Part shown: one piece after another, positions 1 to 64,000 of the stretch
Layout: every line of letters begins with the position of its first letter
Position numbering within the stretch: the stretch's first letter is position 1
Notes under the pieces: model-generated
What the model was told of the DNA's origin: nothing
Database searches by the model: none
The model's input: only the letters and a program-made list of their open reading frames with translations
Assembly: GCA_001777665.1 (NCBI GenBank)
Contig: MFEQ01000006.1
Span: 278,300 to 342,299 of the forward strand
DNA from: Candidatus Doudnabacteria bacterium RIFCSPHIGHO2_02_FULL_42_25
GTDB lineage: Bacteria; Patescibacteriota; Doudnabacteria; UBA920; O2-02-FULL-48-8
Length of the DNA: 64,000 nucleotides
Direction of reading: 5' to 3'
Program-made: the position numbers and the translations under genes

Positions 1-130
1 TTGCGGTTGAAGCGTCGCAGTAAACTTTCAAACGACTCGTTGTCTTTTCTTTTGACTTCTACCAAACTAAACCACCCCTTTCTAGTGTAAGATGGGGTGA
101 GTATAACATAAATTAGCGAATTTGCCAAGG

Positions 131-1411
131 TTATCGGCCTAGGCGTTTCTTTACTTCCTCGATAATTCGCTCATAAGTAAACAATTCCTGCATACCTGAA
201 CGGACATCTCGCAGGATCACCGTGCCTTCCCGGGCCTCTTTTTGACCGATGATTAAAGCAATTGCGACTTTGTTCGATTCGGCTAATTTCAGCTGAGTTT
301 TAATTGACCCGGGACCTATGAATTCCGAAGCCACGATATTATGATTCCAAAGCTCTGTGAACAAACGCAGAGTTTTTTTGGCAGCAAGGTCACCGAGAGG
401 GACCAAAAACACATCAACTTTATTTTTTGTGGAAAATTTTAGGTTCGCCGCTTCCAGTGCTGATAAAATTTTATCAAGCGTGGTTGAAAATCCTAATGCG
501 GGTGTCGGTAACCCACCCAAGCCCTGAATTAAATCATCCGCATGGCCGCCACTTCCGAGCAACCACTCCCCAGCTTCGGTCCGCATGCGGATTTCAAACA
601 CAGTGCGCTTTGACCACGGCTTGCCAATGACTTTTTGGTTAAGATTATAAGCAAGGCCTAATTCATCCAATCCTTCCAATACCCCTATAAAATGTCGACG
701 GCAATTTTCACAAAGAAAATCTATAATCACTGGGGCTTCTGAAGCAACCGTCGAACAAGACAGATTGGTACAAGCCAAAATCTGGAGCAGGCGGTTATTT
801 TCGAAATCATCCAAACTCTCCTCGCACAAATCGTATTTTTTATCTTTAAAATAATTTCGGAGCTGGTCTTGGTACGCCGGTTGGCACTCGATACAGCCAA
901 TGTTGTTGATTTCCAAACTTAAATTCGGCATCCCGAGTTCAGAAAACAATTTCAGGAGCAAATTAATCAGCTGCGCATCAGCAATCGGTGCGGTTTGACC
1001 AAAAATCTGAAACCCAAATTCCATGGTTTGCTTCGTCTCACCTGCACTATTCATCCAGGCCACTGGGGAATGGTAAAACCATTTGCTGACTTTTTCGCGA
1101 TCAGCGAAATGATATTCCAGATAACACCGAGCCAACCCGAAAATATTGGTCGGCTTCACCGCAATCAAGGTGTTTTTTTGGTCAGTAAAAGTTAAAAGCT
1201 GGTCTGTTCCCTGTGACCAGAAGCTATAAAGCCTGGCATCTTCCATGATCGGAGTCTCGATTTTACTAAAACCAAAGGTATGGGACAAAGTTTGAAGCTT
1301 TTCCAAACAGACATCCCAAGAAACCAGATGTTCTGGCAACAAATCCATGGCTCCCGGTAGTCTAGGTGGAGCTTTTTCAACCGTTGGAGTTAGTTTTTTT
1401 GGTCTTCCCAT
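131..1411 (-). CDS. hisS: histidyl-tRNA synthetase (class II aaRS)
   Basis: 426 aa. HisRS motifs are visible in the translation, including the class II core and the C-terminal anticodon-binding region (…GETKQTMEFGFQIFG…). Confidence 0.85.
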   Translation of the reverse strand: MGRPKKLTPTVEKAPPRLPGAMDLLPEHLVSWDVCLEKLQTLSHTFGFSKIETPIMEDARLYSFWSQGTDQLLTFTDQKNTLIAVKPTNIFGLARCYLEYHFADREKVSKWFYHSPVAWMNSAGETKQTMEFGFQIFGQTAPIADAQLINLLLKLFSELGMPNLSLEINNIGCIECQPAYQDQLRNYFKDKKYDLCEESLDDFENNRLLQILACTNLSCSTVASEAPVIIDFLCENCRRHFIGVLEGLDELGLAYNLNQKVIGKPWSKRTVFEIRMRTEAGEWLLGSGGHADDLIQGLGGLPTPALGFSTTLDKILSALEAANLKFSTKNKVDVFLVPLGDLAAKKTLRLFTELWNHNIVASEFIGPGSIKTQLKLAESNKVAIALIIGQKEAREGTVILRDVRSGMQELFTYERIIEEVKKRLGR

Positions 1412-1449
1412 GTATTCGTGATCCTTGTTACGTGATCCGTGTTACGGGA

Positions 1450-2136
1450 TTAAAAATTATATGCTGGTCTGGAAGTAAAAAATTTAAATTCAGTTAATGG
1501 CAGGGCTCGGACAAAGACTTTTCCGATGATATCTTTTTCCGGTAAAACGCCCCAGTCCCTAGAATCTGAAGATGCAAGCCTGTTATCGCCCATTACAAAG
1601 TATTCGCCAGCTCCAAGAGTTAGAATCTTACTCCCACCGAGTAATACTGTATCTTGCTCATAAGTCATGCTTTGGTTGGGTAGATATTTTTCATCGAGTG
1701 CAACTCCGTCGGGGTGTTCATCGTTATAAATGATTACCTTGCCATTCTGCAACTGAAGTTTTTCACCAGGTAAGACGATTATTCGCTTGATAAAAAATTG
1801 GTTTTCGTCTTTCGGGTAACGCATAACGATGACATCACCGCGTTTGGGGTCTCCAAAGTTGTAGGATAATTCATCTATAATCAAATACTCACCATCTTGG
1901 AAATTCGGGACCATGGACGATCCAGAGACGATAAAGGGCTGGAATACAAAATAACGAATCGGGATAATAATTACAAGGGCAACCAATACAATTTTCAGAA
2001 AATCCCAAATTAATAAGGCTGTGGCAGTAAAACCACCAAAGAAATTTCGATTTTTAGATGTTTTTTCTGTTTGATTGTCTGAATTTTGTTGAGTTGTCAT
2101 AAATTTATCTGGTGGATCCGGATGGATTTGAACCAT
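1450..2136 (-). CDS. lepB: signal peptidase I (S26 family)
   Basis: N-terminal TM segment, an 'SGSSMVPNF' Ser box, the 'GDNRLASSDSRDWG' box and 'IIGKVFVRALP' are all present in the translation. Confidence 0.85.
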   Translation of the reverse strand: MVQIHPDPPDKFMTTQQNSDNQTEKTSKNRNFFGGFTATALLIWDFLKIVLVALVIIIPIRYFVFQPFIVSGSSMVPNFQDGEYLIIDELSYNFGDPKRGDVIVMRYPKDENQFFIKRIIVLPGEKLQLQNGKVIIYNDEHPDGVALDEKYLPNQSMTYEQDTVLLGGSKILTLGAGEYFVMGDNRLASSDSRDWGVLPEKDIIGKVFVRALPLTEFKFFTSRPAYNF

Positions 2137-2164
2137 CGGCCTTTTGGATGTGAACCGAACGCTC

Positions 2165-2289
2165 CCCGCCTGCCACGCCTAATTAAATTTCTTGGTGGAC
2201 GATAGTGGATTCGAACCACTGACCTCGTCGATGTGAACGACGCACTCTAACCAGCTGAGCTAATCGTCCAAGATGGCATGGCGGGCAGG
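2165..2289 (-). repeat. palindromic-element arms CCTGCCCGCCATGCC / GGCGTGGCAGGCGGG flanking a complete tRNA-Val, inserted in the D-loop of the outer tRNA
   Basis: Read on the minus strand, the arms are the same 15-nt pair found in-frame in topA, uvrA and uvrC. Here the 'loop' between them is a whole tRNA gene. Confidence 0.7.
2194..2269 (-). tRNA. tRNA-Val (anticodon CAC)
   Basis: 76-nt cloverleaf GGACGAT-TA-GCTCAGCTGGTTAGAGT-G-CGTCG-TTCACAT-CGACG-AGGTC-AGTGG-TTCGAAT-CCACT-ATCGTCC-A. CCA follows in the genomic sequence. Confidence 0.85.
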
Positions 2290-2314
2290 TAACCCCTGAG
2301 CTACGGATCCAAAC

Positions 2315-2554
2315 TTAGATGCGTCCTTTTAAAAATCTTCGGCCAAAACCGGTTTTAAAATACTTTTCTCGTTTAATAGCATTCTCTTTGCTCAAACAGG
2401 CCTCGTAATATACTAATTCAAACGGGATTCTAGCCTTTGTTGCTTCGACTAAACCTTTATTATGCTTATCTACTCGTTCTTGCAAATCAACAGTCCAGCC
2501 TATATAAAGCTTTAAATCTTTAAGACTTTTTAGTACATAAGTATAGTAAAACAT
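2315..2554 (-). CDS. GIY-YIG nuclease family protein
   Basis: 79 aa. The 'YVLKS…LYIGWTVDLQERVDKHNKG' block is the GIY-YIG catalytic motif. The gene lies directly beside the IR-flanked tRNA insertion. Confidence 0.75.
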   Translation of the reverse strand: MFYYTYVLKSLKDLKLYIGWTVDLQERVDKHNKGLVEATKARIPFELVYYEACLSKENAIKREKYFKTGFGRRFLKGRI

Positions 2555-2567
2555 AACGCTCTAACCA

Positions 2568-2634
2568 GCTGCCCGCCCGCCATCGCAAGCCTGACACTTA
2601 CGCTTTATAACTTGCTCAGGCGTTGCGGGCGGGA
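2568..2634. repeat. intergenic GC-rich palindromic element, long variant, copy A
   Basis: CTGCCCGCCCGCC…GCAAGCC…GGCTTGC-like…GCGGGCGGG. It shares terminal arms with the 51-bp in-frame elements. Confidence 0.7.
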
Positions 2635-2704
2635 GCTAACCGCCCACTGCATTGATTTAACGACTAGTCTTTACAGCTTAGCAGAGACCCCGCATTGAGA
2701 TCAA

Positions 2705-2766
2705 CCTGCCCGCCTTCGCAAGCCTGACACAAATGCTTAAGGCTTGCTCAGAGCGTTGCAGGCGGG
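2705..2766. repeat. intergenic GC-rich palindromic element, long variant, copy B
   Basis: CCTGCCCGCCTTCGCAAGCCTGACAC…GGCTTGCTCAGAGCGTTGCAGGCGGG. It has nested inverted repeats and the same terminal arms as the in-frame copies. Confidence 0.7.
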
Positions 2767-2808
2767 TACTGATTTCGAGTATAATTACAAAGCGAATGTA
2801 AAAAACTG

Positions 2809-4299
2809 ATGAACTATATGAACGACTTTCCTGAACTTCAACAACAATACGCCCCCTCACACCCCAAACGCCATCGTCGTCGATGGAAATGGGTGGTTTT
2901 AATTCTGATCATTCTCGGGATAGCAGGAGGGGTCGCTTTCAAATACCTAACTCAAGCAAATCAAATTTTTACGGGCGACAAAAATATCTTTGCCCGGATC
3001 GGAAATTTGCTCCTAAGCCCGGATAAGGAATTGATTGGAGAGTCGAATGGTCAAATCAATATTCTTTTGATGGGAATCGGAGGCCCCGGACACGAGGGAG
3101 CGCTTCTCACTGACACCATGCTCGTTGCGAACATCAATATACAGACCAACGAAGTGGTGCTCACCAATATTCCTCGAGACTTTATGGTGGATCTCCCGAA
3201 ATATCGGTTACAAAAAATTAATGCAGCTTATGCGTATGCCGAGCGAGATAATCCTGGGACTGGAGGAGAAGCTGCAATCGATGAAATCGAAGCCGTAACT
3301 GGACTTGAGATCCCCTACTACGCTGTGATTGACTTCAAAGGGTTTGTGAAAGGAGTGGATGATGTGGGCGGGCTGGATATTACGATTGACCGCACCTTTA
3401 CTGATGCTTTCTATCCTGATTACAAAAATGGTTATCTCGCCCCAGTGACTTTTACTAAAGGGCCGGAACACATGAATGGCGAACGGGCCTTGATTTTTGC
3501 CCGTTCCAGAAAAGGTAATAATAATGAAGGCTCGGATTTTGCCCGCAGCGAACGACAGAAAAAAATTCTGGTCGCCTTCAAAGAAAAAGTTTTTGCTTTA
3601 AAATTAAATGACCTCAAAACATTAAATAATCTCCTCGGGGCTTTTACTGATAACTTTCGAACTAATATGGAACCTCATGAGCTAAAAAGGCTCACCGATC
3701 TGGGTAGTAAAATCCAAGAACAATCAGTCTATTCATTTTCGCTCGAACCTGATGGGGAATTAGTTTGCTCGGCTCTAATTGATTTAGCCACTGGGAAGCC
3801 ACCAGTGCCGATCGCTGTCCCGCCAACGCCTACACCTCCGCCAGCTGGCGGACCAACTCCAACCCCCAGCCCGTCTCCATCGCCAACGCCTACACCTGAA
3901 GAAGAACCAGAACTAGACAACCCATCGACGACAGCCTACGTCGTCATCCCGTGTGTGGGCAAAACTCTAGCTGACATCCATACCCATCTCAAAGATTCTA
4001 TTTATTTCGCCAAACTCAAAAAAGAATCAGCAATTGTTGAGATACAAAATTCTACAGGCAAAACTGGATTGGCTAACTCACTTTTCGGCACCCTGACCAA
4101 CCTCGGGTTTGAGATTAAATTCACTTCTTTCACGGGTAAAGTCCCGCTCGAGCAGTCAATTATCTATGACAACTCCCATGGGGGCAAGCCCAACACGCTA
4201 GAATATTTAAATTCAAATTATAAGCTAACTATCTCCGACGTTAACTACACCGGCTCTACAGCTGATTTTGTGATAATATTAGGGAAGGATGCTCTCTAA
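2809..4299 (+). CDS. LytR-CpsA-Psr (LCP) family cell-envelope transferase with Pro/Thr-rich linker and C-terminal domain
   Basis: N-terminal TM segment, then an LCP core (GQINILLMGIGG…LTDTMLVANI…IPRD…INAAYA…). A PT-rich linker contains an in-frame PPAGG palindrome. Confidence 0.8.
   Translation: MNYMNDFPELQQQYAPSHPKRHRRRWKWVVLILIILGIAGGVAFKYLTQANQIFTGDKNIFARIGNLLLSPDKELIGESNGQINILLMGIGGPGHEGALLTDTMLVANINIQTNEVVLTNIPRDFMVDLPKYRLQKINAAYAYAERDNPGTGGEAAIDEIEAVTGLEIPYYAVIDFKGFVKGVDDVGGLDITIDRTFTDAFYPDYKNGYLAPVTFTKGPEHMNGERALIFARSRKGNNNEGSDFARSERQKKILVAFKEKVFALKLNDLKTLNNLLGAFTDNFRTNMEPHELKRLTDLGSKIQEQSVYSFSLEPDGELVCSALIDLATGKPPVPIAVPPTPTPPPAGGPTPTPSPSPSPTPTPEEEPELDNPSTTAYVVIPCVGKTLADIHTHLKDSIYFAKLKKESAIVEIQNSTGKTGLANSLFGTLTNLGFEIKFTSFTGKVPLEQSIIYDNSHGGKPNTLEYLNSNYKLTISDVNYTGSTADFVIILGKDAL
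3838..3851. repeat. 14-bp perfect palindrome CCGCCAGCTGGCGG, in-frame, encoding PPAGG
   Basis: Exact palindrome containing a PvuII site, located inside the LCP linker. Confidence 0.8.
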
Positions 4300-5629
4300 T
4301 ATTCATATGAAAACTCCACTGGTCGCGATTATAGGCCTACCGAATTCAGGTAAGTCGACATTATTTAATAAAATTCTGGGACGAAGGGCGGCTTTAACTT
4401 ACCCTGAAGCTGGGACGACCAGGGATCGCGCCTATGGCCTTTCTGATTGGAATGGCCTTTCTTTTATTTTAATTGATACTGCTGGTATCGACATTCGAGC
4501 GAATTCTGATCTTGAAAAAAATGTTCAAAAGCAAACCCAGATCGCGAAAGACGAAGCAGATCTAATTTTACTCCTCGTCGATGGCAAAACTCCGCTTGGT
4601 TCCAAAGATCTCCAGGTTGGGGCTGATCTTAATCGCTCCGGTAAAGTCATAGTGTTAGCGGCGAATAAAATAGATGCCCGCAATACAAAAATTGAAGCAC
4701 TAGCCTCTGAATATCAAAAATTAGGATTGGGAGATCCCCTCCTTGTGTCCGCAGTCAACGGCACTGGAGTCGGAGATTTACTCGACCAAGTTGTCGAAAA
4801 ACTAAAAGCCGCTGGATTTGGCCTTCAAACAGATGACAATTCTGGGATCCGAGTCGCTTTTGTCGGCAAACCAAATGTCGGGAAATCTTCACTGATCAAT
4901 GCTCTGATCAAACAAGAACGGCTCCTCGTCCATGACCAAGCAGGAACTACGCGCTCAGTAGTCGAAATCCCATTTACACACGAAGGCCAAGATTTTATTT
5001 TGCTGGATACTGCAGGAATCAAAAAGAAATGGCAGCAGGATTCTGATGTCGCAGCTGCTGCAGCTTTTCAATCCATTCGGACTATTACTCAAACCGATGT
5101 GGTATTTTTCGTCATTGATGCGACCACTGAAATCACCACCCAAGACCAGTCCATCTCCTCGGATATTCTCGACGCCGGTAAAGCTGTGGTTTTGATTTTG
5201 AATAAAATTGATAAATTATCCAAAGAAAACCAAAATAAGTTTGTCGATAATCTCCCAAACTATCTCCCCCAAATGTGGTATGTACCTGTGATTTTTACAT
5301 CAGCCACTGCTGGTACAGGTATGGATCTTTTGTTAAAATTTGCTAAGGATGTGCTGGATACTTCCAAGAAACAGATAGATCAAACCGAACTTGATGATTT
5401 CTTACAAAAAATTCTGGCTGAAAATATGCCTGGTAAAATGGAAGACCAAAGAGAGCCAAAAATTTTCTCTCTCAGGCAAATCGGCATTCTCCCCCCAACT
5501 TTCAAACTGACTGTAAACTTCCCAGCGGCTATTGCCGAAAGCTGGAAACGCTGGTTTGAAAAACAGTTTCGCTTGAAATTTGGCTACGAAGGCACCCCAG
5601 TATTAATGCGTTACTTTAGAAAAGTATGA
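4289..5629 (+). CDS. der: ribosome-associated GTPase Der/EngA (tandem GTPase domains plus KH-like domain)
   Basis: Two G1 P-loop motifs are present (GLPNSGKSTLFN and GKPNVGKSSLINAL), each followed by DTAG. Confidence 0.9.
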   Translation: MLSNIHMKTPLVAIIGLPNSGKSTLFNKILGRRAALTYPEAGTTRDRAYGLSDWNGLSFILIDTAGIDIRANSDLEKNVQKQTQIAKDEADLILLLVDGKTPLGSKDLQVGADLNRSGKVIVLAANKIDARNTKIEALASEYQKLGLGDPLLVSAVNGTGVGDLLDQVVEKLKAAGFGLQTDDNSGIRVAFVGKPNVGKSSLINALIKQERLLVHDQAGTTRSVVEIPFTHEGQDFILLDTAGIKKKWQQDSDVAAAAAFQSIRTITQTDVVFFVIDATTEITTQDQSISSDILDAGKAVVLILNKIDKLSKENQNKFVDNLPNYLPQMWYVPVIFTSATAGTGMDLLLKFAKDVLDTSKKQIDQTELDDFLQKILAENMPGKMEDQREPKIFSLRQIGILPPTFKLTVNFPAAIAESWKRWFEKQFRLKFGYEGTPVLMRYFRKV

Positions 5630-6180
5630 CTATCATCATCGGCCTCGGCAATCCAGGGAAGCAATACGAAAACACCCGACACAGCTTCGGGTTTCGGGTT
5701 TTGGATTTTCTAGTCGGGCGCCGTAGCCTTGGCGAAGGCGGCTGGGATGAAAAATATTCTAGTAAATTTATCAAGCTTGAAGATGTAATTTTGGCCAAAC
5801 CGCAAACTTTCATGAATAAAAGCGGTGAAGCAGTAAAAGAAATTTTAAAATACTACGATAATGCACAACTGATTGTTATCCATGACGAATTAGATTTGCC
5901 ACTGGGTAGCATTCGAGTCCAAAAAGATATTTCTGCTGCTGGGCACAATGGCGTACAATCAATTATCGATGAGTTGGGAACCAAAGATTTTATCCGAATC
6001 AGACTCGGTATCGATAATCCTCAAACGCGCGGCCAAATTCCTGGTGATGATTTTGTTTTACAAAAGTTCACTGAACAAGAAGAACAAATCGTCAACGAAG
6101 TTTTAGAAATAACCAAAACGGCTATCGAAACCTTGCAGACTGAAGGCTTTGATATGGCCCAGTCAAAATTTAACGGCTAG
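5626..6180 (+). CDS. pth: peptidyl-tRNA hydrolase
   Basis: The N-terminus IIGLGNPGKQYENTRHSFGF and an H…D catalytic motif are present. The start overlaps the der stop, indicating an operon. Confidence 0.9.
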   Translation: MTIIIGLGNPGKQYENTRHSFGFRVLDFLVGRRSLGEGGWDEKYSSKFIKLEDVILAKPQTFMNKSGEAVKEILKYYDNAQLIVIHDELDLPLGSIRVQKDISAAGHNGVQSIIDELGTKDFIRIRLGIDNPQTRGQIPGDDFVLQKFTEQEEQIVNEVLEITKTAIETLQTEGFDMAQSKFNG

Positions 6181-6196
6181 CTTATTTATCAAAGCA

Positions 6197-6226
6197 AAAG
6201 GCCAGCTCCTTGCGGGGCTGGCCTTT
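6197..6226 (+). terminator. rho-independent terminator after pth
   Basis: 10-bp stem AAAGGCCAGC/GCTGGCCTTT followed by a T-rich tail. Confidence 0.6.
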
Positions 6227-6239
6227 CAAATTCTTTCGA

Positions 6240-6860
6240 GCTAGACGGCGACTTACATCGCCGGCGGGTAGTACGGCCGACCGTTGACGAGGCGTTGCGG
6301 CACTTTTTTTTGTGTCGCTACATCGCGCCGACCGTCAGTATTGTTCTTTTCACGTTGGTTGCGTCGGTAGAGCACATCCGACGCGCTACCATTGGGACGG
6401 ACAGCTTTGTCCTCCCGACTACTGGACATGTTGTTGCTCACTCGATCCTCCGAAACGACGACGATAAGGTTAAGAACGTAGCCCCTCTGGGATCGGGACC
6501 GATTCTTTCATGCCTGTCTGGGGGCAGGCGAGGTTGGGGGTCTTACGAGGCTAGGAGTTGCTTCCTTCCGGTCGCACCATGTCGAGGTCGAAGAATGTCC
6601 TTGCTGCATCCAGTGACGTGGTTCTGGTTGTCACTGGTGCCAGCTGATCATCCACCGCGATGCCGGTGAAGATACGCTGCGCCATGGGCGGTATCCCAAG
6701 ATAAACCGGGGTTTCCGCTTTGCGAACAAGCCTTGGTGGACCTAAGTTTTCTTTCATCCCCAGACTCCGATATTCAATTGTCCTATTGTTCTAGTCGACG
6801 TACCACCCAACATGGGTAGTTTCGCGCTCGCTTTCCCTCCTTAGGGTTTGCGATCTTTAG
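6240..6860. other. GC-rich (~55%) non-coding block, probably structured RNA gene(s) of untyped class
   Basis: ~620 bp with no credible ORF; the six-frame ORFs here are R/C-rich nonsense. GC content is well above the ~40% background. It contains many local hairpins and a CCGGAAGGAAGCA 13-mer on the minus strand. Confidence 0.4.
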
Positions 6861-6910
6861 TTCAAAAAAATTTTGAAACAAAAACCGAAAACCCAATTCC
6901 ATATATCCCA

Positions 6911-7018
6911 GAAGCGAGGTACTTGGTAAAATTAACTCGCGCAGGACGACGGTCCGAGCGCGTAGGCCAAAAATTCAGCAGAATTTTATGGCCGGTAATT
7001 TTACCAACGTACCGAGCG
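6911..7018 (+). ncRNA. ~110-nt conserved structured element, copy 1, upstream of dprA
   Basis: AAGCGAGG…GTAAAATTA.CTCGCGCAGGACGACGGTCCGAGCGCGTAGGCCAAAAATTCAGCAGAATTTTATGGCCGGTAATTTTAC…CCGAGC. Compensatory changes are seen relative to copies 2 and 3. Confidence 0.55.
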
Positions 7019-7205
7019 TAATATTCTTGACCCCACCTCCGAGTGTTGGACTAGTCCGGAAAACCGTACCGGCCCAAACTTGAGGTTACTAGGAAACAAT
7101 AGGAGGGATGCTGCTTCCATTCACCACTCATGAGGTAGGATGAAGAATACTACTGGTTGTATTGTTAATGATACGAATATATAATAATAGCACAAAATCA
7201 CCCTC

Positions 7206-8309
7206 GTGTCAACACTCAATCTATTAGACGAAAAAATCTACGGAAACGCACTAAATTTGATTCCAGCATTGGGTCCAGTCAATTTAACCAAGCTTCTCAA
7301 CTACTGTGGGGGTTTTCTCAAGGCCTGGAATGCTGATGGACAAGATTATTTCAACGCTGGGATCTCGCCGAAAACTGTCGATAAGATTATAACAGATAAA
7401 CAAAAAATCAATCCAGAGCAATCATTCGCCGAAACTACTCGAAGACAAATCGAAATTTTGCTGATTTCTGAAAAATCGTATCCGCAATTGCTAAAAGAAA
7501 TTATTCCGGCGCCACCTCTGCTTTATGTCCGCGGCAATAAAAAAGTTTTGAATTCGCTAACAGTCGCTGTAGTCGGCACACGCAAAATCTCGAGCTACGG
7601 CACGATGGCTTGTGAAGAAATTACACTCGGTCTCACAAACAGTGGCATGACGATTGTTTCTGGACTAGCATACGGCGCCGACGCTGTAGCTCTCCAGACA
7701 GTAGTTGATAATCGTGGTAAAGGCATCGCCGTGCTGGCTTCTGATCTCAACGACACGAGTATTGCGCCGCGGTCAAATTTTAATCTAGCTCAAAAAATCC
7801 TAGAAAAAGGGTGTCTGGTTTCTGAATACCCGCTGGGCTACAGCGTACAAAAACAAAATTTCCCTATTCGTAATCGAATCATTTCTGGTTTAAGCCTCGG
7901 CACACTAGTTGTCGAAGCTGACATCGAAAGTGGAGCGCTGATCACGGCTAATTATAGTTTAGAACAAAATCGGGAAGTATTCGCTATACCCGGATCTATT
8001 TTTTCACCAACCAGTCGGGGCACGAATCAGCTCATCAAATCCGGAGCGAAAGTCGTGACTTCGGCCAATGATATTTTGGAAGAGCTGAATTTAGACACTG
8101 AAATTGTGGAGGCTCAAACCAACAATATCGAAATTACAGAAATCGAAAGCAAAATTCTGGAATTGCTTTCAAAAATCCCGATTCATATCGATGAGATTAT
8201 CAAATCTGCACAGGTCAATCCAGCGATCATCAGTGCGAATTTGACTCTGTTGGAAATAAAAGGCCGGATAAAAAATCTCGGAGGCGCGAAGTATGTTAAA
8301 ATTCGTTAG
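7206..8309 (+). CDS. dprA: DNA processing protein DprA (Rossmann-fold DNA-protecting protein, SMF family)
   Basis: The block VAVVGTRKISSYG…SGLAYGADAVALQ…FPIRNRIISGLSLGTLVVEA is the SMF/DprA signature. GTG start. Confidence 0.85.
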   Translation: MSTLNLLDEKIYGNALNLIPALGPVNLTKLLNYCGGFLKAWNADGQDYFNAGISPKTVDKIITDKQKINPEQSFAETTRRQIEILLISEKSYPQLLKEIIPAPPLLYVRGNKKVLNSLTVAVVGTRKISSYGTMACEEITLGLTNSGMTIVSGLAYGADAVALQTVVDNRGKGIAVLASDLNDTSIAPRSNFNLAQKILEKGCLVSEYPLGYSVQKQNFPIRNRIISGLSLGTLVVEADIESGALITANYSLEQNREVFAIPGSIFSPTSRGTNQLIKSGAKVVTSANDILEELNLDTEIVEAQTNNIEITEIESKILELLSKIPIHIDEIIKSAQVNPAIISANLTLLEIKGRIKNLGGAKYVKIR

Positions 8310-9396
8310 TCGTTTTACGTCAGCGCCACGCGTATCGGTTAACGTTAGACGATACGCGCAGCGCAGCCTTATAACGCTCACCGTGATTCTTCTCGTTCTT
8401 TTAATAGTTGTCTTTCTAAGTCCTAAAACTGCCCTAGGGCCAAAAACTGATAACCAAAAACCAAACCAACTTCCAAAACCTCCAACCACTACCCTGTTTT
8501 TTGCGGGTGACATCATGCTTTCGCGCAATGTCGCAGGCAAAATTTATACAGCCAACGACGTTCATCTCCCTTACTTAAACGTCAGTGAGAAAATTTTATC
8601 CGCTGATATTGCTTTTGCGAATCTAGAATCTCCGTTTAATAGCCAAGGAGATCATTCAGTCCAGAACAGTTTGATATTCAACGCTGATCCGAAATTCGCG
8701 GATGGACTATCAAATGCTGGTTTTGATATTTTATCTACAGCCAACAACCATTCGTTTGATCAGGGTAAATCCGCAATCGAATTTACGAGGGTCACCCTCG
8801 TAAATAATAATCTCGTGTCAGTTGGCACAGGAGTAGACTGTCACAGCGGAAAAATTATAGAAAAAAATCAGATCAAATTTGGATTTTTGGCTTACTCTTA
8901 TGCCGCACACAATGATGGTGGTAAAATTCCAGATCCTCTGGTTTGCGACTGGAATGATGAACAACAAATTGTTGCTGATATTCAGGCCATGCGGCCACAG
9001 GTCGATTTTTTGATCGTTTCCGCGCATATAGGCACTGAATACAAGCGAGTTCCAGACGAAGACAATGCATTGCGAGCGCGCAAAACCATAGATGCCGGAG
9101 CGGATTTATTTATCGGCCACCATCCACACTGGATCCAAACGATTGAGCAATATCAAGGTAAATGGATTTTCTATTCTTTGGGCAATTTTGTATTCGATCA
9201 AATGTGGAGCCAAGATACAAAAGAAGGTTTGACTATTACTGTCACACTTGAAGAAAAAGCGATCAAAAAAATCGAACTTAATCCGGTAGTTATCGAAAAT
9301 TATTGTTGTCCCATATGGGCTGATGACATGGAAAGTTTGGCCATCTTAAAGAAGATTGGCTTGACAACTAGAGTTTTATTAGGTGAAAATAAGTGA
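8293..9396 (+). CDS. CapA/PgsA-family metallophosphatase-like protein (poly-gamma-glutamate capsule synthesis family)
   Basis: FFAGDIM…FANLESP…ANNHSFD…SAHIGTEY…GHHPHWIQ…GNFVFDQ motifs are present. The exact start is uncertain because a palindrome lies at the 5' end. Confidence 0.75.
   Translation: MLKFVSRFTSAPRVSVNVRRYAQRSLITLTVILLVLLIVVFLSPKTALGPKTDNQKPNQLPKPPTTTLFFAGDIMLSRNVAGKIYTANDVHLPYLNVSEKILSADIAFANLESPFNSQGDHSVQNSLIFNADPKFADGLSNAGFDILSTANNHSFDQGKSAIEFTRVTLVNNNLVSVGTGVDCHSGKIIEKNQIKFGFLAYSYAAHNDGGKIPDPLVCDWNDEQQIVADIQAMRPQVDFLIVSAHIGTEYKRVPDEDNALRARKTIDAGADLFIGHHPHWIQTIEQYQGKWIFYSLGNFVFDQMWSQDTKEGLTITVTLEEKAIKKIELNPVVIENYCCPIWADDMESLAILKKIGLTTRVLLGENK
8321..8364. repeat. palindromic element, family 3, copy 1
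   Basis: CAGCGCCACGCGTATCG-GTTAACGTTAGA-CGATACGCGCAGCGCAG. A near-identical copy lies at 15165-15210. Confidence 0.7.
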
Positions 9397-9399
9397 GTT

Positions 9400-11709
9400 A
9401 TGGCAAAATCACTAGTCATAGTAGAGAGTCCGACTAAGGCAAAAACGATTTCCAAATTCCTCGACGGAAAGTATAAAGTCGAGGCGTCTTTTGGTCATAT
9501 CCGCGATTTGCCGACCAGTAAAATGGGAATCGACATCGAACATGATTTCGAACCTACATATGTCATTCCACCGAAAGCAAAAAAGAAAATTGCTGAACTA
9601 AAAAAATTGGCGAAAGATGCCGAAGAAATAATTCTCGCGACTGACGAAGACCGCGAAGGTGAAGCCATTGCCTGGCATTTGGTAGAGGCTTTGGGCTTAA
9701 ATAAAACTCATAAACCAGAAGCTAAAATCAAACGCATCGTTTTCCACGAAATTACGAGGTCGGCTATAGAAACCGCGATGGAACATCCTCGGGAGCTGGA
9801 TATAGATTTAGTCGACGCCCAGCAAGCACGCCGAGTACTCGACCGGTTGGTGGGTTATGAACTCTCCCCTTTCTTATGGAAGAAGGTTAAGAGAGGCTTG
9901 TCAGCCGGACGTGTCCAATCTGTCGCTGTGAGATTGGTCGTGGATCGCGAACGCGAAATCCAAAAATTTACTCCAGAAGAATATTGGAACATTATTGCGA
10001 CTTTTCATAAAGATAATAATTTCCTAGGTAAACTCAACAAAATCGACGGCAAAACTTTGGATAAACTCGGGATAAAAAACGAGACTCAAGCCAAGAAAAT
10101 TTTAGCTGATCTCGCCAACCGACCAGCCGAGGTCACAGAGGTTACGAAAAAAGAAGTCCGACGCAATCCAGCTGCTCCTTTTATTACATCTTCACTCCAG
10201 CAAGAAGCAGCTCGGAAGCTCGGTTTCAGTGCCAAACAGACCATGATGTACGCCCAGCAATTATATGAAGGTGTGGAACTTGGCGACGGCAGTGCGACAG
10301 GTTTAATTACCTATATGAGAACGGATTCAGTTAATCTTTCTGAGTTTGCGCTCGATTCAGCCCACAAAGCGATCATGGAACGATATGGTAAAGACTATTT
10401 ACTCGATACTCCTCGCAAATATGCGTCCCGATCGAAAAACGCCCAGGAAGCACATGAAGCCATCCGACCAACTGATTTACAAAGAGATCCCGAAAGTCTC
10501 AAAGACCACCTCGATCGCAACCAACATCGACTTTATGATTTGATTTGGAAACGAACAATCGCTAGCCAAATGCCAGAAGCTGTATTTGATCAAACCGCGG
10601 TTGATATCGAGATTAAAGGTGATAAAAAATACACCTTCCGTGCCAATGGCCAAGTCATCAAATTCGATGGATTCATGAAAGTTTACCTAGAAGGCACTGA
10701 TGAAGAAGAGCCTACTGAAGAAGACCTGCCCGCCATGCCTCGTGGTGGGCCAGATGACAAGGCGTGGCAGGCGGGCGGGTTGCTACCTGAACTCAAGGTT
10801 GGCGATAAACCAAAAGTCGTTAAAATTTTACCGAAACAATCTTTCACCCAACCTCTACCTCGCTACACTGATGCCACTCTGATCAAAGCTTTAGAAGAAC
10901 AAGGGATCGGCCGTCCCTCGACTTATGCGCCAACCCTGACAACAATTCAAGAACGCGATTACGTCAATAAAATTGATAAAAAATACCATCCGACTGAAAT
11001 GGGTTTTATCGTTAATGATATTTTAGTTGAACATTTCCCAAAAATTGTAGATCTCCAATTCACAGCGCTTATGGAAGATGAATTGGATGGCATAGCCACG
11101 GGTGAAAAGGCCTGGGTGCCGGTGATCAAAGAATTTTATGGCCCCTTCCATGAAAATTTGAAAACTAAAGAAAAAGAAGTCGAACGCCATGTCGAAATTT
11201 TGGATGAAAAATGTCCTCTTTCGGGTCATCCCCTACAGATTAAGTTTGGCCGGTTTGGAAAATTTGTGGCATGTACTAATTATCCAGAATGTAAATTCAC
11301 CCGTCCGATGCCAGAAGAACAAAAATTGATCGAAGAAAATAGCGGGGAAATTTGCGATGTTTGCGGTCGTCCTATGATCGTAAAGTTTGGTCGGTTTGGT
11401 GCTTTCCTCGGTTGCAGTGGTTATCCGGATTGTAAAAATATCAAAAAGATTCAAAAAGGTACTGGTGTCACTTGCCCATCCTGCGGCGAAGGCGAATTGG
11501 TAGAACGACGCAGCAAACGTGGAATTTTCTATTCTTGTTCCAAATATCCGAAATGTAAATTCCTGATGAATGGTAAACCGACTGGTGAAAAATGCCCGCA
11601 ATCGGGCGATCTATTGATGGAAACTAAAAACGGTACTCTGAAGTGCAGCAACAAAGAATGTGACTATGAACGCGAAGCTGCCCCCGCTGAAGTTGAAAAA
11701 GCAAAATAA
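9400..11709 (+). CDS. topA: DNA topoisomerase I with three C-terminal zinc ribbons
   Basis: Toprim N-terminus (LVIVESPTKAKTI), an active-site Tyr region and repeated CxxC…CxxC zinc-ribbon modules are present. Confidence 0.9.
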   Translation: MAKSLVIVESPTKAKTISKFLDGKYKVEASFGHIRDLPTSKMGIDIEHDFEPTYVIPPKAKKKIAELKKLAKDAEEIILATDEDREGEAIAWHLVEALGLNKTHKPEAKIKRIVFHEITRSAIETAMEHPRELDIDLVDAQQARRVLDRLVGYELSPFLWKKVKRGLSAGRVQSVAVRLVVDREREIQKFTPEEYWNIIATFHKDNNFLGKLNKIDGKTLDKLGIKNETQAKKILADLANRPAEVTEVTKKEVRRNPAAPFITSSLQQEAARKLGFSAKQTMMYAQQLYEGVELGDGSATGLITYMRTDSVNLSEFALDSAHKAIMERYGKDYLLDTPRKYASRSKNAQEAHEAIRPTDLQRDPESLKDHLDRNQHRLYDLIWKRTIASQMPEAVFDQTAVDIEIKGDKKYTFRANGQVIKFDGFMKVYLEGTDEEEPTEEDLPAMPRGGPDDKAWQAGGLLPELKVGDKPKVVKILPKQSFTQPLPRYTDATLIKALEEQGIGRPSTYAPTLTTIQERDYVNKIDKKYHPTEMGFIVNDILVEHFPKIVDLQFTALMEDELDGIATGEKAWVPVIKEFYGPFHENLKTKEKEVERHVEILDEKCPLSGHPLQIKFGRFGKFVACTNYPECKFTRPMPEEQKLIEENSGEICDVCGRPMIVKFGRFGAFLGCSGYPDCKNIKKIQKGTGVTCPSCGEGELVERRSKRGIFYSCSKYPKCKFLMNGKPTGEKCPQSGDLLMETKNGTLKCSNKECDYEREAAPAEVEKAK
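10725..10775 (+). repeat. 51-bp palindromic element inserted in-frame in topA
   Basis: CCTGCCCGCCATGCC-N21-GGCGTGGCAGGCGGG. It encodes LPAMPRGGPDDKAWQAGG. Confidence 0.85.
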
Positions 11710-11741
11710 TCATGTATAATAAATTTAATTAATTTATAAAT

Positions 11742-11930
11742 ATGGAATCAGAAGCATACAACCACGAAAAAATTAAGGCTGAACTCGATGATTTACAGAG
11801 ACAAATCGCTCAGCTAGAAGCAGAAAACAATCCAGCAAGCAAGGAAGACCGAGATCTTCTGCACCAAAGGTACGAAGCATTACAGAAAAAATATAGCGCT
11901 GATCACGAACACCTCTCTAGAGCAGCATAA
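11742..11930 (+). CDS. small coiled-coil hypothetical protein
   Basis: 62-aa ORF followed immediately by a strong bidirectional terminator. Confidence 0.4.
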   Translation: MESEAYNHEKIKAELDDLQRQIAQLEAENNPASKEDRDLLHQRYEALQKKYSADHEHLSRAA

Positions 11931-11965
11931 AAAAAATCCCCCGAGATATCGGGGGATTTTTTTAT
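11930..11965. terminator. bidirectional rho-independent terminator
   Basis: AAAAAATCCCCCGAGATATCGGGGGATTTTTTT. Confidence 0.8.
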
Positions 11966-12702
11966 TTCTTATCATGACCAGTGAAGGCTTTAAGAACCTC
12001 CAACGGTATAGTGAAAACAATCGTATTCGACGCGTCAGAGCTAATGTCATTCATGGACTGTAATGTTCTCAAATGGAGAGCACCTGGTGCCGCTGATAGT
12101 ATTCCTGCGGCTTTGGCCATATTACCTGCCGCGGCTACTTCTCCTTCGGATTGAATGATCACTGCTCGCCTTTCTCTTTCTGCTTCTGCCTGTTTCGCTA
12201 TGGTCCGCTCCATTTCTTGAGGCAATGCTACATCTTTCAGTTCGACGTTGTCAACCTTGATTCCCCAATCATCCGATGCCGCATCGACTATTGTGCGAAT
12301 TCTATCTGATATTGCATCCCGCTGACTTAAAAGTTCATCCAATTCTACCTGTCCGACGACATTTCGCATGGTCGTTTGCGCTAGCTGGGACATGGCGTAG
12401 AAAAAATCTTCAACTTCGAGTACAGCTTTGGATGCATCCGCGACTTTATAATAAATAACTGCATTGACCCCGACAGCGATGTTGTCTTTGGTGATCGCTT
12501 TTTGATCTGGCACATCGACTGCTTTGACCCGGATATCCACTCTAGTCATGCTCTGGAACACTGGCACGACTATCCGCCAACCTGGTTCTTTGATCCCCGA
12601 AAAACGACCCATAGTGAACATCACTCCGCGCTGGTATTGGTTGACCTGACGCAAGAACGACAGAAACAAAATCACCAAAACTATTACTACTACATATGTC
12701 AT
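11962..12702 (-). CDS. SPFH/band-7 (stomatin/prohibitin-like) membrane protein
   Basis: N-terminal TM segment and an SPFH core (…IDIRVKAVDVPDQKAITKDN…VGQVELDELLSQRD…). Confidence 0.8.
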   Translation of the reverse strand: MTYVVVIVLVILFLSFLRQVNQYQRGVMFTMGRFSGIKEPGWRIVVPVFQSMTRVDIRVKAVDVPDQKAITKDNIAVGVNAVIYYKVADASKAVLEVEDFFYAMSQLAQTTMRNVVGQVELDELLSQRDAISDRIRTIVDAASDDWGIKVDNVELKDVALPQEMERTIAKQAEAERERRAVIIQSEGEVAAAGNMAKAAGILSAAPGALHLRTLQSMNDISSDASNTIVFTIPLEVLKAFTGHDKK

Positions 12703-13766
12703 ATATTTTTGTTAATTGCTGAAGTTATAATAGCACTTTCTACGATTTCTTCCACTTCCTTTGCATTCTGGGTCTCCATTAATTTCACTCGCAATTCTTT
12801 GGCCCCGTCGAATCCGTTGACATAGGCTTTGTAATGTTTCTTCATGGTCTCGAAACTTTTGATCCCGGCAAATTTTTGCTCAAATAGTTTCGTATGCTCG
12901 ATCATGACTTTCAAACGTTCGGACAAAGAAATTTGTGGCTTGCGACTAAACAGCCACGGGTTGCCGAAAATTCCACGGCCAATCATGATCCCATCACATC
13001 CGGTTTCTGCAACTTTCTGTTCTGCTTCAGCTAAATTTGCGACATCCCCATTGCCTAAGATTAAAGTCTCTTTAGATATCTGATCTCTGATATCTGTTAT
13101 CTGTCTCATAACTTCCCAGTGCGCAGGGACTTTGGACATTTCTTTTACAGTACGCAGGTGCACAGTCAGTACAGAAATCTCGGTTTTCAATATTGTCGGC
13201 AACCACGTATCAATTTCAATTTTGTTAAAACCAATTCTGGTTTTGACCGAAACCGGGAGCTCCCCTGCTCCTTCTTTCGTCGCATGAATAATCTCTTGTG
13301 CCAGAGCTGGTGTTTTGATTAAAGCCGAGCAGGCTTTTTGATTGAGAATTTTTTTGACTGGACAACCCATGTTTATATCCACGCCATCAAACCCTAATTC
13401 TTTGATTAATTTAGCAGCTTTATAAAAATTTTCAGGATTGGATCCAAAAATCTGGGCGACTATCGGATGTTCGTTTTCTCCATACCAAAAATCAACCAGT
13501 AATCGACTCAATCCTTCGGAGTTGAGCCCATCTACAGATACGAATTCGGTCCAGAACACATCTGGCTTGCCGTATTTAGCAATCAATTCCCGAAACGCGG
13601 CATCGGTCACATCTGCCAGCGGAGCCAAAACCATTATCGGCCTGCCCGCAACGCCAGCAAGCTGGCTTGCGTGGCGGGCGGGCTTTTTCAATTTTTCCCA
13701 AAATCCTAAATTCATAAATGCTTCCCATCCCAGCGAAAGCTGGGATCCACTACTTAAATTACACAA
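12699..13766 (-). CDS. dus: tRNA-dihydrouridine synthase (TIM-barrel FMN enzyme)
   Basis: LAPLADVTD…VDINMGCPVKK…SVKTRIG motifs are present. The likely true start is the internal Met near 13717. An in-frame palindrome lies in the N-terminus. Confidence 0.8.
   Translation of the reverse strand: MCNLSSGSQLSLGWEAFMNLGFWEKLKKPARHASQLAGVAGRPIMVLAPLADVTDAAFRELIAKYGKPDVFWTEFVSVDGLNSEGLSRLLVDFWYGENEHPIVAQIFGSNPENFYKAAKLIKELGFDGVDINMGCPVKKILNQKACSALIKTPALAQEIIHATKEGAGELPVSVKTRIGFNKIEIDTWLPTILKTEISVLTVHLRTVKEMSKVPAHWEVMRQITDIRDQISKETLILGNGDVANLAEAEQKVAETGCDGIMIGRGIFGNPWLFSRKPQISLSERLKVMIEHTKLFEQKFAGIKSFETMKKHYKAYVNGFDGAKELRVKLMETQNAKEVEEIVESAIITSAINKNI
13640..13684 (-). repeat. ~45-bp palindromic element variant in-frame in the dus N-terminus
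   Basis: GCCTGCCCGCAACGCC-AGCAAGCTGGCTTGC-GTGGCGGGCGGGC. It encodes KKPARHASQLAGVAGRP immediately ahead of the conserved LAPLADVTD. Confidence 0.65.
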
Positions 13767-13859
13767 TCAGGTTTTTAATTATTGAAATGGACCCCGGATC
13801 AAGTCCGGGGTGGTTACAGTAAATCTTACCAAATTTTCCCCAACAAAAAAAGCCCTCCC

Positions 13860-15173
13860 TCAATCATTTTTCATGAAGATCCTGTTTTCGGTAGTCCAAT
13901 AAGAAATCGCTTTGGTGAATGGTAAAATAGATAGAAAATATCTCAAATCCGCGGCTTTGCGGATGAGCCAACCCGAAAATCCGGACATAATCACACTCGG
14001 TGTATAAAAAATAGCAAATTTTCCAGTCACAGGAATAATAAATCGTAACGCTACTGGATGATAACTAAGCAGCGGCTTGTCTTTGATCATGCGGTAAATA
14101 TTTTTGGCGACATATTTGCCTTGATTGATAGCTTCTTGTGCAGTTTGTGGCACTGGCTTTTTTGTAACTGGATCCACTATTCCGGTATTGTCCCCGGCGA
14201 GAAATACGCGTGGGTATTGCGATAAATTCAAAGCAGTCGCCACGATGGTCCGATCTTTTTTATCTCGTTCGAGTTCTCCGCCAGCTGGCAGATCTAGCGG
14301 CAACCGGATGGACCTGACTCCACCCGTCCAAATCAGCAAATCACAATCCACCCGTTCTTTCATATTTAGAATCACGTGATCCTTCCCAGTGTCAGTAATC
14401 AGTGATGAGAATCTAGTTTCAATTCCCATAGTAGTAAGTCGACTGCCGATTATTGCCGAAATTTTCTCCGACAGTCCGGATAAATAACTCGTCCCCCCTT
14501 CGACCATCACAACCTTGTAATTATTTAAATCTTTTTGATGGTGTGCACATTCATGCTTGAGCAGATTGTGTACTTCCCCGGCAAATTCAGTTCCAGCAAA
14601 ACCAGCACCACCGATAATAATGCAGCCACTGTCCTTTTTCGCAACTAAATCTTCGATACGATTCCGAATCATAATCGCATCTTCTAGACTTTTCAGTGTA
14701 AATCCGTACTTATCCAAATTCGGAATGTCATAATAATCGGGAACACTTCCCATAGCGATCACCAAATAATCAAAAGCTAAGATGCGCGAGTCAGTTATTA
14801 CTTTGCCGTTTATTAAATCAATCCGATCAACATAACCTTTGAAAACTTTTACTCTTGTTCGTTTAAAAATGTCATCGAAAGAAATCGCCACGGTATGCTT
14901 AACTTTTTTTGCTTCGACTAATCGGTGTTCTGTCGTGGCTGCTTCATAGAGAGCGGAATTAAAAGTTTGATAATCCTTTCGGTCAACTAAAATAATTTCG
15001 TATTCTAAATCATCGTGGAGGTAATTGTTCAAATCCAAAGCCGCTCGGACTCCGGCGAATCCGCCACCAAGAATGATAATATGTTTTTTCTCTTCTGGAA
15101 TTTTTGATTTCATGAATAAAAACAGCCCCTTTATTATACCATAAGCTGCGTTAATAGTTTTTCGGCAGCGCAA
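13860..15173 (-). CDS. type II NADH dehydrogenase-like FAD/NAD(P)-binding oxidoreductase
   Basis: Two GxGxxG dinucleotide folds are present (IIILGGGFAGV and IIIGGAGFAGTEFAGE). The C-terminal extension contains a near-copy of the PPAGG palindrome. Confidence 0.75.
   Translation of the reverse strand: MRCRKTINAAYGIIKGLFLFMKSKIPEEKKHIIILGGGFAGVRAALDLNNYLHDDLEYEIILVDRKDYQTFNSALYEAATTEHRLVEAKKVKHTVAISFDDIFKRTRVKVFKGYVDRIDLINGKVITDSRILAFDYLVIAMGSVPDYYDIPNLDKYGFTLKSLEDAIMIRNRIEDLVAKKDSGCIIIGGAGFAGTEFAGEVHNLLKHECAHHQKDLNNYKVVMVEGGTSYLSGLSEKISAIIGSRLTTMGIETRFSSLITDTGKDHVILNMKERVDCDLLIWTGGVRSIRLPLDLPAGGELERDKKDRTIVATALNLSQYPRVFLAGDNTGIVDPVTKKPVPQTAQEAINQGKYVAKNIYRMIKDKPLLSYHPVALRFIIPVTGKFAIFYTPSVIMSGFSGWLIRKAADLRYFLSILPFTKAISYWTTENRIFMKND
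14278..14290. repeat. near-palindrome CCGCCAGCTGGCA in-frame, encoding LPAGG
   Basis: 13/14 match to CCGCCAGCTGGCGG. Confidence 0.5.
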
Positions 15174-15210
15174 CGCGTATCGGTTAACGTTAGACGATAC
15201 GCGCGGCGCC
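15165..15210. repeat. palindromic element, family 3, copy 2 (intergenic)
   Basis: CAGCGCAACGCGTATCGGTTAACGTTAGACGATACGCGCGGCGC. Confidence 0.7.
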
Positions 15211-15221
15211 GACGAATAACT

Positions 15222-15938
15222 CTAGACGATGTCTTTTTTAGTTATGAATTTATGCTTGCCTAGGGGTAAATCACCCAACTTTACTTTTCCAACCCGGATT
15301 CGCTTGAGATTGCGAATCGTATAACCAAAAGCCGCAAACATTCTACGGACTTGGCGATTCCAGCCTTCGTGAATTGTGATATAGATAGTTGTACCGTTTG
15401 CTCGAACTTTGGCTGGTGCTGTTTTCTTGCCATCCAATTCCATGCCTTCCCGAAGTTTCGTGATCCGTCCTTCTGATAACTCTTTATTCAAAACCACCTC
15501 GTACTCTTTTTCGTGTTCTTTCGACGGATGTGCCAAGTCCTGAGTTAATTCTCCGTCATTAGTAAACAATAATAATCCTTCGGTATTGAAATCCAGGCGC
15601 CCGATGGGCCAGACCACTGATCGAAGATCTGCAGGTAATAAATCAAAAACAGTTTTGCGTTTTCGGGGATCATTCCGCGTAGTCAAATATCGCTTCGGTT
15701 TGTTCATCATGAGATAGATTAAACTTTTAACAGTTAACTTTTTACCATTAACCTCTACACGGTCTTTGGCAATGTCGGCTTTGGTTCCCAGCTCACGAAC
15801 TACTTGGCCATTCACTTTGACTTTGCCAGCCAAAATCAACTCCTCGGCATGACGCCTGGAAGCAATTCCTGCTTGGGAGATTATCTTTTGTAAACGCTCT
15901 TGCATGAGGTTTAATGCTATAATTAATTTATTAACCAT
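15222..15938 (-). CDS. pseudouridine synthase, RsuA/RluB family (S4 domain plus catalytic domain)
   Basis: An S4 domain at the N-terminus and the catalytic-Asp motif GRLDFNTEGLLLFTNDG are present. Confidence 0.85.
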   Translation of the reverse strand: MVNKLIIALNLMQERLQKIISQAGIASRRHAEELILAGKVKVNGQVVRELGTKADIAKDRVEVNGKKLTVKSLIYLMMNKPKRYLTTRNDPRKRKTVFDLLPADLRSVVWPIGRLDFNTEGLLLFTNDGELTQDLAHPSKEHEKEYEVVLNKELSEGRITKLREGMELDGKKTAPAKVRANGTTIYITIHEGWNRQVRRMFAAFGYTIRNLKRIRVGKVKLGDLPLGKHKFITKKDIV

Positions 15939-16062
15939 TGCGAGAAGCTGATTATTTTTGACTAGAGTTAGTCTGGTCAGCGACGAAGCAATCTTAGGAC
16001 AAGATCGCCACGCGACCGCTTAGCTGGTTCTAGTAAGCTTCGGCCGCTCGCGATGGGCTACA

Positions 16063-16578
16063 ATGATCAAAAGATTTCTTGATAACTTCTGGGCATGGTA
16101 TAACGAACATTATTTATTTGCGATAACAGCAACTACACTGTTGTTTTTGCTGCAAGCCTTCCATCTTTACTGGCTATTTACTGATGTGGTGCTGCAAAAA
16201 ATTACTGGTAGCAGCTACTTCGTTTTTCCTCCATTCTGGGGAGCGCTATCTGCTATATTAGATTACACGGAAATCCCGGCTTTGATAAGTACCTCACTCG
16301 TCTATATCAATCAGCTCCGAAAATCAGAAACCGATCAATCCAAATGGCGAGCTATCAGATATTTAGTTATGATCAATATCCAGTGGTTGCATTTGTTCTG
16401 GATTACAGATGAAGTGGTGATTGAACACTTCCGTGGTCAAGAGGCACTTTTTCATTGGTCAGCAATTATCGCCTGGATCGCCATTCTGATTGACTACGCT
16501 GAATTACCTGTCATGTACGACACGGCCAAAGAAACAATCAAAGAATTCAGGAAGAAGTATAGCACACCCAAGGCTTGA
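16063..16578 (+). CDS. hypothetical multi-pass membrane protein
   Basis: 171 aa with four predicted TM segments. Confidence 0.5.
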   Translation: MIKRFLDNFWAWYNEHYLFAITATTLLFLLQAFHLYWLFTDVVLQKITGSSYFVFPPFWGALSAILDYTEIPALISTSLVYINQLRKSETDQSKWRAIRYLVMINIQWLHLFWITDEVVIEHFRGQEALFHWSAIIAWIAILIDYAELPVMYDTAKETIKEFRKKYSTPKA

Positions 16579-16602
16579 AAAAATCCATAAAATCTGTATA
16601 AT
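16575..16602 (+). promoter_or_regulatory. sigma70-type promoter for tRNA-Lys
   Basis: TTGAAA, a 16-nt spacer, then TATAAT, about 15 nt upstream of the tRNA 5' end. Confidence 0.7.
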
Positions 16603-16617
16603 ATCTAGGTCTTGTGA

Positions 16618-16692
16618 GGGTGTGTAGCTCAGTGGTAGAGCACCTGCCTTTTAAGCAGAGGGTCGCGCGTTCGATCCGCGCCACACCCACCA
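16618..16692 (+). tRNA. tRNA-Lys (anticodon TTT)
   Basis: GGGTGTG-TA-GCTCAGTGGTAGAGC-A-CCTGC-CTTTTAA-GCAGA-GGGTC-GCGCG-TTCGATC-CGCGC-CACACCC-A-CCA. Confidence 0.9.
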
Positions 16693-16759
16693 AGAATATT
16701 GACAACTTAGTTAAAAACCAAGTACAATAAATATATAAGGCGGCTGAAAGGCCGTTTTT

Positions 16760-17080
16760 GTGTTTAAAATATATATTGATCCCGAAGTTCAAAAATTTAT
16801 TTTAAATCTCGAACCAGTTACCAAGGCAAAAATTGCGAGAAACCTCGATTTACTGGAAAATTTCGGATATAAATTAGAGATGCCGCATTCTAAAAAAATA
16901 TCTGACACTCTATTTGAGTTACGTATTCGAGGTCAACAAGAAATCAGAATTTTCTATTGTTTTCACAACGAAGTTATTAAATTGTTACATGGGTTTACAA
17001 AAAAATCTCAAAAAATCCCGCTTAAAGAACTACGCGCCGCAGAAAATAAATATAAAGCCTTGACACAATATAACTTATAA
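16760..17080 (+). CDS. type II toxin, HigB/RelE-like (Gp49/DUF891-like)
   Basis: 106 aa. The block …SDTLFELRIRGQQEIRIFYCFHNEVIKLLHGFTKKSQKIP… fits the family. The gene lies immediately upstream of an HTH antitoxin. Confidence 0.6.
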   Translation: MFKIYIDPEVQKFILNLEPVTKAKIARNLDLLENFGYKLEMPHSKKISDTLFELRIRGQQEIRIFYCFHNEVIKLLHGFTKKSQKIPLKELRAAENKYKALTQYNL

Positions 17081-17094
17081 GTTATATTAGTAAC

Positions 17095-17367
17095 ATGCAA
17101 ACTTGGATAAATTTTAAAAAAGAACTACTAAAAAATCCAGCAGTAAAAAAAGCCTACGATGAATTAGGACCTGAATTTAATTTAATCAAATTGATGATCC
17201 AAAAGCGTTTAGAAAAAGGATTAACCCAAAAACAACTGGCTAAAAAAATGGGAATTAAACAACCAATGATCTCTCGTTTTGAACAAGGTATGTCTAACCC
17301 TACCTTGAAATTTTTAGGTCGTATCGCAAAAGGTTTAGACGCTAAAATAAAAATTACAATCAGTTAA
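17095..17367 (+). CDS. HTH_XRE-family antitoxin (HigA-like)
   Basis: LTQKQLAKKMGIKQPMISRFEQG is a helix-turn-helix motif. Confidence 0.7.
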   Translation: MQTWINFKKELLKNPAVKKAYDELGPEFNLIKLMIQKRLEKGLTQKQLAKKMGIKQPMISRFEQGMSNPTLKFLGRIAKGLDAKIKITIS

Positions 17368-17535
17368 TTTAAATTACCTGTTCCAAATAAAGCCCCAAGG
17401 CCTCTTTAAGCACTAAATTTCGTCAATCGCCGAATCCGCCTTCGTTAGTGCATTGTGGTCAAATACTACCATACTCTGTAGTATGGTAGTATTTAGCTTG
17501 TTTTAATTTAGTTTAGATTCTGATAAAATTTAAGT

Positions 17536-18054
17536 ATGAATCTATTGCTTTATATAATCATTATCGCTGCTATTTATTCTTTTATAGTTTTTATTTTACT
17601 GCGTTTAGTGACGCCTTATACAGGATTTGGAAAACTGCCAAAGCCAAAACAAATTCCGCATGAGATTATTGTAAAAATTTCAGAATTAGAAACTGCCTCG
17701 AGTAATTCTCAAGAATATCTGCAAAAAATTTACGATTTCGTCACTTCTAGATGGCACGCTGGCAGGTTTACTACGATCTTCTACGCACCTCTCGCCTTTC
17801 GTACGAATTTAATGAAAATCTGGAAAAGTCCAGGATTTGCCCAATGCAATACACAAAACTATATCGTGTTCGTCATGCTGACTAATAGTAAATTTTTCAA
17901 ACCTGAAGATATCAAGCTCCGAACTGTCTTTTTTAACTTTTTCTTGCATCAATACCTGAAAGTGAAAGTGGGCAATGAATGGATCAATGTCGACCCAGCC
18001 GGTGCCAGCATCCGCGGGAAACCCCTCGGTGCCTACATAAGTATATTTGGATAG
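17536..18054 (+). CDS. hypothetical protein with N-terminal TM segment
   Basis: 172 aa, no recognised domain. Confidence 0.4.
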   Translation: MNLLLYIIIIAAIYSFIVFILLRLVTPYTGFGKLPKPKQIPHEIIVKISELETASSNSQEYLQKIYDFVTSRWHAGRFTTIFYAPLAFRTNLMKIWKSPGFAQCNTQNYIVFVMLTNSKFFKPEDIKLRTVFFNFFLHQYLKVKVGNEWINVDPAGASIRGKPLGAYISIFG

Positions 18055-18112
18055 TGTACTAGCGGGAGCTAATTTTGGTATAATATAGGAAATCCTTAAC
18101 TTTTCGAAACAA

Positions 18113-18763
18113 ATGGACAATATAGAGCTCAAGAATTACGTCGATAATGCCCGCAAACAAGGCATGACCGATGAGCAAATTAGGCAAAATTTGGCTATGG
18201 CTGGATGGGCCGAACACGATATCAATCAAACATTAACCCCGGCCCCAGTGGCTTCTATGGGCGTGACCGTACCCACCCCGAGTCATACTGCTTCAACAGA
18301 TTATCATGTAAACATGTGGATAGTATTCCAATACATTTTAATGTTTATCACATTGGCCACGAGCGCTATCTCTTTATCTGGAATCGGACATCACTTTATT
18401 GATGAAAATTTGGGAATGGAGTCTGGTTCTAGCTACGCCAGTTATTTCGGCAATTCTCTCATCTTAGGTTATGTTGCCAGTTTGATCGTCGCTTTTCCTG
18501 TGTTTGCCGCTTTATTTATCATCCTACGTAGAAAAATTGAAATCGAACCAGCGATTCGTAATATTAAATCACGTAAATTCTTTATTTATGTGGCTCTACT
18601 TTGGACATTTATCGTTCTCGTCGTCAGAGTTATCGGGTTAGTTTATGGTTTTCTCTCTGGCTCAGAATACGCTGGTGCATCGTTCGCACATTTATTAGTG
18701 ACATTTGCCACAGCTGGGTCTATCTTCACCTATTTCATCCTTGACGTCAGAAAGAAAGGATAA
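18113..18763 (+). CDS. hypothetical membrane protein
   Basis: A soluble N-terminal domain is followed by four TM helices. Confidence 0.5.
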   Translation: MDNIELKNYVDNARKQGMTDEQIRQNLAMAGWAEHDINQTLTPAPVASMGVTVPTPSHTASTDYHVNMWIVFQYILMFITLATSAISLSGIGHHFIDENLGMESGSSYASYFGNSLILGYVASLIVAFPVFAALFIILRRKIEIEPAIRNIKSRKFFIYVALLWTFIVLVVRVIGLVYGFLSGSEYAGASFAHLLVTFATAGSIFTYFILDVRKKG

Positions 18764-18765
18764 CA

Positions 18766-19181
18766 TGCGTAACGTTTACATAGTTGTCATTATTCTTTCT
18801 GCTTTAGTTTTGGGTGCGATCATCTACGGCTTCACAGTCGTTGGGTCTCCTGGAAAACAACAAGCACTTAAACTAGATCAGCAACGCATCACTGATTTCA
18901 ACAATATCAATTACAAGATGCAAACTTATTACGGCACCAACGATAAGTTGCCGGACAAACTAGATGATCTTACTGGGTCAAATCTATCTTTGAAAGATCC
19001 TAAAACTAAGCTTGATTATTCCTACTTTACACTGACAGACAGAAGTTATAAGCTTTGTGCGACTTTTGAGACTGATTCAAAAGATGCAGATAAATCAGCC
19101 AATTACTATTATTACGACACCAAAAACGAACATAAAAAAGGTTACGATTGTATAACCTTTGAGATTCCAGATTATTACTAA
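18766..19181 (+). CDS. secreted or membrane-anchored protein, 'LCATF' family paralog 1
   Basis: N-terminal TM/signal segment. It shares LP(D/E)KL…DPKTK…Y.Y…KLCATFE.DS…YYYYD with the next ORF and with 39494-40435. Confidence 0.55.
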
Positions 19182-19184
19182 ATA

Positions 19185-20339
19185 ATGCGCAAAGTTTATT
19201 TCATAGTTGCAATAATTTCTGCTGTCGTGATAGCTGCCATAATCTATGGCTTTTCTATTATTGGATCACCTTTCAAGAAGGCGGCTCTTAAAAATGACCA
19301 GACTCGAATCCTAAATTTAAATTCGTTGAGTTGGGATATTGAAAATTATGCTACGGAAAATAAAAAATTACCTGAGAAATTATCAGACGTATCCTTCACT
19401 AACAGCAATTATCTGAATGATCCAAAAACAAAAAAACCCTATACTTATGTAAAGGAGTCGGATACAGAATACAAATTATGCGCGACTTTTGAACTAGACT
19501 CTTCGGAGGAGACTCAAACCGATACCCAATACTATTATTACACTCCGACCGAGGCAACTCTAGCACAATTTAAAGTTCCCACTGATACTTACTCAGACCC
19601 AAAAACGCACAAAAAAAGTTACGATTGTATTGAATATGACATTACAAATTATTCGTCCAGCTTTAACTTGAACTATGACAAAATTTCAATTAGTAGTCCC
19701 ACTACAAATACGGACTTTCAACAGGGCGGGTTCAATCAAATATCCTGGACAGGTGATTATGTGTCAAAGGTGGATATTGTCTTAATAAATTCTAATAACG
19801 AAAAAATTGGATATATAAGCTCACCAGAAATTGCGACTATGCTTGATGTTCAAGATTATTCCTATTTTTCTTGGTCAGCAGCTACTGTATTTGTTGACAA
19901 TACGGGGGGAACCTACATCCCTATTCAACCGGGAAAGTATAAAATTCAAATTAACAGCACAGTAGGAAAATCTACCGCAACCAGTTCCGAATTTATAGTC
20001 TCTCCTCAGGAAGAATACTTTTCGTTATTCGCTCCATCGGAAAATTACAAAATGAAACAAGGATCCGATAACTATATCGTATGGAGTAAAAAAACCATTT
20101 CCCAAATCAATATCAGCTTGTGGGATTCGGATCGGAAAAATGTAATTGGTTACATCAGTGCTGGCAGCCAATATACCTCAACTGATAATCGAACAAACCT
20201 TATTTGGAAAGCAGATAAAATTTCAGCTACTTTGGGAGGTGCTGCAACAGTTCCCGTCTCACCTGGTAAATACACTCTGTTTGTTCTGGATCTTACTGGA
20301 CAAGGAGTTGGCAGTGCGCCATTTACTATTGTTAAATAG
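19185..20339 (+). CDS. secreted or membrane-anchored protein, 'LCATF' family paralog 2, with C-terminal extension
   Basis: The N-terminal domain is paralogous to 18766-19181. Confidence 0.55.
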   Translation: MRKVYFIVAIISAVVIAAIIYGFSIIGSPFKKAALKNDQTRILNLNSLSWDIENYATENKKLPEKLSDVSFTNSNYLNDPKTKKPYTYVKESDTEYKLCATFELDSSEETQTDTQYYYYTPTEATLAQFKVPTDTYSDPKTHKKSYDCIEYDITNYSSSFNLNYDKISISSPTTNTDFQQGGFNQISWTGDYVSKVDIVLINSNNEKIGYISSPEIATMLDVQDYSYFSWSAATVFVDNTGGTYIPIQPGKYKIQINSTVGKSTATSSEFIVSPQEEYFSLFAPSENYKMKQGSDNYIVWSKKTISQINISLWDSDRKNVIGYISAGSQYTSTDNRTNLIWKADKISATLGGAATVPVSPGKYTLFVLDLTGQGVGSAPFTIVK

Positions 20340-21464
20340 CTATTTCTTAAACTTATCCCAGAAACCTTCTTCCACCTCCACCGACTCGCCAGTTTCCTCG
20401 GCGAGTTTTTTGAATAATTCTTTTTCTTTCTTGGTTAGTTTCGTCGGTGTCACGACATGAACAGTGACGAAATGATCACCACGGGATGAACTATTGAGTC
20501 TTGGTGCCCCTTTGTCTTTAATCCGGAATACTTTACCCGACTGTGTGCCTGCTGGAATTTTGAGTTTAACATTACCATCCACAGTCGGAGTTTCGATTTC
20601 TGTCCCTAACGCTGCTTGATAAAAACTGATCGGCAGTTCATTGTAAATATTTTCTGCTTCTCGTTTGAATTTCGGATGGGGCTTTACATGCAATCGCAAA
20701 TACAAATCACCAAAGTTCGAGCCCCTGTAACCGACTTCTCCTTCATTCGTGATCCGAATTCTCTGACCATTCTCGACCCCAGCTGGAATTCTGATTTTTA
20801 AATTCTTTTGTCTGCGCTTAGCTCCAGTCCCCCGACATTCGCTGCAGGATCGCTCTGGAATTTTGCCACTGCCATCACACCGATCACAGGTCGAGGCTGA
20901 CTGCATGACACCGAAAATTGTCCGGCGTTGGGTTTTAATCTGTCCCTGTCCATGACATTTCGGACAAGTATTAATTTTACTACCTGGTTCTGCTCCTGAT
21001 CCCTGACATTTCTCACAAGTATCTTTTTTCTCTAGTGTCAGTTCTTTTTCCACACCAAATACTGCCTCATCAAAAGTCAGATCGAGGTCCATTTCCAAAT
21101 CCACTCCGCGTTCTCTCCGCGCTCTGGTTCGAGTATTAACTCCTCCTCCGCCAAAAATATCTGAAAAAATATCGAACGCATCTTCAAATTCGACATTAAA
21201 TCCAGAAGTAAAGTCCTGTGGGTTAAAACCACCGAACCCACTCCCACCCATATTTGGACCAGTTGATCCAAATCGATCGTACTGCGAACGCTTATTCGGA
21301 TCAGAAAGTACCTGATAGGCTTCGTTGATTTCCTTGAATTTGCCTTCATTTCCTTTATTTTTGTCCGGATGGTGTTCGTGCGCCAATTTCCGATACGCCC
21401 GCTTGATCTCATCTTGCGTAGCAGTCTTGGAGACACCCAATGTGTTGTAGTAATCCTGTGCCAT
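20340..21464 (-). CDS. dnaJ: chaperone DnaJ
   Basis: J-domain (HPD), G/F-rich region and four CxxCxGxG zinc-finger repeats are present. Confidence 0.95.
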   Translation of the reverse strand: MAQDYYNTLGVSKTATQDEIKRAYRKLAHEHHPDKNKGNEGKFKEINEAYQVLSDPNKRSQYDRFGSTGPNMGGSGFGGFNPQDFTSGFNVEFEDAFDIFSDIFGGGGVNTRTRARRERGVDLEMDLDLTFDEAVFGVEKELTLEKKDTCEKCQGSGAEPGSKINTCPKCHGQGQIKTQRRTIFGVMQSASTCDRCDGSGKIPERSCSECRGTGAKRRQKNLKIRIPAGVENGQRIRITNEGEVGYRGSNFGDLYLRLHVKPHPKFKREAENIYNELPISFYQAALGTEIETPTVDGNVKLKIPAGTQSGKVFRIKDKGAPRLNSSSRGDHFVTVHVVTPTKLTKKEKELFKKLAEETGESVEVEEGFWDKFKK

Positions 21465-21468
21465 GTGT

Positions 21469-21934
21469 CTACGAAATTACGAAATTAATACGAAAATACG
21501 AACTAGTTAATATTAAGAATTCTTTTGTATTGTAATCCTTTTGCAGTAAAGTTTGCTAGTATTCCAAGTTTTAAATCTAAAGCCTTTAGATACGCTATAA
21601 CTTGTTCAATATTCTTATAAGAAAAATTATTATCTTTCTTGATTTCGAGTGCAACTTTATTCTCGACAAGAAAATCTAGGCGATAAGAGCCTATTGCCTT
21701 ATCTTTATACATCAGAGGGATTCTAGCCTGCTCAGTAAATGAAAGATTGCTCTTTTTCAACTCAATTGCAACAGCTCTTTGATAGTATTTCTCGTGATGT
21801 TTATTGCCTAGCTGCTTAAATACTTCAAACAAAACGCCGACTATTTGATAACTTAATTCTGGATAAACTAGATTTTTTTTACTACCACTGGTTTAGGCAT
21901 GTTCGTACTTTCGTAATTTTTTCGTAGTTCGTAG
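21469..21934. repeat. TACGAA×4 … TTCGTA×4 palindromic element whose loop contains the GxxExxY gene
   Basis: Left arm CTACGAAATTACGAAATTAATACGAAAATACGAA (21469-21502). Right arm TTCGTACTTTCGTAATTTTTTCGTAGTTCGTAG (21902-21934). Confidence 0.6.
21503..21832 (-). CDS. GxxExxY-family protein (PD-(D/E)xK nuclease-like)
   Basis: YQRAVAIEL…IGSYRLDFLVENKVALEIK matches the GxxExxY protein family signature. Confidence 0.65.
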   Translation of the reverse strand: MFEVFKQLGNKHHEKYYQRAVAIELKKSNLSFTEQARIPLMYKDKAIGSYRLDFLVENKVALEIKKDNNFSYKNIEQVIAYLKALDLKLGILANFTAKGLQYKRILNIN

Positions 21935-21936
21935 AT

Positions 21937-22863
21937 TTAAATTTCGAGTTTCTCTACCTCGACAGCAACTTTCGAGAGTCGGAAAAATTGCAGTTGCAAT
22001 AGTGATTCAAAAATTACCCAAGTAAAAAATGTGGCAACCCATCGCAAGACAAATGAAAATGTTCGCAGTAAAGCTAAAATAATTAAAGTAAAAATAATTG
22101 GAAACAATTCAGTATTTTTTTCGGCCGTTGCCCTTACTCTATCTACTGCAAATTGCGCGACGACTTCAGAAAGCGGCTGATCTCCAGGAATTTGGATATT
22201 GAATTGACGGAAAAAATCTTGCTTGGCTTGTTCCAAATATTGTTGCTTAAACTCTTCGGGAATTTGATCAAAATCAGGATTCTGCTTTACGGTCTCGGCT
22301 CGGATATACTGATCCAAGGTTTGATTAAGATCAATTCCTGTCCGGCCTTCGCTCCCCAAATACCGAGTGCTCTTTGCCGCGGATCGGCCAAGTGCTTCAT
22401 AAAATGAATCAGGATTGGCTTTAAATTCTGCCGAGGTATTGTAGTAAATATTCAAACTCAATGAAAGCAAAAAAGCATAAATGATGACATTGATACCAGC
22501 AGACGTCACACTGCGAATCGAGAAATGCTGCCGCACAGCTTCCTCCGATCGAATCCGTCGTTCAAACCACAGCATCAGGCTTATAAACACTAGGCCTGCC
22601 AGAGCCACGACCCATGCTTTAGGAAAAATCAGTAAGTAAGTAACTAGGGCTAGAGCGCCGAATCCATAGGTAATCCAGCGGTTGTTGTTTACCAGCCCAA
22701 ACAGAGTCAGAAATGCTATCGATATAGCTGTAACTAGCCCGGGCCAGATCCAAAACAATAAGGGTTTGTCACCAAATAAAGCCGAGTTAATCAAAACCCA
22801 GTCGAGAACCAAGAAAAACAAACTAACAAACCCTGAAGTTATAATTTTTATTTTTGTGGTCAT
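21937..22863 (-). CDS. hypothetical polytopic membrane protein
   Basis: 308 aa with multiple TM helices. Confidence 0.5.
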   Translation of the reverse strand: MTTKIKIITSGFVSLFFLVLDWVLINSALFGDKPLLFWIWPGLVTAISIAFLTLFGLVNNNRWITYGFGALALVTYLLIFPKAWVVALAGLVFISLMLWFERRIRSEEAVRQHFSIRSVTSAGINVIIYAFLLSLSLNIYYNTSAEFKANPDSFYEALGRSAAKSTRYLGSEGRTGIDLNQTLDQYIRAETVKQNPDFDQIPEEFKQQYLEQAKQDFFRQFNIQIPGDQPLSEVVAQFAVDRVRATAEKNTELFPIIFTLIILALLRTFSFVLRWVATFFTWVIFESLLQLQFFRLSKVAVEVEKLEI

Positions 22864-23151
22864 TTATTCGGTTCTAAAGCCGATTTCCGAATGAGTCGGA
22901 GCTGAAGCTTGTTTGATCTGCCCATGCTGCGCTTCATATTTCTTGAGAGTATCGGCCAACACTGCTACCATGCGCTTCATATGGCCTGGGCTTATGAAAA
23001 CCCGACTGACTATGATGCCTTGTGGTGGAAACAGATTCATAAAATCAAGAATAAATTCTTCTGGACTAAATGCAATCTGCATATTGTTGGCATAAGCGCC
23101 TTTTAGAGTCTTATCATCTATCTTCACATTTATACTTTGCTGTTGATTCAT
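22864..23151 (-). CDS. hypothetical small protein
   Basis: 95 aa. Its start is adjacent to the stop of the upstream gene. Confidence 0.45.
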   Translation of the reverse strand: MNQQQSINVKIDDKTLKGAYANNMQIAFSPEEFILDFMNLFPPQGIIVSRVFISPGHMKRMVAVLADTLKKYEAQHGQIKQASAPTHSEIGFRTE

Positions 23152-23159
23152 GTTATTAT

Positions 23160-23222
23160 CTACGAAAGTACGAATTCTCGAATTACGAACTGTTCGTAGT
23201 TTCGCAATTTCGTATTTCGTAG
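23160..23222. repeat. TACGAA/TTCGTA palindromic element (downstream of dnaK)
   Basis: CTACGAAAGTACGAATTCTCGAATTACGAAC-TG-TTCGTAGTTTCGCAATTTCGTATTTCGTAG. Confidence 0.7.
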
Positions 23223-23228
23223 TATTAA

Positions 23229-25067
23229 TTATTTCTCTTCATCTACAACTTCGGCATCGACTGGGCCCTGGTTTTCTGTTGTCTGTTTACTGTTATCTGT
23301 TTCCTGACTTTTGTACATAGCTGCCCCGACTTTTTGGGCTACAGTAGATAACTCGTCCATAGCTTTTTTGATCGCATCGATATCAGGTTTATCTTTTACA
23401 TCTTTCAAAGCCTGAATTTTCGTTTCCACATCCTTCCGATCTGCTTCTGGAACTTTGTCTCCGGCATCTTTCAGGGTGCGTTCAGAAACTGAAATCAAAG
23501 TATCAGCATGGTTTCTCATTTCCACAGTTTCTTTATTCTTGCGATCTTCCTCGGCGTGCATTTCCGCTTCTTTCTTCATGCGCTCGACTTCTTCTTTTGA
23601 CAGAGTAGATGATCCGGTGATGGTGATATCTTGAGATTTGCCAGTAGCCTTATCTTTCGCTGTTACCTTAAGTATACCATTCGCATCGATGTCGAAAGTA
23701 ACTTCGACCTGTGGGATTCCTCGTGGAGCGGCTGGGATACCATCGAGATGGAATTTACCCAAAGATTTGTTGTCCCGAGCAAATGGGCGCTCACCCTGCA
23801 CGACATTGATTTCTACAGAGGTTTGATTGTCTGCTGCAGTGGAAAAAATTTGAGATTTCGAAGTTGGGATCGTAGTATTGCGTTCAATCAACGCAGTGGC
23901 CACTCCACCCAAAGTTTCTAAACCCAAAGTTAACGGGGTCACGTCAAGTAAAAGAATTTCTTTGCCTGCGACATCTCCAGAGAGTACCCCGGCTTGGACT
24001 GCAGCGCCTTTGGCTACAGCTTCCATCGGATCAATTCCTCGTTCAACTTGTTTGCCGATATATTCTTCGACAAACTTCTGCACGACAGGCATACGAGTCG
24101 GACCTCCGACCAAAATAATTTTCGCAATATCATTCGGGGTTAATTTCGCATCAGTTAGTGCTTGCTCCACTGGATGACGCATGCGTTCGATGGTTGGCTT
24201 CACTAATTCTTCCAGTTTGGATCGGGTTAATTTCATATTCAAATGCTTCGGTCCTGATGCATCAGCCGAAATAAACGGCATATTGAGATCTGTTTCGAGT
24301 ACAGTGGAGAGCTCAATTTTACCTTTTTCCACCGCTTCTCGCACGCGGTTCATAGCCATTTTGTCGTTTTGTAAATCCAAACCGGTTTCGCGCTTGAATT
24401 CAGAAGCAACATAATCAATCAAAGATTTATCCATGTCTTTACCACCGAGCTGCGTATCCCCGGAGGTCGAAAGCACTTCGAAAGTTGCCTGCCCTTCGTG
24501 TTCGCCGAAATCCATGATCGTGACATCGAGTGTTCCTCCGCCCAAATCAAAGACTAGGATTTTCTGATCTTTCCCTGATTTATCCAATCCATACGCAAAT
24601 GCAGCAGCAGTCGGTTCATTGATGACGCGAACGACTTCCAGGCCTGCGATCTCACCAGCATTTTTCGTAGCTTGGCGCTGACTGTCATCGAAGTATGCCG
24701 GTACTGTAATCACCGCTTTCTTTACTGGCTCACCCAAATAAGCTTCCGCATCCTTTTTAATTTTTTGCAGCAAAAAAGCAGAGAGCTGTTCTGGGGCGTA
24801 TTCTTTGCCGGCGAGTTTGTACTTTTCAGAAGTTCCCATTTTGCGTTTGAATTCAAACGCGGTTCCTTCTGGATTAGTCACAGCCTGACGTCTGGCAGGT
24901 TCGCCCACCAAAAGCTGACCATCTTTGGTAAAGGCAACATAAGATGGGAAAGCTTTCCCAGCCATGGTTTGCCCTTCTGCTGATGGAATAATGACTGGCT
25001 TCCCAGCTTCCATGACAGAAGCCGCACTGTTTGATGTTCCTAAATCTATCCCAATTATTTTAGGCAT
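23229..25067 (-). CDS. dnaK: chaperone DnaK (Hsp70)
   Basis: [19 protein letters not shown] and a C-terminal EEVD-like acidic tail are present. Confidence 0.95.
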
Positions 25068-25090
25068 TGTTTTGTCCTTTCTTGTTTATA

Positions 25091-25162
25091 CCATTTCGAG
25101 CGATTAGCGAGAAATCGCTTCTTAAAGCTTTAGGGAGCGATCTCTCACTTCGTTCGAGATGG
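25091..25162 (-). promoter_or_regulatory. ~72-nt intercistronic repeat, copy 1 (grpE-dnaK spacer)
   Basis: ACCATTTCGAGCGATTAGCGAGAAATCGCTTCTTAAAGCTTTAGGGAGCGATCTCTCACTTCGTTCGAGATGG. Confidence 0.55.
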
Positions 25163-25165
25163 TAA

Positions 25166-25645
25166 TTAATTAATGCTCTGTTTTCCTACGGCCACTTTGG
25201 CCGGAATTATTACTTTAGTATTTAATATAAATCCTGGCTGTATCTCTTTAATTATTTGCCCTTCTTCTCCCTCCACTTCTTCTATAGCCTCGTGCATCGT
25301 GGGATCAAACTGCTCGCCAACTGTTTTGATCTTTTTCAATCCCAGTTCTTCCATATCTTTTTCCAGCTGCATGATCGTGGCTTTCAATCCTGTGACCCAA
25401 TCCTTATAAGTCTCATCACTCGGCGCGTATTTCAGGACTTGTTCGAGGTTCTGAAGAGAGGGCATGAGTTTTGACACCGTCAGTTCTTTCGCAAATTCCA
25501 GAATTTCTTTCTTATTTTCTTCATTTCTGCGTTTAAAGTTTTCAAAATCCGCCGCAGTCTTCTTCCAGTTATTGAGGAGTTCTAGATTTTTTTCTTGTAA
25601 TTCTTCTAGACTTAAATTCTCTTGTTGATCTTTTTCGTCTGTCAT
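25166..25645 (-). CDS. grpE: nucleotide exchange factor GrpE
   Basis: Coiled-coil N-terminus and a GrpE core (…DFENFKRR…) are present. Confidence 0.9.
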   Translation of the reverse strand: MTDEKDQQENLSLEELQEKNLELLNNWKKTAADFENFKRRNEENKKEILEFAKELTVSKLMPSLQNLEQVLKYAPSDETYKDWVTGLKATIMQLEKDMEELGLKKIKTVGEQFDPTMHEAIEEVEGEEGQIIKEIQPGFILNTKVIIPAKVAVGKQSIN

Positions 25646-25665
25646 CTTTTTTTTACCATTTCGAG

Positions 25666-25729
25666 TGATTAGCGAGAAATCGCTTCTTAAAGCTTAAGGG
25701 AGCGATCTCTCGTTCCACTCGAGATGGGA
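25666..25729 (-). promoter_or_regulatory. ~72-nt intercistronic repeat, copy 2 (hrcA-grpE spacer)
   Basis: ACCATTTCGAGTGATTAGCGAGAAATCGCTTCTTAAAGCTTAAGGGAGCGATCTCTC…CGAGATGG. Confidence 0.55.
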
Positions 25730-25886
25730 TTTAAAATAAATTAATATTAAAAGTCTCAGCCGAGGAATCAGAAATAACACTTGAAAATATTCCAGCGAGA
25801 GTTTCTAAACCTTCTTTTTCTCTTGTATAATCGTTGAGCTTTCTTTCAATAACTATTTTTGGCTGAGGGTTATCTATATACATCAT

Positions 25887-26618
25887 TTAAATATTAATTA
25901 TTAAAACAATTACAGCACTTCCGGAGATTAATTTTGATAAATAATTTAGAATCGACATATTTTTCGCATAAGACATGCGCTTCGAACCCACGATCCCGAT
26001 CACACCTTTTTTACCATTCTTGAGTTGAATATTTGAAACAACTAGACTCAAATCTTTCGGTACAGTGACTGGAGCTTCCCCGCCAATAAATGCTTCTGCG
26101 GAGACTTCTGAAGTTTTGATGAGTTTCGTCGCGTGATCGTCAATGTTTTCCAAAAGCTCGGCGACTTGCTTCATGGTCCTATTATCTGCAAATTCCGGTT
26201 CTCCGATGATGTGGGAAAGGCCTGTGGCAGATGTTTCGTTTGGAAGCAGGGTAAAAGCAGCTTGGCCGGAAACTTGAGAGATCAGGTTCGAGAGCGAACG
26301 CCCGAGCTGTTCATGCGAGGCTTGAAGTTTGATTAGTTCGCCCTTTAGCAGCCTGCGTTCTTTTTCTGACAATTCAAATCTCCGCATAAGCTCGTTTACG
26401 AAATAACGATATCCCTGATCAGTGGGTATCCTGCCTGCGGATTTGTGCGGCTGGTAGATATAGCCAGCTTTTTCCAAAGCAGCCATTTCATTGCGAATAG
26501 TTGCAGAAGACTCCCGAAAATTATATTTCTCGGCCAATTCTTTGGATCCGACTGGATTGGCCGTTTCTGAGTATTCTTTGACTATTGCAGCTAGTATTTT
26601 TTGAGCCCGTATTTCCAT
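25887..26618 (-). CDS. hrcA: heat-inducible transcription repressor HrcA
   Basis: Winged-helix N-terminus, placed upstream of grpE-dnaK, with CIRCE operators in its own promoter. Confidence 0.85.
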   Translation of the reverse strand: MEIRAQKILAAIVKEYSETANPVGSKELAEKYNFRESSATIRNEMAALEKAGYIYQPHKSAGRIPTDQGYRYFVNELMRRFELSEKERRLLKGELIKLQASHEQLGRSLSNLISQVSGQAAFTLLPNETSATGLSHIIGEPEFADNRTMKQVAELLENIDDHATKLIKTSEVSAEAFIGGEAPVTVPKDLSLVVSNIQLKNGKKGVIGIVGSKRMSYAKNMSILNYLSKLISGSAVIVLIINI

Positions 26619-26621
26619 ACA

Positions 26622-26648
26622 TTAGCACTTAAACGAATTGAGTGCTAA
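26622..26648 (-). promoter_or_regulatory. CIRCE operator 1 (TTAGCACTT-N9-GAGTGCTAA)
   Basis: Consensus HrcA operator overlapping the +1 region of the hrcA promoter. Confidence 0.9.
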
Positions 26649-26651
26649 GTC

Positions 26652-26680
26652 ATTATAAAATTAGCACTCAACCCTGTCAA
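26652..26680 (-). promoter_or_regulatory. sigma70 promoter of hrcA-grpE-dnaK
   Basis: On the minus strand: TTGACA, a 17-nt spacer, then TATAAT. The -35 box lies inside CIRCE 2. Confidence 0.75.
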
Positions 26681-26687
26681 GTGCTAA
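26661..26687 (-). promoter_or_regulatory. CIRCE operator 2 (TTAGCACTC-N9-AAGTGCTAA)
   Basis: Second inverted-repeat operator, overlapping the -35 box. Confidence 0.85.
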
Positions 26688-26689
26688 GA

Positions 26690-26800
26690 TCGCTCGGACA
26701 GATTGTAAAATTACCGACCGTAAAATTCTGCTGAATTTTCGGCCTATGCGCTCGCACCGTCGTGCTGCGCGAATTAATTTTACAACTATCCTCGCTTAAG
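26690..26800 (-). ncRNA. ~110-nt conserved structured element, copy 2 (minus strand, abutting the hrcA promoter)
   Basis: The reverse complement aligns with copies 1 and 3. It shows compensatory changes (GGAC/GTCC to GCAC/GTGC, and CCA…TGG to CCG…CGG). Confidence 0.55.
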
Positions 26801-26850
26801 CATTTATTGGAATTATGCTAGAATTTAATTACACATGAGGAGGGTTCACT

Positions 26851-27087
26851 ATGATCACACGGACCAAGGTTGCCGTAGGTGTTACCACCACGGTGGCCGG
26901 TATAGTGCTACTCAGCGTCATCTATGCACATCGGTACTCCCTCGACCCACGGCTGGTGATCGTGCCCCGCGAAGATCCACCCGAAGATGACTGGGGTCGA
27001 CCATTCCCCGAATTCCCTCCAGAGCAACACAAACTAGGCTCACAGCTCCAAGCAGATCCGAGCGATCGTTGGTCGACAGTCCACTAG
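26851..27087 (+). CDS. small GC-rich hypothetical protein (foreign-looking)
   Basis: Strong SD GAGGAGGG before the ATG. One TM segment. Followed by a terminator. Confidence 0.5.
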   Translation: MITRTKVAVGVTTTVAGIVLLSVIYAHRYSLDPRLVIVPREDPPEDDWGRPFPEFPPEQHKLGSQLQADPSDRWSTVH

Positions 27088-27099
27088 TCTCGCCGACTA

Positions 27100-27142
27100 G
27101 GCTTCCAGCTTCCCGCTTCCCCCACCGGAAGCTTTTTTTTAT
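27100..27142 (+). terminator. rho-independent terminator
   Basis: GCTTCC-CCCACC-GGAAGC followed by T8. Confidence 0.7.
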
Positions 27143-27178
27143 TTCACTAATTTACCAGTAATACTTATCCCTTGTCCC

Positions 27179-27754
27179 TTACTTCTTGAGTTCGGCTATG
27201 ACTATATACCTCTTCCACGCAGTACCAATTGGATAAGACGTTTGAAGTGTTAATAAATACTTAGATTCATCTTGCTGCAACACTGACAGGTCTTTTGCAT
27301 CCACGACTTTTTTCTCTTTGACTTCATAAGTATATCCGCGGCCAGCATGATCACTGATGATAATTTTCGCGCCGATGTCGATATTTGGAAGAGTCGCAAA
27401 CACAGTTTTATAGTCGCCTTTTGACCACAGGTAATCCGAGGAGTGACCGAAGATATAAACATTCCCAGATTCACCAGGAACTGCCGTGTCAGGAAAATGC
27501 ACGACACCTTTTCTTAAATCTTCTTGAAACTTTTTCTCATCGTTGTCTGTGGCATAGATAATCGGAGCTTTCACAGCCAGGGAATCGATAACCAGTAAAT
27601 TCGGTTCAACTAAATTTTCATCCGTTGGCTCATTCGGTGTATTTTCAATTTTACCAAAAAAAACATAATCTATGTTTTTATAAACATAGTCCCAGTTTAG
27701 GACTACGATAATAGCCACGAGTAAAAAAAGTACTTTAAAAATATATTTAATCAT
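27179..27754 (-). CDS. sortase-family transpeptidase-like protein in which the catalytic Cys appears to be replaced by Ser
   Basis: N-terminal TM segment. A His motif (NVYIFGHSSDY) is present. 'LLTLQTSYP' aligns to the sortase 'LTLITC' motif, and a downstream Arg is present. The gene is adjacent to an LPXTG substrate. Confidence 0.6.
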   Translation of the reverse strand: MIKYIFKVLFLLVAIIVVLNWDYVYKNIDYVFFGKIENTPNEPTDENLVEPNLLVIDSLAVKAPIIYATDNDEKKFQEDLRKGVVHFPDTAVPGESGNVYIFGHSSDYLWSKGDYKTVFATLPNIDIGAKIIISDHAGRGYTYEVKEKKVVDAKDLSVLQQDESKYLLTLQTSYPIGTAWKRYIVIAELKK

Positions 27755-27804
27755 GAGTTTATTTTAGCATTATAAAAAGCCCCCGCACATGGGGGCTTTA
27801 AAAT

Positions 27805-29607
27805 TTATACTTTTACTACTTTTAGTCTTTTTCTTCCGAGCAATACTACTGGTACTAGTAATAGTCCTAGTAAGTCTGCGTAGATATTCGGATTAACTCC
27901 GGTTCGAGGAAGTTCAGTCGTAGCTCCCAAAATCTGGGGGGTCGGACTTGGACTTGCAGCTGGACTTGGAGTTGGTCCGCCAGCTGGCGGAGGTGTCGGA
28001 CTTGGAGGAACTGGGCCTGGCCCTGAAGCTCCACTACTCGAACCACCGCCCCCGCCGCCTCCACCGCCCCCGCCGCCACCTGGATTACCACCTACGTCAT
28101 TCAAGGTAAAGTGGGCGTTGAGAGTAATATCACCATTGATAGTAACCTGACAAGGTGTAGTTGGTCCTAGACAAGTATTGGCCGCAGGAGCCCCACTAGT
28201 CACTGACCAGCTGTTATCGAAATTCGAGCCTTCATCAGCAGTAGCGGTTAAGCTAACTACTGTTCCTTCATCATAAACTTGAGCACAATTATTTGCTTCG
28301 CCATTGCTGTCGCAAAGAATCAATTCATCATCGTCAGTAACTACACCTTCCCCATCGCCACTCGTGGTTATAGTCAAAGTGAATTGAAGCGGGCCCCCAC
28401 TGCCTTCATCTTCTTCGAAAACTACTGAAACATTTTTGTTAGAATCCATAGTTAAAGTACAGACTGTGGTGGTTTCCGCGGCACAGTCGCCGCCCCAGCT
28501 GACAAAATGCCAACCAGCATCAGCAGTTGCGGTCAAAGTCACGACTGTATTTTCATTATAAACATCATCGCAGTCAGTGGCTTCACAATCAATACTACCA
28601 ACATCAGAACCTGCAGAACCATCCCCTGTGACGTCAGTCACGGTCAGCGTGTACTGAATAGGTTCATGGACAATTTCGTTACAAACGCCATCATGGTCAG
28701 AATCTTCGTAGCCTTCAGGAATTACAACTTGAATTCCTTCAAGATTAGTACAAAGATCTGGATGTGGTTCTTCTTCTGTAAAAGTGTTTACTATGGTACA
28801 GCTAGCTGAACCATTGGAGCTGACTTCAACACTATCACAATTATTACTAGTCTGACTCCAATTATTATTTGGAACTGAAATTTCAGATACAGTATAAGTA
28901 CCAGGAGCCAATGTCAAAACTTCACTACCAATACCTCCATCAGTTTCGATAGTGAAATTATCGTCAGTACCCGTGGTGTAGGAAAAACCAAAAGTCCCAT
29001 TAGCGTTATGGGTTTCTTTGATCACTCTCAAAGTTCCGTTATAAAAACAAGAGCCGTCATCTTCTGTAGCTTCCTCATCAAAATTCAGAGCAGAACCATC
29101 AGTACAACCGAGCACTGGATCTGGCTCGCCATCGCCATCACATGCTCCTTCATTCCAAATATCTTCGTTGACATCATTCCAATTTTTTCCAGGATAGGAA
29201 CCAACACTATTACCGTCTTGGTAGTGGAATGGCGGAATAATGTCATTGATATGGCCATCGTGCCCAGTGATAGCACTGTTTACAGAAACATCTCCTGAAG
29301 ACTTATAAGCATCAGATGCATCCCAGTGACAAAGTGCAATTTTCTTCATCACTGCCCCGCCAAATGGATCATGATCAGCAGTAGCCATTAACGGGGACAT
29401 AGCTAAAACTAGCATGGCGATGACCATACCTGCATGCAAAAATTTGATGTTGCTTTGGCTGTTAACTTTTGATTTTCGAGCGACTCGGACTCGCCCTTTA
29501 CTCTGGGACCGAACTAGTTTTTTCTTGGAAGTACTGCGCATAGAGTTTTGACCTTTCTTTTCGCCAACTGGCGAATTAATTTTAACTGTAGACTGTAGCC
29601 TAAGCAA
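27805..29607 (-). CDS. large surface protein with C-terminal LPXTG cell-wall sorting signal
   Basis: N-terminal signal/TM segment. The C-terminus is …LPRTG, a hydrophobic segment, then RKRLKVVKV. Gly-rich and PT-rich linkers are present. Confidence 0.8.
   Translation of the reverse strand: MLRLQSTVKINSPVGEKKGQNSMRSTSKKKLVRSQSKGRVRVARKSKVNSQSNIKFLHAGMVIAMLVLAMSPLMATADHDPFGGAVMKKIALCHWDASDAYKSSGDVSVNSAITGHDGHINDIIPPFHYQDGNSVGSYPGKNWNDVNEDIWNEGACDGDGEPDPVLGCTDGSALNFDEEATEDDGSCFYNGTLRVIKETHNANGTFGFSYTTGTDDNFTIETDGGIGSEVLTLAPGTYTVSEISVPNNNWSQTSNNCDSVEVSSNGSASCTIVNTFTEEEPHPDLCTNLEGIQVVIPEGYEDSDHDGVCNEIVHEPIQYTLTVTDVTGDGSAGSDVGSIDCEATDCDDVYNENTVVTLTATADAGWHFVSWGGDCAAETTTVCTLTMDSNKNVSVVFEEDEGSGGPLQFTLTITTSGDGEGVVTDDDELILCDSNGEANNCAQVYDEGTVVSLTATADEGSNFDNSWSVTSGAPAANTCLGPTTPCQVTINGDITLNAHFTLNDVGGNPGGGGGGGGGGGGGSSSGASGPGPVPPSPTPPPAGGPTPSPAASPSPTPQILGATTELPRTGVNPNIYADLLGLLLVPVVLLGRKRLKVVKV
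27977..27990. repeat. CCGCCAGCTGGCGG palindrome in-frame (PPAGG) within the PT linker
   Basis: An exact copy. About 30 nt of flanking sequence is identical to the LCP gene linker at 3838-3851. Confidence 0.8.
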
Positions 29608-29668
29608 TGTAAATTGTCAAGACTGACAAAAAAACCGCTCTTTTCGAGCGGTTTTTGTGGATTTCGAG

Positions 29669-31276
29669 CTATTGGTTAACGTTTGAAATCGGTAAACCGA
29701 TTACATACGCGAACCGACCACAATCTACAACCACGAGATGGCTGAAGCTGTGCCCTCGTTCCTCAAACACGCTAGCACTTGGGAATGGGAAACGAGTGTT
29801 GTTTTTCACTTCAAACACTGCAGCAGAATTGCCGCACTTGATGATCGATCCATCTGGATGCGAGTCATTTTCAGTGATAGCTGCATCAGTACTCATGGTT
29901 CCGAGATCAGAATCAGAAATTTTCTTGACTTGTCCGAAGGCAAATCCGAGTCTTCGGAAAGCGTTTTCAGATGTAAATCCTTTTTTCTTACCTTTGTTGG
30001 TGACAAACCAAACTGTCGCATCAGTTCCTTGAACCAGTGTTCCACCAGCTGGTAGTGCTGGTAAGTCAGTTACTGGAATTCCTGTAGGAGCAGAGGCAAG
30101 TACAGTGATGTTTTGAAATTTATGACCGCGAGCATGGAAAACTGCAGCACCACGGAAGGGCTTCAGTCTGCAAGCAGCAGCCAGATAGACAGTTGGGCTA
30201 TCCCCAATTTTGTAGAGTCGGCCATTTCTAATTCCTTGACCGCAATTTTTTCCCGTTTCTTCTTCTTCCTCATCCCCATCCTCGTCATCATCGTCAGAAG
30301 GAGGTGTAACTACTGTACCACCGAAGTCACCTGTGATAGCAGGGTCGCCAGTGGCATTATTATTGGCAGCATCTTTGATCACTGAACCTGTGACAGTGAC
30401 AGTATCACCGACTGCAACTGTTGGCACTGAAGTACCAGCTGAAAGAACAATAACCAGCTCAGTACCAGCAGTATTCCATGTCGCAGATCCGAGAGCACCA
30501 GCGCCATCTTTCCATGAATGTGTATTGTTTAAGACCAATACCGTATCAATATTAGCAGCATCGATCGTGGCTTTGTTAGTCGCTTCACCAAAAGTCAGCA
30601 ATACTCGGTCGCCGGCTTCCAGAGCAGCTGTTCCACCTGTGTTTTGGGCCACTGCTGTAGTCAGCACTGGACCTGCACTATCCGCATTGATCGCAGCTGT
30701 AGTAACAGCAACAACCGTCGGCGAATTGGCAGAGGTGACAATTCCGTCTGTAGCTAACGTTACTGTGACGCTATCTGGACTAGCCCATCCAGTAGCAGCA
30801 GTTTTCAAAACTACAAAAAACTTTCCAGCAGCATTGTTGGAAGCTGTAGTAACTGTAGTTACACTCCCGATGTTCACGGTAGTGTTGCTGCCCGCGAGCA
30901 TGTCTCCTGAATCAAATGAACCATCACCATCGTCCATAAATACTGAAACGTTGGCAAGGTCAGCAGAAACAGCAGTGGCACTGTCCACAGTGACTGCTAC
31001 AGAAGATAAGGTTTCAGCAGCATCAGCTGTAAAGGTGAACTCAATCACGGCTTTTTCGCTATCTGCAGCTACAGCAGTAGCTGAGGTGACCAGTGAGGTC
31101 GGACCCACACTGACTGAAACAGCAGCTAAAGCTACACCTGCGACAAGAAACAACCCCCCTAAAATCGCAAATTTCTTCATATTTTCCTTATTAATGATAT
31201 TAATATTATAGTACATATTATAATCGTTTGTCATCAGATGTTCGTTACATGGTATAATTAACCCAAATGCCCTCAT
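29669..31276 (-). CDS. secreted Ala/Thr/Val-rich surface protein
   Basis: Signal peptide, then a low-complexity beta-rich region, then a C-terminal globular domain. Confidence 0.55.
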
Positions 31277-31776
31277 TTTTAAGAAACAAAAACCAAGGAT
31301 TTATCCAGCACCACTTTTCTTTTGGAAAAGTGGTGACTGGATTTACACTGATAGAACTACTCGTAGTCATTGCGGTTATCGGGATTTTAGCTGCGGTAGT
31401 TTTGGTTGCTATGCAACAATCGAGAATTAAAGCGCGAGATGCCGTACGTAAAGATCAAATTCAAACAATCAGAAGAGCTTTGGAGATTCATCGGTTTGAA
31501 ACCGGAGCCTATCCAAATGGCGGAGCAGTAGGGGGTCCGAACAATGAAACTGATATTCAAAATCTCGCGGGATTCCTTGTTCCGAACTATCTCAAATCCA
31601 TCCCAAATGATCCGAAAAATTCACCACAAAATTACAGGTATGTCTGGCGGCAGGCGGGAGCCGCGATGGGATTGTTTGTTCCATTTAGCAATGACGGTGG
31701 GACGAGCTGTAAAATTGTCACCCCAGGTGCTCAAGCTAATTGGTTTGGCAACGGCACCCCAATTTGTAATTTTTAA
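31267..31776 (+). CDS. type IV pilin / pseudopilin (prepilin-type N-terminal methylation domain)
   Basis: …G|[19 protein letters not shown]… is the prepilin peptidase cleavage and methylation motif. Confidence 0.8.
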
Positions 31777-31779
31777 CTT

Positions 31780-32322
31780 ATGTCCTCCAGGGTATTCGCT
31801 TTACTATGTCTAATAGTTTTAATGCTCGTTGCCGGATTTTTCTTTGTGCAGCAATATGATCAAAATAACCCAGCTGATGTTATAGTCACGCCTACGCCAG
31901 AAGCAACTCCACTTCCCTCACCGCAACCAATCACATCTCCGACGCCGCCTCCGAGTATTACTCCAACTCCAGAACCAACCCCCACGCCGACGCCGACGCC
32001 AACCCCGACTCCAGAACCCATACCTACTCCAACCCCGCCACCTACCCCCAAAACTGTCACTGTTTATATGAACAATAACACCTTTAACCCCTCTAACCTC
32101 ACGATCAACAAAGGTGACACTGTCAAATTCGTGAACGATGACGATGTCTCCCACTGGCCAGCATCAAGTCCCCATCCCACGCACACTACTTATCCTGAAT
32201 TTGATTCAAGCAGACCCATAGCCGCTGGCGGAAGCTGGTCATTCACTTTCACCTATGTCGGGGCTTGGAGTTATCACTGCCATCTCCATCCCAGTATGTC
32301 AGGATTTATTACTGTCCAATAA
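31780..32322 (+). CDS. membrane-anchored cupredoxin (type 1 blue-copper, plastocyanin/amicyanin-like)
   Basis: N-terminal TM segment and a PT-rich linker. C-terminal ligands fit a type 1 copper site: …VSHW… and …YHCHLHPSM (His, Cys, His, Met). Confidence 0.7.
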
Positions 32323-32367
32323 AAAATTTCACTTTAAAAATAGCCCGGTCACCCGAGCTGTTTTTAA

Positions 32368-33273
32368 TTATTTATTCTTTTTCTTGTTATTATCATTACT
32401 CGTGCTTTGGATTACAGAAGGCCCGGCAAGTCCTGAATTATTCCCGAGTGGACACGGATCTTGCAAATCTTCGTATTTGTCCTTCAGTGTATTATAAGCA
32501 CCGTTTGATCCGGGATATACGGCTTGGAACTCACTTGTCACCTCTGCTGGTGTATGTGGAAAGCCATCTATCGTTTTTGCATTGAGATAAGCAGACACAA
32601 TAATTCTACCCAAAGCATTTAATCCACCGCCGCCCTGTTCCAAAACTTGCAGTAAAGACTTTCCTGGAAAAGCATCTTCTCCAAACACAGTCAGGAACAA
32701 AGTATTTGGGTAAATGCCATCACTGGTTGGGTAGCTCCCAAAGTGCTGTTCCTGCTTCCAATATCCAGGACTGCAACCTTGGACTGGAGGAATGACTGTA
32801 ATTGTAATTTTACAGCCATAGTCCCCTCCCTCAATCACGATTTCCCCATCATGATTTTGAGAGACATGTCCTTCTATTGCTGGAACATTAAATTTGACTT
32901 GCCAATGATCAGCTGGATCAGTTTCGGTCACTGTGGCCGAAACCAAAGTATCCGGTTCCACCGGCAAATCAATACTGGTTAAATCCAAAAATGGACACAA
33001 ATTTTTTAGCCCGTCTACCGGATCCAATGTAGTAAAGTATTCAGCAAAATTATTATCAGTATCCAGCTGAACCGTGTATGTCTCATCCACATTTTCACCA
33101 GGAAAGACAGTACCGAAAGGAATGGCAGTATGCGAAACTAAAATCACATCAACCGAGGCATTAACTTTTAACGTGCTGCTTTGAACCAAACTTAATCCAG
33201 ACACCAACAACATAGTGACTATGAGTAAAGCCAAACGCTTGATAACTTTATTTCGAAAATTCTCAAATTGCAT
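32368..33273 (-). CDS. secreted protein, TasA/camelysin-like paralog
   Basis: Signal peptide. It shares the 'FGTVFPGE' block with 36387-37835 and 37860-38942. Confidence 0.5.
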   Translation of the reverse strand: MQFENFRNKVIKRLALLIVTMLLVSGLSLVQSSTLKVNASVDVILVSHTAIPFGTVFPGENVDETYTVQLDTDNNFAEYFTTLDPVDGLKNLCPFLDLTSIDLPVEPDTLVSATVTETDPADHWQVKFNVPAIEGHVSQNHDGEIVIEGGDYGCKITITVIPPVQGCSPGYWKQEQHFGSYPTSDGIYPNTLFLTVFGEDAFPGKSLLQVLEQGGGGLNALGRIIVSAYLNAKTIDGFPHTPAEVTSEFQAVYPGSNGAYNTLKDKYEDLQDPCPLGNNSGLAGPSVIQSTSNDNNKKKNK

Positions 33274-35389
33274 CTTCTGGTTCCTCTACTGGTTCCTCTG
33301 GCAAAACTGCTGAATTCTGTTCCGGGTCTGTGCTTTCGATCGTTTCTGGCGCAGGCACTGACTCTGGTTCTGGCTCTGGCTGCGATTCCGGTTCGGATTG
33401 TGGTCCTGGTTCCGTTTCGGTTGACTCAACTTCTGGTTCTGGCTCAAGTTCCGTTACCACAGACATTGCCGGCTCTGAATACTCGGGTTCGGAATTTTCA
33501 TAAACAATCGGATCAGTAAGCCTAAGATTGGTTGAGAAAAATTCCAAATTCGGGTCACCTGGGGTCGGATCTGGGTCAATCCAATTCGCAGTACCGTCTG
33601 GTACCCTAGAAAACGATTTGTTGTCCGGTACCGGGGAGTAAGTATATACTTTTTGATCAATTAAGATGCCCAGACCAATCGCGGCATTATAAAGTCTCAC
33701 CGTATCTCCGCCACTATTATTCAGTTCAAAATCAGCATCGCCATCTCGATAGACAACCAAGCGCTCTCCTGGATCAACTGTTGTCACCCCAGCTACCACA
33801 TTGGCTGTGCTAATTATTAATTCATTAGCATCATTGTTGTCATAGAGAACATAATTATTCACATCAATTGATGCGTTCGTGCCATTATACAATTCCACAA
33901 ACTCACCATCAATGTCAGACCCGGTTGGATTGGGCAAAAATTCGTTGATTAAAAGTTGATTAAGCGTATCGATTTCTTCCCCACAAACAATTTGATCTGG
34001 CAACTCTCGATAATTCACTGTGACATTGCTTTCAAAATCTATCGCGGCATTAGTAGCTGATGTACCGTGTGTCGCAAATACGGCGAGAACAACTCGGTTA
34101 GCATTGATGTGGATATCACCGTTGGAAGCGTACAGCACAGCATCACCCAAATCAGAATTATCATTGGAAATTTCTATAGCTGCATTGTCACCAGCTTGCG
34201 CTGCTGCGGTAGAGATAAGCAAGAAAGCACCAGAACCATCGCCAGAGCCATTGCCCACAAAATTTACGTTATTATCGATGTCGATTGTGCCGTCAACGAT
34301 GATCGTCACAAAATTATTACCAAGCGCTGGGTCTTGGGTAAGCGTTGTGTTTTGTTCTATAACCAAATTGCCGTGCACATAAACAGGGCCTGCAAAAGTT
34401 ACAGAGTTACTGCCATTGAACACAAGGTTGCCCATAATTTCGGTTGGGCCTAATTCAATCCCAGATGTGCCGTTGGGAAAAACAAAACTTCCATTGACTG
34501 TACCTCCGGCTTGCGCATTTGCTTGCCAGGTTGGAATTTGGACATCAGGCAACGTTGTGGTTGGTGCTCCTTGAGTAGTTGAACCACTGATTATATAGTT
34601 AGCAACTGATACTGCACCTGAGGCAGTAGCATTGCCATTGATGTTTCGGTTCGCGCCACCACCACTCGCGGTAATATCGTTATTCGATCGCAAATCTCCA
34701 TTGATAATAATATTTGCAGAAGCTATAAAGTCATCATTCGTCGGATTATCCCCCGCTGCCAATACTGCTAAATTCGTTGGAAAAACCACATCTGTCGGTG
34801 GGCACAAAACATCGAAATCATAAACTTTGGTATTGATAATACTCTCGTGAGCCAATCCATCTGCTCCATCACAGGCAATTGCTTTGATGACTGTATCAGA
34901 AGTGAGGGAAAGTTGAATCAATTCTGTTTTCAAATCACCCCCGCCATCTGCATCATTTGGCTCACCACATACTGGGTCAGGAATAGTACTAGGGTTGAGT
35001 CCTGACCCATAAGTATAGAAGATATATGTCGCATCCGGATCATCATCGGTCATGACCACATCCACAGTCCCAGCTAGCCCAGTACCCCCAATTAAACTAT
35101 TGTTGTCCACCGCACCAGGTAGGGTCAGAATCGGAGGCTCTATAAAAGCAATTTCTGCGGTGACATTGATGATATGGGCTTCGTATGCTGATAAGAATGG
35201 AACAGCTGAAAGCATAATTACTAAAGTCATAGCAGTCATCTTGAATCCGCGTTTGAAAAGTGTGCCAAAGGAATTGGATGACGAGACAAAGTTACTCTGC
35301 GAAGTAGCTAAAATCCGCACGCGAACATTCCCCCGTTTCCGCGGTGGGATAATATCGAAATTATTAATTGGATTGCTATGTTGAATCAT
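33263..35389 (-). CDS. large secreted protein with SipW-cognate-type N-terminus, beta-helix-like repeats and a Lamin-Tail-Domain
   Basis: The N-terminus SAYEAHIINVTAEIAF matches the paralogs. 'LLINEFLPNPTGSDIDGEFVELYN…YVLYD' is an LTD motif. The C-terminal tail is acidic and P/E-rich. Confidence 0.6.
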   Translation of the reverse strand: MIQHSNPINNFDIIPPRKRGNVRVRILATSQSNFVSSSNSFGTLFKRGFKMTAMTLVIMLSAVPFLSAYEAHIINVTAEIAFIEPPILTLPGAVDNNSLIGGTGLAGTVDVVMTDDDPDATYIFYTYGSGLNPSTIPDPVCGEPNDADGGGDLKTELIQLSLTSDTVIKAIACDGADGLAHESIINTKVYDFDVLCPPTDVVFPTNLAVLAAGDNPTNDDFIASANIIINGDLRSNNDITASGGGANRNINGNATASGAVSVANYIISGSTTQGAPTTTLPDVQIPTWQANAQAGGTVNGSFVFPNGTSGIELGPTEIMGNLVFNGSNSVTFAGPVYVHGNLVIEQNTTLTQDPALGNNFVTIIVDGTIDIDNNVNFVGNGSGDGSGAFLLISTAAAQAGDNAAIEISNDNSDLGDAVLYASNGDIHINANRVVLAVFATHGTSATNAAIDFESNVTVNYRELPDQIVCGEEIDTLNQLLINEFLPNPTGSDIDGEFVELYNGTNASIDVNNYVLYDNNDANELIISTANVVAGVTTVDPGERLVVYRDGDADFELNNSGGDTVRLYNAAIGLGILIDQKVYTYSPVPDNKSFSRVPDGTANWIDPDPTPGDPNLEFFSTNLRLTDPIVYENSEPEYSEPAMSVVTELEPEPEVESTETEPGPQSEPESQPEPEPESVPAPETIESTDPEQNSAVLPEEPVEEPEDAI

Positions 35390-35850
35390 GGCTTAAAAGT
35401 TCTGGCAATTACTCCGACAAAAGGTATCCGAAGTGGACTGTCCCCAATATATACAGCGCGCCCAATCACCTGGTCTTCTGTGATCGGATTGTCTTTGCTG
35501 CTGTTGGCATCCCCTTTCGTAATTAATTTCCCATCTTTTTTCTCCACCAATCTGTGAATCGTAAATCCTCTGGAATTCTGATAAATAATTATTTGTCCCA
35601 ATTCCACTTCACTGCCCGACACTCCTTTCATAAAAATCAAATCATTCGTTTTGAGTGCTGGCCACATCGATCCCGAAGTAATCGTGGCCATCGGGTAGTC
35701 TGTATGCAGTGCTTGCGATAGAATTTTCGGCGTGTAGTAAACTGCTGCTCCTACAAATACAACATAAAGCAGCAATTTAACCAGCCGAATTGCTATTCGC
35801 GTGCCGAGTGATCTTTTTGGTTGTTCAATTGTTTCCACGGCTTCAATCAT
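35386..35850 (-). CDS. SipW/archaeal-type signal peptidase I (S26B)
   Basis: TM anchor and an 'SGSMWPAL' Ser box (SGSMEP-type), plus a downstream His region. It sits in an operon with TasA-like substrates. Confidence 0.7.
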   Translation of the reverse strand: MIEAVETIEQPKRSLGTRIAIRLVKLLLYVVFVGAAVYYTPKILSQALHTDYPMATITSGSMWPALKTNDLIFMKGVSGSEVELGQIIIYQNSRGFTIHRLVEKKDGKLITKGDANSSKDNPITEDQVIGRAVYIGDSPLRIPFVGVIARTFKP

Positions 35851-35859
35851 AGAATTTAA

Positions 35860-36303
35860 CTACCAAATCTTAGGGATCTGAAAAACCCAAACTTTTCCTT
35901 TGTAATATTTGTACTCGGCACTATTTGGAATATGAACGTTGAACTCCAGCCGTTCAGTTTGACCAGGTTCGAGGGTAAAATAATTTTTATTGACTTTCAT
36001 AAAATCCGAGATAGCTCCGAATTTCCAAACCATGACATAGGTTGCGGTATTTCCTTTACTTTCGAGTGTCACGGTCCTGACTGCACTCTTGTCTCTCGGC
36101 AAATCACCAAAGTCCAATCGCTCCCCTGTTGGGTTAACACCAATCTTGTCCTCTTCGATTACTTGAACCAGTGCCTCGTACTTTGCAGCGTTAAAAAACT
36201 GCACTGCTATAAACATCAGAACTAATACCAAAATTCCGTACAAGACCCAACGCAGCCAGGATTTTTTCGGCTTAGATTCTACATTAGTAATTTCTTGTTC
36301 CAT
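35860..36303 (-). CDS. small membrane-anchored protein in the SipW operon
   Basis: 147 aa with an N-terminal TM segment. Confidence 0.45.
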   Translation of the reverse strand: MEQEITNVESKPKKSWLRWVLYGILVLVLMFIAVQFFNAAKYEALVQVIEEDKIGVNPTGERLDFGDLPRDKSAVRTVTLESKGNTATYVMVWKFGAISDFMKVNKNYFTLEPGQTERLEFNVHIPNSAEYKYYKGKVWVFQIPKIW

Positions 36304-36386
36304 AAAATTAATTAATTATTTCATCCCTCACTCCTCCCCGCCAAAAATTGACGGAGAGAGAGTGAAAGATCAAACTAGTTTAATCT

Positions 36387-37835
36387 TTACTCGGGGCAAA
36401 CAGTCAAACCTACTAAGATGGCTTGCAAATCGTCGAAGTCAGTGGCAGCGAAGTAATGTGCTGCATTATCTGCAATATCAGTTTGCAAGAATGTAGCATC
36501 TACATCACCACCAACACCAACTACGAAAATTTCCACTCCAGCTAATCGTGCTGCATCTGCTTCAGCAGCAGCTGCGGCTTTGGCTGTAGCTTCGTTGGTT
36601 GGCTGATTTGGATTACCATCAGTGATAACGACGATAATATCTTTCACAGCTGGCCGTTCATGCTCATGACCATTATTCAGTTCGGCGTTAGCCAAATCTA
36701 ATCCTTCGAAAAGATTAGTTAAGCCGCCAGAGGTTAGAGCATTGATAGCAGTGTGGACATCAGCTTCAGTACCAGTTAGATGAAGATCCAAAGTTCCTGT
36801 GCTCGAAAAACTAGACTGTCCAACATGGACTCCAACTCCAGTCGGAGCCAGAGCAGTGGCGAATGCATTCGCAGCATTCTTGAGCGTGGTTAATTCACCA
36901 GCATCAATACTGCCACTTCGATCCAGGACCAACATCAGATCTATCTGTTCCTCACAACCGATCTCGGTCAGAGAAATTCCAGTTACTTCAATCCACAAAT
37001 CCGTGCCAAACACCAAGTGTTCTACCTCGGATGGCAATCGAAATTCTTCAGGTACATGGAACCCTGGAGTATCGTCGTCAAGGTCATTTCCTTCATCATC
37101 AGCTTCTTGCGCACAATGATTAACGAAACATGGGACCTTGAGATCAATCGTCCAGTTATCAGCTATGTCCTGGGCTGATTTCGCCAATCTACCTACAGCT
37201 ATAAACCCAGGATTCAAGATACTTACGTCCTCCCAGAAATAAGATTCATGGAATGCTTCCACTGATTTATCATTATCAGTTTCAGACCCATCTTCAGTGG
37301 TTTCATGCTTGGATAGATAGTTGGCTAACGGAAGATAACAATATCTCCAATACTCATCCAACGGATTATAAGCTCCGTATGGAGAATTGAGAGGGAGATT
37401 ATCTTCACAGTACTCCCAGGCCGGGCCCTCGAATCCCTCGATATCGAGTGAGCTATATGGATCGCCAGGGAACGGATTCATATTCGAATCACATCCCTCC
37501 AGCGGTACGTCGCCCGCCACTTGGCGAGTTTCGCCACAAACCCATCCGCCTTTGACTTTCGGCTTTTGCTTAATGACATACTCAACGTCATCCACACGAT
37601 TTTCACCCTGGAATGAATCCGACAATTCCACTTGGATATCCCTAGTCAGATATTCTTGTGGGAACACGGTGCCGAATTCGAGCGGGCCTTCGCTGACCGA
37701 GAGTGCGTTTTCAATTCGAGCCGTGACGTTCACAATATGCGCTTCGAATGCTGAAAACGCTGCAGCACCAGCGATTATAACAACTGCTGTTATACCCCCT
37801 AACCCTATTTTCCTCAACCATTTAATGTTTTTCAT
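36387..37835 (-). CDS. secreted TasA/camelysin-like protein with C-terminal von Willebrand factor A domain
   Basis: N-terminus AAAFSAFEAHIVNVTARIENAL. The vWA MIDAS motifs are 'LVLDRSGS' … 'ITDG'. Confidence 0.7.
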   Translation of the reverse strand: MKNIKWLRKIGLGGITAVVIIAGAAAFSAFEAHIVNVTARIENALSVSEGPLEFGTVFPQEYLTRDIQVELSDSFQGENRVDDVEYVIKQKPKVKGGWVCGETRQVAGDVPLEGCDSNMNPFPGDPYSSLDIEGFEGPAWEYCEDNLPLNSPYGAYNPLDEYWRYCYLPLANYLSKHETTEDGSETDNDKSVEAFHESYFWEDVSILNPGFIAVGRLAKSAQDIADNWTIDLKVPCFVNHCAQEADDEGNDLDDDTPGFHVPEEFRLPSEVEHLVFGTDLWIEVTGISLTEIGCEEQIDLMLVLDRSGSIDAGELTTLKNAANAFATALAPTGVGVHVGQSSFSSTGTLDLHLTGTEADVHTAINALTSGGLTNLFEGLDLANAELNNGHEHERPAVKDIIVVITDGNPNQPTNEATAKAAAAAEADAARLAGVEIFVVGVGGDVDATFLQTDIADNAAHYFAATDFDDLQAILVGLTVCPE

Positions 37836-37859
37836 TTTAGGTTAGGTTAATAAGATTTA

Positions 37860-38942
37860 TTATGGAACTTGTACTTCTTCTAGTACGTTAGTAATTGTAC
37901 ACGTTACTGCTCCACTACTGGCCAAAGGAAGGTTATCACAGTCTGCATTACCGTTTACGCTGTTACTATAAGTCGTAGTATAACCCGCTTCGGCATCTTC
38001 CACTACGCTGTAGCTACCTGCTGGAAGACTGATGTCATTGCTACCATCACCCTCAAAAGCTACGGATACACCACCGTTAACAGTAAAACTGAAATCGGCG
38101 AAATTCTGACCTGCCACAACTTTCGTCACAGTCAACGTTCCTGGTGGAGGTGGAGTTTCGCTTACACCATTAACTTCTATCCAGAGATTACAACCAAAAA
38201 CTTTATGCTCATCAGCTGGATCAAGAACAAAATCAGCAGCAACCGCTCCCTGGTTATGTCTAGCGACGAAGTCTTCCCAATCTTGGGCTGAAAACCCTAA
38301 AAAAGTTGGTACAGCTAAGTCAATAATCCAATCATCAACCACATCTCCACCAATCTTTGTGAGATGGCCATTTGTATCATTCCAAGTGACGACACCATTA
38401 GCGAATGTCCAAGGTGTATGGAAGGATGGAAGACTTTCATCATTTTGTGGGACATTCCCATCTGGATCGCTTCCATCTTTGGAAATATATTCACAAAGTG
38501 AAGGAAGCAGACCCCAGGTTTCGTCTCCGACTAACACACGTGGTTCTGGACCACAATCAATAATGAAGTCATCTGGATCATCAGTTTGTAGATTCGGCAA
38601 GATGTGTCCAGTGCCAGTTGGGCCAACGAGTACAGTTCCACCATTAGTTGTCACACCGCACTTTGGCTTTTGGCGAATGAAGTATGATACATCATCTACC
38701 CTATCCTCATCTAGAAACGATTGCGAGAGAGAGACTGCAAGTGGTTTCTCCAGATGTTCTTGTGGGAACACTGTTCCAAAGTCGATGGCATCAACTGGAA
38801 CATTCAATGCATTCTCGATTCGGGCTGTCACATTGATGATGTGTGCTTCGAAAGCTGAAAACGCTGCAGCGCCGGCGATGACAATGGCGAGAGTGCCTAC
38901 TGCCAAGCCTGACTTCTTCAGCGCTTGTTTTAATTTAATCAT
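37860..38942 (-). CDS. secreted TasA/camelysin-like paralog
   Basis: N-terminus AAAFSAFEAHIINVTARIENAL. It is paralogous to the N-terminal half of 36387-37835. Confidence 0.65.
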   Translation of the reverse strand: MIKLKQALKKSGLAVGTLAIVIAGAAAFSAFEAHIINVTARIENALNVPVDAIDFGTVFPQEHLEKPLAVSLSQSFLDEDRVDDVSYFIRQKPKCGVTTNGGTVLVGPTGTGHILPNLQTDDPDDFIIDCGPEPRVLVGDETWGLLPSLCEYISKDGSDPDGNVPQNDESLPSFHTPWTFANGVVTWNDTNGHLTKIGGDVVDDWIIDLAVPTFLGFSAQDWEDFVARHNQGAVAADFVLDPADEHKVFGCNLWIEVNGVSETPPPPGTLTVTKVVAGQNFADFSFTVNGGVSVAFEGDGSNDISLPAGSYSVVEDAEAGYTTTYSNSVNGNADCDNLPLASSGAVTCTITNVLEEVQVP

Positions 38943-39457
38943 TTACTTTTCCTTTTTTACCCCGTCAAATTTGGCTGGGTAAATTAATTTTTTTACTCTT
39001 TTTTCCTGCTTAAACCTCCAAATATTTTTCTAGATGGGGCGATTTTACGCCCCCAGATTGGAGCTAGAAACTAGTTCCGGCCCCATTTAGGGGGCCTAAC
39101 GCAGGAGTTTTTGACACTCAACTACTCTTATAGAGTTCGACTTTTAATTAAGTGTAAATAAAAAATCCCAAAACAAATAAAAAATTGCTTAGGATTTTAC
39201 ATTTTTAAATTGGATGTTTTTTACGAAGCGATAAAAAAGCATATTTTAGACAAACAAAAAGTCATCTACTTAAATTAGATTTCTCCTTTAGTAACTAGTG
39301 ACTTTTGTCTTGGAGTTGAATTATATCAGTTGAATTGTTCAAGGCAATTAAATTTATTTGGCCATAAATATCATACAAATTTCAAGCAATTTTAGTTGCA
39401 TCTGATTGAGCTGTTTATAAGTTGTGATAAACAGTTTATAACGTGCGCATAAATAAA

Positions 39458-39482
39458 AAGACCCGCTCGAGCAGGTCTTTAA
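39458..39482. terminator. bidirectional terminator hairpin
   Basis: AAGACCCGCTC/GAGCAGGTCTT. Confidence 0.55.
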
Positions 39483-39493
39483 GAATCTTTTTT

Positions 39494-40435
39494 CTATCGA
39501 ACTGGTGCGGTTTTTGGAGTGACTGGATAGAGTTGTGGATCAATCGTGCGATCGAAACAAACACGCCCTGCAGTATGACTCCAGTTGAAATTGGTGCCGT
39601 ATGGATCGTAATAAGGTTGTGGGACTGACTTCCCTCGACTGTCGTCTTCTGAGGCGAGATTGAATGTCGCACAGAGATCAAAATTCAAAGCACCTTTGAT
39701 ATGATATTCGTAAGCTGCGTTTGTTTCAGGATCCGCAGGGGGGACAAATCCGGAAATTGAATCTTTCAAATTATCGAGAGAAGCAGGAAGTATGCCTTTC
39801 AACTGATAGTGACTAATGATTTGAGATTGGAGTTCTTGTAGATTCATGACGCGTCGTTCATCAAACCCTCTCTTGCGTTGTGTAGCTGGACTACCGGCTG
39901 CAACAAATCCACCGATGATCGCAGCCAGGACCACGACCGACATAATCCAGGCAAATTCTTTGCTGTGTTCTGTTTTGCCATGCAATGCTCGGAGGTAATA
40001 AAAGAAAATCGCCGCTGAAACTGCCAAAACGACTAAAACTTTCAGGACGAATCGAGCAGTCAGTTCTCCGCCAAAAAAACTGTTGAACAGAGTGGCCACA
40101 TCCACGATCGCCACGATCGCAGAAATAAACAGGGTCAGATAGCCGAGCCATTTGCGGATTTTGAGTTCGCTGTGTCCTGGTTCTTTGACTATGTCTTTGT
40201 GGATCAACCACATCAGGAATATATATACTGGGAAGCTGACGAACAAAATCGAAGCTGACCAGCGAATAGATTCGTTCAAACCATAACTGTACGAAAGCTG
40301 ATCCGGTAGCCAAGCATTTACTAACTGAAATACGAGCACAATAAAGCTTACCGCACTCATATATAGAGTGACGATCGCTAGAAGATGATAGAACACATCT
40401 TTCGGCGTCGTGGCTGAAGTATTATTTGATGCCAT
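39494..40435 (-). CDS. polytopic membrane protein with C-terminal 'LCATF' domain
   Basis: Six TM helices. The C-terminal domain shares LP.SL…DPET..AYEY…DLCATFNL.SEDD with 18766-19181 and 19185-20339. Confidence 0.55.
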   Translation of the reverse strand: MASNNTSATTPKDVFYHLLAIVTLYMSAVSFIVLVFQLVNAWLPDQLSYSYGLNESIRWSASILFVSFPVYIFLMWLIHKDIVKEPGHSELKIRKWLGYLTLFISAIVAIVDVATLFNSFFGGELTARFVLKVLVVLAVSAAIFFYYLRALHGKTEHSKEFAWIMSVVVLAAIIGGFVAAGSPATQRKRGFDERRVMNLQELQSQIISHYQLKGILPASLDNLKDSISGFVPPADPETNAAYEYHIKGALNFDLCATFNLASEDDSRGKSVPQPYYDPYGTNFNWSHTAGRVCFDRTIDPQLYPVTPKTAPVR

Positions 40436-40479
40436 AAATTTTGGTTAATTCGTTACTTTTAGTATACCAGAAAACCAAC

Positions 40480-43380
40480 TTAGACTCGAACCGGTTTCAG
40501 GGCTTTGGCCAAGTATTGGCCGGTGTAACTTTTTTTGACTTTCGCGACGTCTTCTGGGGTGCCAACTGCCACGACCTGTCCGCCCTTATTCCCACCTTCA
40601 GGACCGAGATCAATAACCCAGTCCGCCGATTTGATGACATCGAGGTTGTGTTCAATGACTAGAACTGTGTTCCCTTTCTCGACTAAACGATTGAGTACGC
40701 CGAGTAAGCGCTTGACGTCATCAAAGTGCAACCCAGTCGTTGGTTCATCTAAAATGTATAGTGTGCGGCCAGTGGAAGCTCTGGATAATTCAGAAGAGAG
40801 TTTGATACGTTGCGCTTCTCCGCCAGAGAGTGTGGTAGCTTGCTGACCCAAATGCATGTAACCGAGACCGACTAAAGATAGCGTTTCTAATTTACGAGCA
40901 ATTAATGGCACGTTGCGGAAAAAAACATGTGCTTCATCCACTGTCATTTCCAGGACATCAGAAATATTTTTACCTTTGTAGTGGATGTCGAGAGCTTCTT
41001 TATTATAGCGTTTACCTTTACACTCTTCACAAGCGACATAGACATCTGGCAAGAAATGCATTTCGATTTTGATTACCCCATCGCCGCCACAGACTTCACA
41101 ACGGCCACCTTTAACATTGAAACTAAATCGGCCGGCTTTGTAACCACGCATGCGAGCTTCCGGTACAGATGCAAACAGATCGCGAATATAGGTGAAGACG
41201 CCGGTATAAGTCGCTGGGTTGGAGCGTGGTGTCCGGCCAATCGGTGACTGGTCAATATTAATAACTTTGTCGATGTTGTCGATGCCGAGGATTTTTTTAT
41301 GTTCACCTGGTGATTCTTTGGCATTGTAGAAATAAGCAGAAAGGGATTTGGCTAAAATCTCATTGAGCAATGTTGATTTGCCACTGCCCGAAACTCCAGT
41401 CAGACAAACAAATTTACCCAAAGGGATTTCGACATCAATGTTTTTAAGGTTGTGTTCAGTCGCACCTACAACTTTGATAGTTTTACCATTCCCTTTCTTG
41501 CGTGCCATAGGTACCGAGACTGATTCAGCACCAGACATGTACTTGCCAGTGAGAGAATTTTTATCTTTGGCTACTGTATTAGGTGTGCCTTCAGCAACTA
41601 ACTGCCCGCCGTGTTTGCCAGCACCAGGCCCGATATCTACGACCCAGTCCGAGGCCCAGATGGTTTCTTCGTCGTGTTCAACCACGATGACAGTGTTTCC
41701 GAGATCGCGCAAATTTTTCAAAGTTCGAAGTAATCGATCGTTATCGCGTTGGTGAAGCCCGATCGATGGTTCGTCTAAGATATAGAGCACGCCGGTCAAT
41801 CCTGAACCGATTTGGGTGGCCAGACGAATGCGCTGGGCTTCTCCGCCAGAGAGTGTATCCGCAGATCGATCGAGAGTCAGATAATTCAAACCGACATCTT
41901 GTAAAAATTTCAAACGAGAAACAATTTCTTTGAAGATCTGATGGGCGATTTTCATGTCTTTCTCGGACATTTTCTTCGGCAGGGATTCTGTAAACTCAAT
42001 CGCTTCGTCAATTGAGAAGTTGGAAACATCGACAATCGATTTCGCATCGATAGTGACTGCCAAAAATTCTGGTTTCAATCTCTTCCCTTTACAGGTCGGA
42101 CATTTCTGCACCCGCATATACTGTTCAATCTCACCACGCATATAGTCTGATTCGGTTTCTTTGTATTTGCGCATTAAATTATGGACCACACCCTCAAACG
42201 GACCGAAGTGGCCATAACCAGATTCATCCTGAAATGAAATTTTCGTGTCTCCAGTACCGTACAAAACTGCATCCAGTGCTTTCTTCGGTAAATCTCGAAC
42301 TGGAACGTGGATAGAAAACCCGTAAACTTTCGAAACTGCTTCGAGAACTCGGGAATACCAAGACATTCTGGAGGTAGTTTTGCTCCATGGTCGGATCGCA
42401 CCTTCGGCGAGAGTCAATCTTTTATTTGGGATGACTAATTCAGCCTCGATTTCCAGTCTAGTGCCAAGTCCGGTACAATCCGGACATGCGCCGTGTGGAG
42501 AGTTAAAAGAGAAGTTCCTTGGGTTCAATTCAGGTAGATTAGTATGGCCCTCCGGACAGGCAAAATTAGATGAGAGCAGTATCTCTCCCGCCTGCCACGC
42601 CTCTATCTCTTGCTTTGACCGAGGCATGGCGGGCAGGTCTTTCTCATCTTTGGCAATTATCACGGAATCGTTCCCCAAATCCAGTGCTGTTTCGAGAGAA
42701 TCAGCAATTCTGGCTCGATCTCCTGAATCCAAAGATATCCGATCCACCACAATATCTATAGTGTGTTTTTTCTTTTTGTCGACATTGAGCTGCAACGCCT
42801 CGGACAAATCCATAATCGTGCCGTCAAATCGGATTCGCTGGTAGCCGGATTTTTTGGCTTCTTCCAGTAAATGTTTGTGCTCGCCTTTTTGGTCACGAAC
42901 CAGTGGCGCCATGATCACGATCTTGGTGGATTCTGGCCAACTGACGATCTGGTCTACCATTTGAGTGACACTTTGTCCGGTAATTTTTTTACCACAAACC
43001 GGACAGTGCGGAGTGCCGACACGAGCGTAGAGTAATCTCAAATAATCATAAATTTCGGTAACAGTTCCGACAGTCGAGCGCGGATTGTGTGATGCAGATT
43101 TCTGGTCGATAGAAATCGCTGGTGAGAGTCCTTCTATCTTGTCGACATCAGGTTTATCCATAAGTCCTAAAAATTGTCTGGCGTAAGCCGAGAGGGATTC
43201 AACATAGCGTCGCTGACCTTCCGCGTATATGGTATCGAATGCCAAAGAGGATTTGCCGCTACCTGAAAGACCCGTGATGACCACGAGTTTGTTTCTGGGG
43301 ATATCGACATTGATGTTTTTTAAGTTATGGACCCGAGCTCCCCTTATTACTATCTTATCTGACATTGCGTATTCTCCCAT
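40480..43380 (-). CDS. uvrA: excinuclease ABC subunit A
   Basis: Two ABC ATPase modules with zinc fingers are present. The likely true start is the internal Met at 43365. Confidence 0.95.
42587..42637 (-). repeat. 51-bp palindromic element inserted in-frame in uvrA
   Basis: On the coding strand: CCTGCCCGCCATGCC-N21-GGCGTGGCAGGCGGG. It encodes [18 protein letters not shown]. Confidence 0.85.
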
Positions 43381-43542
43381 CCCGGACTACGATCCGGGAT
43401 CCACTTCTATAAATTAATACAGACTGGTTTCTTATAGTCACTCTGAACTTCTAAAAACGCTGACGACGATACAACCCTCTATTTTTGGGGGCCTTAAATT
43501 AGCCAAAATAGCCTAACATAAAAAAACCGCCCTGGCAAGAGC

Positions 43543-43905
43543 CTAGAGGGCAGAAGATGTTTTTTGCTTTGCGACCGTCTTGAGCAGTTGCCGGCGCATA
43601 TACCAGGATCCAGCCATAATCGCGACCGTCAGCCGATAAAACAGATCGTCGTGAGTTAACACGACAGCTGCTGCATACCAGTAATGGTTCACGCGTAGGA
43701 TCGCTGCTACAACCTCCAGTAGTCTCTCAAAGACGGTAACTACACCGAACATGAAAAAAAGTGTCCTGGCCAGATTAGTTTTCGCCTTTCGCACTGCCCA
43801 AAACGGGAGCACGATTAACGCGACGTCATTCACTAAAAACTGCATCATTCCGTCGAGTGCTGGATCACTCATGGATCGAGATTGCGCAATTACCACTAAC
43901 AGCAT
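43543..43905 (-). CDS. hypothetical small membrane protein
   Basis: 120 aa with three TM segments. GC content is above the local average. Confidence 0.4.
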   Translation of the reverse strand: MLLVVIAQSRSMSDPALDGMMQFLVNDVALIVLPFWAVRKAKTNLARTLFFMFGVVTVFERLLEVVAAILRVNHYWYAAAVVLTHDDLFYRLTVAIMAGSWYMRRQLLKTVAKQKTSSAL

Positions 43906-43914
43906 GTCCCCTCC

Positions 43915-44337
43915 TCAGGTGTGTTGTCTATCTGCCGGATAAACCGGAGGTATCGGCAAGCCGGACAAAGAACGAGCGATCAGCATGACCAGACAAATCA
44001 GATCCAACCAGTAACCGGCGTAAGGCCACATCCCGGTGAAATCCTCCGGGAAAAATCTGCTGGCCTGATAGGGCACCACTGGAAAAATCAGAAGCACTAA
44101 AGCACCTAATGCTGCCCAGCTCGCACGATAGGCGCCGCGACGATCCCTGTATCTGGTTCGTTCCATCCAATCGTGAGTTGCGGCGAGCAAGATGGCCGTC
44201 AAAGCGCCAGCCATCAAGGATACTGGAACAAAAATGAACCAGCGATGACTGACACCGGCAATTGCCGCGTACCCATGTCCGAGCAAGAGCGAGCCTGTTA
44301 CAAAAATCACGGCGAGGTAAAGTATTCCAATTTCCAT
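43915..44337 (-). CDS. hypothetical small membrane protein
   Basis: 140 aa with four TM segments. Confidence 0.45.
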   Translation of the reverse strand: MEIGILYLAVIFVTGSLLLGHGYAAIAGVSHRWFIFVPVSLMAGALTAILLAATHDWMERTRYRDRRGAYRASWAALGALVLLIFPVVPYQASRFFPEDFTGMWPYAGYWLDLICLVMLIARSLSGLPIPPVYPADRQHT

Positions 44338-44457
44338 CTTTTCCTCCTTCGGAAGACATTCGAAAGTGAATTCAGTATAGTACTTTCACTAAATGTTTAA
44401 AAGATATAAAAAAAACCGCCGGCGCAAGGGTTACTTGTCAGACGGGGTGCAGGGTCT

Positions 44458-44775
44458 TTACTCGAGTGGCTCCAGTTGAGACCATGACTCAAATAGCTTT
44501 TGTTGCTTCCAGGTCAGATCGATGACTTCAGCGGCGCGGAACTGCCTGAACATTCCTGGATTAAAACTTCTTCGCCGGGGCTCTGGACCGAAGCTACGCA
44601 AGGCTCTCCGCCTACTACTCCTTTCCGGAGAAGGAAGTTCTTGCCACAGTCGGCCGAGGCCTTCTCGAGTATTCCTGGCAGCATCAAATTCAGCAAACGC
44701 AATATTTGCTTGAATCAGAACCCGCCCAAGGGGATCTCGACCACCCAGAATCAGACGCATTTTCCTGTCAGCCAT
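44458..44775 (-). CDS. small GC-rich hypothetical protein (foreign-looking)
   Basis: SD AAGGAGG before the ATG, and a downstream GC hairpin with a T-run. Confidence 0.45.
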   Translation of the reverse strand: MADRKMRLILGGRDPLGRVLIQANIAFAEFDAARNTREGLGRLWQELPSPERSSRRRALRSFGPEPRRRSFNPGMFRQFRAAEVIDLTWKQQKLFESWSQLEPLE

Positions 44776-44820
44776 GAGACCTCCTTTGGCTGTATTCTTA
44801 TATCAAAGTATAATACTTTC

Positions 44821-46641
44821 ATGTCGAAACAGCTAGAACAAAAGATTAAAGACCTCCCCCAGAAACCCGGTGTCTATGTATTCAAAGATGCCAAAGGGTT
44901 GGTTTTGTACGTCGGGAAAGCGATCAAACTCAAAAACCGAGTTAGTTCTTATTTCAAACGGGACGGTGATGATGGTCGCGGACCTCGGATCCAACAAATG
45001 ATTTCTCTAATTCGTGACCTCAACTACACGGTCACAGATAATGAAACTGAAAGTTTGATCCTGGAGAAAAATTTCATTTCACAACTCAAACCCAAATACA
45101 ACGTTGATCTCCGTGATGACAAAAATTATTTATTTATTAAAATAAATATCAAAGATGAAATCCCGACGATTGGCTATGAACGAAAACTGATGGATCGAAG
45201 TAGCCGTTATTTCGGTCCTTATACTTCAGGACTTGCCATCAAAGACACACTTCGGATGCTCCGAAATATTTTTCCTTACTGTTCCAACAAAAAAATCGGT
45301 AATAAACCTTGCTTCTTTTATCACATCGGTAAATGTCCGGGTGTTTGCTTTGGCAAAATAAGTACCCAAGAATACCGCGACAATTACATCAAAAAAATTA
45401 TCCAATTTCTGGAAGGCCGCCAATCTCAAGTTCTGAAAGATTTACAAAAACAGATGCGATCTTTTGCGTCCCATAAACAATTTGAAAAAGCAGCGAAGGT
45501 TCGCAACCAAATTTTTGCCCTGAACCGAGTGCTCGAACGACAAAAATTGGTTTACCCGAAAAAACTCGACCAAGATGTGTTCTCTGTTTATACAGACCTG
45601 CCCGCCATGCCTCGGGTAAAGCAATCCGACAAGGCGTGGCAGGCGGGTGGTGTCGCATCCATCAATTTATTCATGATCCGAGAAGGAAAACTCATCCAAA
45701 AAGAAAACTTCATCATGGAAAATACGAAACAAGTCCCGGTTGATGAAATTTTGCAAAGTTTTCTCGAAAGATATTATCTAGAGGCTTCAAGCATACCCAA
45801 AGAAGTATTACTTCCAGCCCAAATTATCCCTGATGAACTATATCCGGTATTTATCGGTCGTCGATTTCCCAAATTTACAGTACCAGTCCAGGGTCAAAGA
45901 CTACAGCTTCTGAAATTAGGCCAAGAAAATGCCAAACAATATCTGGAAAGCACCACAGATAAACATTTGTTAGAAGAAGCTCGATTGCTCGCCTCGCTCA
46001 AAGAATTGCAACGAGTTTTGGATCTACCGAATTTGCCAGGTCGCATCGAAGCGTACGACATTTCGAATATCCAAGGCACCAACCCTGTCGGCTCGATGGT
46101 TGTGTTTGACTTCGCCCGACCGAAAAAATCTGATTATCGTAAATTTAAAATTAATAAAAAACAAACTCCTGATGACTTCGCTATGATGCGCGAAATGCTC
46201 GAACGACGATTTCGCAACGATTGGCCTCTTCCCGATCTGATCCTGATCGATGGCGGGAAGGGTCAATTGAATGCAGCCCTTTCAGTGCTTCAGGTTTCAG
46301 GTTCCAGGTTTCAGGTCATTGGCCTCGCCAAACGCTTAGAAGAAATTTTTACTCCCCTTAATACTTCCCCCTTGATACTTCCTACTAACTCCCAAGCACT
46401 TTATCTCTTACAACGCATCCGCGATGAAGCTCATCGCTTCGGCGTGAAATACCATAGACATTTGCGATCGAAGGGATCTCTCTCTTCTGTGCTCGATCAA
46501 ATCTCCGGCATCGGTCCGGCCAAGAAAAAAACATTGCTCCAAAAATTTGGCTCTGCTGCCAAAGTTCGTTCTGCTAGTCTTACAGAACTTGCCGCGATCG
46601 TTGGGTCTAAAACCGCCGAGAAGATCAAGGCATCTCTTTGA
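44821..46641 (+). CDS. uvrC: excinuclease ABC subunit C
   Basis: GIY-YIG N-terminus (GVYVFKD…LYVGKA), UvrBC-interacting region and C-terminal HhH. The true start is at 44821, six nt after a TATAAT box; the N-terminal extension in the ORF track is spurious. Confidence 0.9.
   Translation: MSKQLEQKIKDLPQKPGVYVFKDAKGLVLYVGKAIKLKNRVSSYFKRDGDDGRGPRIQQMISLIRDLNYTVTDNETESLILEKNFISQLKPKYNVDLRDDKNYLFIKINIKDEIPTIGYERKLMDRSSRYFGPYTSGLAIKDTLRMLRNIFPYCSNKKIGNKPCFFYHIGKCPGVCFGKISTQEYRDNYIKKIIQFLEGRQSQVLKDLQKQMRSFASHKQFEKAAKVRNQIFALNRVLERQKLVYPKKLDQDVFSVYTDLPAMPRVKQSDKAWQAGGVASINLFMIREGKLIQKENFIMENTKQVPVDEILQSFLERYYLEASSIPKEVLLPAQIIPDELYPVFIGRRFPKFTVPVQGQRLQLLKLGQENAKQYLESTTDKHLLEEARLLASLKELQRVLDLPNLPGRIEAYDISNIQGTNPVGSMVVFDFARPKKSDYRKFKINKKQTPDDFAMMREMLERRFRNDWPLPDLILIDGGKGQLNAALSVLQVSGSRFQVIGLAKRLEEIFTPLNTSPLILPTNSQALYLLQRIRDEAHRFGVKYHRHLRSKGSLSSVLDQISGIGPAKKKTLLQKFGSAAKVRSASLTELAAIVGSKTAEKIKASL
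45597..45647 (+). repeat. 51-bp palindromic element inserted in-frame in uvrC
   Basis: CCTGCCCGCCATGCC-TCGGGTAAAGCAATCCGACAA-GGCGTGGCAGGCGGG. It encodes LPAMPRVKQSDKAWQAGG. Confidence 0.85.
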
Positions 46642-46741
46642 TTGTTATCTGTTATCTGGTAACTGTTGACTGATTTCTCCTTTTCTGGCAAAATAGCTAA
46701 GTCCCGCCTGCGCTAAAGCTTCGGCGGGCAAGCATAAATAT

Positions 46742-46969
46742 ATGCAGATTACACAAAATACTTTAATTTTTGCCCTGATAGTCATCGATGTTTTGATTAT
46801 CATTACCATCCTTATGCAACAGCGCGAGGGCGGACTTTCCACTGTATTTGGCGGCGAAGGACAAGTTTATCGTTCCAAACGAGGTTTAGCTCGTGGACTA
46901 CATTACTTTACTATTTTACTCGCTGTCATATTCGTCGGCCTCTCGGTCGCCGTGCTCTTCGTCAAATAA
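46742..46969 (+). CDS. secG: preprotein translocase subunit SecG
   Basis: 75 aa with two TM segments and a central GG…LS motif. Confidence 0.7.
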   Translation: MQITQNTLIFALIVIDVLIIITILMQQREGGLSTVFGGEGQVYRSKRGLARGLHYFTILLAVIFVGLSVAVLFVK

Positions 46970-46972
46970 CGA

Positions 46973-48718
46973 ATGAGTAATATCTGGTTACAAATCAAAA
47001 ACTTTTTTCGCAATTTTTGGTTGGGAATACGAACATTGCGAACCCTGCGCCGAGGGCAGATTCCTCATATCCTCGAAAACTTTTCGAAAAAAGAATTCTA
47101 TACATTTATCGCCACCTTATTCTTCCTTGTGATCAGCGGTGGTTTTTTACTTGTCCAAGCATTTGCCGAAAAGGGTCCAGGCCCTCACTATGGTGGCGAA
47201 ATCGTGGAAGGGCTGGTGGGTCAACCTCAATTTATAAACCCACTTCTATCGCTAACCAGCAGCGTCGACACCGATGTCAGTCGAGTGGTCTATGCTCAGT
47301 TACTCAAATTTGATCAAGAACAAAATTTGACCACGGATTTAGCAGAAAGCATACCGACCGTAAGTGAAGACCAAAAAACTTATACTCTGAAACTAAAACC
47401 GAATCTTAAATGGTCAGATGGTAAGCCTCTCAATGCTGACGACGTCTTGTTTACCATCCAACGAATTCAAAATATCGAGTATGAATCCCCGCTTCGCCCG
47501 AACTGGTCTCGGGTCAAAGCCGAAAAAATTGATGATTTGAGTATTCAACTTACATTGCGCGAAGTTTCAGCAAGCTTCATGAACAATTTTACACTAGGCA
47601 TCATCCCGAAACACATCTGGGAAGAGCTCTCCCCTCGGAATTTCCGACTTTCTGACTCCAACCTCAAACCAATTGGCTCAGGACCATACACTGTGCGCGA
47701 AATTCGTAAAACTTCTGATGGTGACATCAAATCTATCACTTTGCGTGCCAACCAAAACTATCACGAAGGCTCTCCATATATCACGACTCTGACCTTCAGG
47801 TTTTACGATGACTACGATAGTTTGCTTGCAGCATACCAAGGCAAAGAAATCCAGAGCATAGGGTTTTTGCCATTTGATAAAAAAGCATTTCTATCCCAAT
47901 CCGATCGTGTAAATCAATACCGAGTCAACCTGCCCCAGTACCAAGCCGTATTTTTTAATCTCCCGAAGAATTCCATCCTCGCCGAAAAAGCTGTCCGTCA
48001 AGCGCTATGGCTCGCCACAGACCGCAACCAAATCATCACAGAAGTATTCAATGACAATGCCGCTCCCGCATTCGGTCCCATCTTACCGGGGAGTATGGGA
48101 TACAACGAAAAAATTGAAGAAAGTGTCCACTACAATCTCGATGAAGCAGTGATATTGTTAGAAAAGGCTGGATGGGTACTTCCACCTAACTCAACTGTGC
48201 GTGCCAAAAAAGATAAATTGTTAGAATTTAATTTAGCGCTCTCAGGAAATTTGGTTTTAAATGTCAAAACCGCGCAGCTACTCCAAAGCCAGTGGGAAAA
48301 AATCGGGGTTAAAATAAATTTAATTCCAGTCGGACCTGATGAACTCGAAACTGATTTCATCAGACCCCGCGCATTTGATGCATTACTTTTTTCTGAAAAT
48401 GTCGGGGCTGATCCAGACCCATTTCCATTCTGGCATGGGACCCAACGCAACGACCCTGGTCTCAATCTTTCTGGGTTTGTAAACACAGAAGCTGATAAAT
48501 TACTCACAGATGCCAGACAAACCATCGACGAAGCAACTCGGGTCAAAAATTATTTACGGTTCCAGGAAATTATCAATGATGAACTGCCTGCGATCTTTCT
48601 AGCCCGTTCTCTCTATATCTACAATGTCCCGAAAAAAATCCAGGGCATTAACCTCGACAATATCGTCAGCCCAGCTGACCGCTTCCTCGACATTAAGAAC
48701 TGGTATTTTAGTAACTAA
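46973..48718 (+). CDS. ABC transporter substrate-binding protein, family 5 (peptide/nickel type)
   Basis: N-terminal TM anchor followed by an SBP_bac_5-like core. Confidence 0.75.
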   Translation: MSNIWLQIKNFFRNFWLGIRTLRTLRRGQIPHILENFSKKEFYTFIATLFFLVISGGFLLVQAFAEKGPGPHYGGEIVEGLVGQPQFINPLLSLTSSVDTDVSRVVYAQLLKFDQEQNLTTDLAESIPTVSEDQKTYTLKLKPNLKWSDGKPLNADDVLFTIQRIQNIEYESPLRPNWSRVKAEKIDDLSIQLTLREVSASFMNNFTLGIIPKHIWEELSPRNFRLSDSNLKPIGSGPYTVREIRKTSDGDIKSITLRANQNYHEGSPYITTLTFRFYDDYDSLLAAYQGKEIQSIGFLPFDKKAFLSQSDRVNQYRVNLPQYQAVFFNLPKNSILAEKAVRQALWLATDRNQIITEVFNDNAAPAFGPILPGSMGYNEKIEESVHYNLDEAVILLEKAGWVLPPNSTVRAKKDKLLEFNLALSGNLVLNVKTAQLLQSQWEKIGVKINLIPVGPDELETDFIRPRAFDALLFSENVGADPDPFPFWHGTQRNDPGLNLSGFVNTEADKLLTDARQTIDEATRVKNYLRFQEIINDELPAIFLARSLYIYNVPKKIQGINLDNIVSPADRFLDIKNWYFSN

Positions 48719-48739
48719 CCTGATAAAATATTAAACACT

Positions 48740-49273
48740 ATGAAATGCCCAAATAATCACGAATCATTTCAAGAAATTAAATTTGGCAACGTAAAAGTTG
48801 ATCGATGTTCTGAGTGCGAAGGATTGTGGTTTAACCATGATGAATTGAGACAGGCTAAAGACGTCCAAGATGAGTATGCCAAGTGGTTTGATGTGGATCT
48901 TTGGAAAGATGAAAAAGATTTTAAATCAACATCGAGTACCAAACTCTGTCCGATCGACAACGTTCCTCTGTATGAAATCGATTATGGTAATTCGGGAGTT
49001 AAAATTGATGCCTGTAAAACTTGCCAAGGGATTTGGTTAGATAAAGATGAATTCAAACACTTGATAGATTATATAAAAAAAAGCTATCCGTACGATCTGG
49101 CCTTTAATTATACGAAATCTATTCTTGAAGAAGGTAAAGAAATCTTTACTGGTCCAGAAAGTTTAAAATCAGAAATTACAGATTTCTTATTACTGGTAAA
49201 ACTCGTTCAGTTTAAAGTTTTTATAAGTCCTACGCTAACTAACGTCATTCTGAATCTGCCTCTGACAAAATAA
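48740..49273 (+). CDS. tandem zinc-ribbon domain protein
   Basis: Two CP..H…C.EC / CP…C.TC ribbon modules are present. Confidence 0.55.
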   Translation: MKCPNNHESFQEIKFGNVKVDRCSECEGLWFNHDELRQAKDVQDEYAKWFDVDLWKDEKDFKSTSSTKLCPIDNVPLYEIDYGNSGVKIDACKTCQGIWLDKDEFKHLIDYIKKSYPYDLAFNYTKSILEEGKEIFTGPESLKSEITDFLLLVKLVQFKVFISPTLTNVILNLPLTK

Positions 49274-49281
49274 AGTTTTCA

Positions 49282-49352
49282 GGGTACGTGGCGGAATCCC
49301 GGTAGCAGACGCTTCGCGTCGCTACGGGGCAGGCTGGAATATTTATCCCGTA
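49282..49352 (+). other. tRNA-like fragment (acceptor-like GGGTACG … CCCGTAC)
   Basis: GC-rich and partially foldable. It shares its acceptor-stem sequence with the truncated tRNA-like element at 49487-49558. Confidence 0.3.
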
Positions 49353-49369
49353 CTAAATTTTGCAAGTAT

Positions 49370-49456
49370 GCTCGAGTGGTGGAACTGGCATACACGTACG
49401 CTTCAGGAGCGTATGACCGCAAGGTCGTGGGAGTTCAAATCTCCCCTCGAGCACCA
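49370..49456 (+). tRNA. tRNA-Leu (anticodon CAG), class II with long variable arm
   Basis: GCTCGAG…TACGC-TTCAGGA-GCGTA-(long variable arm)-GGAGTTCAAATCTCC-CCTCGAGC-A-CCA. Confidence 0.85.
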
Positions 49457-49486
49457 AAATCAATTTGATAACTCAGCAAAATTTTA

Positions 49487-49558
49487 GTACGGAGCGCGCA
49501 CGCTTCAGGAGCGTGTGGGAGCAATCCCGTGAGAGTTCAAATCTCTCCGTACCCGCCA
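49487..49558 (+). other. truncated tRNA-Leu-like partial duplicate
   Basis: It lacks a D-arm. The anticodon arm CACGC-TTCAGGA-GCGTG is a copy of the tRNA-Leu arm. A variable arm and a T-arm are present. Confidence 0.4.
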
Positions 49559-49577
49559 AAATAATACATTTACCCAT

Positions 49578-49628
49578 CCCGGACTTGACCTGCCTGCCGG
49601 CAAGCAGGTCCGGGATCTTCTTTTTTTT
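49578..49628 (+). terminator. rho-independent terminator
   Basis: CCCGGACTTGACCTGC-CTGCC-GGCAAGCAGGTCCGGG followed by T8. Confidence 0.8.
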
Positions 49629-49859
49629 GTGGGGTTTCCAGCATTTATATCGCATCTGCGAGCGACTGCTTTATCGATAAAGCGTTAACCTGGGCAGTCG
49701 CGTGGCAGTCTAAAACCCAAGCCAACCATGAGTCAGATTGCTTCGTCGGTGCCTAAGCTAATCCCTTAAGGACAAAGCACCTCCTCGCAAATGCGGTGGG
49801 TTCTCCAACCCTGATGGAACAAGGATATAATTGCATTAGCAATATTAACCCTTGTAACC

Positions 49860-50654
49860 ATGATCGCAGCATTAAACCAAATCCCCTCAGAAGCCAAGAT
49901 TAAGAAACAATTAAGGCTAATCATCTTTGGTCAGAACGTTTCATGTCCCCATTGCCGGTCTAGAAGAATCATTGTTTTTGAGAAGCGATATCGTTGCAGA
50001 AGATGCCGGAAACGATTTAGCCTGTTGTCAGGTACCTGGCTTGCTGATATGAAAATTTCCCTCAGAACAATGTATGCGCTACTCTGGTGTTGGACCCAAA
50101 GGATTCCGGTATTGCAAACAGAGAAACTCTGTCATCTCTCAGAAAAGGCAGTCAGACACTGGTTTAGGGTCTTTAGGCTCCATTTGCCCCAGGTAGAGGC
50201 CGTTCTAGAGGGGAAGGTCCAAATGGATGAAGCATACTTTAAGAATCTTTCTCTGATCATGGCCAAACAGGTTGGCAGCAAACACCTAGCCCATCAGATG
50301 ATATTTAAAAACTCCGTAGACAAGACTGAAACAGCAAGATTCCTTTTCCATTGGGTCAAGCCTAACAGTAAACTGCAAACCGATGGCGGGGCGATGTACA
50401 AAAAGATTGACCAGTGGTGGCAAGTCAAGCATCGAGTTGATATTCATAAAAGATTCGAATTTGGCTTAACCTCAGAGATCGAAGGGATGTTCGGGAACTT
50501 AAGAACATTTATCCGAAGAATGTATCACCACACCAGCCCTGAATACTTACCAGAGTACGTGAGTGAATTCTGCGTCAGATTTTCCTCACCGGAAATCTTT
50601 AGTTCACCCAATGATTACTTATCTAAAACATTAAAGCCTGTTCCAACACGGTAG
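49860..50654 (+). mobile_element. IS1595-family (ISXO2-like) transposase gene
   Basis: N-terminal zinc ribbon (CPHCRS…CRRCRKRF) and a DDE core with a 'VQMDEAYF' motif are present. It lies between the tRNA-Leu cluster and a GC-rich island. Confidence 0.7.
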
Positions 50655-50838
50655 GATTACCCAATGCGGTCGTCTTGACAAAACCGCCAAAAAGGTGTAT
50701 AATTGTTGGTCAAAATAGAAAAACGAGCTTAGCAATTTGCGCATAAAATATTTATGCTTAAGATGCTCAGCTTGTGGTGATCCATATGAGGTGGATACAC
50801 AAGGGAGTCCTGGCTCAGGTAGAGCGATTACGGAGGAG

Positions 50839-51168
50839 ATGGAAATGGCATTGAAGCTCGACGAGATGAAAGCGTCTGCAACGAGTCAGTTCGAGAAACT
50901 CGTCCTCGAGAAATTCGAATTCATGTGCAACCATGTCTACGCAAGCAACATCAAGCACTACCTCGACGAGGTGAACGAGCTGATCAGGGCCGCCCGGAAG
51001 CTCCATGTGACCGAGTCATCGACGTTCGGTGACGATGAGATCAAGACGGCAGTCGATGACCTCGCGGCTTTGCGAACGTTGAAGATGAACGACGAGACGC
51101 GTGCCTATCTCACCCCGCTCTTCGAACTGCACGGTCTGGACAGCATCATCGCGCAGCCCAAGAAGTAG
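50839..51168 (+). CDS. hypothetical protein (GC-rich island)
   Basis: SD GGAGGAG before the ATG. GC content ~57%. Confidence 0.5.
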   Translation: MEMALKLDEMKASATSQFEKLVLEKFEFMCNHVYASNIKHYLDEVNELIRAARKLHVTESSTFGDDEIKTAVDDLAALRTLKMNDETRAYLTPLFELHGLDSIIAQPKK

Positions 51169-51343
51169 CTCGACGGGCGAGCGTGTCGCAGACACGCTCG
51201 CCTCCCCTTTCTCAAGTTTTCATTAAATTGCAGTTATGTTCATTGTTACGTGATTCTTGTACATGACTTTAGTCCAATGAGCGCTTACATAGGCTCAGAC
51301 GTTCTCAAAACCGGCTTTCTCTGCCACCTAAGGAGGGCTAGAG

Positions 51344-51610
51344 ATGAATTTAATTCGACGTTTCGTGGAAGCCTTTCGGCTGACCCTGCTTCGTCTGGAA
51401 TTGGCCCTACTCAAGTGGGATTGGACCGATTGCACGAATCGGATGATCGCGATCGGCAAGGCTATGGACGAGCTTTTTGAGGCCCGGCCCAAAGTTCCCG
51501 ATTTTGACAAGCAGGTCACTTACCTTCGCGTGCAATATCATGCCACCGTTAGTCTCAGGAACGAGGCTGAAAAACGGATCAACGCAATCAAGCGCAACAA
51601 TCCGCTTTAG
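51344..51610 (+). CDS. hypothetical protein (GC-rich island)
   Basis: SD AAGGAGGG. 88 aa. Confidence 0.5.
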   Translation: MNLIRRFVEAFRLTLLRLELALLKWDWTDCTNRMIAIGKAMDELFEARPKVPDFDKQVTYLRVQYHATVSLRNEAEKRINAIKRNNPL

Positions 51611-51649
51611 GGTTACCATTCAACCGCAACACTTTCAGGAGACTCGCAA

Positions 51650-52513
51650 ATGACACGCATTCTCTCCCTCATCGTCCTCCTTGTCCTCGGCTTCGCGTTC
51701 ACGGTCTCGGCGCAGGAGCGCGTCACGATCACGCCGGTTCTCGAGTTCGGCAACTACAGCCACAGCGTCGACACCAGCGAAGGAGCCTCCGGATACGCCA
51801 GCACCGTATCGAAGCACAGCACGGTGCAGAAAGGCTTCGAAGTCCGGATGATCGGCAACGCTCGCTGGTCGACGAAGCTCCGCTTCACCACTGGTGGTAT
51901 CGACACCCCGAAGTACCGGCTGCAGTACAACGACGGTCGGGTCGACTCGTCCGGTTACTTCGAGAACACCACGAACGCACTGTTCGAGTTCAACGGAAGC
52001 AGCCGCGTTCTGGAAGCCATGGGCGAATACAGCCGCGGTCCGCTCACCTACCGATTCGGTGTTGGGTATCGCTTGCTGGAAACCGAGGATGCCGGGACGA
52101 TTTACGAGTTCTCTGGGTTCTCAGGGTTTAGCCGCGACGTTCGGAGCACAATCAGCGAAAGCTTCTTTGCGCCGAAGGTCGGCATCACTGCCAAGCATCG
52201 GTTCAACAAGCTCACTCCTCACGCGACAGTTGATCTCGCTCCGATGATCCGGCATGCCGGCCACTACACTTACCGTAGCGAAGGGTATCCGGACTACGAA
52301 AAGACCGGATCGACTTGGTCGTCGCGCGGACTCGATGTGGACCTCGGTGCGAGCTACTCAGTCCACAAGTACGTCGCGGTTGGCGCCGGTTGGCGGTATT
52401 CACGGATCTACACGGAGCGAACGGACTACCTGTTCACGAATCCGTACGGGCCGTCATTCCCCAACAACGACACCTGGGGAGGCCCATACTTCTCAGTCCG
52501 ACTCCAGAAGTAG
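51650..52513 (+). CDS. predicted outer-membrane beta-barrel protein with signal peptide (GC-rich island)
   Basis: A cleavable signal peptide ends …VSA|QE. Alternating hydrophobic beta-strand pattern, aromatic girdle residues and a C-terminal …YFSVRLQK are present. Confidence 0.5.
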   Translation: MTRILSLIVLLVLGFAFTVSAQERVTITPVLEFGNYSHSVDTSEGASGYASTVSKHSTVQKGFEVRMIGNARWSTKLRFTTGGIDTPKYRLQYNDGRVDSSGYFENTTNALFEFNGSSRVLEAMGEYSRGPLTYRFGVGYRLLETEDAGTIYEFSGFSGFSRDVRSTISESFFAPKVGITAKHRFNKLTPHATVDLAPMIRHAGHYTYRSEGYPDYEKTGSTWSSRGLDVDLGASYSVHKYVAVGAGWRYSRIYTERTDYLFTNPYGPSFPNNDTWGGPYFSVRLQK

Positions 52514-52543
52514 TTCGGTTCATCTCGTTCAACGTTTCCCCGA

Positions 52544-52582
52544 GGCGGACGCGCGCAAGCGCTGTCCGCCTCTTCTTTTTTT
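52544..52582 (+). terminator. rho-independent terminator, island copy 1
   Basis: GGCGGACGCGCGCAAGCGCTGTCCGCC followed by a T-run. Confidence 0.8.
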
Positions 52583-52644
52583 AATTGTTGATTAAAGCTG
52601 CAAAAAATGCTATAAATTATAGTTCGTCAACAAGGAGGAAGACG

Positions 52645-53931
52645 ATGCATTGGTCACAGAAAAACGAAGACTCACACTTCGAGTACACCCAGAGCCTTCG
52701 CGATCAAGCACTGGGTCGAATCCTATGGGGTAAAATTCTGCTAGTGGCAGCAGCAGTATTTGTCGCAGTTCCATTCACAGTGGAGCGCGGCACCTGGGCC
52801 GCCGGAGTACTGGCTTTGATCCAGTTCGGGTTCATCTCCATCGGCTGGCGGCTGATCTACTTCAACCGTGTGACATTGTTCGACCTTCGGGATCGGTTTT
52901 GTTCTCGTAAGCTTATTCCCGAATCCCGTAGGTTTCGCAGGCTCAATCCGAGGGTCCACATTTGGATCCCAAAGATGAAGATCTTCTGCAAAACCAACGA
53001 CCTTCGGGAACTGGAACAGCGGTTTCTCGATTATCTTCACCGGGAGTTCCGACTCTTTCAGCATGAAGATCAACTCCATAAATGGGTGCCTATCAATAAC
53101 CGACTTTGGGAAGATCTTGAAGTCGATCTCCGCACCCGCTTCTATCTCAAAGAGGAGACAATCGACGAAATCTTCGCGAAGTGGAAGACGAGTCCCCCTC
53201 AGCCAGCGCGACGGAAGCAGTTTGTCCAAAAACTTACTGCTGCCCTAGAACACAAACAGTTCACACTCCGCTTGCAACGGCCGAAAGTGAACTCTGACTC
53301 CGCTGGTGAGAAAGTTGCTCCTGCTGCACCTTTTGATCCTATAGTGTTCTATGAACTGGAAGCGTCAAACGCCGTGAAGCCTGAAGCAATTGCACTTTAC
53401 AAACGCGGACTAAATGAACCCGAACGAAGGAAAAAAATCCGGTTATTCAAACAGGCGACTTGGATTGAGCGCCAATCTGAAAAACAGGAACCAGTACCCC
53501 TACAGGCTGACGTTAACCAGTTTTCGGCAACACCTCGAGAAGTTGAAGTTTTGGACCTCAGTGGTCTGATCGAGGAGCAGCTGTCGAAATTCATTCGCCC
53601 AGGTATCGATCCACGGATGGCAGTGGAAATCCTCATGGTCCTGGCTTCTCCAAGGCGTCGATTCAGGATCTGGGGTGATGAAACGGTCTTGGTTCGTCGG
53701 ATTCGTCGACGTTATGAAATTACCACCGGAAAACCATTTGAGCTGAGTACTCTTCGCAACACACTCAACTGGTTATCTGGCATTGGCGTCGTGATTTCAG
53801 AACCGGCGAAGTCCAATACTGTCGTCTACCACATCCCACGAAACTCTTCGTCAGCCCGAACTGACGAAGCGAAAGAGCTGATTCGAACAGTGTCAAAACT
53901 GCGAGAACTTCTCATTTCTGGGAAATACTAA
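52645..53931 (+). CDS. hypothetical protein with N-terminal TM hairpin (GC-rich island)
   Basis: SD AAGGAGGAAG. The likely start is the Met at 52645 (MHWSQ…). No recognised domain. Confidence 0.5.
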   Translation: MHWSQKNEDSHFEYTQSLRDQALGRILWGKILLVAAAVFVAVPFTVERGTWAAGVLALIQFGFISIGWRLIYFNRVTLFDLRDRFCSRKLIPESRRFRRLNPRVHIWIPKMKIFCKTNDLRELEQRFLDYLHREFRLFQHEDQLHKWVPINNRLWEDLEVDLRTRFYLKEETIDEIFAKWKTSPPQPARRKQFVQKLTAALEHKQFTLRLQRPKVNSDSAGEKVAPAAPFDPIVFYELEASNAVKPEAIALYKRGLNEPERRKKIRLFKQATWIERQSEKQEPVPLQADVNQFSATPREVEVLDLSGLIEEQLSKFIRPGIDPRMAVEILMVLASPRRRFRIWGDETVLVRRIRRRYEITTGKPFELSTLRNTLNWLSGIGVVISEPAKSNTVVYHIPRNSSSARTDEAKELIRTVSKLRELLISGKY

Positions 53932-53936
53932 ACTCA

Positions 53937-53975
53937 GGCGGACGCGCGCAAGCGTGTCCGCCTCTTTTCTTTATT
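53937..53975 (+). terminator. rho-independent terminator, island copy 2 (near-identical to 52544-52582)
   Basis: GGCGGACGCGCGCAAGCGTGTCCGCC followed by a T-run. Confidence 0.8.
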
Positions 53976-53979
53976 TGCG

Positions 53980-54088
53980 GAAGCGAGGCACTTTGTAAAA
54001 TTAGCTCTCGCAGGACGACGGTCCGAGAGCGCAGGCCAAAAATTCAGCAGAATTTTATGGCCGGTAATTTTACAACAGTGCCGAGCTG
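53980..54088 (+). ncRNA. ~110-nt conserved structured element, copy 3, upstream of rnj
   Basis: It aligns with copies 1 and 2 and directly abuts the -35 box of the rnj promoter. Confidence 0.55.
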
Positions 54089-54092
54089 TTAT

Positions 54093-54121
54093 TGACAATT
54101 CGCGCGGCTGGGTGTATAATA
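54093..54121 (+). promoter_or_regulatory. sigma70 promoter for rnj
   Basis: TTGACA, a 17-nt spacer, then TATAAT. Confidence 0.7.
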
Positions 54122-54247
54122 TATCTACATTGAATTACTCTTGAAAAAGTAAATAATCTAGTTAATACGATAAAGTTCGTATTTTTTGTGGATTTTCTTG
54201 TGTTAACTAGCGCTCAAGCCTTGGGTCAAGCCCTGCTTCGCGCTTGT

Positions 54248-54325
54248 CTACGAAGTACGAAAAGCTACGAAAATACGAAAAAGGTTAACCACTTCGTAAT
54301 TTCGTAAAAAATTCGTACTTCGTAG
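54248..54325. repeat. TACGAA×4 / TTCGTA×4 palindromic element in the rnj leader region
   Basis: CTACGAAGTACGAAAAGCTACGAAAATACGAAAAAGGTTAACCACTTCGTAATTTCGTAAAAAATTCGTACTTCGTAG. Confidence 0.75.
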
Positions 54326-54364
54326 ATAAAATTTACCATTAGCATTAACACAAGAATAAATTTT

Positions 54365-56113
54365 ATGATTTTGCGTAAACAGCAAAACACCGCGGTTGCA
54401 ACACGACCGCAAGAACAAAAAGCGACTCCGCCAGCTGGCGGAAAAGCGACTTTAAAGGTCATCCCTCTCGGAGGTATCGAAGAAGTCGGGGAAAACATGA
54501 CAGTCCTAGAATATGGCGATGATATTCTCGTCATCGATATGGGACTTGGGTTCCCTGACGAAACCATGCCCGGGATCGACTACATCATTCCAAATACCAA
54601 ATATTTGGAAGATAACAAAAAGCGCATCAAAGGAGTAATTATTACTCACGGTCACTTGGACCACATAGGAGCCATTCCCTACATCATGCCGAAAATTGGC
54701 GATCCGCCAATCTACACCATGAAATTAACCGGTGAGCTGATTAAGAAGCGTTTGGAAGAATTCCATTTGCTCGGTCGCTCCCAGATTCATGAATTGAACA
54801 AAGACGATATTTTGACTTTGGGCAATTTCAGTATTCGATTTTTCCGAATCAACCACAACATCCCTGATGGTGTGGGGCTGGCGATCAAAACTCCAGCAGG
54901 ATTGCTGGTCTACGCTACTGACTGGAAATTCGATCACACACCAGTCGATGGTCGTCCATCAGAATTCGACAAACTAGCCAACTATGGCGGTGAGGGTGTG
55001 GCTCTGCTCATGTCAGATTCCACTAACGCCGAAAAGCCAGGCTATTCTATGTCTGAGAAAACTTTGGGAGAAACAATTGATCGGATTTTGCAAGATGCCA
55101 AAGGCCGTGTCATTTTCGCGACTTTCTCTACTCTGATTTCTCGTATCCAACAAGTTATCGATGCGGCTCACAAATCTAATCGCAAATTAGTAGTGACTGG
55201 ACGCTCCATGGTCAACAACATCGAAATTTGTTTGGCTACAAATTACCTGACGCTACCTGCTAAAGGTATGATTATAAAAATGGAACAAGCCAAAAAGCTT
55301 CCAGATAATCAAGTCGTCATTCTCACCACGGGTTCTCAAGGTGAAGAAGCAGCAGCCCTGGCTCGTATCGCGCGCAACGAGCACAAAACCATCCAGGTCA
55401 AAAAGGGAGATACTTGTGTAGTCTCAGCGAACCCAATTCCAGGGAACGAACGATCGGTTTCTTCCGTGCTTTCCAACCTGGCACGTCTGGGTGCTCGAGT
55501 TATCTATAATAAAAATCTAGACATTCACACTTCTGGACACGCTTATCAAGAAGATTTGAAGCTGATGATTGCTTTGACCAAACCCAAATTCTTCATGCCG
55601 ATTCACGGCGAGCATCACATGTTAGTGGCGCACGCCAATATCGCTTCGTCCGTCGGGATTCCCGATGATAACATCTTTACTCTGGACAATGGTCAGATGT
55701 TGGAACTAAGCACCACTGGAGTCCAGGTTCTGGAAGCCAAAATTCCAACTGGTTATGTTTTCGTCGATGGCCTGGGTGTTGGTGACGTCGGTGAAGTCGT
55801 CCTTCGCGACCGCCAAGTCATGGCCCAAGACGGCATGTTCGTCATCATTATGAAAATTGAACGCAACACCGGTAAAATTTCAGGACAACCTGACATTATC
55901 TCTCGCGGCTTTATCTATATGAAAGGATCAGAAGATCTGCTCAAAGAAGTAAAGCATGAAGTCAGAAAAGTTGTCGAAAGCAAAGGCAATGGCAAAGTCA
56001 AAGAACCCAACTGGGCCTATATCCGTTCCGAGGTTCGCGACCAAATCGGCGAATTTCTCTTCCAACGAACCGAACGCCGCCCAATGGTTTTGCCAGTAGT
56101 CATCGAGGTCTAA
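54365..56113 (+). CDS. rnj: ribonuclease J (metallo-beta-lactamase / beta-CASP RNase)
   Basis: HGHLDHIG motif, a beta-CASP region and a C-terminal domain are present. The N-terminal tail carries the in-frame PPAGG palindrome. Confidence 0.9.
   Translation: MILRKQQNTAVATRPQEQKATPPAGGKATLKVIPLGGIEEVGENMTVLEYGDDILVIDMGLGFPDETMPGIDYIIPNTKYLEDNKKRIKGVIITHGHLDHIGAIPYIMPKIGDPPIYTMKLTGELIKKRLEEFHLLGRSQIHELNKDDILTLGNFSIRFFRINHNIPDGVGLAIKTPAGLLVYATDWKFDHTPVDGRPSEFDKLANYGGEGVALLMSDSTNAEKPGYSMSEKTLGETIDRILQDAKGRVIFATFSTLISRIQQVIDAAHKSNRKLVVTGRSMVNNIEICLATNYLTLPAKGMIIKMEQAKKLPDNQVVILTTGSQGEEAAALARIARNEHKTIQVKKGDTCVVSANPIPGNERSVSSVLSNLARLGARVIYNKNLDIHTSGHAYQEDLKLMIALTKPKFFMPIHGEHHMLVAHANIASSVGIPDDNIFTLDNGQMLELSTTGVQVLEAKIPTGYVFVDGLGVGDVGEVVLRDRQVMAQDGMFVIIMKIERNTGKISGQPDIISRGFIYMKGSEDLLKEVKHEVRKVVESKGNGKVKEPNWAYIRSEVRDQIGEFLFQRTERRPMVLPVVIEV
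54428..54441. repeat. CCGCCAGCTGGCGG palindrome in-frame (PPAGG) in the rnj N-terminal tail
   Basis: Exact copy. Confidence 0.8.
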
Positions 56114-56114
56114 T

Positions 56115-56423
56115 ATGGAAGAACGAGACCGCCAAAGAGCTTTGGCAGAAATTGCTTCAGCCATCCGTCAGGAATTAGACAGTATACAAAGTGGTGAAGA
56201 ATTTCCAGGTACAAAAGCGTTTGAGTACATGCAAATCTTGCTTGATCTTATAGCTGACGAGACTGTTGCTCCACAAATTCCTAACATCAAGAAAAGCTTG
56301 GATGAAAGATTAAAAGAATTACAAGACGATTATAGTAAAGCTAGTCCTGAAGAGCGCTCAAAAATTGTTGAGAATATAAAAAAAGATCTTGAATCGTTCC
56401 TCAAACGATTCGAGTCAAGATAA
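56115..56423 (+). CDS. hypothetical small acidic protein
   Basis: 102 aa. Its start overlaps the rnj stop. Confidence 0.45.
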   Translation: MEERDRQRALAEIASAIRQELDSIQSGEEFPGTKAFEYMQILLDLIADETVAPQIPNIKKSLDERLKELQDDYSKASPEERSKIVENIKKDLESFLKRFESR

Positions 56424-56498
56424 TACAAACTAAAATCCCGGATCATTCCGGGGTTTTTATTTCCGAAAAAAGAGCCGCGAGTCATAATTTACTCGGGC

Positions 56499-56906
56499 TT
56501 AAGTTCTGGCGAGGACTTTTTCGTTCAGTCTCGTAAGATCGGCCTGGCATTGCGCTTCGTCCCGCGGAGGAACCGGAGGCAAACCGCACAAAGCCAAAAC
56601 TTTTGTTAGATCGATCACCGTCAGACTTTCCTTATGAGAAACTACCTTCCAGTTAATCCACTCGGTACCGCTGTCATCAGTAGTATGCTGGGATCCGAAA
56701 AGGAAGTCTGCCAGGACATGAGCCTGGAAGAAGGTTCCATAAAACGGTCCTCTCAACTGACGACTTTCACCGAGTTTGCGAGGATCGATGATGTCCCAAA
56801 AATCCGGGACTTCATACGTTTTTGTTTCAGGAAGAGCGGTCGAAGACAAGATAGCGAATGCCGCTTCGGTCTCGATCATGTTCACTCCTTTTTCTGATAT
56901 TACCAT
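56499..56906 (-). CDS. hypothetical protein
   Basis: 135-aa ORF with no recognised domain. Confidence 0.4.
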   Translation of the reverse strand: MVISEKGVNMIETEAAFAILSSTALPETKTYEVPDFWDIIDPRKLGESRQLRGPFYGTFFQAHVLADFLFGSQHTTDDSGTEWINWKVVSHKESLTVIDLTKVLALCGLPPVPPRDEAQCQADLTRLNEKVLART

Positions 56907-57020
56907 TTGAAAACTTCTCAGTCAACGCTGCCTATAAGAAATGGATCCCGGATCGCCCTTCACCTTAGGAGTATTCTAAAGAACGTAGCGTCCGGGATGG
57001 GTTATTGCTATAATATTACT

Positions 57021-64000: not shown

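What the first reader, a model, noticed from the sequence alone, without database searches (positions are those of the whole stretch)
21469..21934. TACGAA/TTCGTA palindromic elements in five intergenic sites, one carrying a GxxExxY nuclease gene in its loop
Elements built from four or five TACGAA(A) repeats, a short centre, then four or five TTCGTA repeats occur at 23160-23222, 54248-54325 and 62705-62782, each as an ~65-80-nt imperfect palindrome. At 21469-21934 the two arms (TACGAA×4 at 21469-21502 and TTCGTA×4 at 21902-21934) are separated by a complete 109-aa GxxExxY-family gene (PD-(D/E)xK nuclease-like). This parallels the tRNA carried between the arms of the other palindrome family. Each element sits in a leader or spacer: dnaJ upstream, dnaK downstream, the rnj leader, and the rpsF-ssb spacer. 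It could be a mobile palindromic element with an optional nuclease cargo. It could also be a repeated regulator-binding array, since hexamer direct repeats spaced 8-11 bp apart resemble response-regulator boxes.
Basis: seen in the sequence. Interest (0 to 1): 0.7.

Follow-up and report, generated by a model that had tools for sequence, protein, structure and literature searches.

The report
Palindromic repeat element carrying GxxExxY nuclease
The TACGAA/TTCGTA palindromes are copies of a widespread, apparently undescribed mobile repeat whose full-length form carries a small nuclease gene of unknown function (GxxExxY) exactly between its two arms, which gives that large protein family a testable role.

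Summary
The window (a Candidatus Doudnabacteria genome) holds exactly eight arms forming four elements, and shuffled sequence gives none. Each arm is C-TACGAA-N1-2-TACGAA-N4-5-TACGAA-N2-TACGAA. The same 4+4 palindrome recurs in over 100 stretches of other genomes, nearly all Patescibacteria from many lineages. It is wedged a few bases from the stop and start codons of co-directional housekeeping genes.

The nuclease gene is not incidental cargo. Of 61 distinct relatives of the window's GxxExxY protein, 36 carry at least three ACGAA units on the left and three TTCGT on the right. Other GxxExxY lineages carry the same architecture with a different unit (TACGGA, TGCGGA, ACGCTGA, CACAGAG in Bacteroides, CGCGAA in Sphingomonas).

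The elements move. The window's gene-bearing copy fills a site that is empty in six relatives. Two genomes with 91-97% identical flanks carry 93%-identical elements at different sites.

My best reading is a REPIN/RAYT-like or MITE-like selfish element whose PD-(D/E)xK nuclease recognises its own repeat arrays. The compact copies would be gene-less derivatives. The window's nuclease gene has a 1-nt deletion in an A-run. The regulator-box and terminator readings are rejected. Nuclease activity and mechanism are inferred, not shown.

The parts
21469..21502 (.). E1 arm next to dnaJ. On the + strand it reads C-TACGAA-AT-TACGAA-ATTAA-TACGAA-AA-TACGAA. On the gene (minus) strand it is the 3' arm, starting directly after the GxxExxY stop codon.
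   Evidence: (24/24)
21503..21900 (-). GxxExxY (PF13366 / TIGR04256) PD-(D/E)xK nuclease gene that fills the loop exactly: TACGAAC-ATG ... TAG-TTCGTA. It is frameshifted. The ATG at 21900-21898 is out of frame with the domain because of an A8 run where intact relatives read KK[DN].
21873..21880 (-). A8 run (T8 on the + strand), the site of the inferred 1-nt deletion (A9 to A8) that breaks the reading frame.
21902..21934 (.). E1 arm next to the 308-aa membrane-protein gene (4 x TTCGTA on the + strand). On the gene strand it is the 5' arm, ending 1 nt before the ATG.
   Evidence: (24/24)
23160..23222 (.). E2, a compact and degraded palindrome (3+3 exact hexamers) that fills the dnaK-DUF3467 spacer.
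54248..54325 (.). E3, a compact 4+4 palindrome in the rnj 5' leader, about 130 nt downstream of a perfect sigma-70 promoter and 40 nt upstream of the ATG.
   Evidence: (-39.5 kcal/mol, z -10.7)
62705..62782 (.). E4, a compact 4+4 palindrome in the rpsF-ssb spacer, 2 nt after the rpsF stop and 36 nt before the ssb ATG.
54092..54120 (+). Promoter-like site TTGACA-17-TATAAT (12/12). It is context only, showing that E3 would be transcribed within the rnj leader.

Best explanation
The TACGAA/TTCGTA palindromes belong to a family of selfish, mobile palindromic elements. The full-length form is about 460 bp and has three parts: a left arm of four hexamers at fixed spacing, a promoterless GxxExxY PD-(D/E)xK nuclease ORF that starts 0-10 nt after the arm and stops 0-5 nt before the other arm, and a right arm that is the inverted copy of the left. 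The 65-90-nt palindromes are gene-less derivatives that have themselves been copied, in the manner of MITEs or REPINs. I infer that the nuclease, probably acting as a dimer or higher oligomer, binds the hexamer arrays of its own arms and cuts at or near them, or cuts the hairpin or cruciform they form. That would drive transposition or recombination-dependent copying. The elements survive where they do least harm, in the very short spacers between co-directional genes. There the ORF is expressed by read-through and the arms fold into a hairpin in the transcript. In this window the gene-bearing copy (E1) is a lineage-specific insertion between a membrane-protein gene and dnaJ, and its nuclease gene has since lost one A from an A-run. 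E2-E4 are older gene-less copies. Shown: the architecture, the distribution, the gene-arm association, the unit-protein co-variation, the empty and filled sites, an intact catalytic motif in the family and the nuclease fold. Inferred: that the nuclease binds and cuts the arrays, and that it mobilises the elements.
Against: There is no biochemical evidence that any GxxExxY protein binds or cuts these repeats. No target-site duplication or conserved target was found, so the insertion chemistry is unknown. Some GxxExxY genes outside Patescibacteria lack inverted arrays. Fusobacteria and Prevotella have direct repeats, Treponema has only one 11-bp inverted repeat, and Gemmatirosa and Persicobacter show nothing clear. 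Some sites hold an element in distant genomes, such as rpsF|ssb in the window and L022 and dnaK|DUF3467 in the window and L107. That could mean long persistence or a host function rather than frequent movement. I could not test whether genomes with compact copies always hold a cognate nuclease gene. The loci were fetched by the pattern or by the protein, so frequencies are biased.
Confidence: 0.65

Rival explanations
1. The palindromes are primarily host RNA or DNA structures, such as intercistronic processing or mRNA-stabilising hairpins cut for example by RNase III. GxxExxY genes would be secondary parasites that home into their loops, using the arms as homology for repair, rather than the enzymes that spread the palindromes.
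For: All window copies lie inside transcription units. The hairpins are very stable. Short gaps are complementary between arms. Spacers are A-rich on the sense strand of flanking genes. The dnaK|DUF3467 junction carries some hairpin in most Doudnabacteria, but of unrelated sequence: GC-rich hairpins in L208 and L209 and another palindrome in L210. That suggests a hairpin is favoured or tolerated there. The same junction types are occupied in distant genomes.
Against: E1 inserted arms and gene together into a site that is bare in six relatives. Site A in L133 is likewise bare where L136 has arms plus gene. Different units, each with its own nuclease lineage, coexist on one contig. This ties the arms to the gene rather than to the host. 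Hexamers are conserved across Patescibacteria lineages while the 4-5-nt spacer is not even complementary, which an RNase III substrate would not require.
Confidence: 0.2
2. The arrays are binding sites of a transcription factor (response-regulator-type direct repeats) that define a regulon including dnaJ, rnj and ssb.
For: The arrays are direct hexamer repeats at fixed spacing, conserved across lineages. Solo arms sit directly upstream of dnaJ in L113 and of ssb in L022.
Against: Genes downstream of 43 elements fall into 58 Pfam families with no common theme: ribosomal proteins L17, L16, S3, L4, L6 and L22, GroEL, iPGM, RuvB, FtsK, RF-1 and others. The elements sit between the stop and start codons of co-directional genes, only 5-12 nt from the start, with no promoter-like site inside. 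Copies in one genome share spacers and loops. The arms flank a nuclease gene in dozens of genomes. Orthologous sites are empty in sister genomes.
Confidence: 0.03
3. The palindromes are intrinsic (bidirectional) transcription terminators or attenuators.
For: They are stable hairpins placed after stop codons.
Against: There is no T-run after the stems, and the terminator scan finds none at the elements. They occur within ribosomal-protein operons and between tightly coupled genes, for example six in 8 kb of L073. Twenty-nine of 35 lie between co-directional genes and only 3 between convergent ones. Sense-strand spacers are A-rich, the opposite of a terminator tail.
Confidence: 0.04
4. The arms serve only the nuclease gene itself, through auto-regulation or RNA excision, as with ORFs inside rRNA intervening sequences. 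On this view the compact palindromes are in-situ remnants left after loss of the ORF, not copied units.
For: The ORF is enclosed exactly by the arms. The long-range stem would enclose the ORF in the transcript.
Against: Compact copies in one genome share near-identical loops and spacers at different sites (L025, L045). This shows that the compact form itself was copied. Compact copies outnumber gene-bearing ones in every region examined.
Confidence: 0.06

Closest known systems
REP / REPIN elements with their RAYT (REP-associated tyrosine transposase) genes, from my own knowledge of Nunvar et al. 2010 and Bertels & Rainey 2011
   Same: Both are short imperfect palindromes present in many copies in intergenic spacers. 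Both have an associated enzyme gene flanked by the repeats in inverted orientation, and each enzyme lineage has its own cognate repeat. Long persistence at given sites is possible. The element ends read CTAC...GTAG, reminiscent of the REP GTAG tetranucleotide, though that may be coincidence.
   Different: The enzyme is a roughly 130-aa PD-(D/E)xK nuclease, not an HUH/Y1 transposase. Each arm is an array of four short direct repeats at fixed spacing, not a single stem. Several gene-bearing copies can occur per genome. The hosts are mainly Patescibacteria, with relatives in Bacteroidota and Alphaproteobacteria.
MITEs and other bacterial palindromic repeats (Correia/CREE, ERIC, RPE, BOX)
   Same: These are also small, gene-less, multi-copy, inverted-repeat elements. 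They are co-transcribed with flanking genes and appear derived from a longer gene-bearing form.
   Different: No target-site duplication was detected and no DDE transposase partner is present. The internal hexamer-array structure is distinctive.
Free-standing homing endonuclease genes (for example phage T4 seg/mob) and the PD-(D/E)xK homing endonuclease I-Ssp6803I, from my own knowledge
   Same: Both are small promoterless nuclease ORFs inserted between conserved genes, co-oriented with them, and showing presence/absence polymorphism between close relatives. In L136 a GIY-YIG gene occupies the very spacer that holds the GxxExxY element in L133.
   Different: Homing endonuclease genes are not enclosed by inverted repeat arrays and do not spawn gene-less palindromic copies.
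Transposon ends with multiple transposase-binding repeats (Tn7 TnsB sites, Mu L1-L3/R1-R3, subterminal hexamers of maize Ac/Ds), from my own knowledge
   Same: Several short direct repeats in each end, inverted between the two ends, bound by the element's own protein.
   Different: Those elements are kilobases long and use DDE or hAT transposases. Here the whole arm is about 31 nt and the only protein is a minimal nuclease domain.
Integron attC sites with gene cassettes
   Same: Imperfect palindromes lying between co-oriented, tightly packed ORFs.
   Different: The flanked genes here are core housekeeping genes in conserved order, not cassettes. No integrase context or attC core sites are present, and the arms are hexamer arrays.

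Membership tests
GxxExxY protein / PDDEXK_3 (TIGR04256, PF13366) | Match to the family profile above the curated cut-off | tested here: met
   PF13366 at 106.4 bits (cut-off 22) and TIGR04256 at 106.5 bits (cut-off 35), covering profile positions 1-116.
GxxExxY protein / PDDEXK_3 (TIGR04256, PF13366) | PD-(D/E)xK catalytic residues and restriction-endonuclease-like fold | tested here: met
GxxExxY protein / PDDEXK_3 (TIGR04256, PF13366) | Intact open reading frame in this window | tested here: not met
   The start codon at 21900 is out of frame because of the A8 run at 21873-21880. The same sequence is found in 4 assemblies.
REPIN-RAYT system | Multi-copy short palindromes in intergenic spacers | tested here: met
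   Four elements in 64 kb here, and up to six in 8 kb elsewhere.
REPIN-RAYT system | Associated gene flanked by the repeats in inverted orientation, with cognate repeat-enzyme pairs | tested here: met
REPIN-RAYT system | The enzyme is an HUH/Y1 (IS200/IS605 TnpA-like) transposase | tested here: not met
   The only ORF is a PD-(D/E)xK nuclease.
MITE | Terminal inverted repeats, small size, no coding capacity, many copies | tested here: met
MITE | Target-site duplication flanking each copy | tested here: not met
   The flanks of 34 full elements continue the palindrome (tc...ga) and show no direct repeat. The empty/filled pairs show no clear duplication.
MITE | Derived from an autonomous IS that encodes a transposase | tested here: inconclusive
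   A longer gene-bearing form exists, but its protein is a nuclease of unknown activity, not a recognised transposase.
Free-standing homing endonuclease gene | Nuclease ORF between conserved genes, present in some close relatives and absent in others | tested here: met
Free-standing homing endonuclease gene | The enzyme cleaves the ORF-less allele and is copied into it by repair | not testable with these tools
   This needs cleavage and co-conversion assays.
Intrinsic terminator | G+C-rich stem followed by a T-run | tested here: not met
   No terminator-like site falls at any element. The stems are built from 6-bp units that each contain two G-C pairs, and no T tail follows.
OmpR/PhoB-type response-regulator boxes | Direct repeats at helical (10-11 bp) periodicity upstream of a functionally coherent regulon | tested here: not met
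   The spacing is 7/10-11/8. Downstream genes are unrelated in function. The elements lie between stop and start codons.
Integron attC / gene cassette | Mobile cassettes next to an integrase, and attC with conserved core sites | tested here: not met
   The flanked genes are syntenic core genes such as dnaK-dnaJ, rpsF-ssb and ribosomal-protein operons. No integrase was seen in the window ORF list. attC core motifs were not searched for specifically.

The most novel reading that the evidence does not exclude
GxxExxY (PF13366) proteins are an uncharacterised family with at least 17,000 cluster representatives at 50% identity. On this reading they are the mobilising or homing nucleases of a previously unrecognised class of palindromic mobile elements. 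The ends of these elements are arrays of three or four short direct repeats read sequence-specifically by the nuclease. The class spans Patescibacteria, Bacteroidota and Proteobacteria, and it generates the abundant gene-less intergenic palindromes of ultra-small Patescibacteria genomes.
Probability: 0.5. Interest if true: 0.85.

Novelty: new variant of a known kind. Interest (0 to 1): 0.78.

Why it matters
This work attaches a concrete, testable function to a very large protein family that is listed as 'function unknown'. It also explains a conspicuous class of intergenic palindromes in the highly streamlined Patescibacteria genomes. It would add a PD-(D/E)xK-based counterpart to the HUH-based REP/RAYT system. 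The cognate pairs of a short repeat unit with a roughly 130-aa nuclease suggest a compact, evolvable DNA-recognition module. The same architecture occurs in cultured Bacteroides and Sphingomonas, so experiments do not depend on uncultured organisms. For annotation, these hairpins should not be called terminators or operators, and short frameshifted GxxExxY ORFs should be read together with their arms.

Tried and rejected
- Rfam at gathering thresholds found only three tRNAs in the window.
- The viral-contig scan with the GxxExxY alignment found no relative.
- No target-site duplication or conserved insertion motif was found.
- No promoter-like or terminator-like consensus lies inside the elements.
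- The regulon hypothesis was rejected because the downstream genes are diverse.
- Integron-like cassettes were rejected because the flanked genes are syntenic core genes.
- TIGR-Tas arrays surfaced in a literature search. I rejected them because the spacers here are only 1-5 nt, so there is no room for guides, and there is no Tas protein.
- Literature searches found no description of these elements. The terms were TACGAA plus Patescibacteria, GxxExxY, PDDEXK_3/PF13366/TIGR04256, CPR palindromic repeats, Patescibacteria MITEs, and the literal arm sequences.
- Loop sequences of the compact copies in the window show no clear remnant of the ORF ends (by eye).
- Several pattern hits in Bacteroidetes-labelled bins (L017, L018, L094) are long one-directional tandem arrays, not this element.

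Full report
**1. What is in the window**

The sequence comes from a Patescibacteria (CPR) genome. One of its proteins is identical to a protein that NCBI names from 'Candidatus Doudnabacteria bacterium RIFCSPHIGHO2_02_FULL'.

All genes around the finding are on the minus strand. Their order is hrcA (preceded by two CIRCE operators), grpE, dnaK, E2, a DUF3467 gene, a 308-aa membrane-protein gene, an E1 arm, the GxxExxY gene, the other E1 arm, and dnaJ. E3 lies in the rnj leader, downstream of a perfect TTGACA-17-TATAAT promoter. E4 lies between rpsF and ssb.

The eight arms align to the consensus CTACGAA-n-TACGAAA-n3-5-TACGAAA-n-TACGAAC. A three-hexamer pattern gives 6 hits against 0 in 100 shuffles. 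A four-hexamer architecture score finds exactly these eight arms and nothing in shuffled sequence.

The compact copies fold into long imperfect hairpins, with z-scores from -4 to -10.7. The two E1 arms, joined artificially, fold just as well at -36.6 kcal/mol and z -9.7.

**2. The gene between the E1 arms**

It is a bona fide GxxExxY / PDDEXK_3 gene (PF13366 at 106 bits, TIGR04256 at 106 bits). The listed 109-aa ORF lacks the first part of the domain.

On the gene strand the sequence reads TACGAAC-ATG-CCT-AAA-CCA-GTG-GTA-GTA-A8-TCTAG. The ATG is therefore one base out of frame with the domain. An intact relative that is 80% identical begins MVNSKIVKKDLVYPEL. The window would read MPKPVVVKKNLVYPEL if the A-run had nine As.

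The A8 sequence is identical in four independent metagenome assemblies. It is therefore a real, recent 1-nt deletion, or possibly a slippage-dependent frame, and not an assembly error. The stop codon TAG touches the first TTCGTA of the other arm.

**3. The palindrome is not peculiar to this genome**

A four-hexamer pattern scan of one genome per species returned at least 119 stretches. Nearly all were from Patescibacteria, including Nomura-, Moran-, Uhr-, Magasanik-, Doudna-, Falkow-, Sung-, Terry-, Taylor-, Nealson-, Staskawicz- and Portnoybacteria and Saccharibacteria-labelled bins. The 4+4 (FFFFRRRR) arrangement is the commonest form.

Over 266 arms the spacing is nearly fixed. Gap 1 is 1 nt in 198 arms, gap 2 is 4-5 nt in 212, and gap 3 is 2 nt in 241. 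A C precedes the outermost hexamer in 172, which gives element ends of CTAC...GTAG.

Between the two arms of one element the 1-nt and 2-nt gaps are complementary far more often than in permuted pairs (57-61% against about 20-32%). The 4-5-nt gap is barely complementary. Both the hexamers and the hairpin potential are therefore maintained.

Copies within a genome share spacers and loop sequences. L025 and L045 each have three such copies, and L007 and L042 hold the same subfamily in both orientations. This is the signature of copying, not of independently evolved binding sites.

**4. Where the elements sit**

Of 35 strictly defined compact elements with both neighbours nearby, 29 lie between co-directional genes. 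They are typically about 6 nt after the stop codon and about 11 nt before the next start.

The genes downstream of 43 elements belong to 58 different Pfam families. They include ribosomal proteins L17, L16, S3, L4, L6 and L22, GroEL, iPGM, aldolase, RuvB, FtsK and RF-1. There is no regulon, and many copies sit inside ribosomal-protein operons.

No promoter-like or terminator-like consensus lies in the window's elements. This rules out the response-regulator-box reading and makes a terminator role very unlikely. The tight fit to stop and start codons is what one expects when something inserts into the few-base spacers of these compact genomes.

**5. The nuclease gene and the arms belong together**

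A tblastn search with the window protein found three further genomes in which a GxxExxY gene, 43-50% identical, lies exactly between separated TACGAA and TTCGTA arms. These are L067, L089 and L079.

A metagenome scan with a GxxExxY alignment gave 324 relatives, and the best 80 were examined. In 61 distinct, usable loci the 100 nt to the left hold on average 2.9 ACGAA and the 100 nt to the right hold 3.2 TTCGT. The corresponding counts are 0.13 and 0.05 inside the gene, and 0.23 and 0.15 in the opposite orientation. Thirty-six loci have at least three units on both sides.

The stop codon lies a median of about 4 nt from the first right-hand unit. The ATG usually follows the last left-hand unit by 0-10 nt, and sometimes lies inside the arm. 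The gene is co-oriented with its neighbours. There are 16 cases flanked by same-strand genes on both sides and none flanked by opposite-strand genes on both sides. Together with the absence of room for a promoter, this implies expression by read-through.

**6. The repeat unit co-varies with the protein**

- On contig L079 a second, more distant GxxExxY gene is flanked by 4 x ACGCTGA and 4 x TCAGCGT.
- On L006 another is flanked by CACAGA and TCTGTG arrays.
- Contig L134 carries three GxxExxY genes within about 2.3 kb, flanked respectively by TACGGA, TACGAA and TGCGGA arrays.
- Other relatives use ACGAAT, GCGAAT or TACTAA, with the variant present in both arms.
- Outside Patescibacteria, RefSeq-annotated GxxExxY genes in Bacteroides finegoldii (between radA and an FAD-protein gene) and in Bernardetia (between ade and a guanylyltransferase gene) are flanked by 3 x CACAGAG and 3 x CTCTGTG.
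- In Sphingomonas parapaucimobilis the gene lies between fabD and fabG, flanked by 3 x CGCGAA and 3 x TTCGCG.
- The Bacteroides fragment also holds gene-less copies with the same arms.

The pattern is not universal. Treponema shows only one 11-bp inverted repeat. Fusobacteria and Prevotella show direct repeats. Persicobacter and Gemmatirosa show nothing clear.

**7. Evidence for movement**

In five sister Doudnabacteria (membrane protein 57-67% identical) and in the syntenic locus L107, the membrane-protein gene and dnaJ are 0-3 nt apart, for example 'gaaatttaATGgc'. The window has 'aaatttaaat[CTACGAA...466 bp...TTCGTAG]acacATGgc' at that position.

At the dnaK|DUF3467 junction the occupants differ:
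- The window has a degraded TACGAA element.
- L107 has a well-preserved one.
- L207 has nothing.
- L208 and L209 have unrelated G+C-rich hairpins.
- L210 has yet another palindrome.

The clearest case comes from two metagenome populations whose flanking DNA is 91-97% identical. In L136 the element lies between a T2SSE gene and a T2SSF gene, reading 'cagaTAAccc[arm]tATG...TAAga[arm]gggatATGaaa'. L133 reads 'cagaTAATGaag' at that site. L133 instead carries an element 93% identical over 467 nt at the next spacer downstream. In L136 that downstream spacer holds a small GIY-YIG gene with its own inverted repeats.

No target-site duplication is evident in any comparison.

**8. The protein**

The Asp, Glu and Lys of the PD-(D/E)xK motif, and the Glu of the GxxExxY motif, are invariant or nearly so. 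No solved structure matches by sequence.

A profile search of 1.84 billion cluster representatives finds 17,281 family members at E <= 1e-3. Many top hits are about 265-aa proteins with two copies of the domain. These are natural single-chain dimers.

The 2012 survey of the superfamily lists PDDEXK_3 as function 'Unknown' (PMC3424549). Seven literature searches found nothing that describes these repeats or links them to the family.

**9. Interpretation**

The simplest model that fits all of this is a selfish palindromic element. Its autonomous form encodes a minimal PD-(D/E)xK nuclease that reads the repeat arrays of its own arms. The compact palindromes are its non-autonomous progeny.

In logic it resembles the REP/REPIN-RAYT system and MITEs. 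In genomic behaviour it resembles free-standing homing endonuclease genes. It fails a defining feature of each:
- It has no HUH transposase, unlike RAYT.
- It has no target-site duplication or DDE partner, unlike MITEs.
- It has flanking arrays and gene-less progeny, unlike homing endonuclease genes.

I therefore class it as a new variant of a known kind.

The main rival keeps the association but reverses the dependency. On that view the hairpins are host RNA elements and the nuclease gene homes into them. Insertion of arms plus gene into bare sites argues against this, as does the coexistence of several unit types on one contig. The rival is not excluded, and the two ideas are not mutually exclusive.

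What the nuclease cuts, and how a copy is inserted, remains inference.

**10. Caveats**

- Loci were retrieved by the pattern or by the protein, so proportions are not unbiased frequencies.
- Gene calls in foreign loci are simple longest-ORF calls.
- Taxon labels of several bins ('Gammaproteobacteria', 'Bdellovibrionales', some 'Bacteroidetes') are as deposited and may be wrong.
- Whether every genome with compact copies has a cognate nuclease gene could not be tested.
- The sense-strand A-richness of the spacers is a statistical trend only, and E1's own 3' arm does not follow it.

Noticed in passing
window 26622-26687: Two adjacent CIRCE-type inverted repeats (TTAGCACTT-N9-GAGTGCTAA and TTAGCACTC-N9-AAGTGCTAA) lie just upstream of hrcA. 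This is the expected HrcA operator of the hrcA-grpE-dnaK operon and is unrelated to the TACGAA elements.
   Followed up: partly
window 8311-8376 and 15149-15228: A second palindrome family has two copies sharing the core ACGCGTATCGGTTAAC|GTTAGACGATACGCG. Each copy sits at a tight junction between co-directional genes. A palindrome with similar motifs (GCGTAACG...CGTTACGC) occupies the dnaK|DUF3467 spacer of sister genome L210.
   Followed up: partly
window 2140-2330 and 49300-49520: tRNA-Val (2193-2269, minus strand) is flanked by the inverted repeat CCCCGCCTGCCACGCC / GGCATGGCGGGCAGG and is followed by a 79-aa GIY-YIG nuclease gene (2315-2554, minus strand, PF01541). tRNA-Leu (49370-49456) is flanked by CCGTACTAAATTTTGC / GCAAAATTTTAGTACGG. 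The flanks could be processing stems or another element type.
   Followed up: partly
L136 2916-3460 compared with L133 3946-4520: The same spacer after a T2SSF gene holds a GxxExxY element in one population. In a population with 91-97% identical flanks it holds a GIY-YIG gene enclosed by its own inverted repeats (AACCC[AC]GCCCTTTC / GAAAGGGTGGGGT), with an adjacent compact palindrome. Small nuclease genes of different folds seem to use the same palindrome-enclosed life style and the same hot spots.
   Followed up: partly
proteins P0146, P0150, P0162 and many others: Roughly a quarter of the best family representatives are about 265 aa long, with two tandem GxxExxY domains. These may be single-chain dimers, or read-through of adjacent elements as seen in L134.
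   Followed up: no
window 54326-54364 and 62783-62817: E3 and E4 share about 20 nt of similarity just beyond the right arm (A..TT....AT.AGCATTAA.A), upstream of the rnj and ssb start codons. This could be an asymmetric extension of this subfamily or a shared translation signal.
   Followed up: partly
window 59222-59324: An isolated 27-nt inverted repeat (ATCCCGTTAGAAATAGTGATTAGTTAA / TTAACTACGGCAAATTTCTAACGGGAT) with a 49-nt loop lies in the spacer after the 265-aa HAD-like gene. It matches no other palindrome in the window.
   Followed up: no
window about 49.8-53.9 kb: This stretch has many overlapping long ORFs in several frames, which suggests higher G+C than the rest of the window. It encodes proteins with no Pfam match (for example 52585-53931) and lies directly upstream of the rnj promoter. 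It may be a foreign island.
   Followed up: no
L017 5304-5522, L018 7050-7364, L094 3369-3647: Bacteroidetes-labelled bins contain long one-directional tandem arrays of 15-28 TACGAA units. They matched the search pattern but are a different kind of repeat from the 4+4 palindrome.
   Followed up: no

Follow-up and report, generated by a model that had tools for sequence, protein, structure and literature searches.

A CPR-specific operon with its own signal peptidase that probably builds a new kind of surface fiber or adhesin display

In Bacillus and archaea, genes for dedicated signal peptidases I adjoin those of donor-strand subunits (PMC9245690; PMC12518558), and in the case of TasA it is the freed N-terminal strand that serves as the donor strand (PMC9674648, PMC10151520, PMC12518558). 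For members of the CPR, type IV pili have so far been the main surface appendage discussed (PMC6744442, PMC11665869). The locus described here, located in a 64-kb window (i.e., the whole stretch of DNA that was analyzed), resembles the TapA-SipW-TasA system of B. subtilis and the archaeal TasA-like/AbpX systems in that a peptidase of class S26B is encoded among secreted beta-sandwich proteins that carry a conserved post-signal segment. As in the TapA-SipW-TasA system, an accessory protein bears the N-terminal segment on a different body (TapA there, protein G here), and the surroundings of the probable cleavage site are alike, following the pattern A↓AF-x-x-(I/V), where the arrow marks the point of cleavage.

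Gene content, synteny and the N-terminal motif

The eleven ORFs reported for this region in the initial annotation are all present at the positions assigned to them. Six of these, designated K, J, I, H, G and F (38942-32368, minus strand), are predicted to form one operon of a CPR-specific cell-surface system, because they are separated by short gaps or overlaps (24, 83, 9, -4 and -11 nt from K to F), are preceded by a promoter-like site and are followed by a terminator-like hairpin. The features of this operon are as follows:

39320..39347, minus strand: promoter-like site upstream of K, TTGCCT-16-TG-TATAAT (10/12 matches, extended -10 TG; a consensus match only)
39020..39125, minus strand: structured 5' leader with two GC-rich hairpins, GGCCCC..GGGGCC and GGGGCG..CGCCCC, identified by folding against shuffles
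37860..38942, minus strand: K, with signal peptide, AFEAHIINVTARIENAL segment, Ig-like core of ~235 aa and C-terminal CnaB/SpaA_2-like domain; proposed shaft subunit
36387..37835, minus strand: J, with K-like signal, motif and core, and a C-terminal vWA domain with MIDAS; proposed adhesin-bearing subunit
35860..36303, minus strand: I, with N-terminal TM helix, A-K-Y-E-A-L-V-Q-V segment and small ASH/PapD-like Ig domain; universal peptidase partner
35386..35850, minus strand: H, dedicated ER/archaeal-type signal peptidase I (S26B) with Ser61 (SGSMWPA), His100 (IHRL) and GDAN
33263..35389, minus strand: G, with signal peptide, AYEAHIINVTAEI, no core, a beta-helix-like middle, a Lamin-Tail Domain (LTD) and an acidic Pro/Glu-rich tail; proposed donor-only tip or cap
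32368..33273, minus strand: F, minimal core paralog with diverged N-terminal segment and C-terminal helical 'GYWK' domain; proposed base/acceptor subunit
32342..32359, minus strand: terminator-like hairpin directly 3' of the F stop codon at the operon end (7-bp stem with 5 GC pairs, then a T-run)

The cupredoxin gene converges on this last hairpin from the opposite strand, and the DUF5671 gene upstream of the operon has a terminator-like hairpin at 39480-39457. The 5' leader is predicted to fold with a dG of -40.2 kcal/mol (z -4.7), an equally good fold being obtained in 0 of 200 shuffles; it has no family match in Rfam, and in one related locus (L070) a comparable hairpin precedes the first K gene by ~180 nt.

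A family search returned more than 1062 matches, every named one of which belongs to the Patescibacteria, forming 814 clusters at 50% identity, and the earlier assignment of the organism to the CPR is supported. Synteny was assessed in 76 non-redundant loci (one genome per GTDB species), in which one to six K-type genes are followed by I, then H and then a motif-only gene, an order that is kept across many class-level CPR lineages.

The K-type core is predicted to be disulfide-containing and Ig-like, and the core region is without any Pfam, NCBIfam or PDB sequence match. J is 41% identical to K, and the vWA domain with MIDAS that had been recognized in it is borne out by a PF00092 match (86.1 bits, 4.3e-24) with D305-R-S-G-S (DxSxS), T373 and D406 intact; a protein of this core+VWA build is encoded in 37 of 78 related loci. 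When the F-type family was compared to the K core by hhalign, a probability of 100% (E 1.2e-40) was obtained, and at this profile level F-type proteins are considered to be true core paralogs. Core-only paralogs exist in most loci, though none occurs in the window. Most K-type paralogs bear bulky C-terminal payloads, a trait that would be unusual for shaft subunits and that speaks against a fiber.

The substrate motif, A-[FY]-E-A-H-[VI]-[VI]-N-V-T-A, is near-invariant and immediately follows the hydrophobic signal-peptide core. The shared N-terminal signature described previously holds in full for K and J, which have both AFEAHI(I/V)NVTARIEN and FGTVFPQE; it does not do so for G, which has AYEAHIINVTAEI alone, or for F, in which FGTVFPGE is present and the N-terminal segment has diverged (LKVNASVDVIL). 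Since G lacks the core and has this motif only, the four paralogs of the initial annotation are three core paralogs (K, J and F) and one motif-only protein rather than four equivalents. Among 78 homologs that are otherwise ~55% identical, 11 of the 16 motif positions are invariant, and on the basis of such alignments the N-terminal signature is taken to be conserved far beyond chance. The motif was counted in 195 ORFs of the 76 related loci. As 156 of these ORFs have a core and 39 have none, the motif behaves like a portable module; inside the window it is confined to K, J and G. Across the family, the N-terminal module is constant, whereas the C-terminal payload varies (vWA, CnaB, beta-helix, ice-binding-like or LTD).

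The LTD previously noted in G was likewise detected, within an adhesin-like body (PF00932, 50.2 bits vs a gathering score of 34.3, 3.8e-13, residues 477-571). The start of G overlaps the stop of H by 4 nt, and a motif-bearing core-less gene was found 3' of H by regex in 36 of 51 loci, while most of the 15 loci missed by the regex show a diverged motif on inspection.

The signal peptidase H and the relation to TasA

The peptidase class of H had been set beforehand as one point on which the initial annotation could be refuted, and H was found to be of the SipW/Sec11 class, as proposed, rather than the LepB class, with 78.7 bits on TIGR02228 (cutoff 51.85) vs 24.5 bits on the bacterial TIGR02227 (cutoff 47). 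Its PDB sequence matches are to SEC11C/A only (1e-6), with SGSMWPA (Ser61) aligning to SGSMEPA of SEC11, IHRL (His100) to VHRV and GDAN to GDNN; the catalytic Ser is kept and a His is located where P-type enzymes have Lys. On the Bacillus SipW equivalog NF046067, H scored 39.3 bits (cutoff 190), and from these profile scores it is assigned to the same class as SipW without being a SipW ortholog. H is additional to a canonical LepB encoded at window positions 1453-2178, and was identified in 59 of the 60 loci for which the contig continues beyond the core genes. The suggestion of a dedicated peptidase amid secreted proteins with a common, cognate-looking N-terminal signal, one with a vWA domain and one with an LTD, is upheld.

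It had also been suggested that the substrates are TasA/camelysin-like, i.e., that the locus represents a TasA/camelysin-family fiber system with SipW, the paralogs of which are divergent TasA/CalY proteins with a SipW-cognate leader. The operon logic is indeed the same as that of tapA-sipW-tasA, H shares class S26B with SipW, the cleavage-site surroundings are alike, (M/L)-F-A↓A-F-E-A-H vs T-W-A↓A-F-N-D-I of TasA/TapA (TasA sequence verified), and PF12389 matches have been reported for other proteins of Patescibacteria (PMC9245690). However, PF12389 is absent in K, J, G and F and, even at E<=10, in all 64 family members tested; hhalign against a TasA/CalY profile of 111 sequences returned 0.1% for the K core and 0.1% for the F-type; and TIGR04088, on which a TasA control scored 41.4 bits (cutoff 19), is unmatched by the N-termini of K, J, G, F and I at E<=10. 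The low score of H on the SipW equivalog also stands against this reading, which is regarded as very improbable, and membership in the TasA/CalY family is largely refuted by the PF12389, hhalign and TIGR04088 nulls. Beyond this absence of profile homology and of a TIGR04088 signal, the candidate fold may have more in common with ASH/PapD-like Ig domains than with the TasA jelly roll, large payloads of the five kinds named above are found at the C-termini of the subunits, the TM-Ig protein I is an extra, universal component, an LPXTG-anchored mini-core is found in some genomes, and the module is restricted to the CPR.

Neighboring genes and sortase-assembled pili

Adjacent to the operon lie the following features:

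27179..31276, minus strand: separate unit C-B-A, with its own promoter-like site at 31234-31205
29669-31276, minus strand: C, ORF for an unannotated 535-aa secreted protein
27805-29607, minus strand: B, LPRTG-anchored 600-aa protein
27179-27754, minus strand: A, sortase-fold gene (PF04203) with Ser at the catalytic Cys position
31267-31776, plus strand: type IV prepilin-like pilin (N_methyl 27 bits, GspG-like 3.2e-16)
31780-32322, plus strand: membrane-anchored cupredoxin (Copper-bind 33.5 bits; H125, C168-x-x-H171-x-x-M174)

The prepilin-type pilin and the type 1 copper cupredoxin hold as originally called (N_methyl; C-x-x-H-x-x-M loop), and in B the LPRTG motif was confirmed, with a hydrophobic stretch and then a basic tail behind it. 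For the sortase-like gene A the fold stands (PF04203, 87.5 bits, 7.7e-25; His104 and Arg182 kept) but the catalytic Cys does not, its position being taken by Ser173, with TLQTS aligning to the TC of 8t28_A, 4d70_A and 2ln7_A. Cys at the nucleophile position was not found among the best 120 homologs, 97 of which have Ser by motif search, as do all eight of the other 23 that were read by eye. This sortase clade, in which Ser takes the place of the nucleophile, is an enzymological curiosity in its own right.

These genes had been combined with the peptidase operon into one composite machine of sortase, LPXTG protein, type IV pilin and cupredoxin, which could be, e.g., a sortase-polymerized pilus of the Gram-positive type. 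In this genome all of them are physically adjacent, sortase pili typically have CnaB and VWA domains, and LPXTG-bearing F-type proteins were found in four genomes (L033, L066, L077 and L078), with a sortase gene directly 3' in three of these (L033, L066 and L078). However, the genes belong to separate transcription units, with pilin and cupredoxin on the opposite strand, the sortase has Ser at the catalytic Cys position, and the neighborhood is not conserved: near the module elsewhere, a sortase was found in 5 of 78 loci (3 of 36 when only those with 6 kb or more of sequence 3' of H are counted), a pilin in 3 of 78 and a cupredoxin in 0 of 78. The sortase, pilin and copper-protein genes are units separate from the peptidase operon, and the composite machine is considered very unlikely. 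As a separate observation, the succession of an LPXTG-bearing F-type gene and the same kind of sortase in some genomes partly rescues a link to sortase.

The FCT/PI-2 islands of sortase-assembled Gram-positive pili also need a signal-peptidase-like protein, SipA/LepA. Such pili resemble the present system in having CnaB-type stalks with a plausible isopeptide triad (the top structural matches of K are PitA, Spy0128 and PitB), as well as a vWA/MIDAS adhesin subunit, an LPXTG-anchored basal member (here in some genomes) and a signal-peptidase homolog inside the locus. They differ in that H is an ER-type enzyme with both Ser and His of the active site intact, not a degenerate one of the LepB type, that a sortase is rarely adjacent here and has Ser for Cys, and that the shaft-type (K-type) proteins are without LPXTG or pilin motif (0/147). 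As no LPXTG or TM anchor was found in any of the 147 K-type proteins, these cannot be sortase-polymerized. Anchors of this kind were found in 7 of 32 F-type proteins (4 LPXTG, 3 C-terminal TM helix; p 3e-6 vs K-type), the only class to bear them; the window's own F has no wall or membrane anchor.

Proposed assembly and its significance

The operon probably builds a new kind of surface fiber or adhesin display. In the main reading, to which we give a probability of roughly 0.45, H and a private set of motif-tagged Sec substrates would polymerize via strand donation into an adhesin-bearing surface fiber, an explanation that gains precedent from the dedicated signal peptidase I genes adjoining donor-strand subunits in Bacillus and archaea. 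Beyond the gene content, families, peptidase class, synteny and motif distribution described above, we infer a cleavage site, strand donation, polymerization, polarity and function as follows. H would process its substrates, recognizable by the motif after the signal-peptide hydrophobic core, by cleaving at A↓AFEAH, thereby freeing an amphipathic N-terminal beta-strand that would dock with the core sandwich of a neighboring subunit, either inside it or along its edge. The outcome would be a polar heteropolymer with the F-type cell-proximal, K/J as a shaft showing payloads and G as a distal strand-donating tip. In some genomes the F-type would be anchored, either in the wall through LPXTG/sortase or by means of a C-terminal TM helix, while the membrane-tethered Ig protein I would act at H as holder, chaperone or anchor. 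The likely function of the operon would be attachment to host cells or surfaces.

I is present in 61 of 78 loci and lies directly upstream of H in all 36 loci with enough flank. Weak ASH matches were found in 11 of 16 family members, together with a weak NF012200 match of I itself, and the best PDB sequence match of the family profile is Hydin (1e-4); no homology to the K core was detectable by hhalign profile comparison (0.9%). I may be a tethered chaperone or platform, an anchor or a minor subunit.

In AF2 monomer models, which are otherwise very confident, the 17 N-terminal residues remain unpaired and have lower confidence, and the motif is the least well-packed part (pLDDT 66-89, no regular strand; core >95). 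The core is confidently folded without the N-terminal segment, which argues against the fiber, since the core sandwich may be complete and need no donor strand. Furthermore, an alternative canonical -3/-1 cleavage site, V-T-A↓, was found after the motif, and if this site were used the conserved segment would be removed, not donated. The seemingly complete core favors a reading without a fiber, in which the dedicated peptidase would sort monomeric surface proteins, with the motif as no more than a recognition and retention signal for H and the core as a constant stalk or envelope-binding module, on which the variable adhesin payloads would be presented singly. Such sorting would be analogous to other cognate pairs of signal and processing enzyme and agrees with the constant N-terminal module and variable C-terminal payload; ASH/'choice-of-anchor D'-type Ig domains are common in non-polymerizing surface proteins, and the motif-only proteins show that the motif can work without a core. 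Yet it leaves unexplained a signal that reaches ~17 residues past the h-region, a stretch more conserved than the folded domain across class-level lineages, the fixed order of one to six core paralogs, core-less protein and sometimes-anchored mini-core, and an LPXTG-anchored F-type that shows a bare mini-core at its distal end, and is regarded as rather unlikely.

The strand-donation fiber may also be compared with chaperone-usher (type 1/P) pili, which likewise have Ig-like subunits and an N-terminal extension with an alternating hydrophobic pattern, and whose component logic, an acceptor-only subunit at one end and a non-extendable strand donor at the other, is like that proposed here. In contrast to those pili, there is no usher and no outer membrane here, I is a single membrane-tethered Ig domain rather than a two-domain periplasmic chaperone, and there is a dedicated signal peptidase; homology cannot be demonstrated. 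The type V pili of Bacteroidia (FimA/Mfa1) share the concept that proteolytic N-terminal removal licenses strand-exchange polymerization at the cell surface, but differ in their lipoprotein precursors, gingipain protease, C-terminal donor strand, other fold family and diderm cells.

The CPR (Patescibacteria), a group of ultrasmall bacteria, represents a large share of bacterial diversity, and all of its cultivated members live attached to host cells. We tentatively suggest, at somewhat less than even odds, that CPR lineages including Parcubacteria possess an undescribed, chaperone-usher-free and sortase-independent pilus class, in which ASH/PapD-like Ig subunits with swappable adhesin payloads would be joined by a peptidase-released strand, between a base anchored in the wall or membrane and a tip protein that has the strand alone. 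Substrates can readily be recognized in any CPR genome by the invariant tag, and as that of K and J ends in a tryptic site (AFEAHI[IV]NVTAR), metaproteomes could test the cleavage site; the family of ~800 clusters (50% identity) deserves a Pfam/NCBIfam model. The operon places vWA, CnaB and LTD adhesin modules on an unannotated scaffold with its own archaeal/eukaryotic-type signal peptidase. If its products do not polymerize, it would still represent a new cognate signal-and-peptidase sorting system; if they do, it would represent a new pilus class and rank, alongside type IV pili, as a third type of pilus in these monoderm episymbionts; as a prime candidate for host attachment, it would provide a molecular handle on that process.

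Organization of the K-F operon and its neighbours

All ORFs named in the initial annotation are present in the window, and the region is laid out as follows:

39480-39457: terminator-like hairpin of the upstream DUF5671 gene, before K
39347-39320: promoter-like site, before K
39020-39125, minus strand: two GC-rich hairpins in the leader of K
37860-38942, minus strand: K, 360 aa, Ig-like core and CnaB-like domain
36387-37835, minus strand: J, 482 aa, Ig-like core and VWA domain
35860-36303, minus strand: I, 147 aa, TM helix and Ig-like domain
35386-35850, minus strand: H, 154 aa, signal peptidase
33263-35389, minus strand: G, 708 aa, LTD protein
32368-33273, minus strand: F, 301 aa, minimal core
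32359-32342: terminator-like hairpin, after F
31780-32322, plus strand: cupredoxin
31267-31776, plus strand: prepilin-like protein
29669-31276, minus strand: 535-aa secreted protein
27805-29607, minus strand: LPRTG-anchored 600-aa protein
27179-27754, minus strand: sortase

The genes K, J, I, H, G and F are consecutive in that order; 24, 83 and 9 nt separate the first four, and the remaining junctions (H-G and G-F) are overlaps of 4 and 11 nt. The opposite strand carries the pilin and cupredoxin genes, which converge on F. On the minus strand, the sortase gene and those for the LPRTG and 535-aa proteins belong to another unit, which has a promoter-like site of its own, so that the 11.8-kb 'cluster' comprises three transcription units. 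The last of these units begins with the gene for the 535-aa protein, for which no Pfam or NCBIfam match was obtained; its N-terminal half is rich in Ala, Thr and Val, and an acidic linker separates this from a C-terminal half that contains three ~45-aa repeats. The prepilin-like gene is followed after 3 nt by that of the membrane-anchored cupredoxin, which has a Pro/Thr-rich linker (together 31267-32322, plus strand), and the two are apparently co-transcribed; this pairing is odd and was not seen near the module in other genomes.

The leader of K, i.e., the ~375 nt between the promoter-like site and the start codon, harbours the two GC-rich hairpins (dG -40.2, z -4.7), and a similar GGCCCC-loop-GGGGCC hairpin is located ~180 nt upstream of the first core gene of a related locus (L070). 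An Rfam scan returned no family for the structured leader and detected only three tRNAs, elsewhere in the window; the leader may constitute a regulatory or stabilising element.

Pfam and NCBIfam searches bore out the domain calls of the initial annotation, namely the sortase fold, the LPRTG signal, the prepilin N-methylation motif, the cupredoxin (with a C-x-x-H-x-x-M loop), the LTD of G and the VWA domain of J (with an intact MIDAS). Flg_new_2/SpaA_4 domains were assigned to the 600-aa LPRTG protein, and a SpaA_2 (CnaB-like) domain to the C-terminus of K. The latter domain (residues ~268-360; 37860-38130, minus strand) exhibits a Lys274/Glu315/Asn352 pattern, retained in homologues that possess the domain, which resembles the intramolecular isopeptide triad of Gram-positive pilin domains.

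K is identical to a hypothetical protein of Candidatus Doudnabacteria bacterium RIFCSPLOWO2_02_FULL (GCA_001780055.1, contig MFFA01000003.1). Furthermore, an ENA re-assembly of the same population (L002) presents a 21-kb locus almost identical to the corresponding part of the window (a single mismatch over the first 11 kb compared, J being free of mismatches), save for a 10-bp deletion (GACGTACCGC) at its positions 11430-11440, equivalent to ~37504-37513 of the window. This deletion splits the vWA subunit gene into ORFs of 115 and 364 aa, and reflects either strain-level inactivation or an assembly error.

The core family, its N-terminal signature and the signal peptidase

K and J share 41% identity over an N-terminal region of ~265 residues, and have in common a signal peptide followed by AFEAHI(I/V)NVTARIENAL and, further downstream, FGTVFPQE. 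G carries the first of these elements only (AYEAHIINVTAEI), followed by unrelated domains, while F possesses FGTVFPGE with a diverged first element. By hhalign, the F-type family is nevertheless truly paralogous to the core (probability 100%, E 1.2e-40), of which it is a minimal form without two large insertions; the N-terminal LKVNASVDVIL aligns to AFEAHIINVTARIENAL. The signature, initially ascribed to four substrates alike, is therefore real in three core paralogs, and unevenly distributed in that the fourth protein is motif-only and the first element of F has diverged. In an alignment of 78 sequences (~55% mean identity), A30, E32, A33, H34, N37, V38, A40, I42, E43, N44 and A45 are invariant, as is GTVFPQE. 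An N-X-T sequon (NVT; 38825-38855, minus strand) lies inside the invariant motif, and F has NAS at the aligned position (33150-33160, minus strand).

This near-invariant segment is portable, being present on every other secreted product of the operon but I, which has a degenerate version. In the latter protein, a TM helix at the N-terminus is followed by a conserved segment, (N/D)A-x-KY-x-A-x-V-x-V, and by a domain of ~100 aa that begins with GVNPT-x-ERLDFGDL; the segment precedes the LDFG strand by 24 residues, equal to the AFEAH-IDFG spacing in K. Sub-threshold ASH matches were obtained for 11 of 16 members of the I family, whose profile found Hydin as its best PDB match (1e-4). Homology of I to the K core was considered and rejected (hhalign probability 0.9%), the two having only the LDFG strand motif and fold class in common.

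K retrieved more than 1062 relatives, every named one of which belongs to Patescibacteria; many are core-only proteins of ~250-270 aa, and others add VWA, SpaA_2, LTD, beta-helix or ice-binding-like C-terminal domains. When 1.84 billion cluster representatives were searched with a profile, 814 clusters passed E<=1e-3, and 290 passed E<=1e-30. None of 64 members gave a Pfam match in the core, even with the threshold relaxed to E<=10, and neither single-sequence nor profile queries found a PDB sequence relative of the core. AF2 models were confident (pLDDT 91.7 for full-length K, 94.5 for the core). Since the matches of the full-length model, to Gram-positive pilins, were dominated by the C-terminal CnaB domain, the core was predicted and searched again separately. 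The matches of the core included the archaeal donor-strand tube subunits CanX-like 9bac_z (6.9 over 126 residues) and CanX (6.3), with similar values for the PapG pilin domain (6.3), PapD-type chaperones (~6) and also cohesins.

The proposal that the paralogs belong to the TasA/camelysin family was examined with a TasA query verified against 8AUR/5OF1 and 111 collected TasA/CalY homologues, all PF12389. Membership is not supported, because the TasA/CalY profile attained a probability of only 0.1% against both the K core and the F-type family, and none of the five window N-termini matched TIGR04088, the SipW-type signal peptide model (TasA control, 41 bits). TasA itself was also not among the top 60 of the core fold search. 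As far as fold scores alone can tell, a very remote superfamily link may still exist; CanX has been placed in the TasA superfamily (PMC12518558).

H scored 78.7 bits on TIGR02228 (archaeal/ER-type signal peptidase I; cutoff 51.85) versus 24.5 bits on the bacterial model, and its sole PDB sequence matches were human SEC11C and SEC11A, aligned over SGSMWPA (Ser), IHRL (His) and GDAN. H is thus nearer to the SipW/Sec11-type class than to LepB; the class proposed for it stands, although with 39 bits, where the cutoff is 190, it falls outside the orthologues of Bacillus SipW. A canonical LepB-type signal peptidase I is encoded in the same window (1453-2178, minus strand; TIGR02227 143.8 bits, GDNRLASSDSR box), and H is therefore a second, extra and specialised enzyme, i.e., a private ER/archaeal-class peptidase additional to LepB.

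Conservation of the module across CPR lineages

A scan with one genome per GTDB species identified 75 loci, to which protein look-ups added three. All meaningfully labelled records are from Patescibacteria (Wildermuth-, Ryan-, Vogel-, Uhr-, Giovannoni-, Taylor-, Azam-, Portnoy-, Harrison- and Doudnabacteria, and Paceibacteria). Four loci (L053, L055, L063 and L073) place the full CPR module on 'binchicken' TPA MAG contigs labelled Gammaproteobacteria or Bacteroidales, which probably reflects mis-binning or mislabelling rather than presence outside CPR.

Table. Loci with each component (phmmer with the window proteins, 78 loci)
Core: 78 (193 ORFs)
I: 61
H: 60
VWA: 37
LTD: 22
Sortase: 5
Pilin: 3
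DUF5671: 2
Cupredoxin: 0

The gene order is fixed across deep CPR lineages: one to six K-type genes (motif plus core) are always followed by I and then H, and wherever a locus extends 6 kb or more past H (36 loci), I is directly upstream of it. H is missing from 18 loci; 17 of these terminate 0-367 nt from the last core gene, and only L031 has room for it. The gene after H almost always encodes a motif-bearing, core-less protein (39 such ORFs by regex), and among the 15 apparent exceptions most proved, when inspected, to have a diverged motif (e.g., AFEAHVVNVKAEI, AYEAHVIGVTATI and AFEARMIGVTARI). These motif-only proteins are of two kinds, the first having LTD/beta-helix bodies, as in G. The second has a ~170-aa helical domain (signature C-x3-S-x-GYW(K/R)NH) with a long acidic low-complexity tail, and in L014, L021, L035, L059, L070 and others this domain is fused directly to the AFEAH motif. 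The same domain, fused to the mini-core, forms the C-terminus of the window F (32368-32830, minus strand); no Pfam family matches it in either setting. Three body plans are thus apparent: motif, core and payload; the motif alone; and a mini-core, anchored or not.

The suggested composite system with sortase, pilin and cupredoxin was rejected on the synteny counts (5, 3 and 0 of 78) and the strand/terminator layout, as was a functional link to DUF5671 (2 of 78). A C-terminal LPXTG or TM helix is present in none of 147 K-type versus 7 of 32 F-type/other members (Fisher p 3e-6), four of the latter bearing LPRTG, LPKTG or LPRVG. An LPXTG F-type gene is directly followed, in L033, L066 (another Doudnabacteria) and L078, by a gene for a sortase ~50% identical to that of the window. 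The sortase thus anchors the mini-core member in some genomes; being rare near the module, it lies outside the conserved unit and is an occasional link only. The window F is without an anchor, and the evident substrate of the window sortase is the adjacent LPRTG protein.

This sortase has TLQTS in place of TLxTC, with Ser173 at the position of the catalytic Cys, and retains His104 and Arg182. Among its best 120 homologues none has Cys at this position, Ser being found in 97 by motif search and in all of the eight others read by eye. Judged by sequence, an entire CPR clade seems to consist of 'serine sortases' that have kept LPXTG substrates as partners; no description of Ser-sortases was found in the open-access literature.

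A putative strand-donation assembly

H would cleave at (A/S)|AFEAH, a site that is like those of TasA (TWA|AFNDI) and TapA and that leaves the c-region with a normal length. A cut at the alternative V-T-A| site would fall ~11 residues past the h-region, a long way for a type I signal peptidase. The segment exposed by cleavage at (A/S)|AFEAH shows an alternating hydrophobic/polar pattern (F-x-A-x-V, then I-x-V-x-A-x-I), stays unpaired in the AF2 monomer models, where its confidence is lower, and is more conserved than the fold, as expected of a strand that fits the cores of all paralogs. The main rival to polymerisation, in which the motif would serve for sorting alone and each protein would be displayed singly, we regard as somewhat less probable. 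We favour, at a probability of roughly 45%, a strand-donation polymer in which F-type proteins, sometimes wall-anchored, would form the base as acceptors, K and J the shaft as both donors and acceptors displaying CnaB and vWA modules, and motif-only G the distal end as donor only. The polarity of such a polymer would not depend on its mode of growth, be it distal addition of subunits, as in TasA-like self-assembly, or addition at the membrane upon signal-peptide cutting.

Dedicated signal peptidase genes adjoin donor-strand subunits in other systems, i.e., TasA in Bacillus and AbpX/TasA-like genes in archaea (PMC9245690, PMC9674648, PMC10151520, PMC12518558). PF12389 matches have been mentioned for Patescibacteria (PMC9245690); the K/J/F family is not PF12389. 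No description of SipW, TasA or donor-strand systems in CPR was found in the open-access literature, where the searches and CPR overviews turned up only type IV pili, sortase and generic adhesins as topics, and the K-F system is undescribed within that searchable literature. The feature first noticed is real and hangs together better than the initial annotation could show, with its boundaries to be redrawn. The unit is the K-F operon, a CPR-wide module of which the sortase, pilin and cupredoxin are neighbours, and it follows the same logic as SipW/TasA, but with a different, unannotated Ig-like family and a different cognate signal.

Follow-up and report, generated by a model that had tools for sequence, protein, structure and literature searches.

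Integration of mobile DNA into tRNA genes is a familiar theme. Integrases are known to target three sublocations in these genes (anticodon loop, T loop, and 3' end) and leave, as their classic footprint, the 3' end of the tRNA directly repeated beyond an integrase-bearing element; to our knowledge, the D-loop is not such a sublocation. A second way in which tRNA genes are interrupted, by self-splicing introns, is known in Patescibacteria (PMC13011429). Here, we describe a locus of Candidatus Doudnabacteria, ultra-small bacteria of the CPR, in which the D-loop of one tRNA-Leu(CAG) gene harbors another, whole tRNA-Leu(CAG) gene. The analyzed stretch of 64,000 nucleotides is referred to as the window; coordinates are those of the window and features lie on its forward strand, unless stated otherwise.

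A tRNA-Leu(CAG) gene nested within a tRNA-Leu(CAG) gene

The first-pass annotation had placed a tRNA-Leu(CAG) gene at 49370 to 49456, between two separate tRNA-like partial duplicates (49282 to 49352 and 49487 to 49558). The gene itself was recovered by ARAGORN and Rfam (51.5 bits); it is intact, with A73 and an encoded CCA, and is presumed to be the working copy. The two duplicates were ruled out, as the pieces join into a single, complete 87-nt tRNA-Leu(cag) gene (ARAGORN), consisting of 49282 to 49296 (GGGTACGTGGCGGAA; nucleotides 1 to 15), 49334 to 49341 (CTGGAATA; nucleotides 16 to 23, the remainder of the D-loop), and 49495 to 49558 (nucleotides 24 to 87, from the 3' strand of the D-stem to CCA, with discriminator G73; nhmmer match to HMM positions 24 to 87, E = 4e-15). 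This older, outer gene is interrupted in its D-loop by a 37-nt hairpin, H1 (49297 to 49333; ending in GGGGCAGG; −13.1 kcal/mol, z −4.2), and, 8 nt further on, by a 153-nt cassette (49342 to 49494), and removal of both gives back the full tRNA. The cassette comprises a left arm and spacer (TTTATCCCGTACTAAATTTT GCAAGTAT; 49342 to 49369), the inner tRNA gene, and a right spacer and arm (49457 to 49494; ending in AAAATTTTAGTACGGAG), the latter delimited by the inverted repeat and by homologous cassettes; the arms are palindromic (left arm versus 49479 to 49492, 14 nt, 93%) and the spacers short. Insertion took place after outer nucleotide 23, at the junction of D-loop and D-stem (canonical position 21/22), with no duplication or loss, and the 277-nt unit is predicted to fold into two nested cloverleafs, with the outer acceptor stem closing the whole structure (z −6.3).

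The apparent lack of a D-arm in 49487 to 49558 is explained by its composition: it is made up of the 3' 64 nucleotides of the outer gene and of a GTAC palindrome, located in the neighboring arm of the cassette, that imitates the 5' acceptor strand of a tRNA. Rfam scored 49487 to 49552 as tRNA-like but below threshold (22.5 bits versus a gathering score of 29), and a direct repeat of 66 nt (49395 to 49460 and 49497 to 49562) is 76% identical.

An uninterrupted version of the outer allele was found in another contig (L004:1154-1240), differing from the outer gene of the window by one D-loop base, the single change by which the latter has hardly decayed. From 49495 onward, L004 is 100% identical to the window over 13 kb and carries the same insertion sequence (IS) and island described below, so that cassette and island represent independent events. 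However, the upstream 1.15 kb of L004 resembles no Doudnabacteria locus, and the contig may be a metagenomic chimera; it is therefore proof of the existence of the intact allele but not of its presence in this strain. That metagenome assemblies can diverge exactly here might raise the suspicion that the nest is itself an assembly artifact, in which the differing tRNA-Leu alleles of two strains from the same community were merged. We consider this hardly credible, as the identical nest is present in at least 20 independent contigs (NCBI, JGI, and ENA) produced with different assemblers and the same architecture, with conserved arms foreign to both tRNAs, recurs at dozens of unrelated loci and samples.

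The window contains a second nest, on the reverse strand (2110 to 2310), identified with Rfam and ARAGORN. An inner tRNA-Val(CAC) gene (2193 to 2269) lies within the D-loop, after nucleotide 21, of an outer tRNA-Val(CAC) gene (2290 to 2310 plus 2110 to 2164), whose joined flanks form a 76-nt tRNA-Val(cac) according to ARAGORN; Rfam reported a sub-threshold tRNA at 2113 to 2179 (27.1 bits).

An insertion hotspot between SBP5 and RNase J

The gene order SBP5–tRNA-Leu(CAG)–RNase J is kept in 27 related loci, while the segment 3' of the tRNA gene ranges from 0.24 to 5.9 kb and carries unrelated cargo. Because the order is conserved and the DNA behind the tRNA gene varies, this junction is, on comparative grounds, a genuine insertion hotspot, as had been annotated. 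Its right edge falls at the RNase J promoter (54092 to 54120), where, in an alignment with L016, L013, and L009, sequence shared with relatives first resumes. One related locus (L026) shows the classical pattern: the intact gene is followed, 4 kb further downstream, by a 3' fragment of tRNA-Leu (HMM positions 30 to 87), and the two bracket genes for an ATPase and an SNF2 helicase.

The variable cargo and the L026 arrangement would be in line with the earlier interpretation of the flanking pieces as remains of attachment sites at tRNA-Leu, where an integrase would have inserted and excised islands repeatedly. However, the pieces are complementary halves (nucleotides 1 to 23 and 24 to 87) rather than repeated 3' ends, they enclose just a tRNA and no island, and they are separated in the D-loop, outside the recognized integrase sublocations. 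Moreover, no integrase was found in the island of the window or in any of the relatives' cargo open reading frames (ORFs) tested, and the contig with the uninterrupted tRNA has the same island. We therefore regard an integrase-mediated origin of the nest as very improbable. Instead, the conserved junction has probably received several independent insertions: the cassette that created the nest in tRNA-Leu and the foreign 4.5 kb downstream, including the IS.

The IS1595 element and the GC-rich island

The downstream segment of approximately 4.5 kb (49559 to ~54085) was absent from this site in all 27 relatives, including the IS, the ORFs O1 to O4, and a Zn-ribbon gene, and is, judged by this comparison, foreign. 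It contains a complete IS1595-family IS (49790 to 50670), an 865-bp element (49798 to 50662) whose inverted repeats (49798 to 49823 and 50637 to 50662; 20/26 matches) are flanked by exact 8-bp target duplications (AATGCGGT; 49790 to 49797 and 50663 to 50670). The annotated transposase (264 amino acids; 49860 to 50654) was confirmed by Pfam domains DDE_Tnp_IS1595 (PF12762) and Zn_ribbon_IS1595 (PF12760) and by NCBIfam model transpos_IS1595 (NF033547; 78.7 bits, cutoff 75).

The IS appears to have landed 5 bp upstream of the promoter of a gene module. This promoter (50675 to 50703) matches TTGACA-17-TATAAT at 12/12 positions and is identical at 27 of 29 positions to the one preceding a homologue of O3 in L094. 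The module consists of the promoter, O1, O2, O3, and a terminator. O1 (107 amino acids; 50845 to 51168) had no match in Pfam, PHROG, or NCBIfam and belongs to no known family, with a homologue upstream of the O3 homologue in L092 (41% over 68 amino acids, E = 9e-17); for O2 (88 amino acids; 51344 to 51610), no homologue was found in Pfam or PHROG. O4 (428 amino acids; 52645 to 53931), an orphan with N-terminal membrane helices, matched only itself and one 92% variant among 5.8 billion proteins and nothing in Pfam, PHROG, PADLOC, the PDB, phages, or IMG/VR. A fold and repeat search showed O4 to be surrounded by 38-nt direct repeats, each containing a terminator (52543 to 52580 and 53936 to 53972; both z ~ −5.6). 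Their core, GGCGGACGCGCGCAAGCG, is present exactly twice in the whole window (52544 and 53937), against 0.02 occurrences expected by chance; as had been proposed, these near-identical terminators bracket the last gene, but they do not bound the GC-rich DNA. The O4 segment with its repeats is probably a later addition.

As noted before, all four ORFs follow consensus Shine-Dalgarno sequences (AGGAG/GGAGG) and have raised GC contents (0.55, 0.51, 0.59, and 0.50 for O1 to O4 versus 0.43 in the rest of the window). At third codon positions (GC3), O1 (0.80) and O3 (0.77) far exceed the flanking genes (0.44 to 0.48), marking their codon usage as foreign, while values for O2 (0.62) and O4 (0.52) were lower. 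Of the suggested acquisition from a high-GC donor, the foreign codon usage stands, but the donor was not found: searches of the island revealed no donor lineage, integrase, or attachment repeat.

A predicted beta-barrel protein

O3 (287 amino acids; 51650 to 52513) has a signal peptide, and the barrel previously suspected was supported by structure prediction. An AF2 model from a seven-sequence alignment (pLDDT 83.4, pTM 0.77) contains antiparallel strands of 18 to 24 residues with alternating hydrophobicity, and Foldseek matched it in the PDB to Pla/OmpT/OpcA (E = 1e-11, TM 0.55 to 0.62); the best ten matches, and 13 of the 16 best, are 10-strand outer-membrane barrels (probability 1.0). O3 thus models as an OmpT/OpcA-like 10-strand barrel of the transmembrane type rather than as a soluble beta-sandwich.

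Could the GC-rich genes nevertheless be native, their composition reflecting amino-acid content or expression level, and O3 a secreted soluble beta protein? Outer-membrane barrels usually end in a C-terminal aromatic residue, which is missing from O3, the C-terminus being K or R. Only six homologues were found, all remote and all in other low-GC CPR-like contigs; the 1.84 billion representatives searched included none from a GC-rich genome, and CPR bacteria are believed to have no outer membrane (PMC12102498). On the other hand, the GC excess sits at third codon positions, the genes are missing from the 27 relatives at this site, and the long, alternating strands and the ten best structural matches speak for a barrel, making this alternative quite unlikely. 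In all five homologue loci for which DNA was available, the gene is richer in GC (0.54 to 0.60) than its flanks (0.42 to 0.47), and in both contigs with enough flanking sequence, it adjoins a tRNA gene, tRNA-Ser (L091) or tRNA-Gln (L095).

Nests in relatives and a family of cassettes

Extra tRNA-Leu fragments surround the intact gene in 14 of 28 syntenic Doudnabacteria loci. L015 and L012 contain the same cassette as the window (arms, spacers, and GCTCGAG-type tRNA), with hairpins related to H1 at the same position, and the cassette of L012 carries further insertions of its own at these two positions, resulting in three layers. The contiguous 3' part of the outer copy is kept in only 3 of the 14 loci; in the others, the anticodon arm is gone, hairpins interrupt the anticodon or T loop, or acceptor pairing is disrupted. 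Position 73 is G in the outer allele of the window versus A in 27/27 intact syntenic genes, and the LeuRS of Escherichia coli uses A73 as a major identity element. From the split, G73, and the decay in relatives, we infer that the cassette inactivated the resident gene.

The cassette is one member of a large family with arms TTTACCCCGCAC...GTGCGGGG at the ends, for which an exact-pattern scan of metagenomes yielded at least 120 loci. Among the matches listed, at least 20 are tRNA nests (Leu CAG/CAA/TAG/GAG and Pro CGG). Of these, 16 of 19 readable nests have the same anticodon in the outer and the inner gene (manual count), and in five nests, ARAGORN recovers a tRNA once the cassette alone is removed. 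Same-armed elements also occur in intergenic DNA and inside a 16S rRNA gene (L150). Only the outer 8 to 12 bp of the arms are conserved; the deeper arm varies in sequence while complementarity is kept (median helix of 14 bp; 92 different 8-mers at positions 9 to 16 in 123 elements, among the matches listed). A hairpin ending in GGGGCAGG precedes the cassette by 7 to 10 nt in 10 of 22 tRNA nests versus 0 of 108 non-tRNA copies listed, and the distance from H1 to the cassette is fixed (8 to 9 nt) in Leu and Pro nests alike, a spacing for which two independent insertions do not account. Approximately 45% of the listed non-tRNA copies are flanked by TTTA at either end, resembling a target duplication; since this is absent at tRNA and rRNA inserts, insertion may proceed by more than one mechanism. 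Within 3 kb of 120 copies among the matches listed, there was no recurrent transposase or recombinase. As neither an enzyme, nor an excised form, nor a target duplication was found for the cassette, its mobility is something that we infer from comparative data.

A functional intervening sequence would be another explanation: the outer tRNA-Leu would still be made, either by excision and ligation or in two pieces that stay paired through the acceptor stem and the arm helices, and each transcript would deliver two isodecoders. Every insert lies, base-exact, in a loop (D, anticodon, or T), the outer cloverleaf can still fold, the outer sequences in the window are nearly intact, the elements in the 16S rRNA gene must be removed or tolerated, and there is the precedent of self-splicing tRNA introns in this phylum (PMC13011429). 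However, most relatives have decayed outer copies, the outer G73 departs from all intact alleles, the insert contains no ribozyme or Rfam family, and inspection of the junctions revealed no bulge-helix-bulge motif. Arm mismatches show no G.U bias (6 G.U versus 14 A.C), which argues against selection on the sense RNA, and cargo of the same kind would be superfluous if the outer gene were functional. On balance, we deem this explanation unlikely.

Proposed mechanism

We propose that the cassette is non-autonomous and inserted precisely into the D-loop of the resident tRNA-Leu(CAG) gene, which would have been split and inactivated while the cassette tRNA assumed its function. Recognition of the arms as a DNA hairpin or cruciform by a putative enzyme supplied in trans is suggested by the deeper arms, which stay complementary while their sequence varies. 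The whole unit would be transcribed as a single RNA, up to an intrinsic terminator (49576 to 49630; a 13-bp stem followed by a T-run, z −4.2). The inner tRNA would then be released by RNase P and 3' processing, probably aided by cleavage of the 15-bp arm helix, similar to the known processing of rRNA intervening sequences, and the outer tRNA halves would be waste. Such like-in-like nesting of tRNA genes, for which we found no description in the literature as far as it could be searched, is widespread in related bacteria and appears to be undescribed so far, and we read the nest as the selfish replacement of a gene by its own kind.

A tRNA-Leu gene nested within an older tRNA-Leu gene

The window, with a GC content of 0.434, belongs to a metagenome-assembled genome of Candidatus Doudnabacteria (CPR/Patescibacteria) from Rifle groundwater (assembly GCA_001780055.1, contig MFFA01000003.1). 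The locus of interest is flanked by genes encoding an SBP_bac_5 solute-binding protein (SBP5; 46973-48718) and a 177-amino-acid double zinc-ribbon protein (48740-49273) on one side and RNase J (54365-56113) on the other. The tRNA-Leu(CAG) gene at 49370-49456 was called by both ARAGORN and Rfam, in agreement with the first-pass annotation, which took the sequences on either side of it for two separate tRNA-like duplicates, one of them without a D-arm. A sub-threshold, D-armless match was indeed found at 49487-49552 (Rfam, 22.5 bits), and the part of tRNA-Leu from the anticodon to the 3' end has a second copy at 49497-49562 (76% identity). It is not a duplicate in its own right, however: comparison with the tRNA-Leu genes of relatives showed the two flanking pieces to be halves of one gene.

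Nucleotides 1 to 23 of this outer tRNA-Leu occupy 49282-49296 (GGGTACGTGGCGGAA) and 49334-49341 (CTGGAATA), while nucleotides 24 to 87 occupy 49495-49558 (CGCGCACGC...CGTACCCGCCA). Both interruptions fall in the D-loop. The first is a 37-nucleotide hairpin (49297-49333; -13.1 kcal/mol, z -4.2), and the second is a 153-nucleotide cassette (49342-49494) consisting of a left arm (TTTATCCCGTACTAAATTTT), the intact inner tRNA gene, and a right arm (AAAATTTTAGTACGGAG), the arms forming a 14-nucleotide inverted repeat (93%). When the outer pieces are joined, ARAGORN reports an 87-nucleotide tRNA-Leu(cag); removal of the larger insert alone does not produce this call. The predicted fold of the whole 277 nucleotides is a cloverleaf within a cloverleaf (z -6.3).

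An uninterrupted allele of the outer gene, differing from that of the window by a single D-loop base, was found on contig L004 (L004:1154-1240), where the following 13 kb, insertion sequence (IS) and GC-rich island included, match the window at 100% identity beginning with base 49495. L004 is possibly chimeric or recombinant, since the 1.15 kb upstream come from a different lineage. Whether or not it is, the contig attests an empty allele, and as an uninterrupted tRNA-Leu here precedes the same island, cassette and island are independent of each other. The outer allele carries G73 (window, 49555; L004:1237, the GGGTACG allele), and all 27 intact syntenic tRNA-Leu(CAG) genes carry A73; because the GGGTACG allele is the sole tRNA-Leu at the L004 locus, either LeuRS tolerates G73 or the L004 gene is impaired too. 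As a separate observation, a free-standing LAGLIDADG-type ORF of 194 amino acids with two LAGLIDADG-like motifs (L004:558-1142) ends 12 nucleotides before the uninterrupted tRNA-Leu(CAG). It has no relatives among the other loci and is a candidate homing endonuclease acting on the tRNA-Leu locus.

A second nest is present in the window, where the D-loop of a tRNA-Val(CAC) gene (2110-2310, minus strand; 5' part at 2310-2290, 3' part at 2164-2110) contains a further tRNA-Val(CAC) gene (2193-2269, minus strand). Here, too, the insert follows nucleotide 21, and the joined flanks constitute a 76-nucleotide tRNA-Val; the arms (CCTGCC.../...GGCAGG) are unlike those of the Leu cassette. At neither of the nests in the window did we find a target-site duplication, and deletion restores the exact tRNA. 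The tRNA-Lys gene at 16618 shows no nesting. The ORF called at 1450-2136 overlaps the 3' part of the outer tRNA-Val gene and probably starts at the ATG at 2100.

Recurrence of nests and decay of outer genes

Relatives of RNase J led us to 80 loci, 27 of which retain the order SBP5, tRNA-Leu(CAG), RNase J. On the basis of a profile of 28 intact tRNA-Leu genes, extra 5' and/or 3' fragments lie beside the intact gene at 14 of 28 loci, with the window and L004 counted. The GCTCGAG-type cassette of the window, arms as well as spacers, recurs in L015 and L012. The tRNA within the L012 copy has in turn taken up, at the same two positions, a hairpin and a cassette of the GGGTACG type, so that this nest is three layers deep.

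Among the syntenic relatives, the outer copies are mainly degraded: anticodon arms have been lost (L020 and L032), hairpins sit within anticodon and T loops (L012, L019, L027, and L031), the anticodon is mutated (L015), or acceptor pairs are broken (L040 and L027). The acceptor-stem types of the syntenic tRNA-Leu(CAG) genes are scattered over species irrespective of RNase J similarity, a pattern predicted by horizontal allele replacement.

Several other features of these loci deserve mention. In L009, L011, and L015, the tRNA-Leu gene lies in inverted orientation with respect to SBP5 and RNase J, the inversion in L015 comprising the entire nest. In L026 (2382-6447), the pattern is that of a classical island, with a tRNA-Leu 3' fragment (HMM positions 30 to 87) 4 kb downstream of the intact tRNA gene, which is itself nested, and with genes for an AAA_14/DUF4143 ATPase and an SNF2 helicase in between. 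The hairpin type TCCGCCTTCG...CGGCGGACARG, which sits in the anticodon loops of dead outer tRNAs, is present at other sites of the genomes as well (L011:10739-10768, L032:12056-12085, L007:12116, and minus strand 63191-63200 of the window); in L011, L032, and probably L007, an adjoining A/T run gives it the look of an intrinsic terminator. It seems that hairpin sequences are reused or copied. Variation in L088 was set aside as the product of scaffold Ns and a frameshift.

A wider cassette family in public metagenomes

In 1.5 Mb of related loci, the arm motif TTYAYCCCGYAC is confined to the tRNA-Leu nests and one occurrence in a Parcubacteria genome, where the insert that it delimits is not a tRNA. 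An exact scan of public metagenomes for the pattern TTTACCCCGCAC-N95-125-GTGCGGGG returned at least 120 loci, and the statements that follow concern the matches listed. At least 20 of these are tRNA nests (Leu with anticodons CAG, CAA, TAG, and GAG and Pro with CGG), the insertion in the Pro nests lying in the anticodon loop at 33/34. All tRNA-carrying copies inspected are located within a tRNA of the same amino-acid family, with no free copy seen in intergenic DNA, and by our count the outer and inner anticodons are identical in 16 of 19 readable nests. In five nests, deletion of the cassette alone restores a detectable tRNA. Of 22 nests, 10 (Leu and Pro alike) have a hairpin ending in GGGGCAGG at a distance of 7 to 10 nucleotides upstream of the cassette; none of the 108 other copies has one.

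The same arms also bound non-tRNA cargo at intergenic sites, and 36 of 81 non-tRNA copies among the matches listed have TTTA on both sides. Copies are nested in one another in L143 and L122. An element with TTTACCCCGCAC/GTGCGGGG arms at L150:2582-2697 lies inside a 16S rRNA gene (1296-3015), as confirmed with Rfam. Loci L138, L175, L119, and L059 present a context similar to that of L150 (...ACAAAACC/insert/TGCTCA), the Rfam check covering L150 only, and the flanking sequence in L138 and L175 resembles the 5' end of 16S rRNA.

Over 123 distinct elements among the matches listed, the arms are conserved in their outer 8 to 12 bp only. The arm helices measure 8 to 24 bp (median, 14 bp), and positions 9 to 16 comprise 92 different 8-mers. 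Selection at the RNA level was tested through an excess of G.U pairs among arm mismatches in these matches; none was found, which points to pairing at the level of DNA rather than sense RNA. No recurrent transposase or recombinase occurs within 3 kb of the cassette copies listed, no Rfam family corresponds to the cassette or the hairpin, and a full-text literature search found neither nested tRNA genes nor these arms described.

Three assignments were considered and rejected. First, the arms might mimic a tRNA acceptor/CCA minihelix, but the CCA following the left arm is not conserved. Second, the copies are not CRISPR repeats, as they do not form arrays, apart from L112 and L135; these two are real CRISPR arrays, type I-E-like, whose match to the pattern is a chance one, and the resemblance of their repeat stem (CCCCGCAC GTGCGGGG) to the cassette arms is probably a coincidence. 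Third, ends of the IS200/IS605 type, with insertion 3' of TTTAC, do not fit the tRNA nests.

Comparison with known interrupted genes and small elements

Bacterial rRNA intervening sequences (IVSs) reside in 23S helices 25 and 45 and are cut out by RNase III without religation. Short non-intron "insertion sequences" also occur in CPR rRNA genes (PMC11270868), a report that makes no mention of the TTTACCCCGCAC/GTGCGGGG arms. Like both of these, the cassette is a non-coding insert, sporadic among relatives, in the form of a short extended stem-loop whose insertion point in a structured-RNA gene coincides precisely with a loop (here, D-loop inserts with an arm helix of ~15 bp), and the same arms are found in a 16S rRNA gene (L150). 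The nest differs from them in having a tRNA gene as its host and in the complete tRNA of the same specificity that the stem-loop bears at its tip. If the resemblance extended to function, the outer tRNA would work in pieces. The decay of the outer genes in relatives argues against this reading; rRNA hosts stay functional, whereas the host gene of the nest decays.

Archaea offer a second parallel, as tRNA genes of Thermoproteales carry non-canonical bulge-helix-bulge (BHB) introns in their D and T loops and Nanoarchaeum has split tRNA genes; the archaeal endonuclease splices at BHB motifs, and it is the interrupted gene that functions. Here as there, breaks fall in D, anticodon, and T loops, at times several per gene, and complementary sequences flank the break. 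The nest, in contrast, is bacterial, its insert contains a tRNA, and the interrupted gene degenerates. Nor could a BHB of 3-4-3 form be drawn on inspection of the junctions ...GGAATA/TTTATCCC and ...ACGGAG/CGCGCA, where the predicted fold is a continuous arm helix.

Group I introns, self-splicing ribozymes of more than 200 nucleotides, are known in the anticodon loops of Patescibacteria tRNA genes (PMC13011429). They share with the cassette the phylum and the property of being tRNA-gene inserts missed by standard annotation; the cassette differs in its site, mainly D-loop position 21/22, and in having a tRNA as cargo. A permissive Rfam search of 48700-54500 for a group I or II ribozyme core returned tRNA only, and Rfam on 16 related loci returned only tRNA and 16S rRNA.

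A further likeness is to MITEs, REPINs, and integron attC sites: the cassettes are small, non-coding, multicopy elements with terminal inverted repeats, their ends are conserved while inner stems vary yet remain complementary, they are probably recognized as hairpins, and copies nest in one another. Unlike these elements, they occupy tRNA and rRNA sites without target duplication and carry their cargo inside the palindrome, and we found no associated transposase, RAYT, or integrase. For the insertion of like in like, into the cognate tRNA gene, we know of no precedent.

An ordinary IS and island at a tRNA hotspot

The first-pass annotation had reported an IS1595-type transposase and a GC-rich island at an insertion hotspot. 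The hotspot is real, with cargo differing among Doudnabacteria at the same site, and the island was correctly described; it is the most unusual component, the nested tRNA, that was misread.

The IS1595-family element measures 865 bp, with the anticipated inverted repeats at 49798-49823 and 50637-50662 (20 of 26 positions match) and an exact 8-bp target duplication (AATGCGGT) on both sides; the IS with its duplication is firmly established. Its 264-amino-acid transposase matches PF12762 (E value, 5.8e-13) and PF12760 (E value, 9.3e-8) and exceeds the NCBIfam IS1595 cutoff (NF033547, 78.7 bits versus 75). In common with the IS1595 (ISXO2-like) family, the element combines an N-terminal zinc ribbon and a DDE domain with terminal inverted repeats and an 8-bp target duplication; it is, however, very small for that family, and the Pfam DDE profile aligned over the C-terminal two thirds only. 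The insertion left 5 bp between the element and the -35 box of a perfect sigma-70-type promoter downstream (50675-50703).

In the closest empty relatives, L016 and L013, which lack the island, the RNase J promoter lies within 15 nucleotides downstream of the tRNA gene. Because homology to these relatives resumes only at ~54085, 49559-54085 represents extra DNA. The four ORFs of the island (O1 to O4) have Shine-Dalgarno sequences and raised GC, as had been described, and none was found in the 80 related loci. Their third-position GC (GC3) is 0.80 for O1, 0.62 for O2, 0.77 for O3, and 0.52 for O4, compared with 0.44 to 0.48 in neighboring genes. That relatives lack the island and that its codon usage is biased are both firmly established. 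The two terminators, near-identical over 38 nucleotides, lie on either side of O4, and this position, together with its near-host GC3, led us to read O4 as a later addition.

Like other tRNA-associated genomic islands, this one is variable foreign DNA of atypical GC directly 3' of a tRNA gene, with cargo specific to each relative; unlike them, it is small (~3.3 kb plus the IS) and lacks an integrase. The proposal of an integrase-type integration footprint at tRNA-Leu is not supported. No recombinase domain was detected in the ORFs of 49559-54085 or among the cargo ORFs of five relatives, of which the 10 largest were tested, and nhmmer found no tRNA-Leu fragment in 49559-54364 that would repeat the tRNA 3' part at the distal end, the sole repeats being the 38-nucleotide terminators of O4. 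The only attachment-type direct repeat at the island borders is a T-rich 16-mer, probably a chance occurrence.

O1, O2, and O4 gave no Pfam or PHROGs match and likewise nothing meaningful in NCBIfam, PADLOC, PDB, phages, and IMG/VR (in part); weak matches of O1 to Cas12a and Nnf1 were dismissed as helical low-complexity noise. Word-indexed protein searches with O3 and O4 retrieved near-identical copies only. As O3 matched nothing in phages and plasmids (tblastn) or IMG/VR scans, and O4 nothing in phage collections (tblastn) or IMG/VR, an origin from phage or plasmid is unsupported.

Unrelated GC3-rich (0.72 to 0.93) ORFan proteins with signal peptides occur at the same tRNA-Leu site in other Doudnabacteria (L007:8801-9664, L008:8258-9406, and L015:8759-9595 and 6895-8415). 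The spacer of the island promoter (TTGACAAAACCGCCAAAAAGGTGTATAAT, within 50675-50703) is also found before homologues of the predicted barrel O3 (L094 and L095) and before an unrelated GC-rich gene pair (L007); judging from these sequences, there may be cargo modules with a common promoter cassette. On the upstream side of the tRNA, the zinc-ribbon gene (48740-49273), between SBP5 and tRNA-Leu, has a GC content below that of the genome (0.34; GC3, 0.30) and, being absent from all 27 syntenic relatives, is another lineage-specific insertion. Finally, the RNase J leader (54120-54364, ~250 nucleotides), which Doudnabacteria share as a conserved sequence (TTGTGTTAAYTAG block), contains an 18-nucleotide inverted repeat (94%; 54244-54261 and 54312-54329) and may be a regulatory 5' untranslated region.

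A small family of predicted barrels

An exhaustive HMMER search of 1.84 billion representatives with O3 yielded six homologues (28 to 41% identity). A repeat search with the 7-sequence profile added only P0009. The five homologues with available DNA are all in low-GC contigs, and the genes themselves are GC-rich in every contig (GC3, 0.69 to 0.79). In L091, L094, and L095, a neighboring gene matches the window or one of the loci of the CPR-dominated set analyzed here. The homologue adjoins tRNA-Ser in L091 and tRNA-Gln in L095, the two copies with enough flank; L092 has an O1 homologue followed by the same hairpin as O1, and the promoter in L094 is identical to the island promoter at 27 of 29 positions.

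From the 7-sequence alignment, AF2 produced a model of O3 with a pLDDT of 83.4 (35 from the single sequence), strands of 18 to 24 residues, and an N-terminal helix (residues 2 to 13). In a Foldseek search with this model, 10-strand outer-membrane barrels accounted for the ten best PDB matches and for 13 of the 16 best, among them Pla, OmpT, OpcA, and Legionella porin I (E values, 1e-11 to 1e-6; TM scores, 0.5 to 0.6); for Pla, OmpT, and OpcA, the E values lie between 1e-11 and 1e-8. The prediction includes strands of alternating hydrophobicity, a signal peptide, and a closed barrel. The alternative of a soluble protein, raised in the first pass, is thus not favored by the model, and O3 is probably a membrane barrel. 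In predicted fold, size, and Sec signal peptide, it resembles the omptins (OmpT and Pla) and OpcA; it differs in sequence (10 to 13% identity in structural alignments) and in a C terminus that is basic rather than aromatic. No Pfam omptin match was obtained, placing O3 outside the omptin family by sequence, and the only Pfam hit was to PF13505 (OMP_b-brl) at 20.0 bits, below the cutoff of 28.7. The C-terminal aromatic beta-signal is absent, the family ending in K, R, G, or P. A GC-rich secreted protein of 287 amino acids at the same site in L007 showed a weak profile match to the family (hhalign probability, 23%).

This tiny family, found only in CPR-like contigs and with third-position GC far above that of the host in every copy, raises the question of what role an outer-membrane-type barrel has in a lineage regarded as having no outer membrane (PMC12102498). 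A testable possibility is that O3 inserts into the membrane of the bacterium that hosts the episymbiont.

Meaning of the nested tRNA cassettes

Of the components of this locus, it is the nested tRNA cassettes that merit further work, the IS and the tRNA-side island being ordinary and the barrel family a curiosity. The anatomy of the nests, the exactness and recurrence of insertion, the like-in-like rule, and the decay of outer copies are firmly established, and from these sequences we infer that the cassettes are mobile. A trans-acting enzyme would recognize them as hairpins, and the inner tRNA would be freed by ordinary tRNA processing, the outer halves being discarded.

We consider the case about evenly balanced that CPR bacteria harbor an undescribed class of hairpin-armed, non-autonomous mobile cassettes, each carrying a complete tRNA gene. 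Such a cassette would enter the chromosomal gene of its own tRNA at an exact base, in the D-loop (21/22) or in the anticodon loop (33/34), and would kill and replace that gene. Repeated rounds would then generate Russian-doll tRNA genes and a horizontal turnover of tRNA alleles, 16S rRNA genes and intergenic DNA would receive other cargo by means of the same arms, and the fixed offset of 8 to 9 nucleotides between hairpin and cassette would mark a new insertion chemistry. In a bolder variant, the outer genes are still expressed, and the cassettes would then be tRNA introns that are tRNAs in their own right, the first such case in bacteria.

A caution to be drawn is that the tRNA annotation of CPR genomes conceals layers of dead genes. 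The nests also form a bacterial counterpart to the archaeal debate over broken tRNA genes, and they tie disrupted tRNA genes to the short inserts of CPR rRNA genes, which have long gone unexplained; TTTACCCCGCAC...GTGCGGGG provides a sequence handle with which to find the enzyme. If the cassettes are mobile, they would account for the phylogeny-independent scatter of acceptor-stem types among Doudnabacteria tRNA-Leu(CAG) genes and would represent a new route to indispensability for a selfish element, which destroys an essential single-copy gene and supplies the sole replacement.
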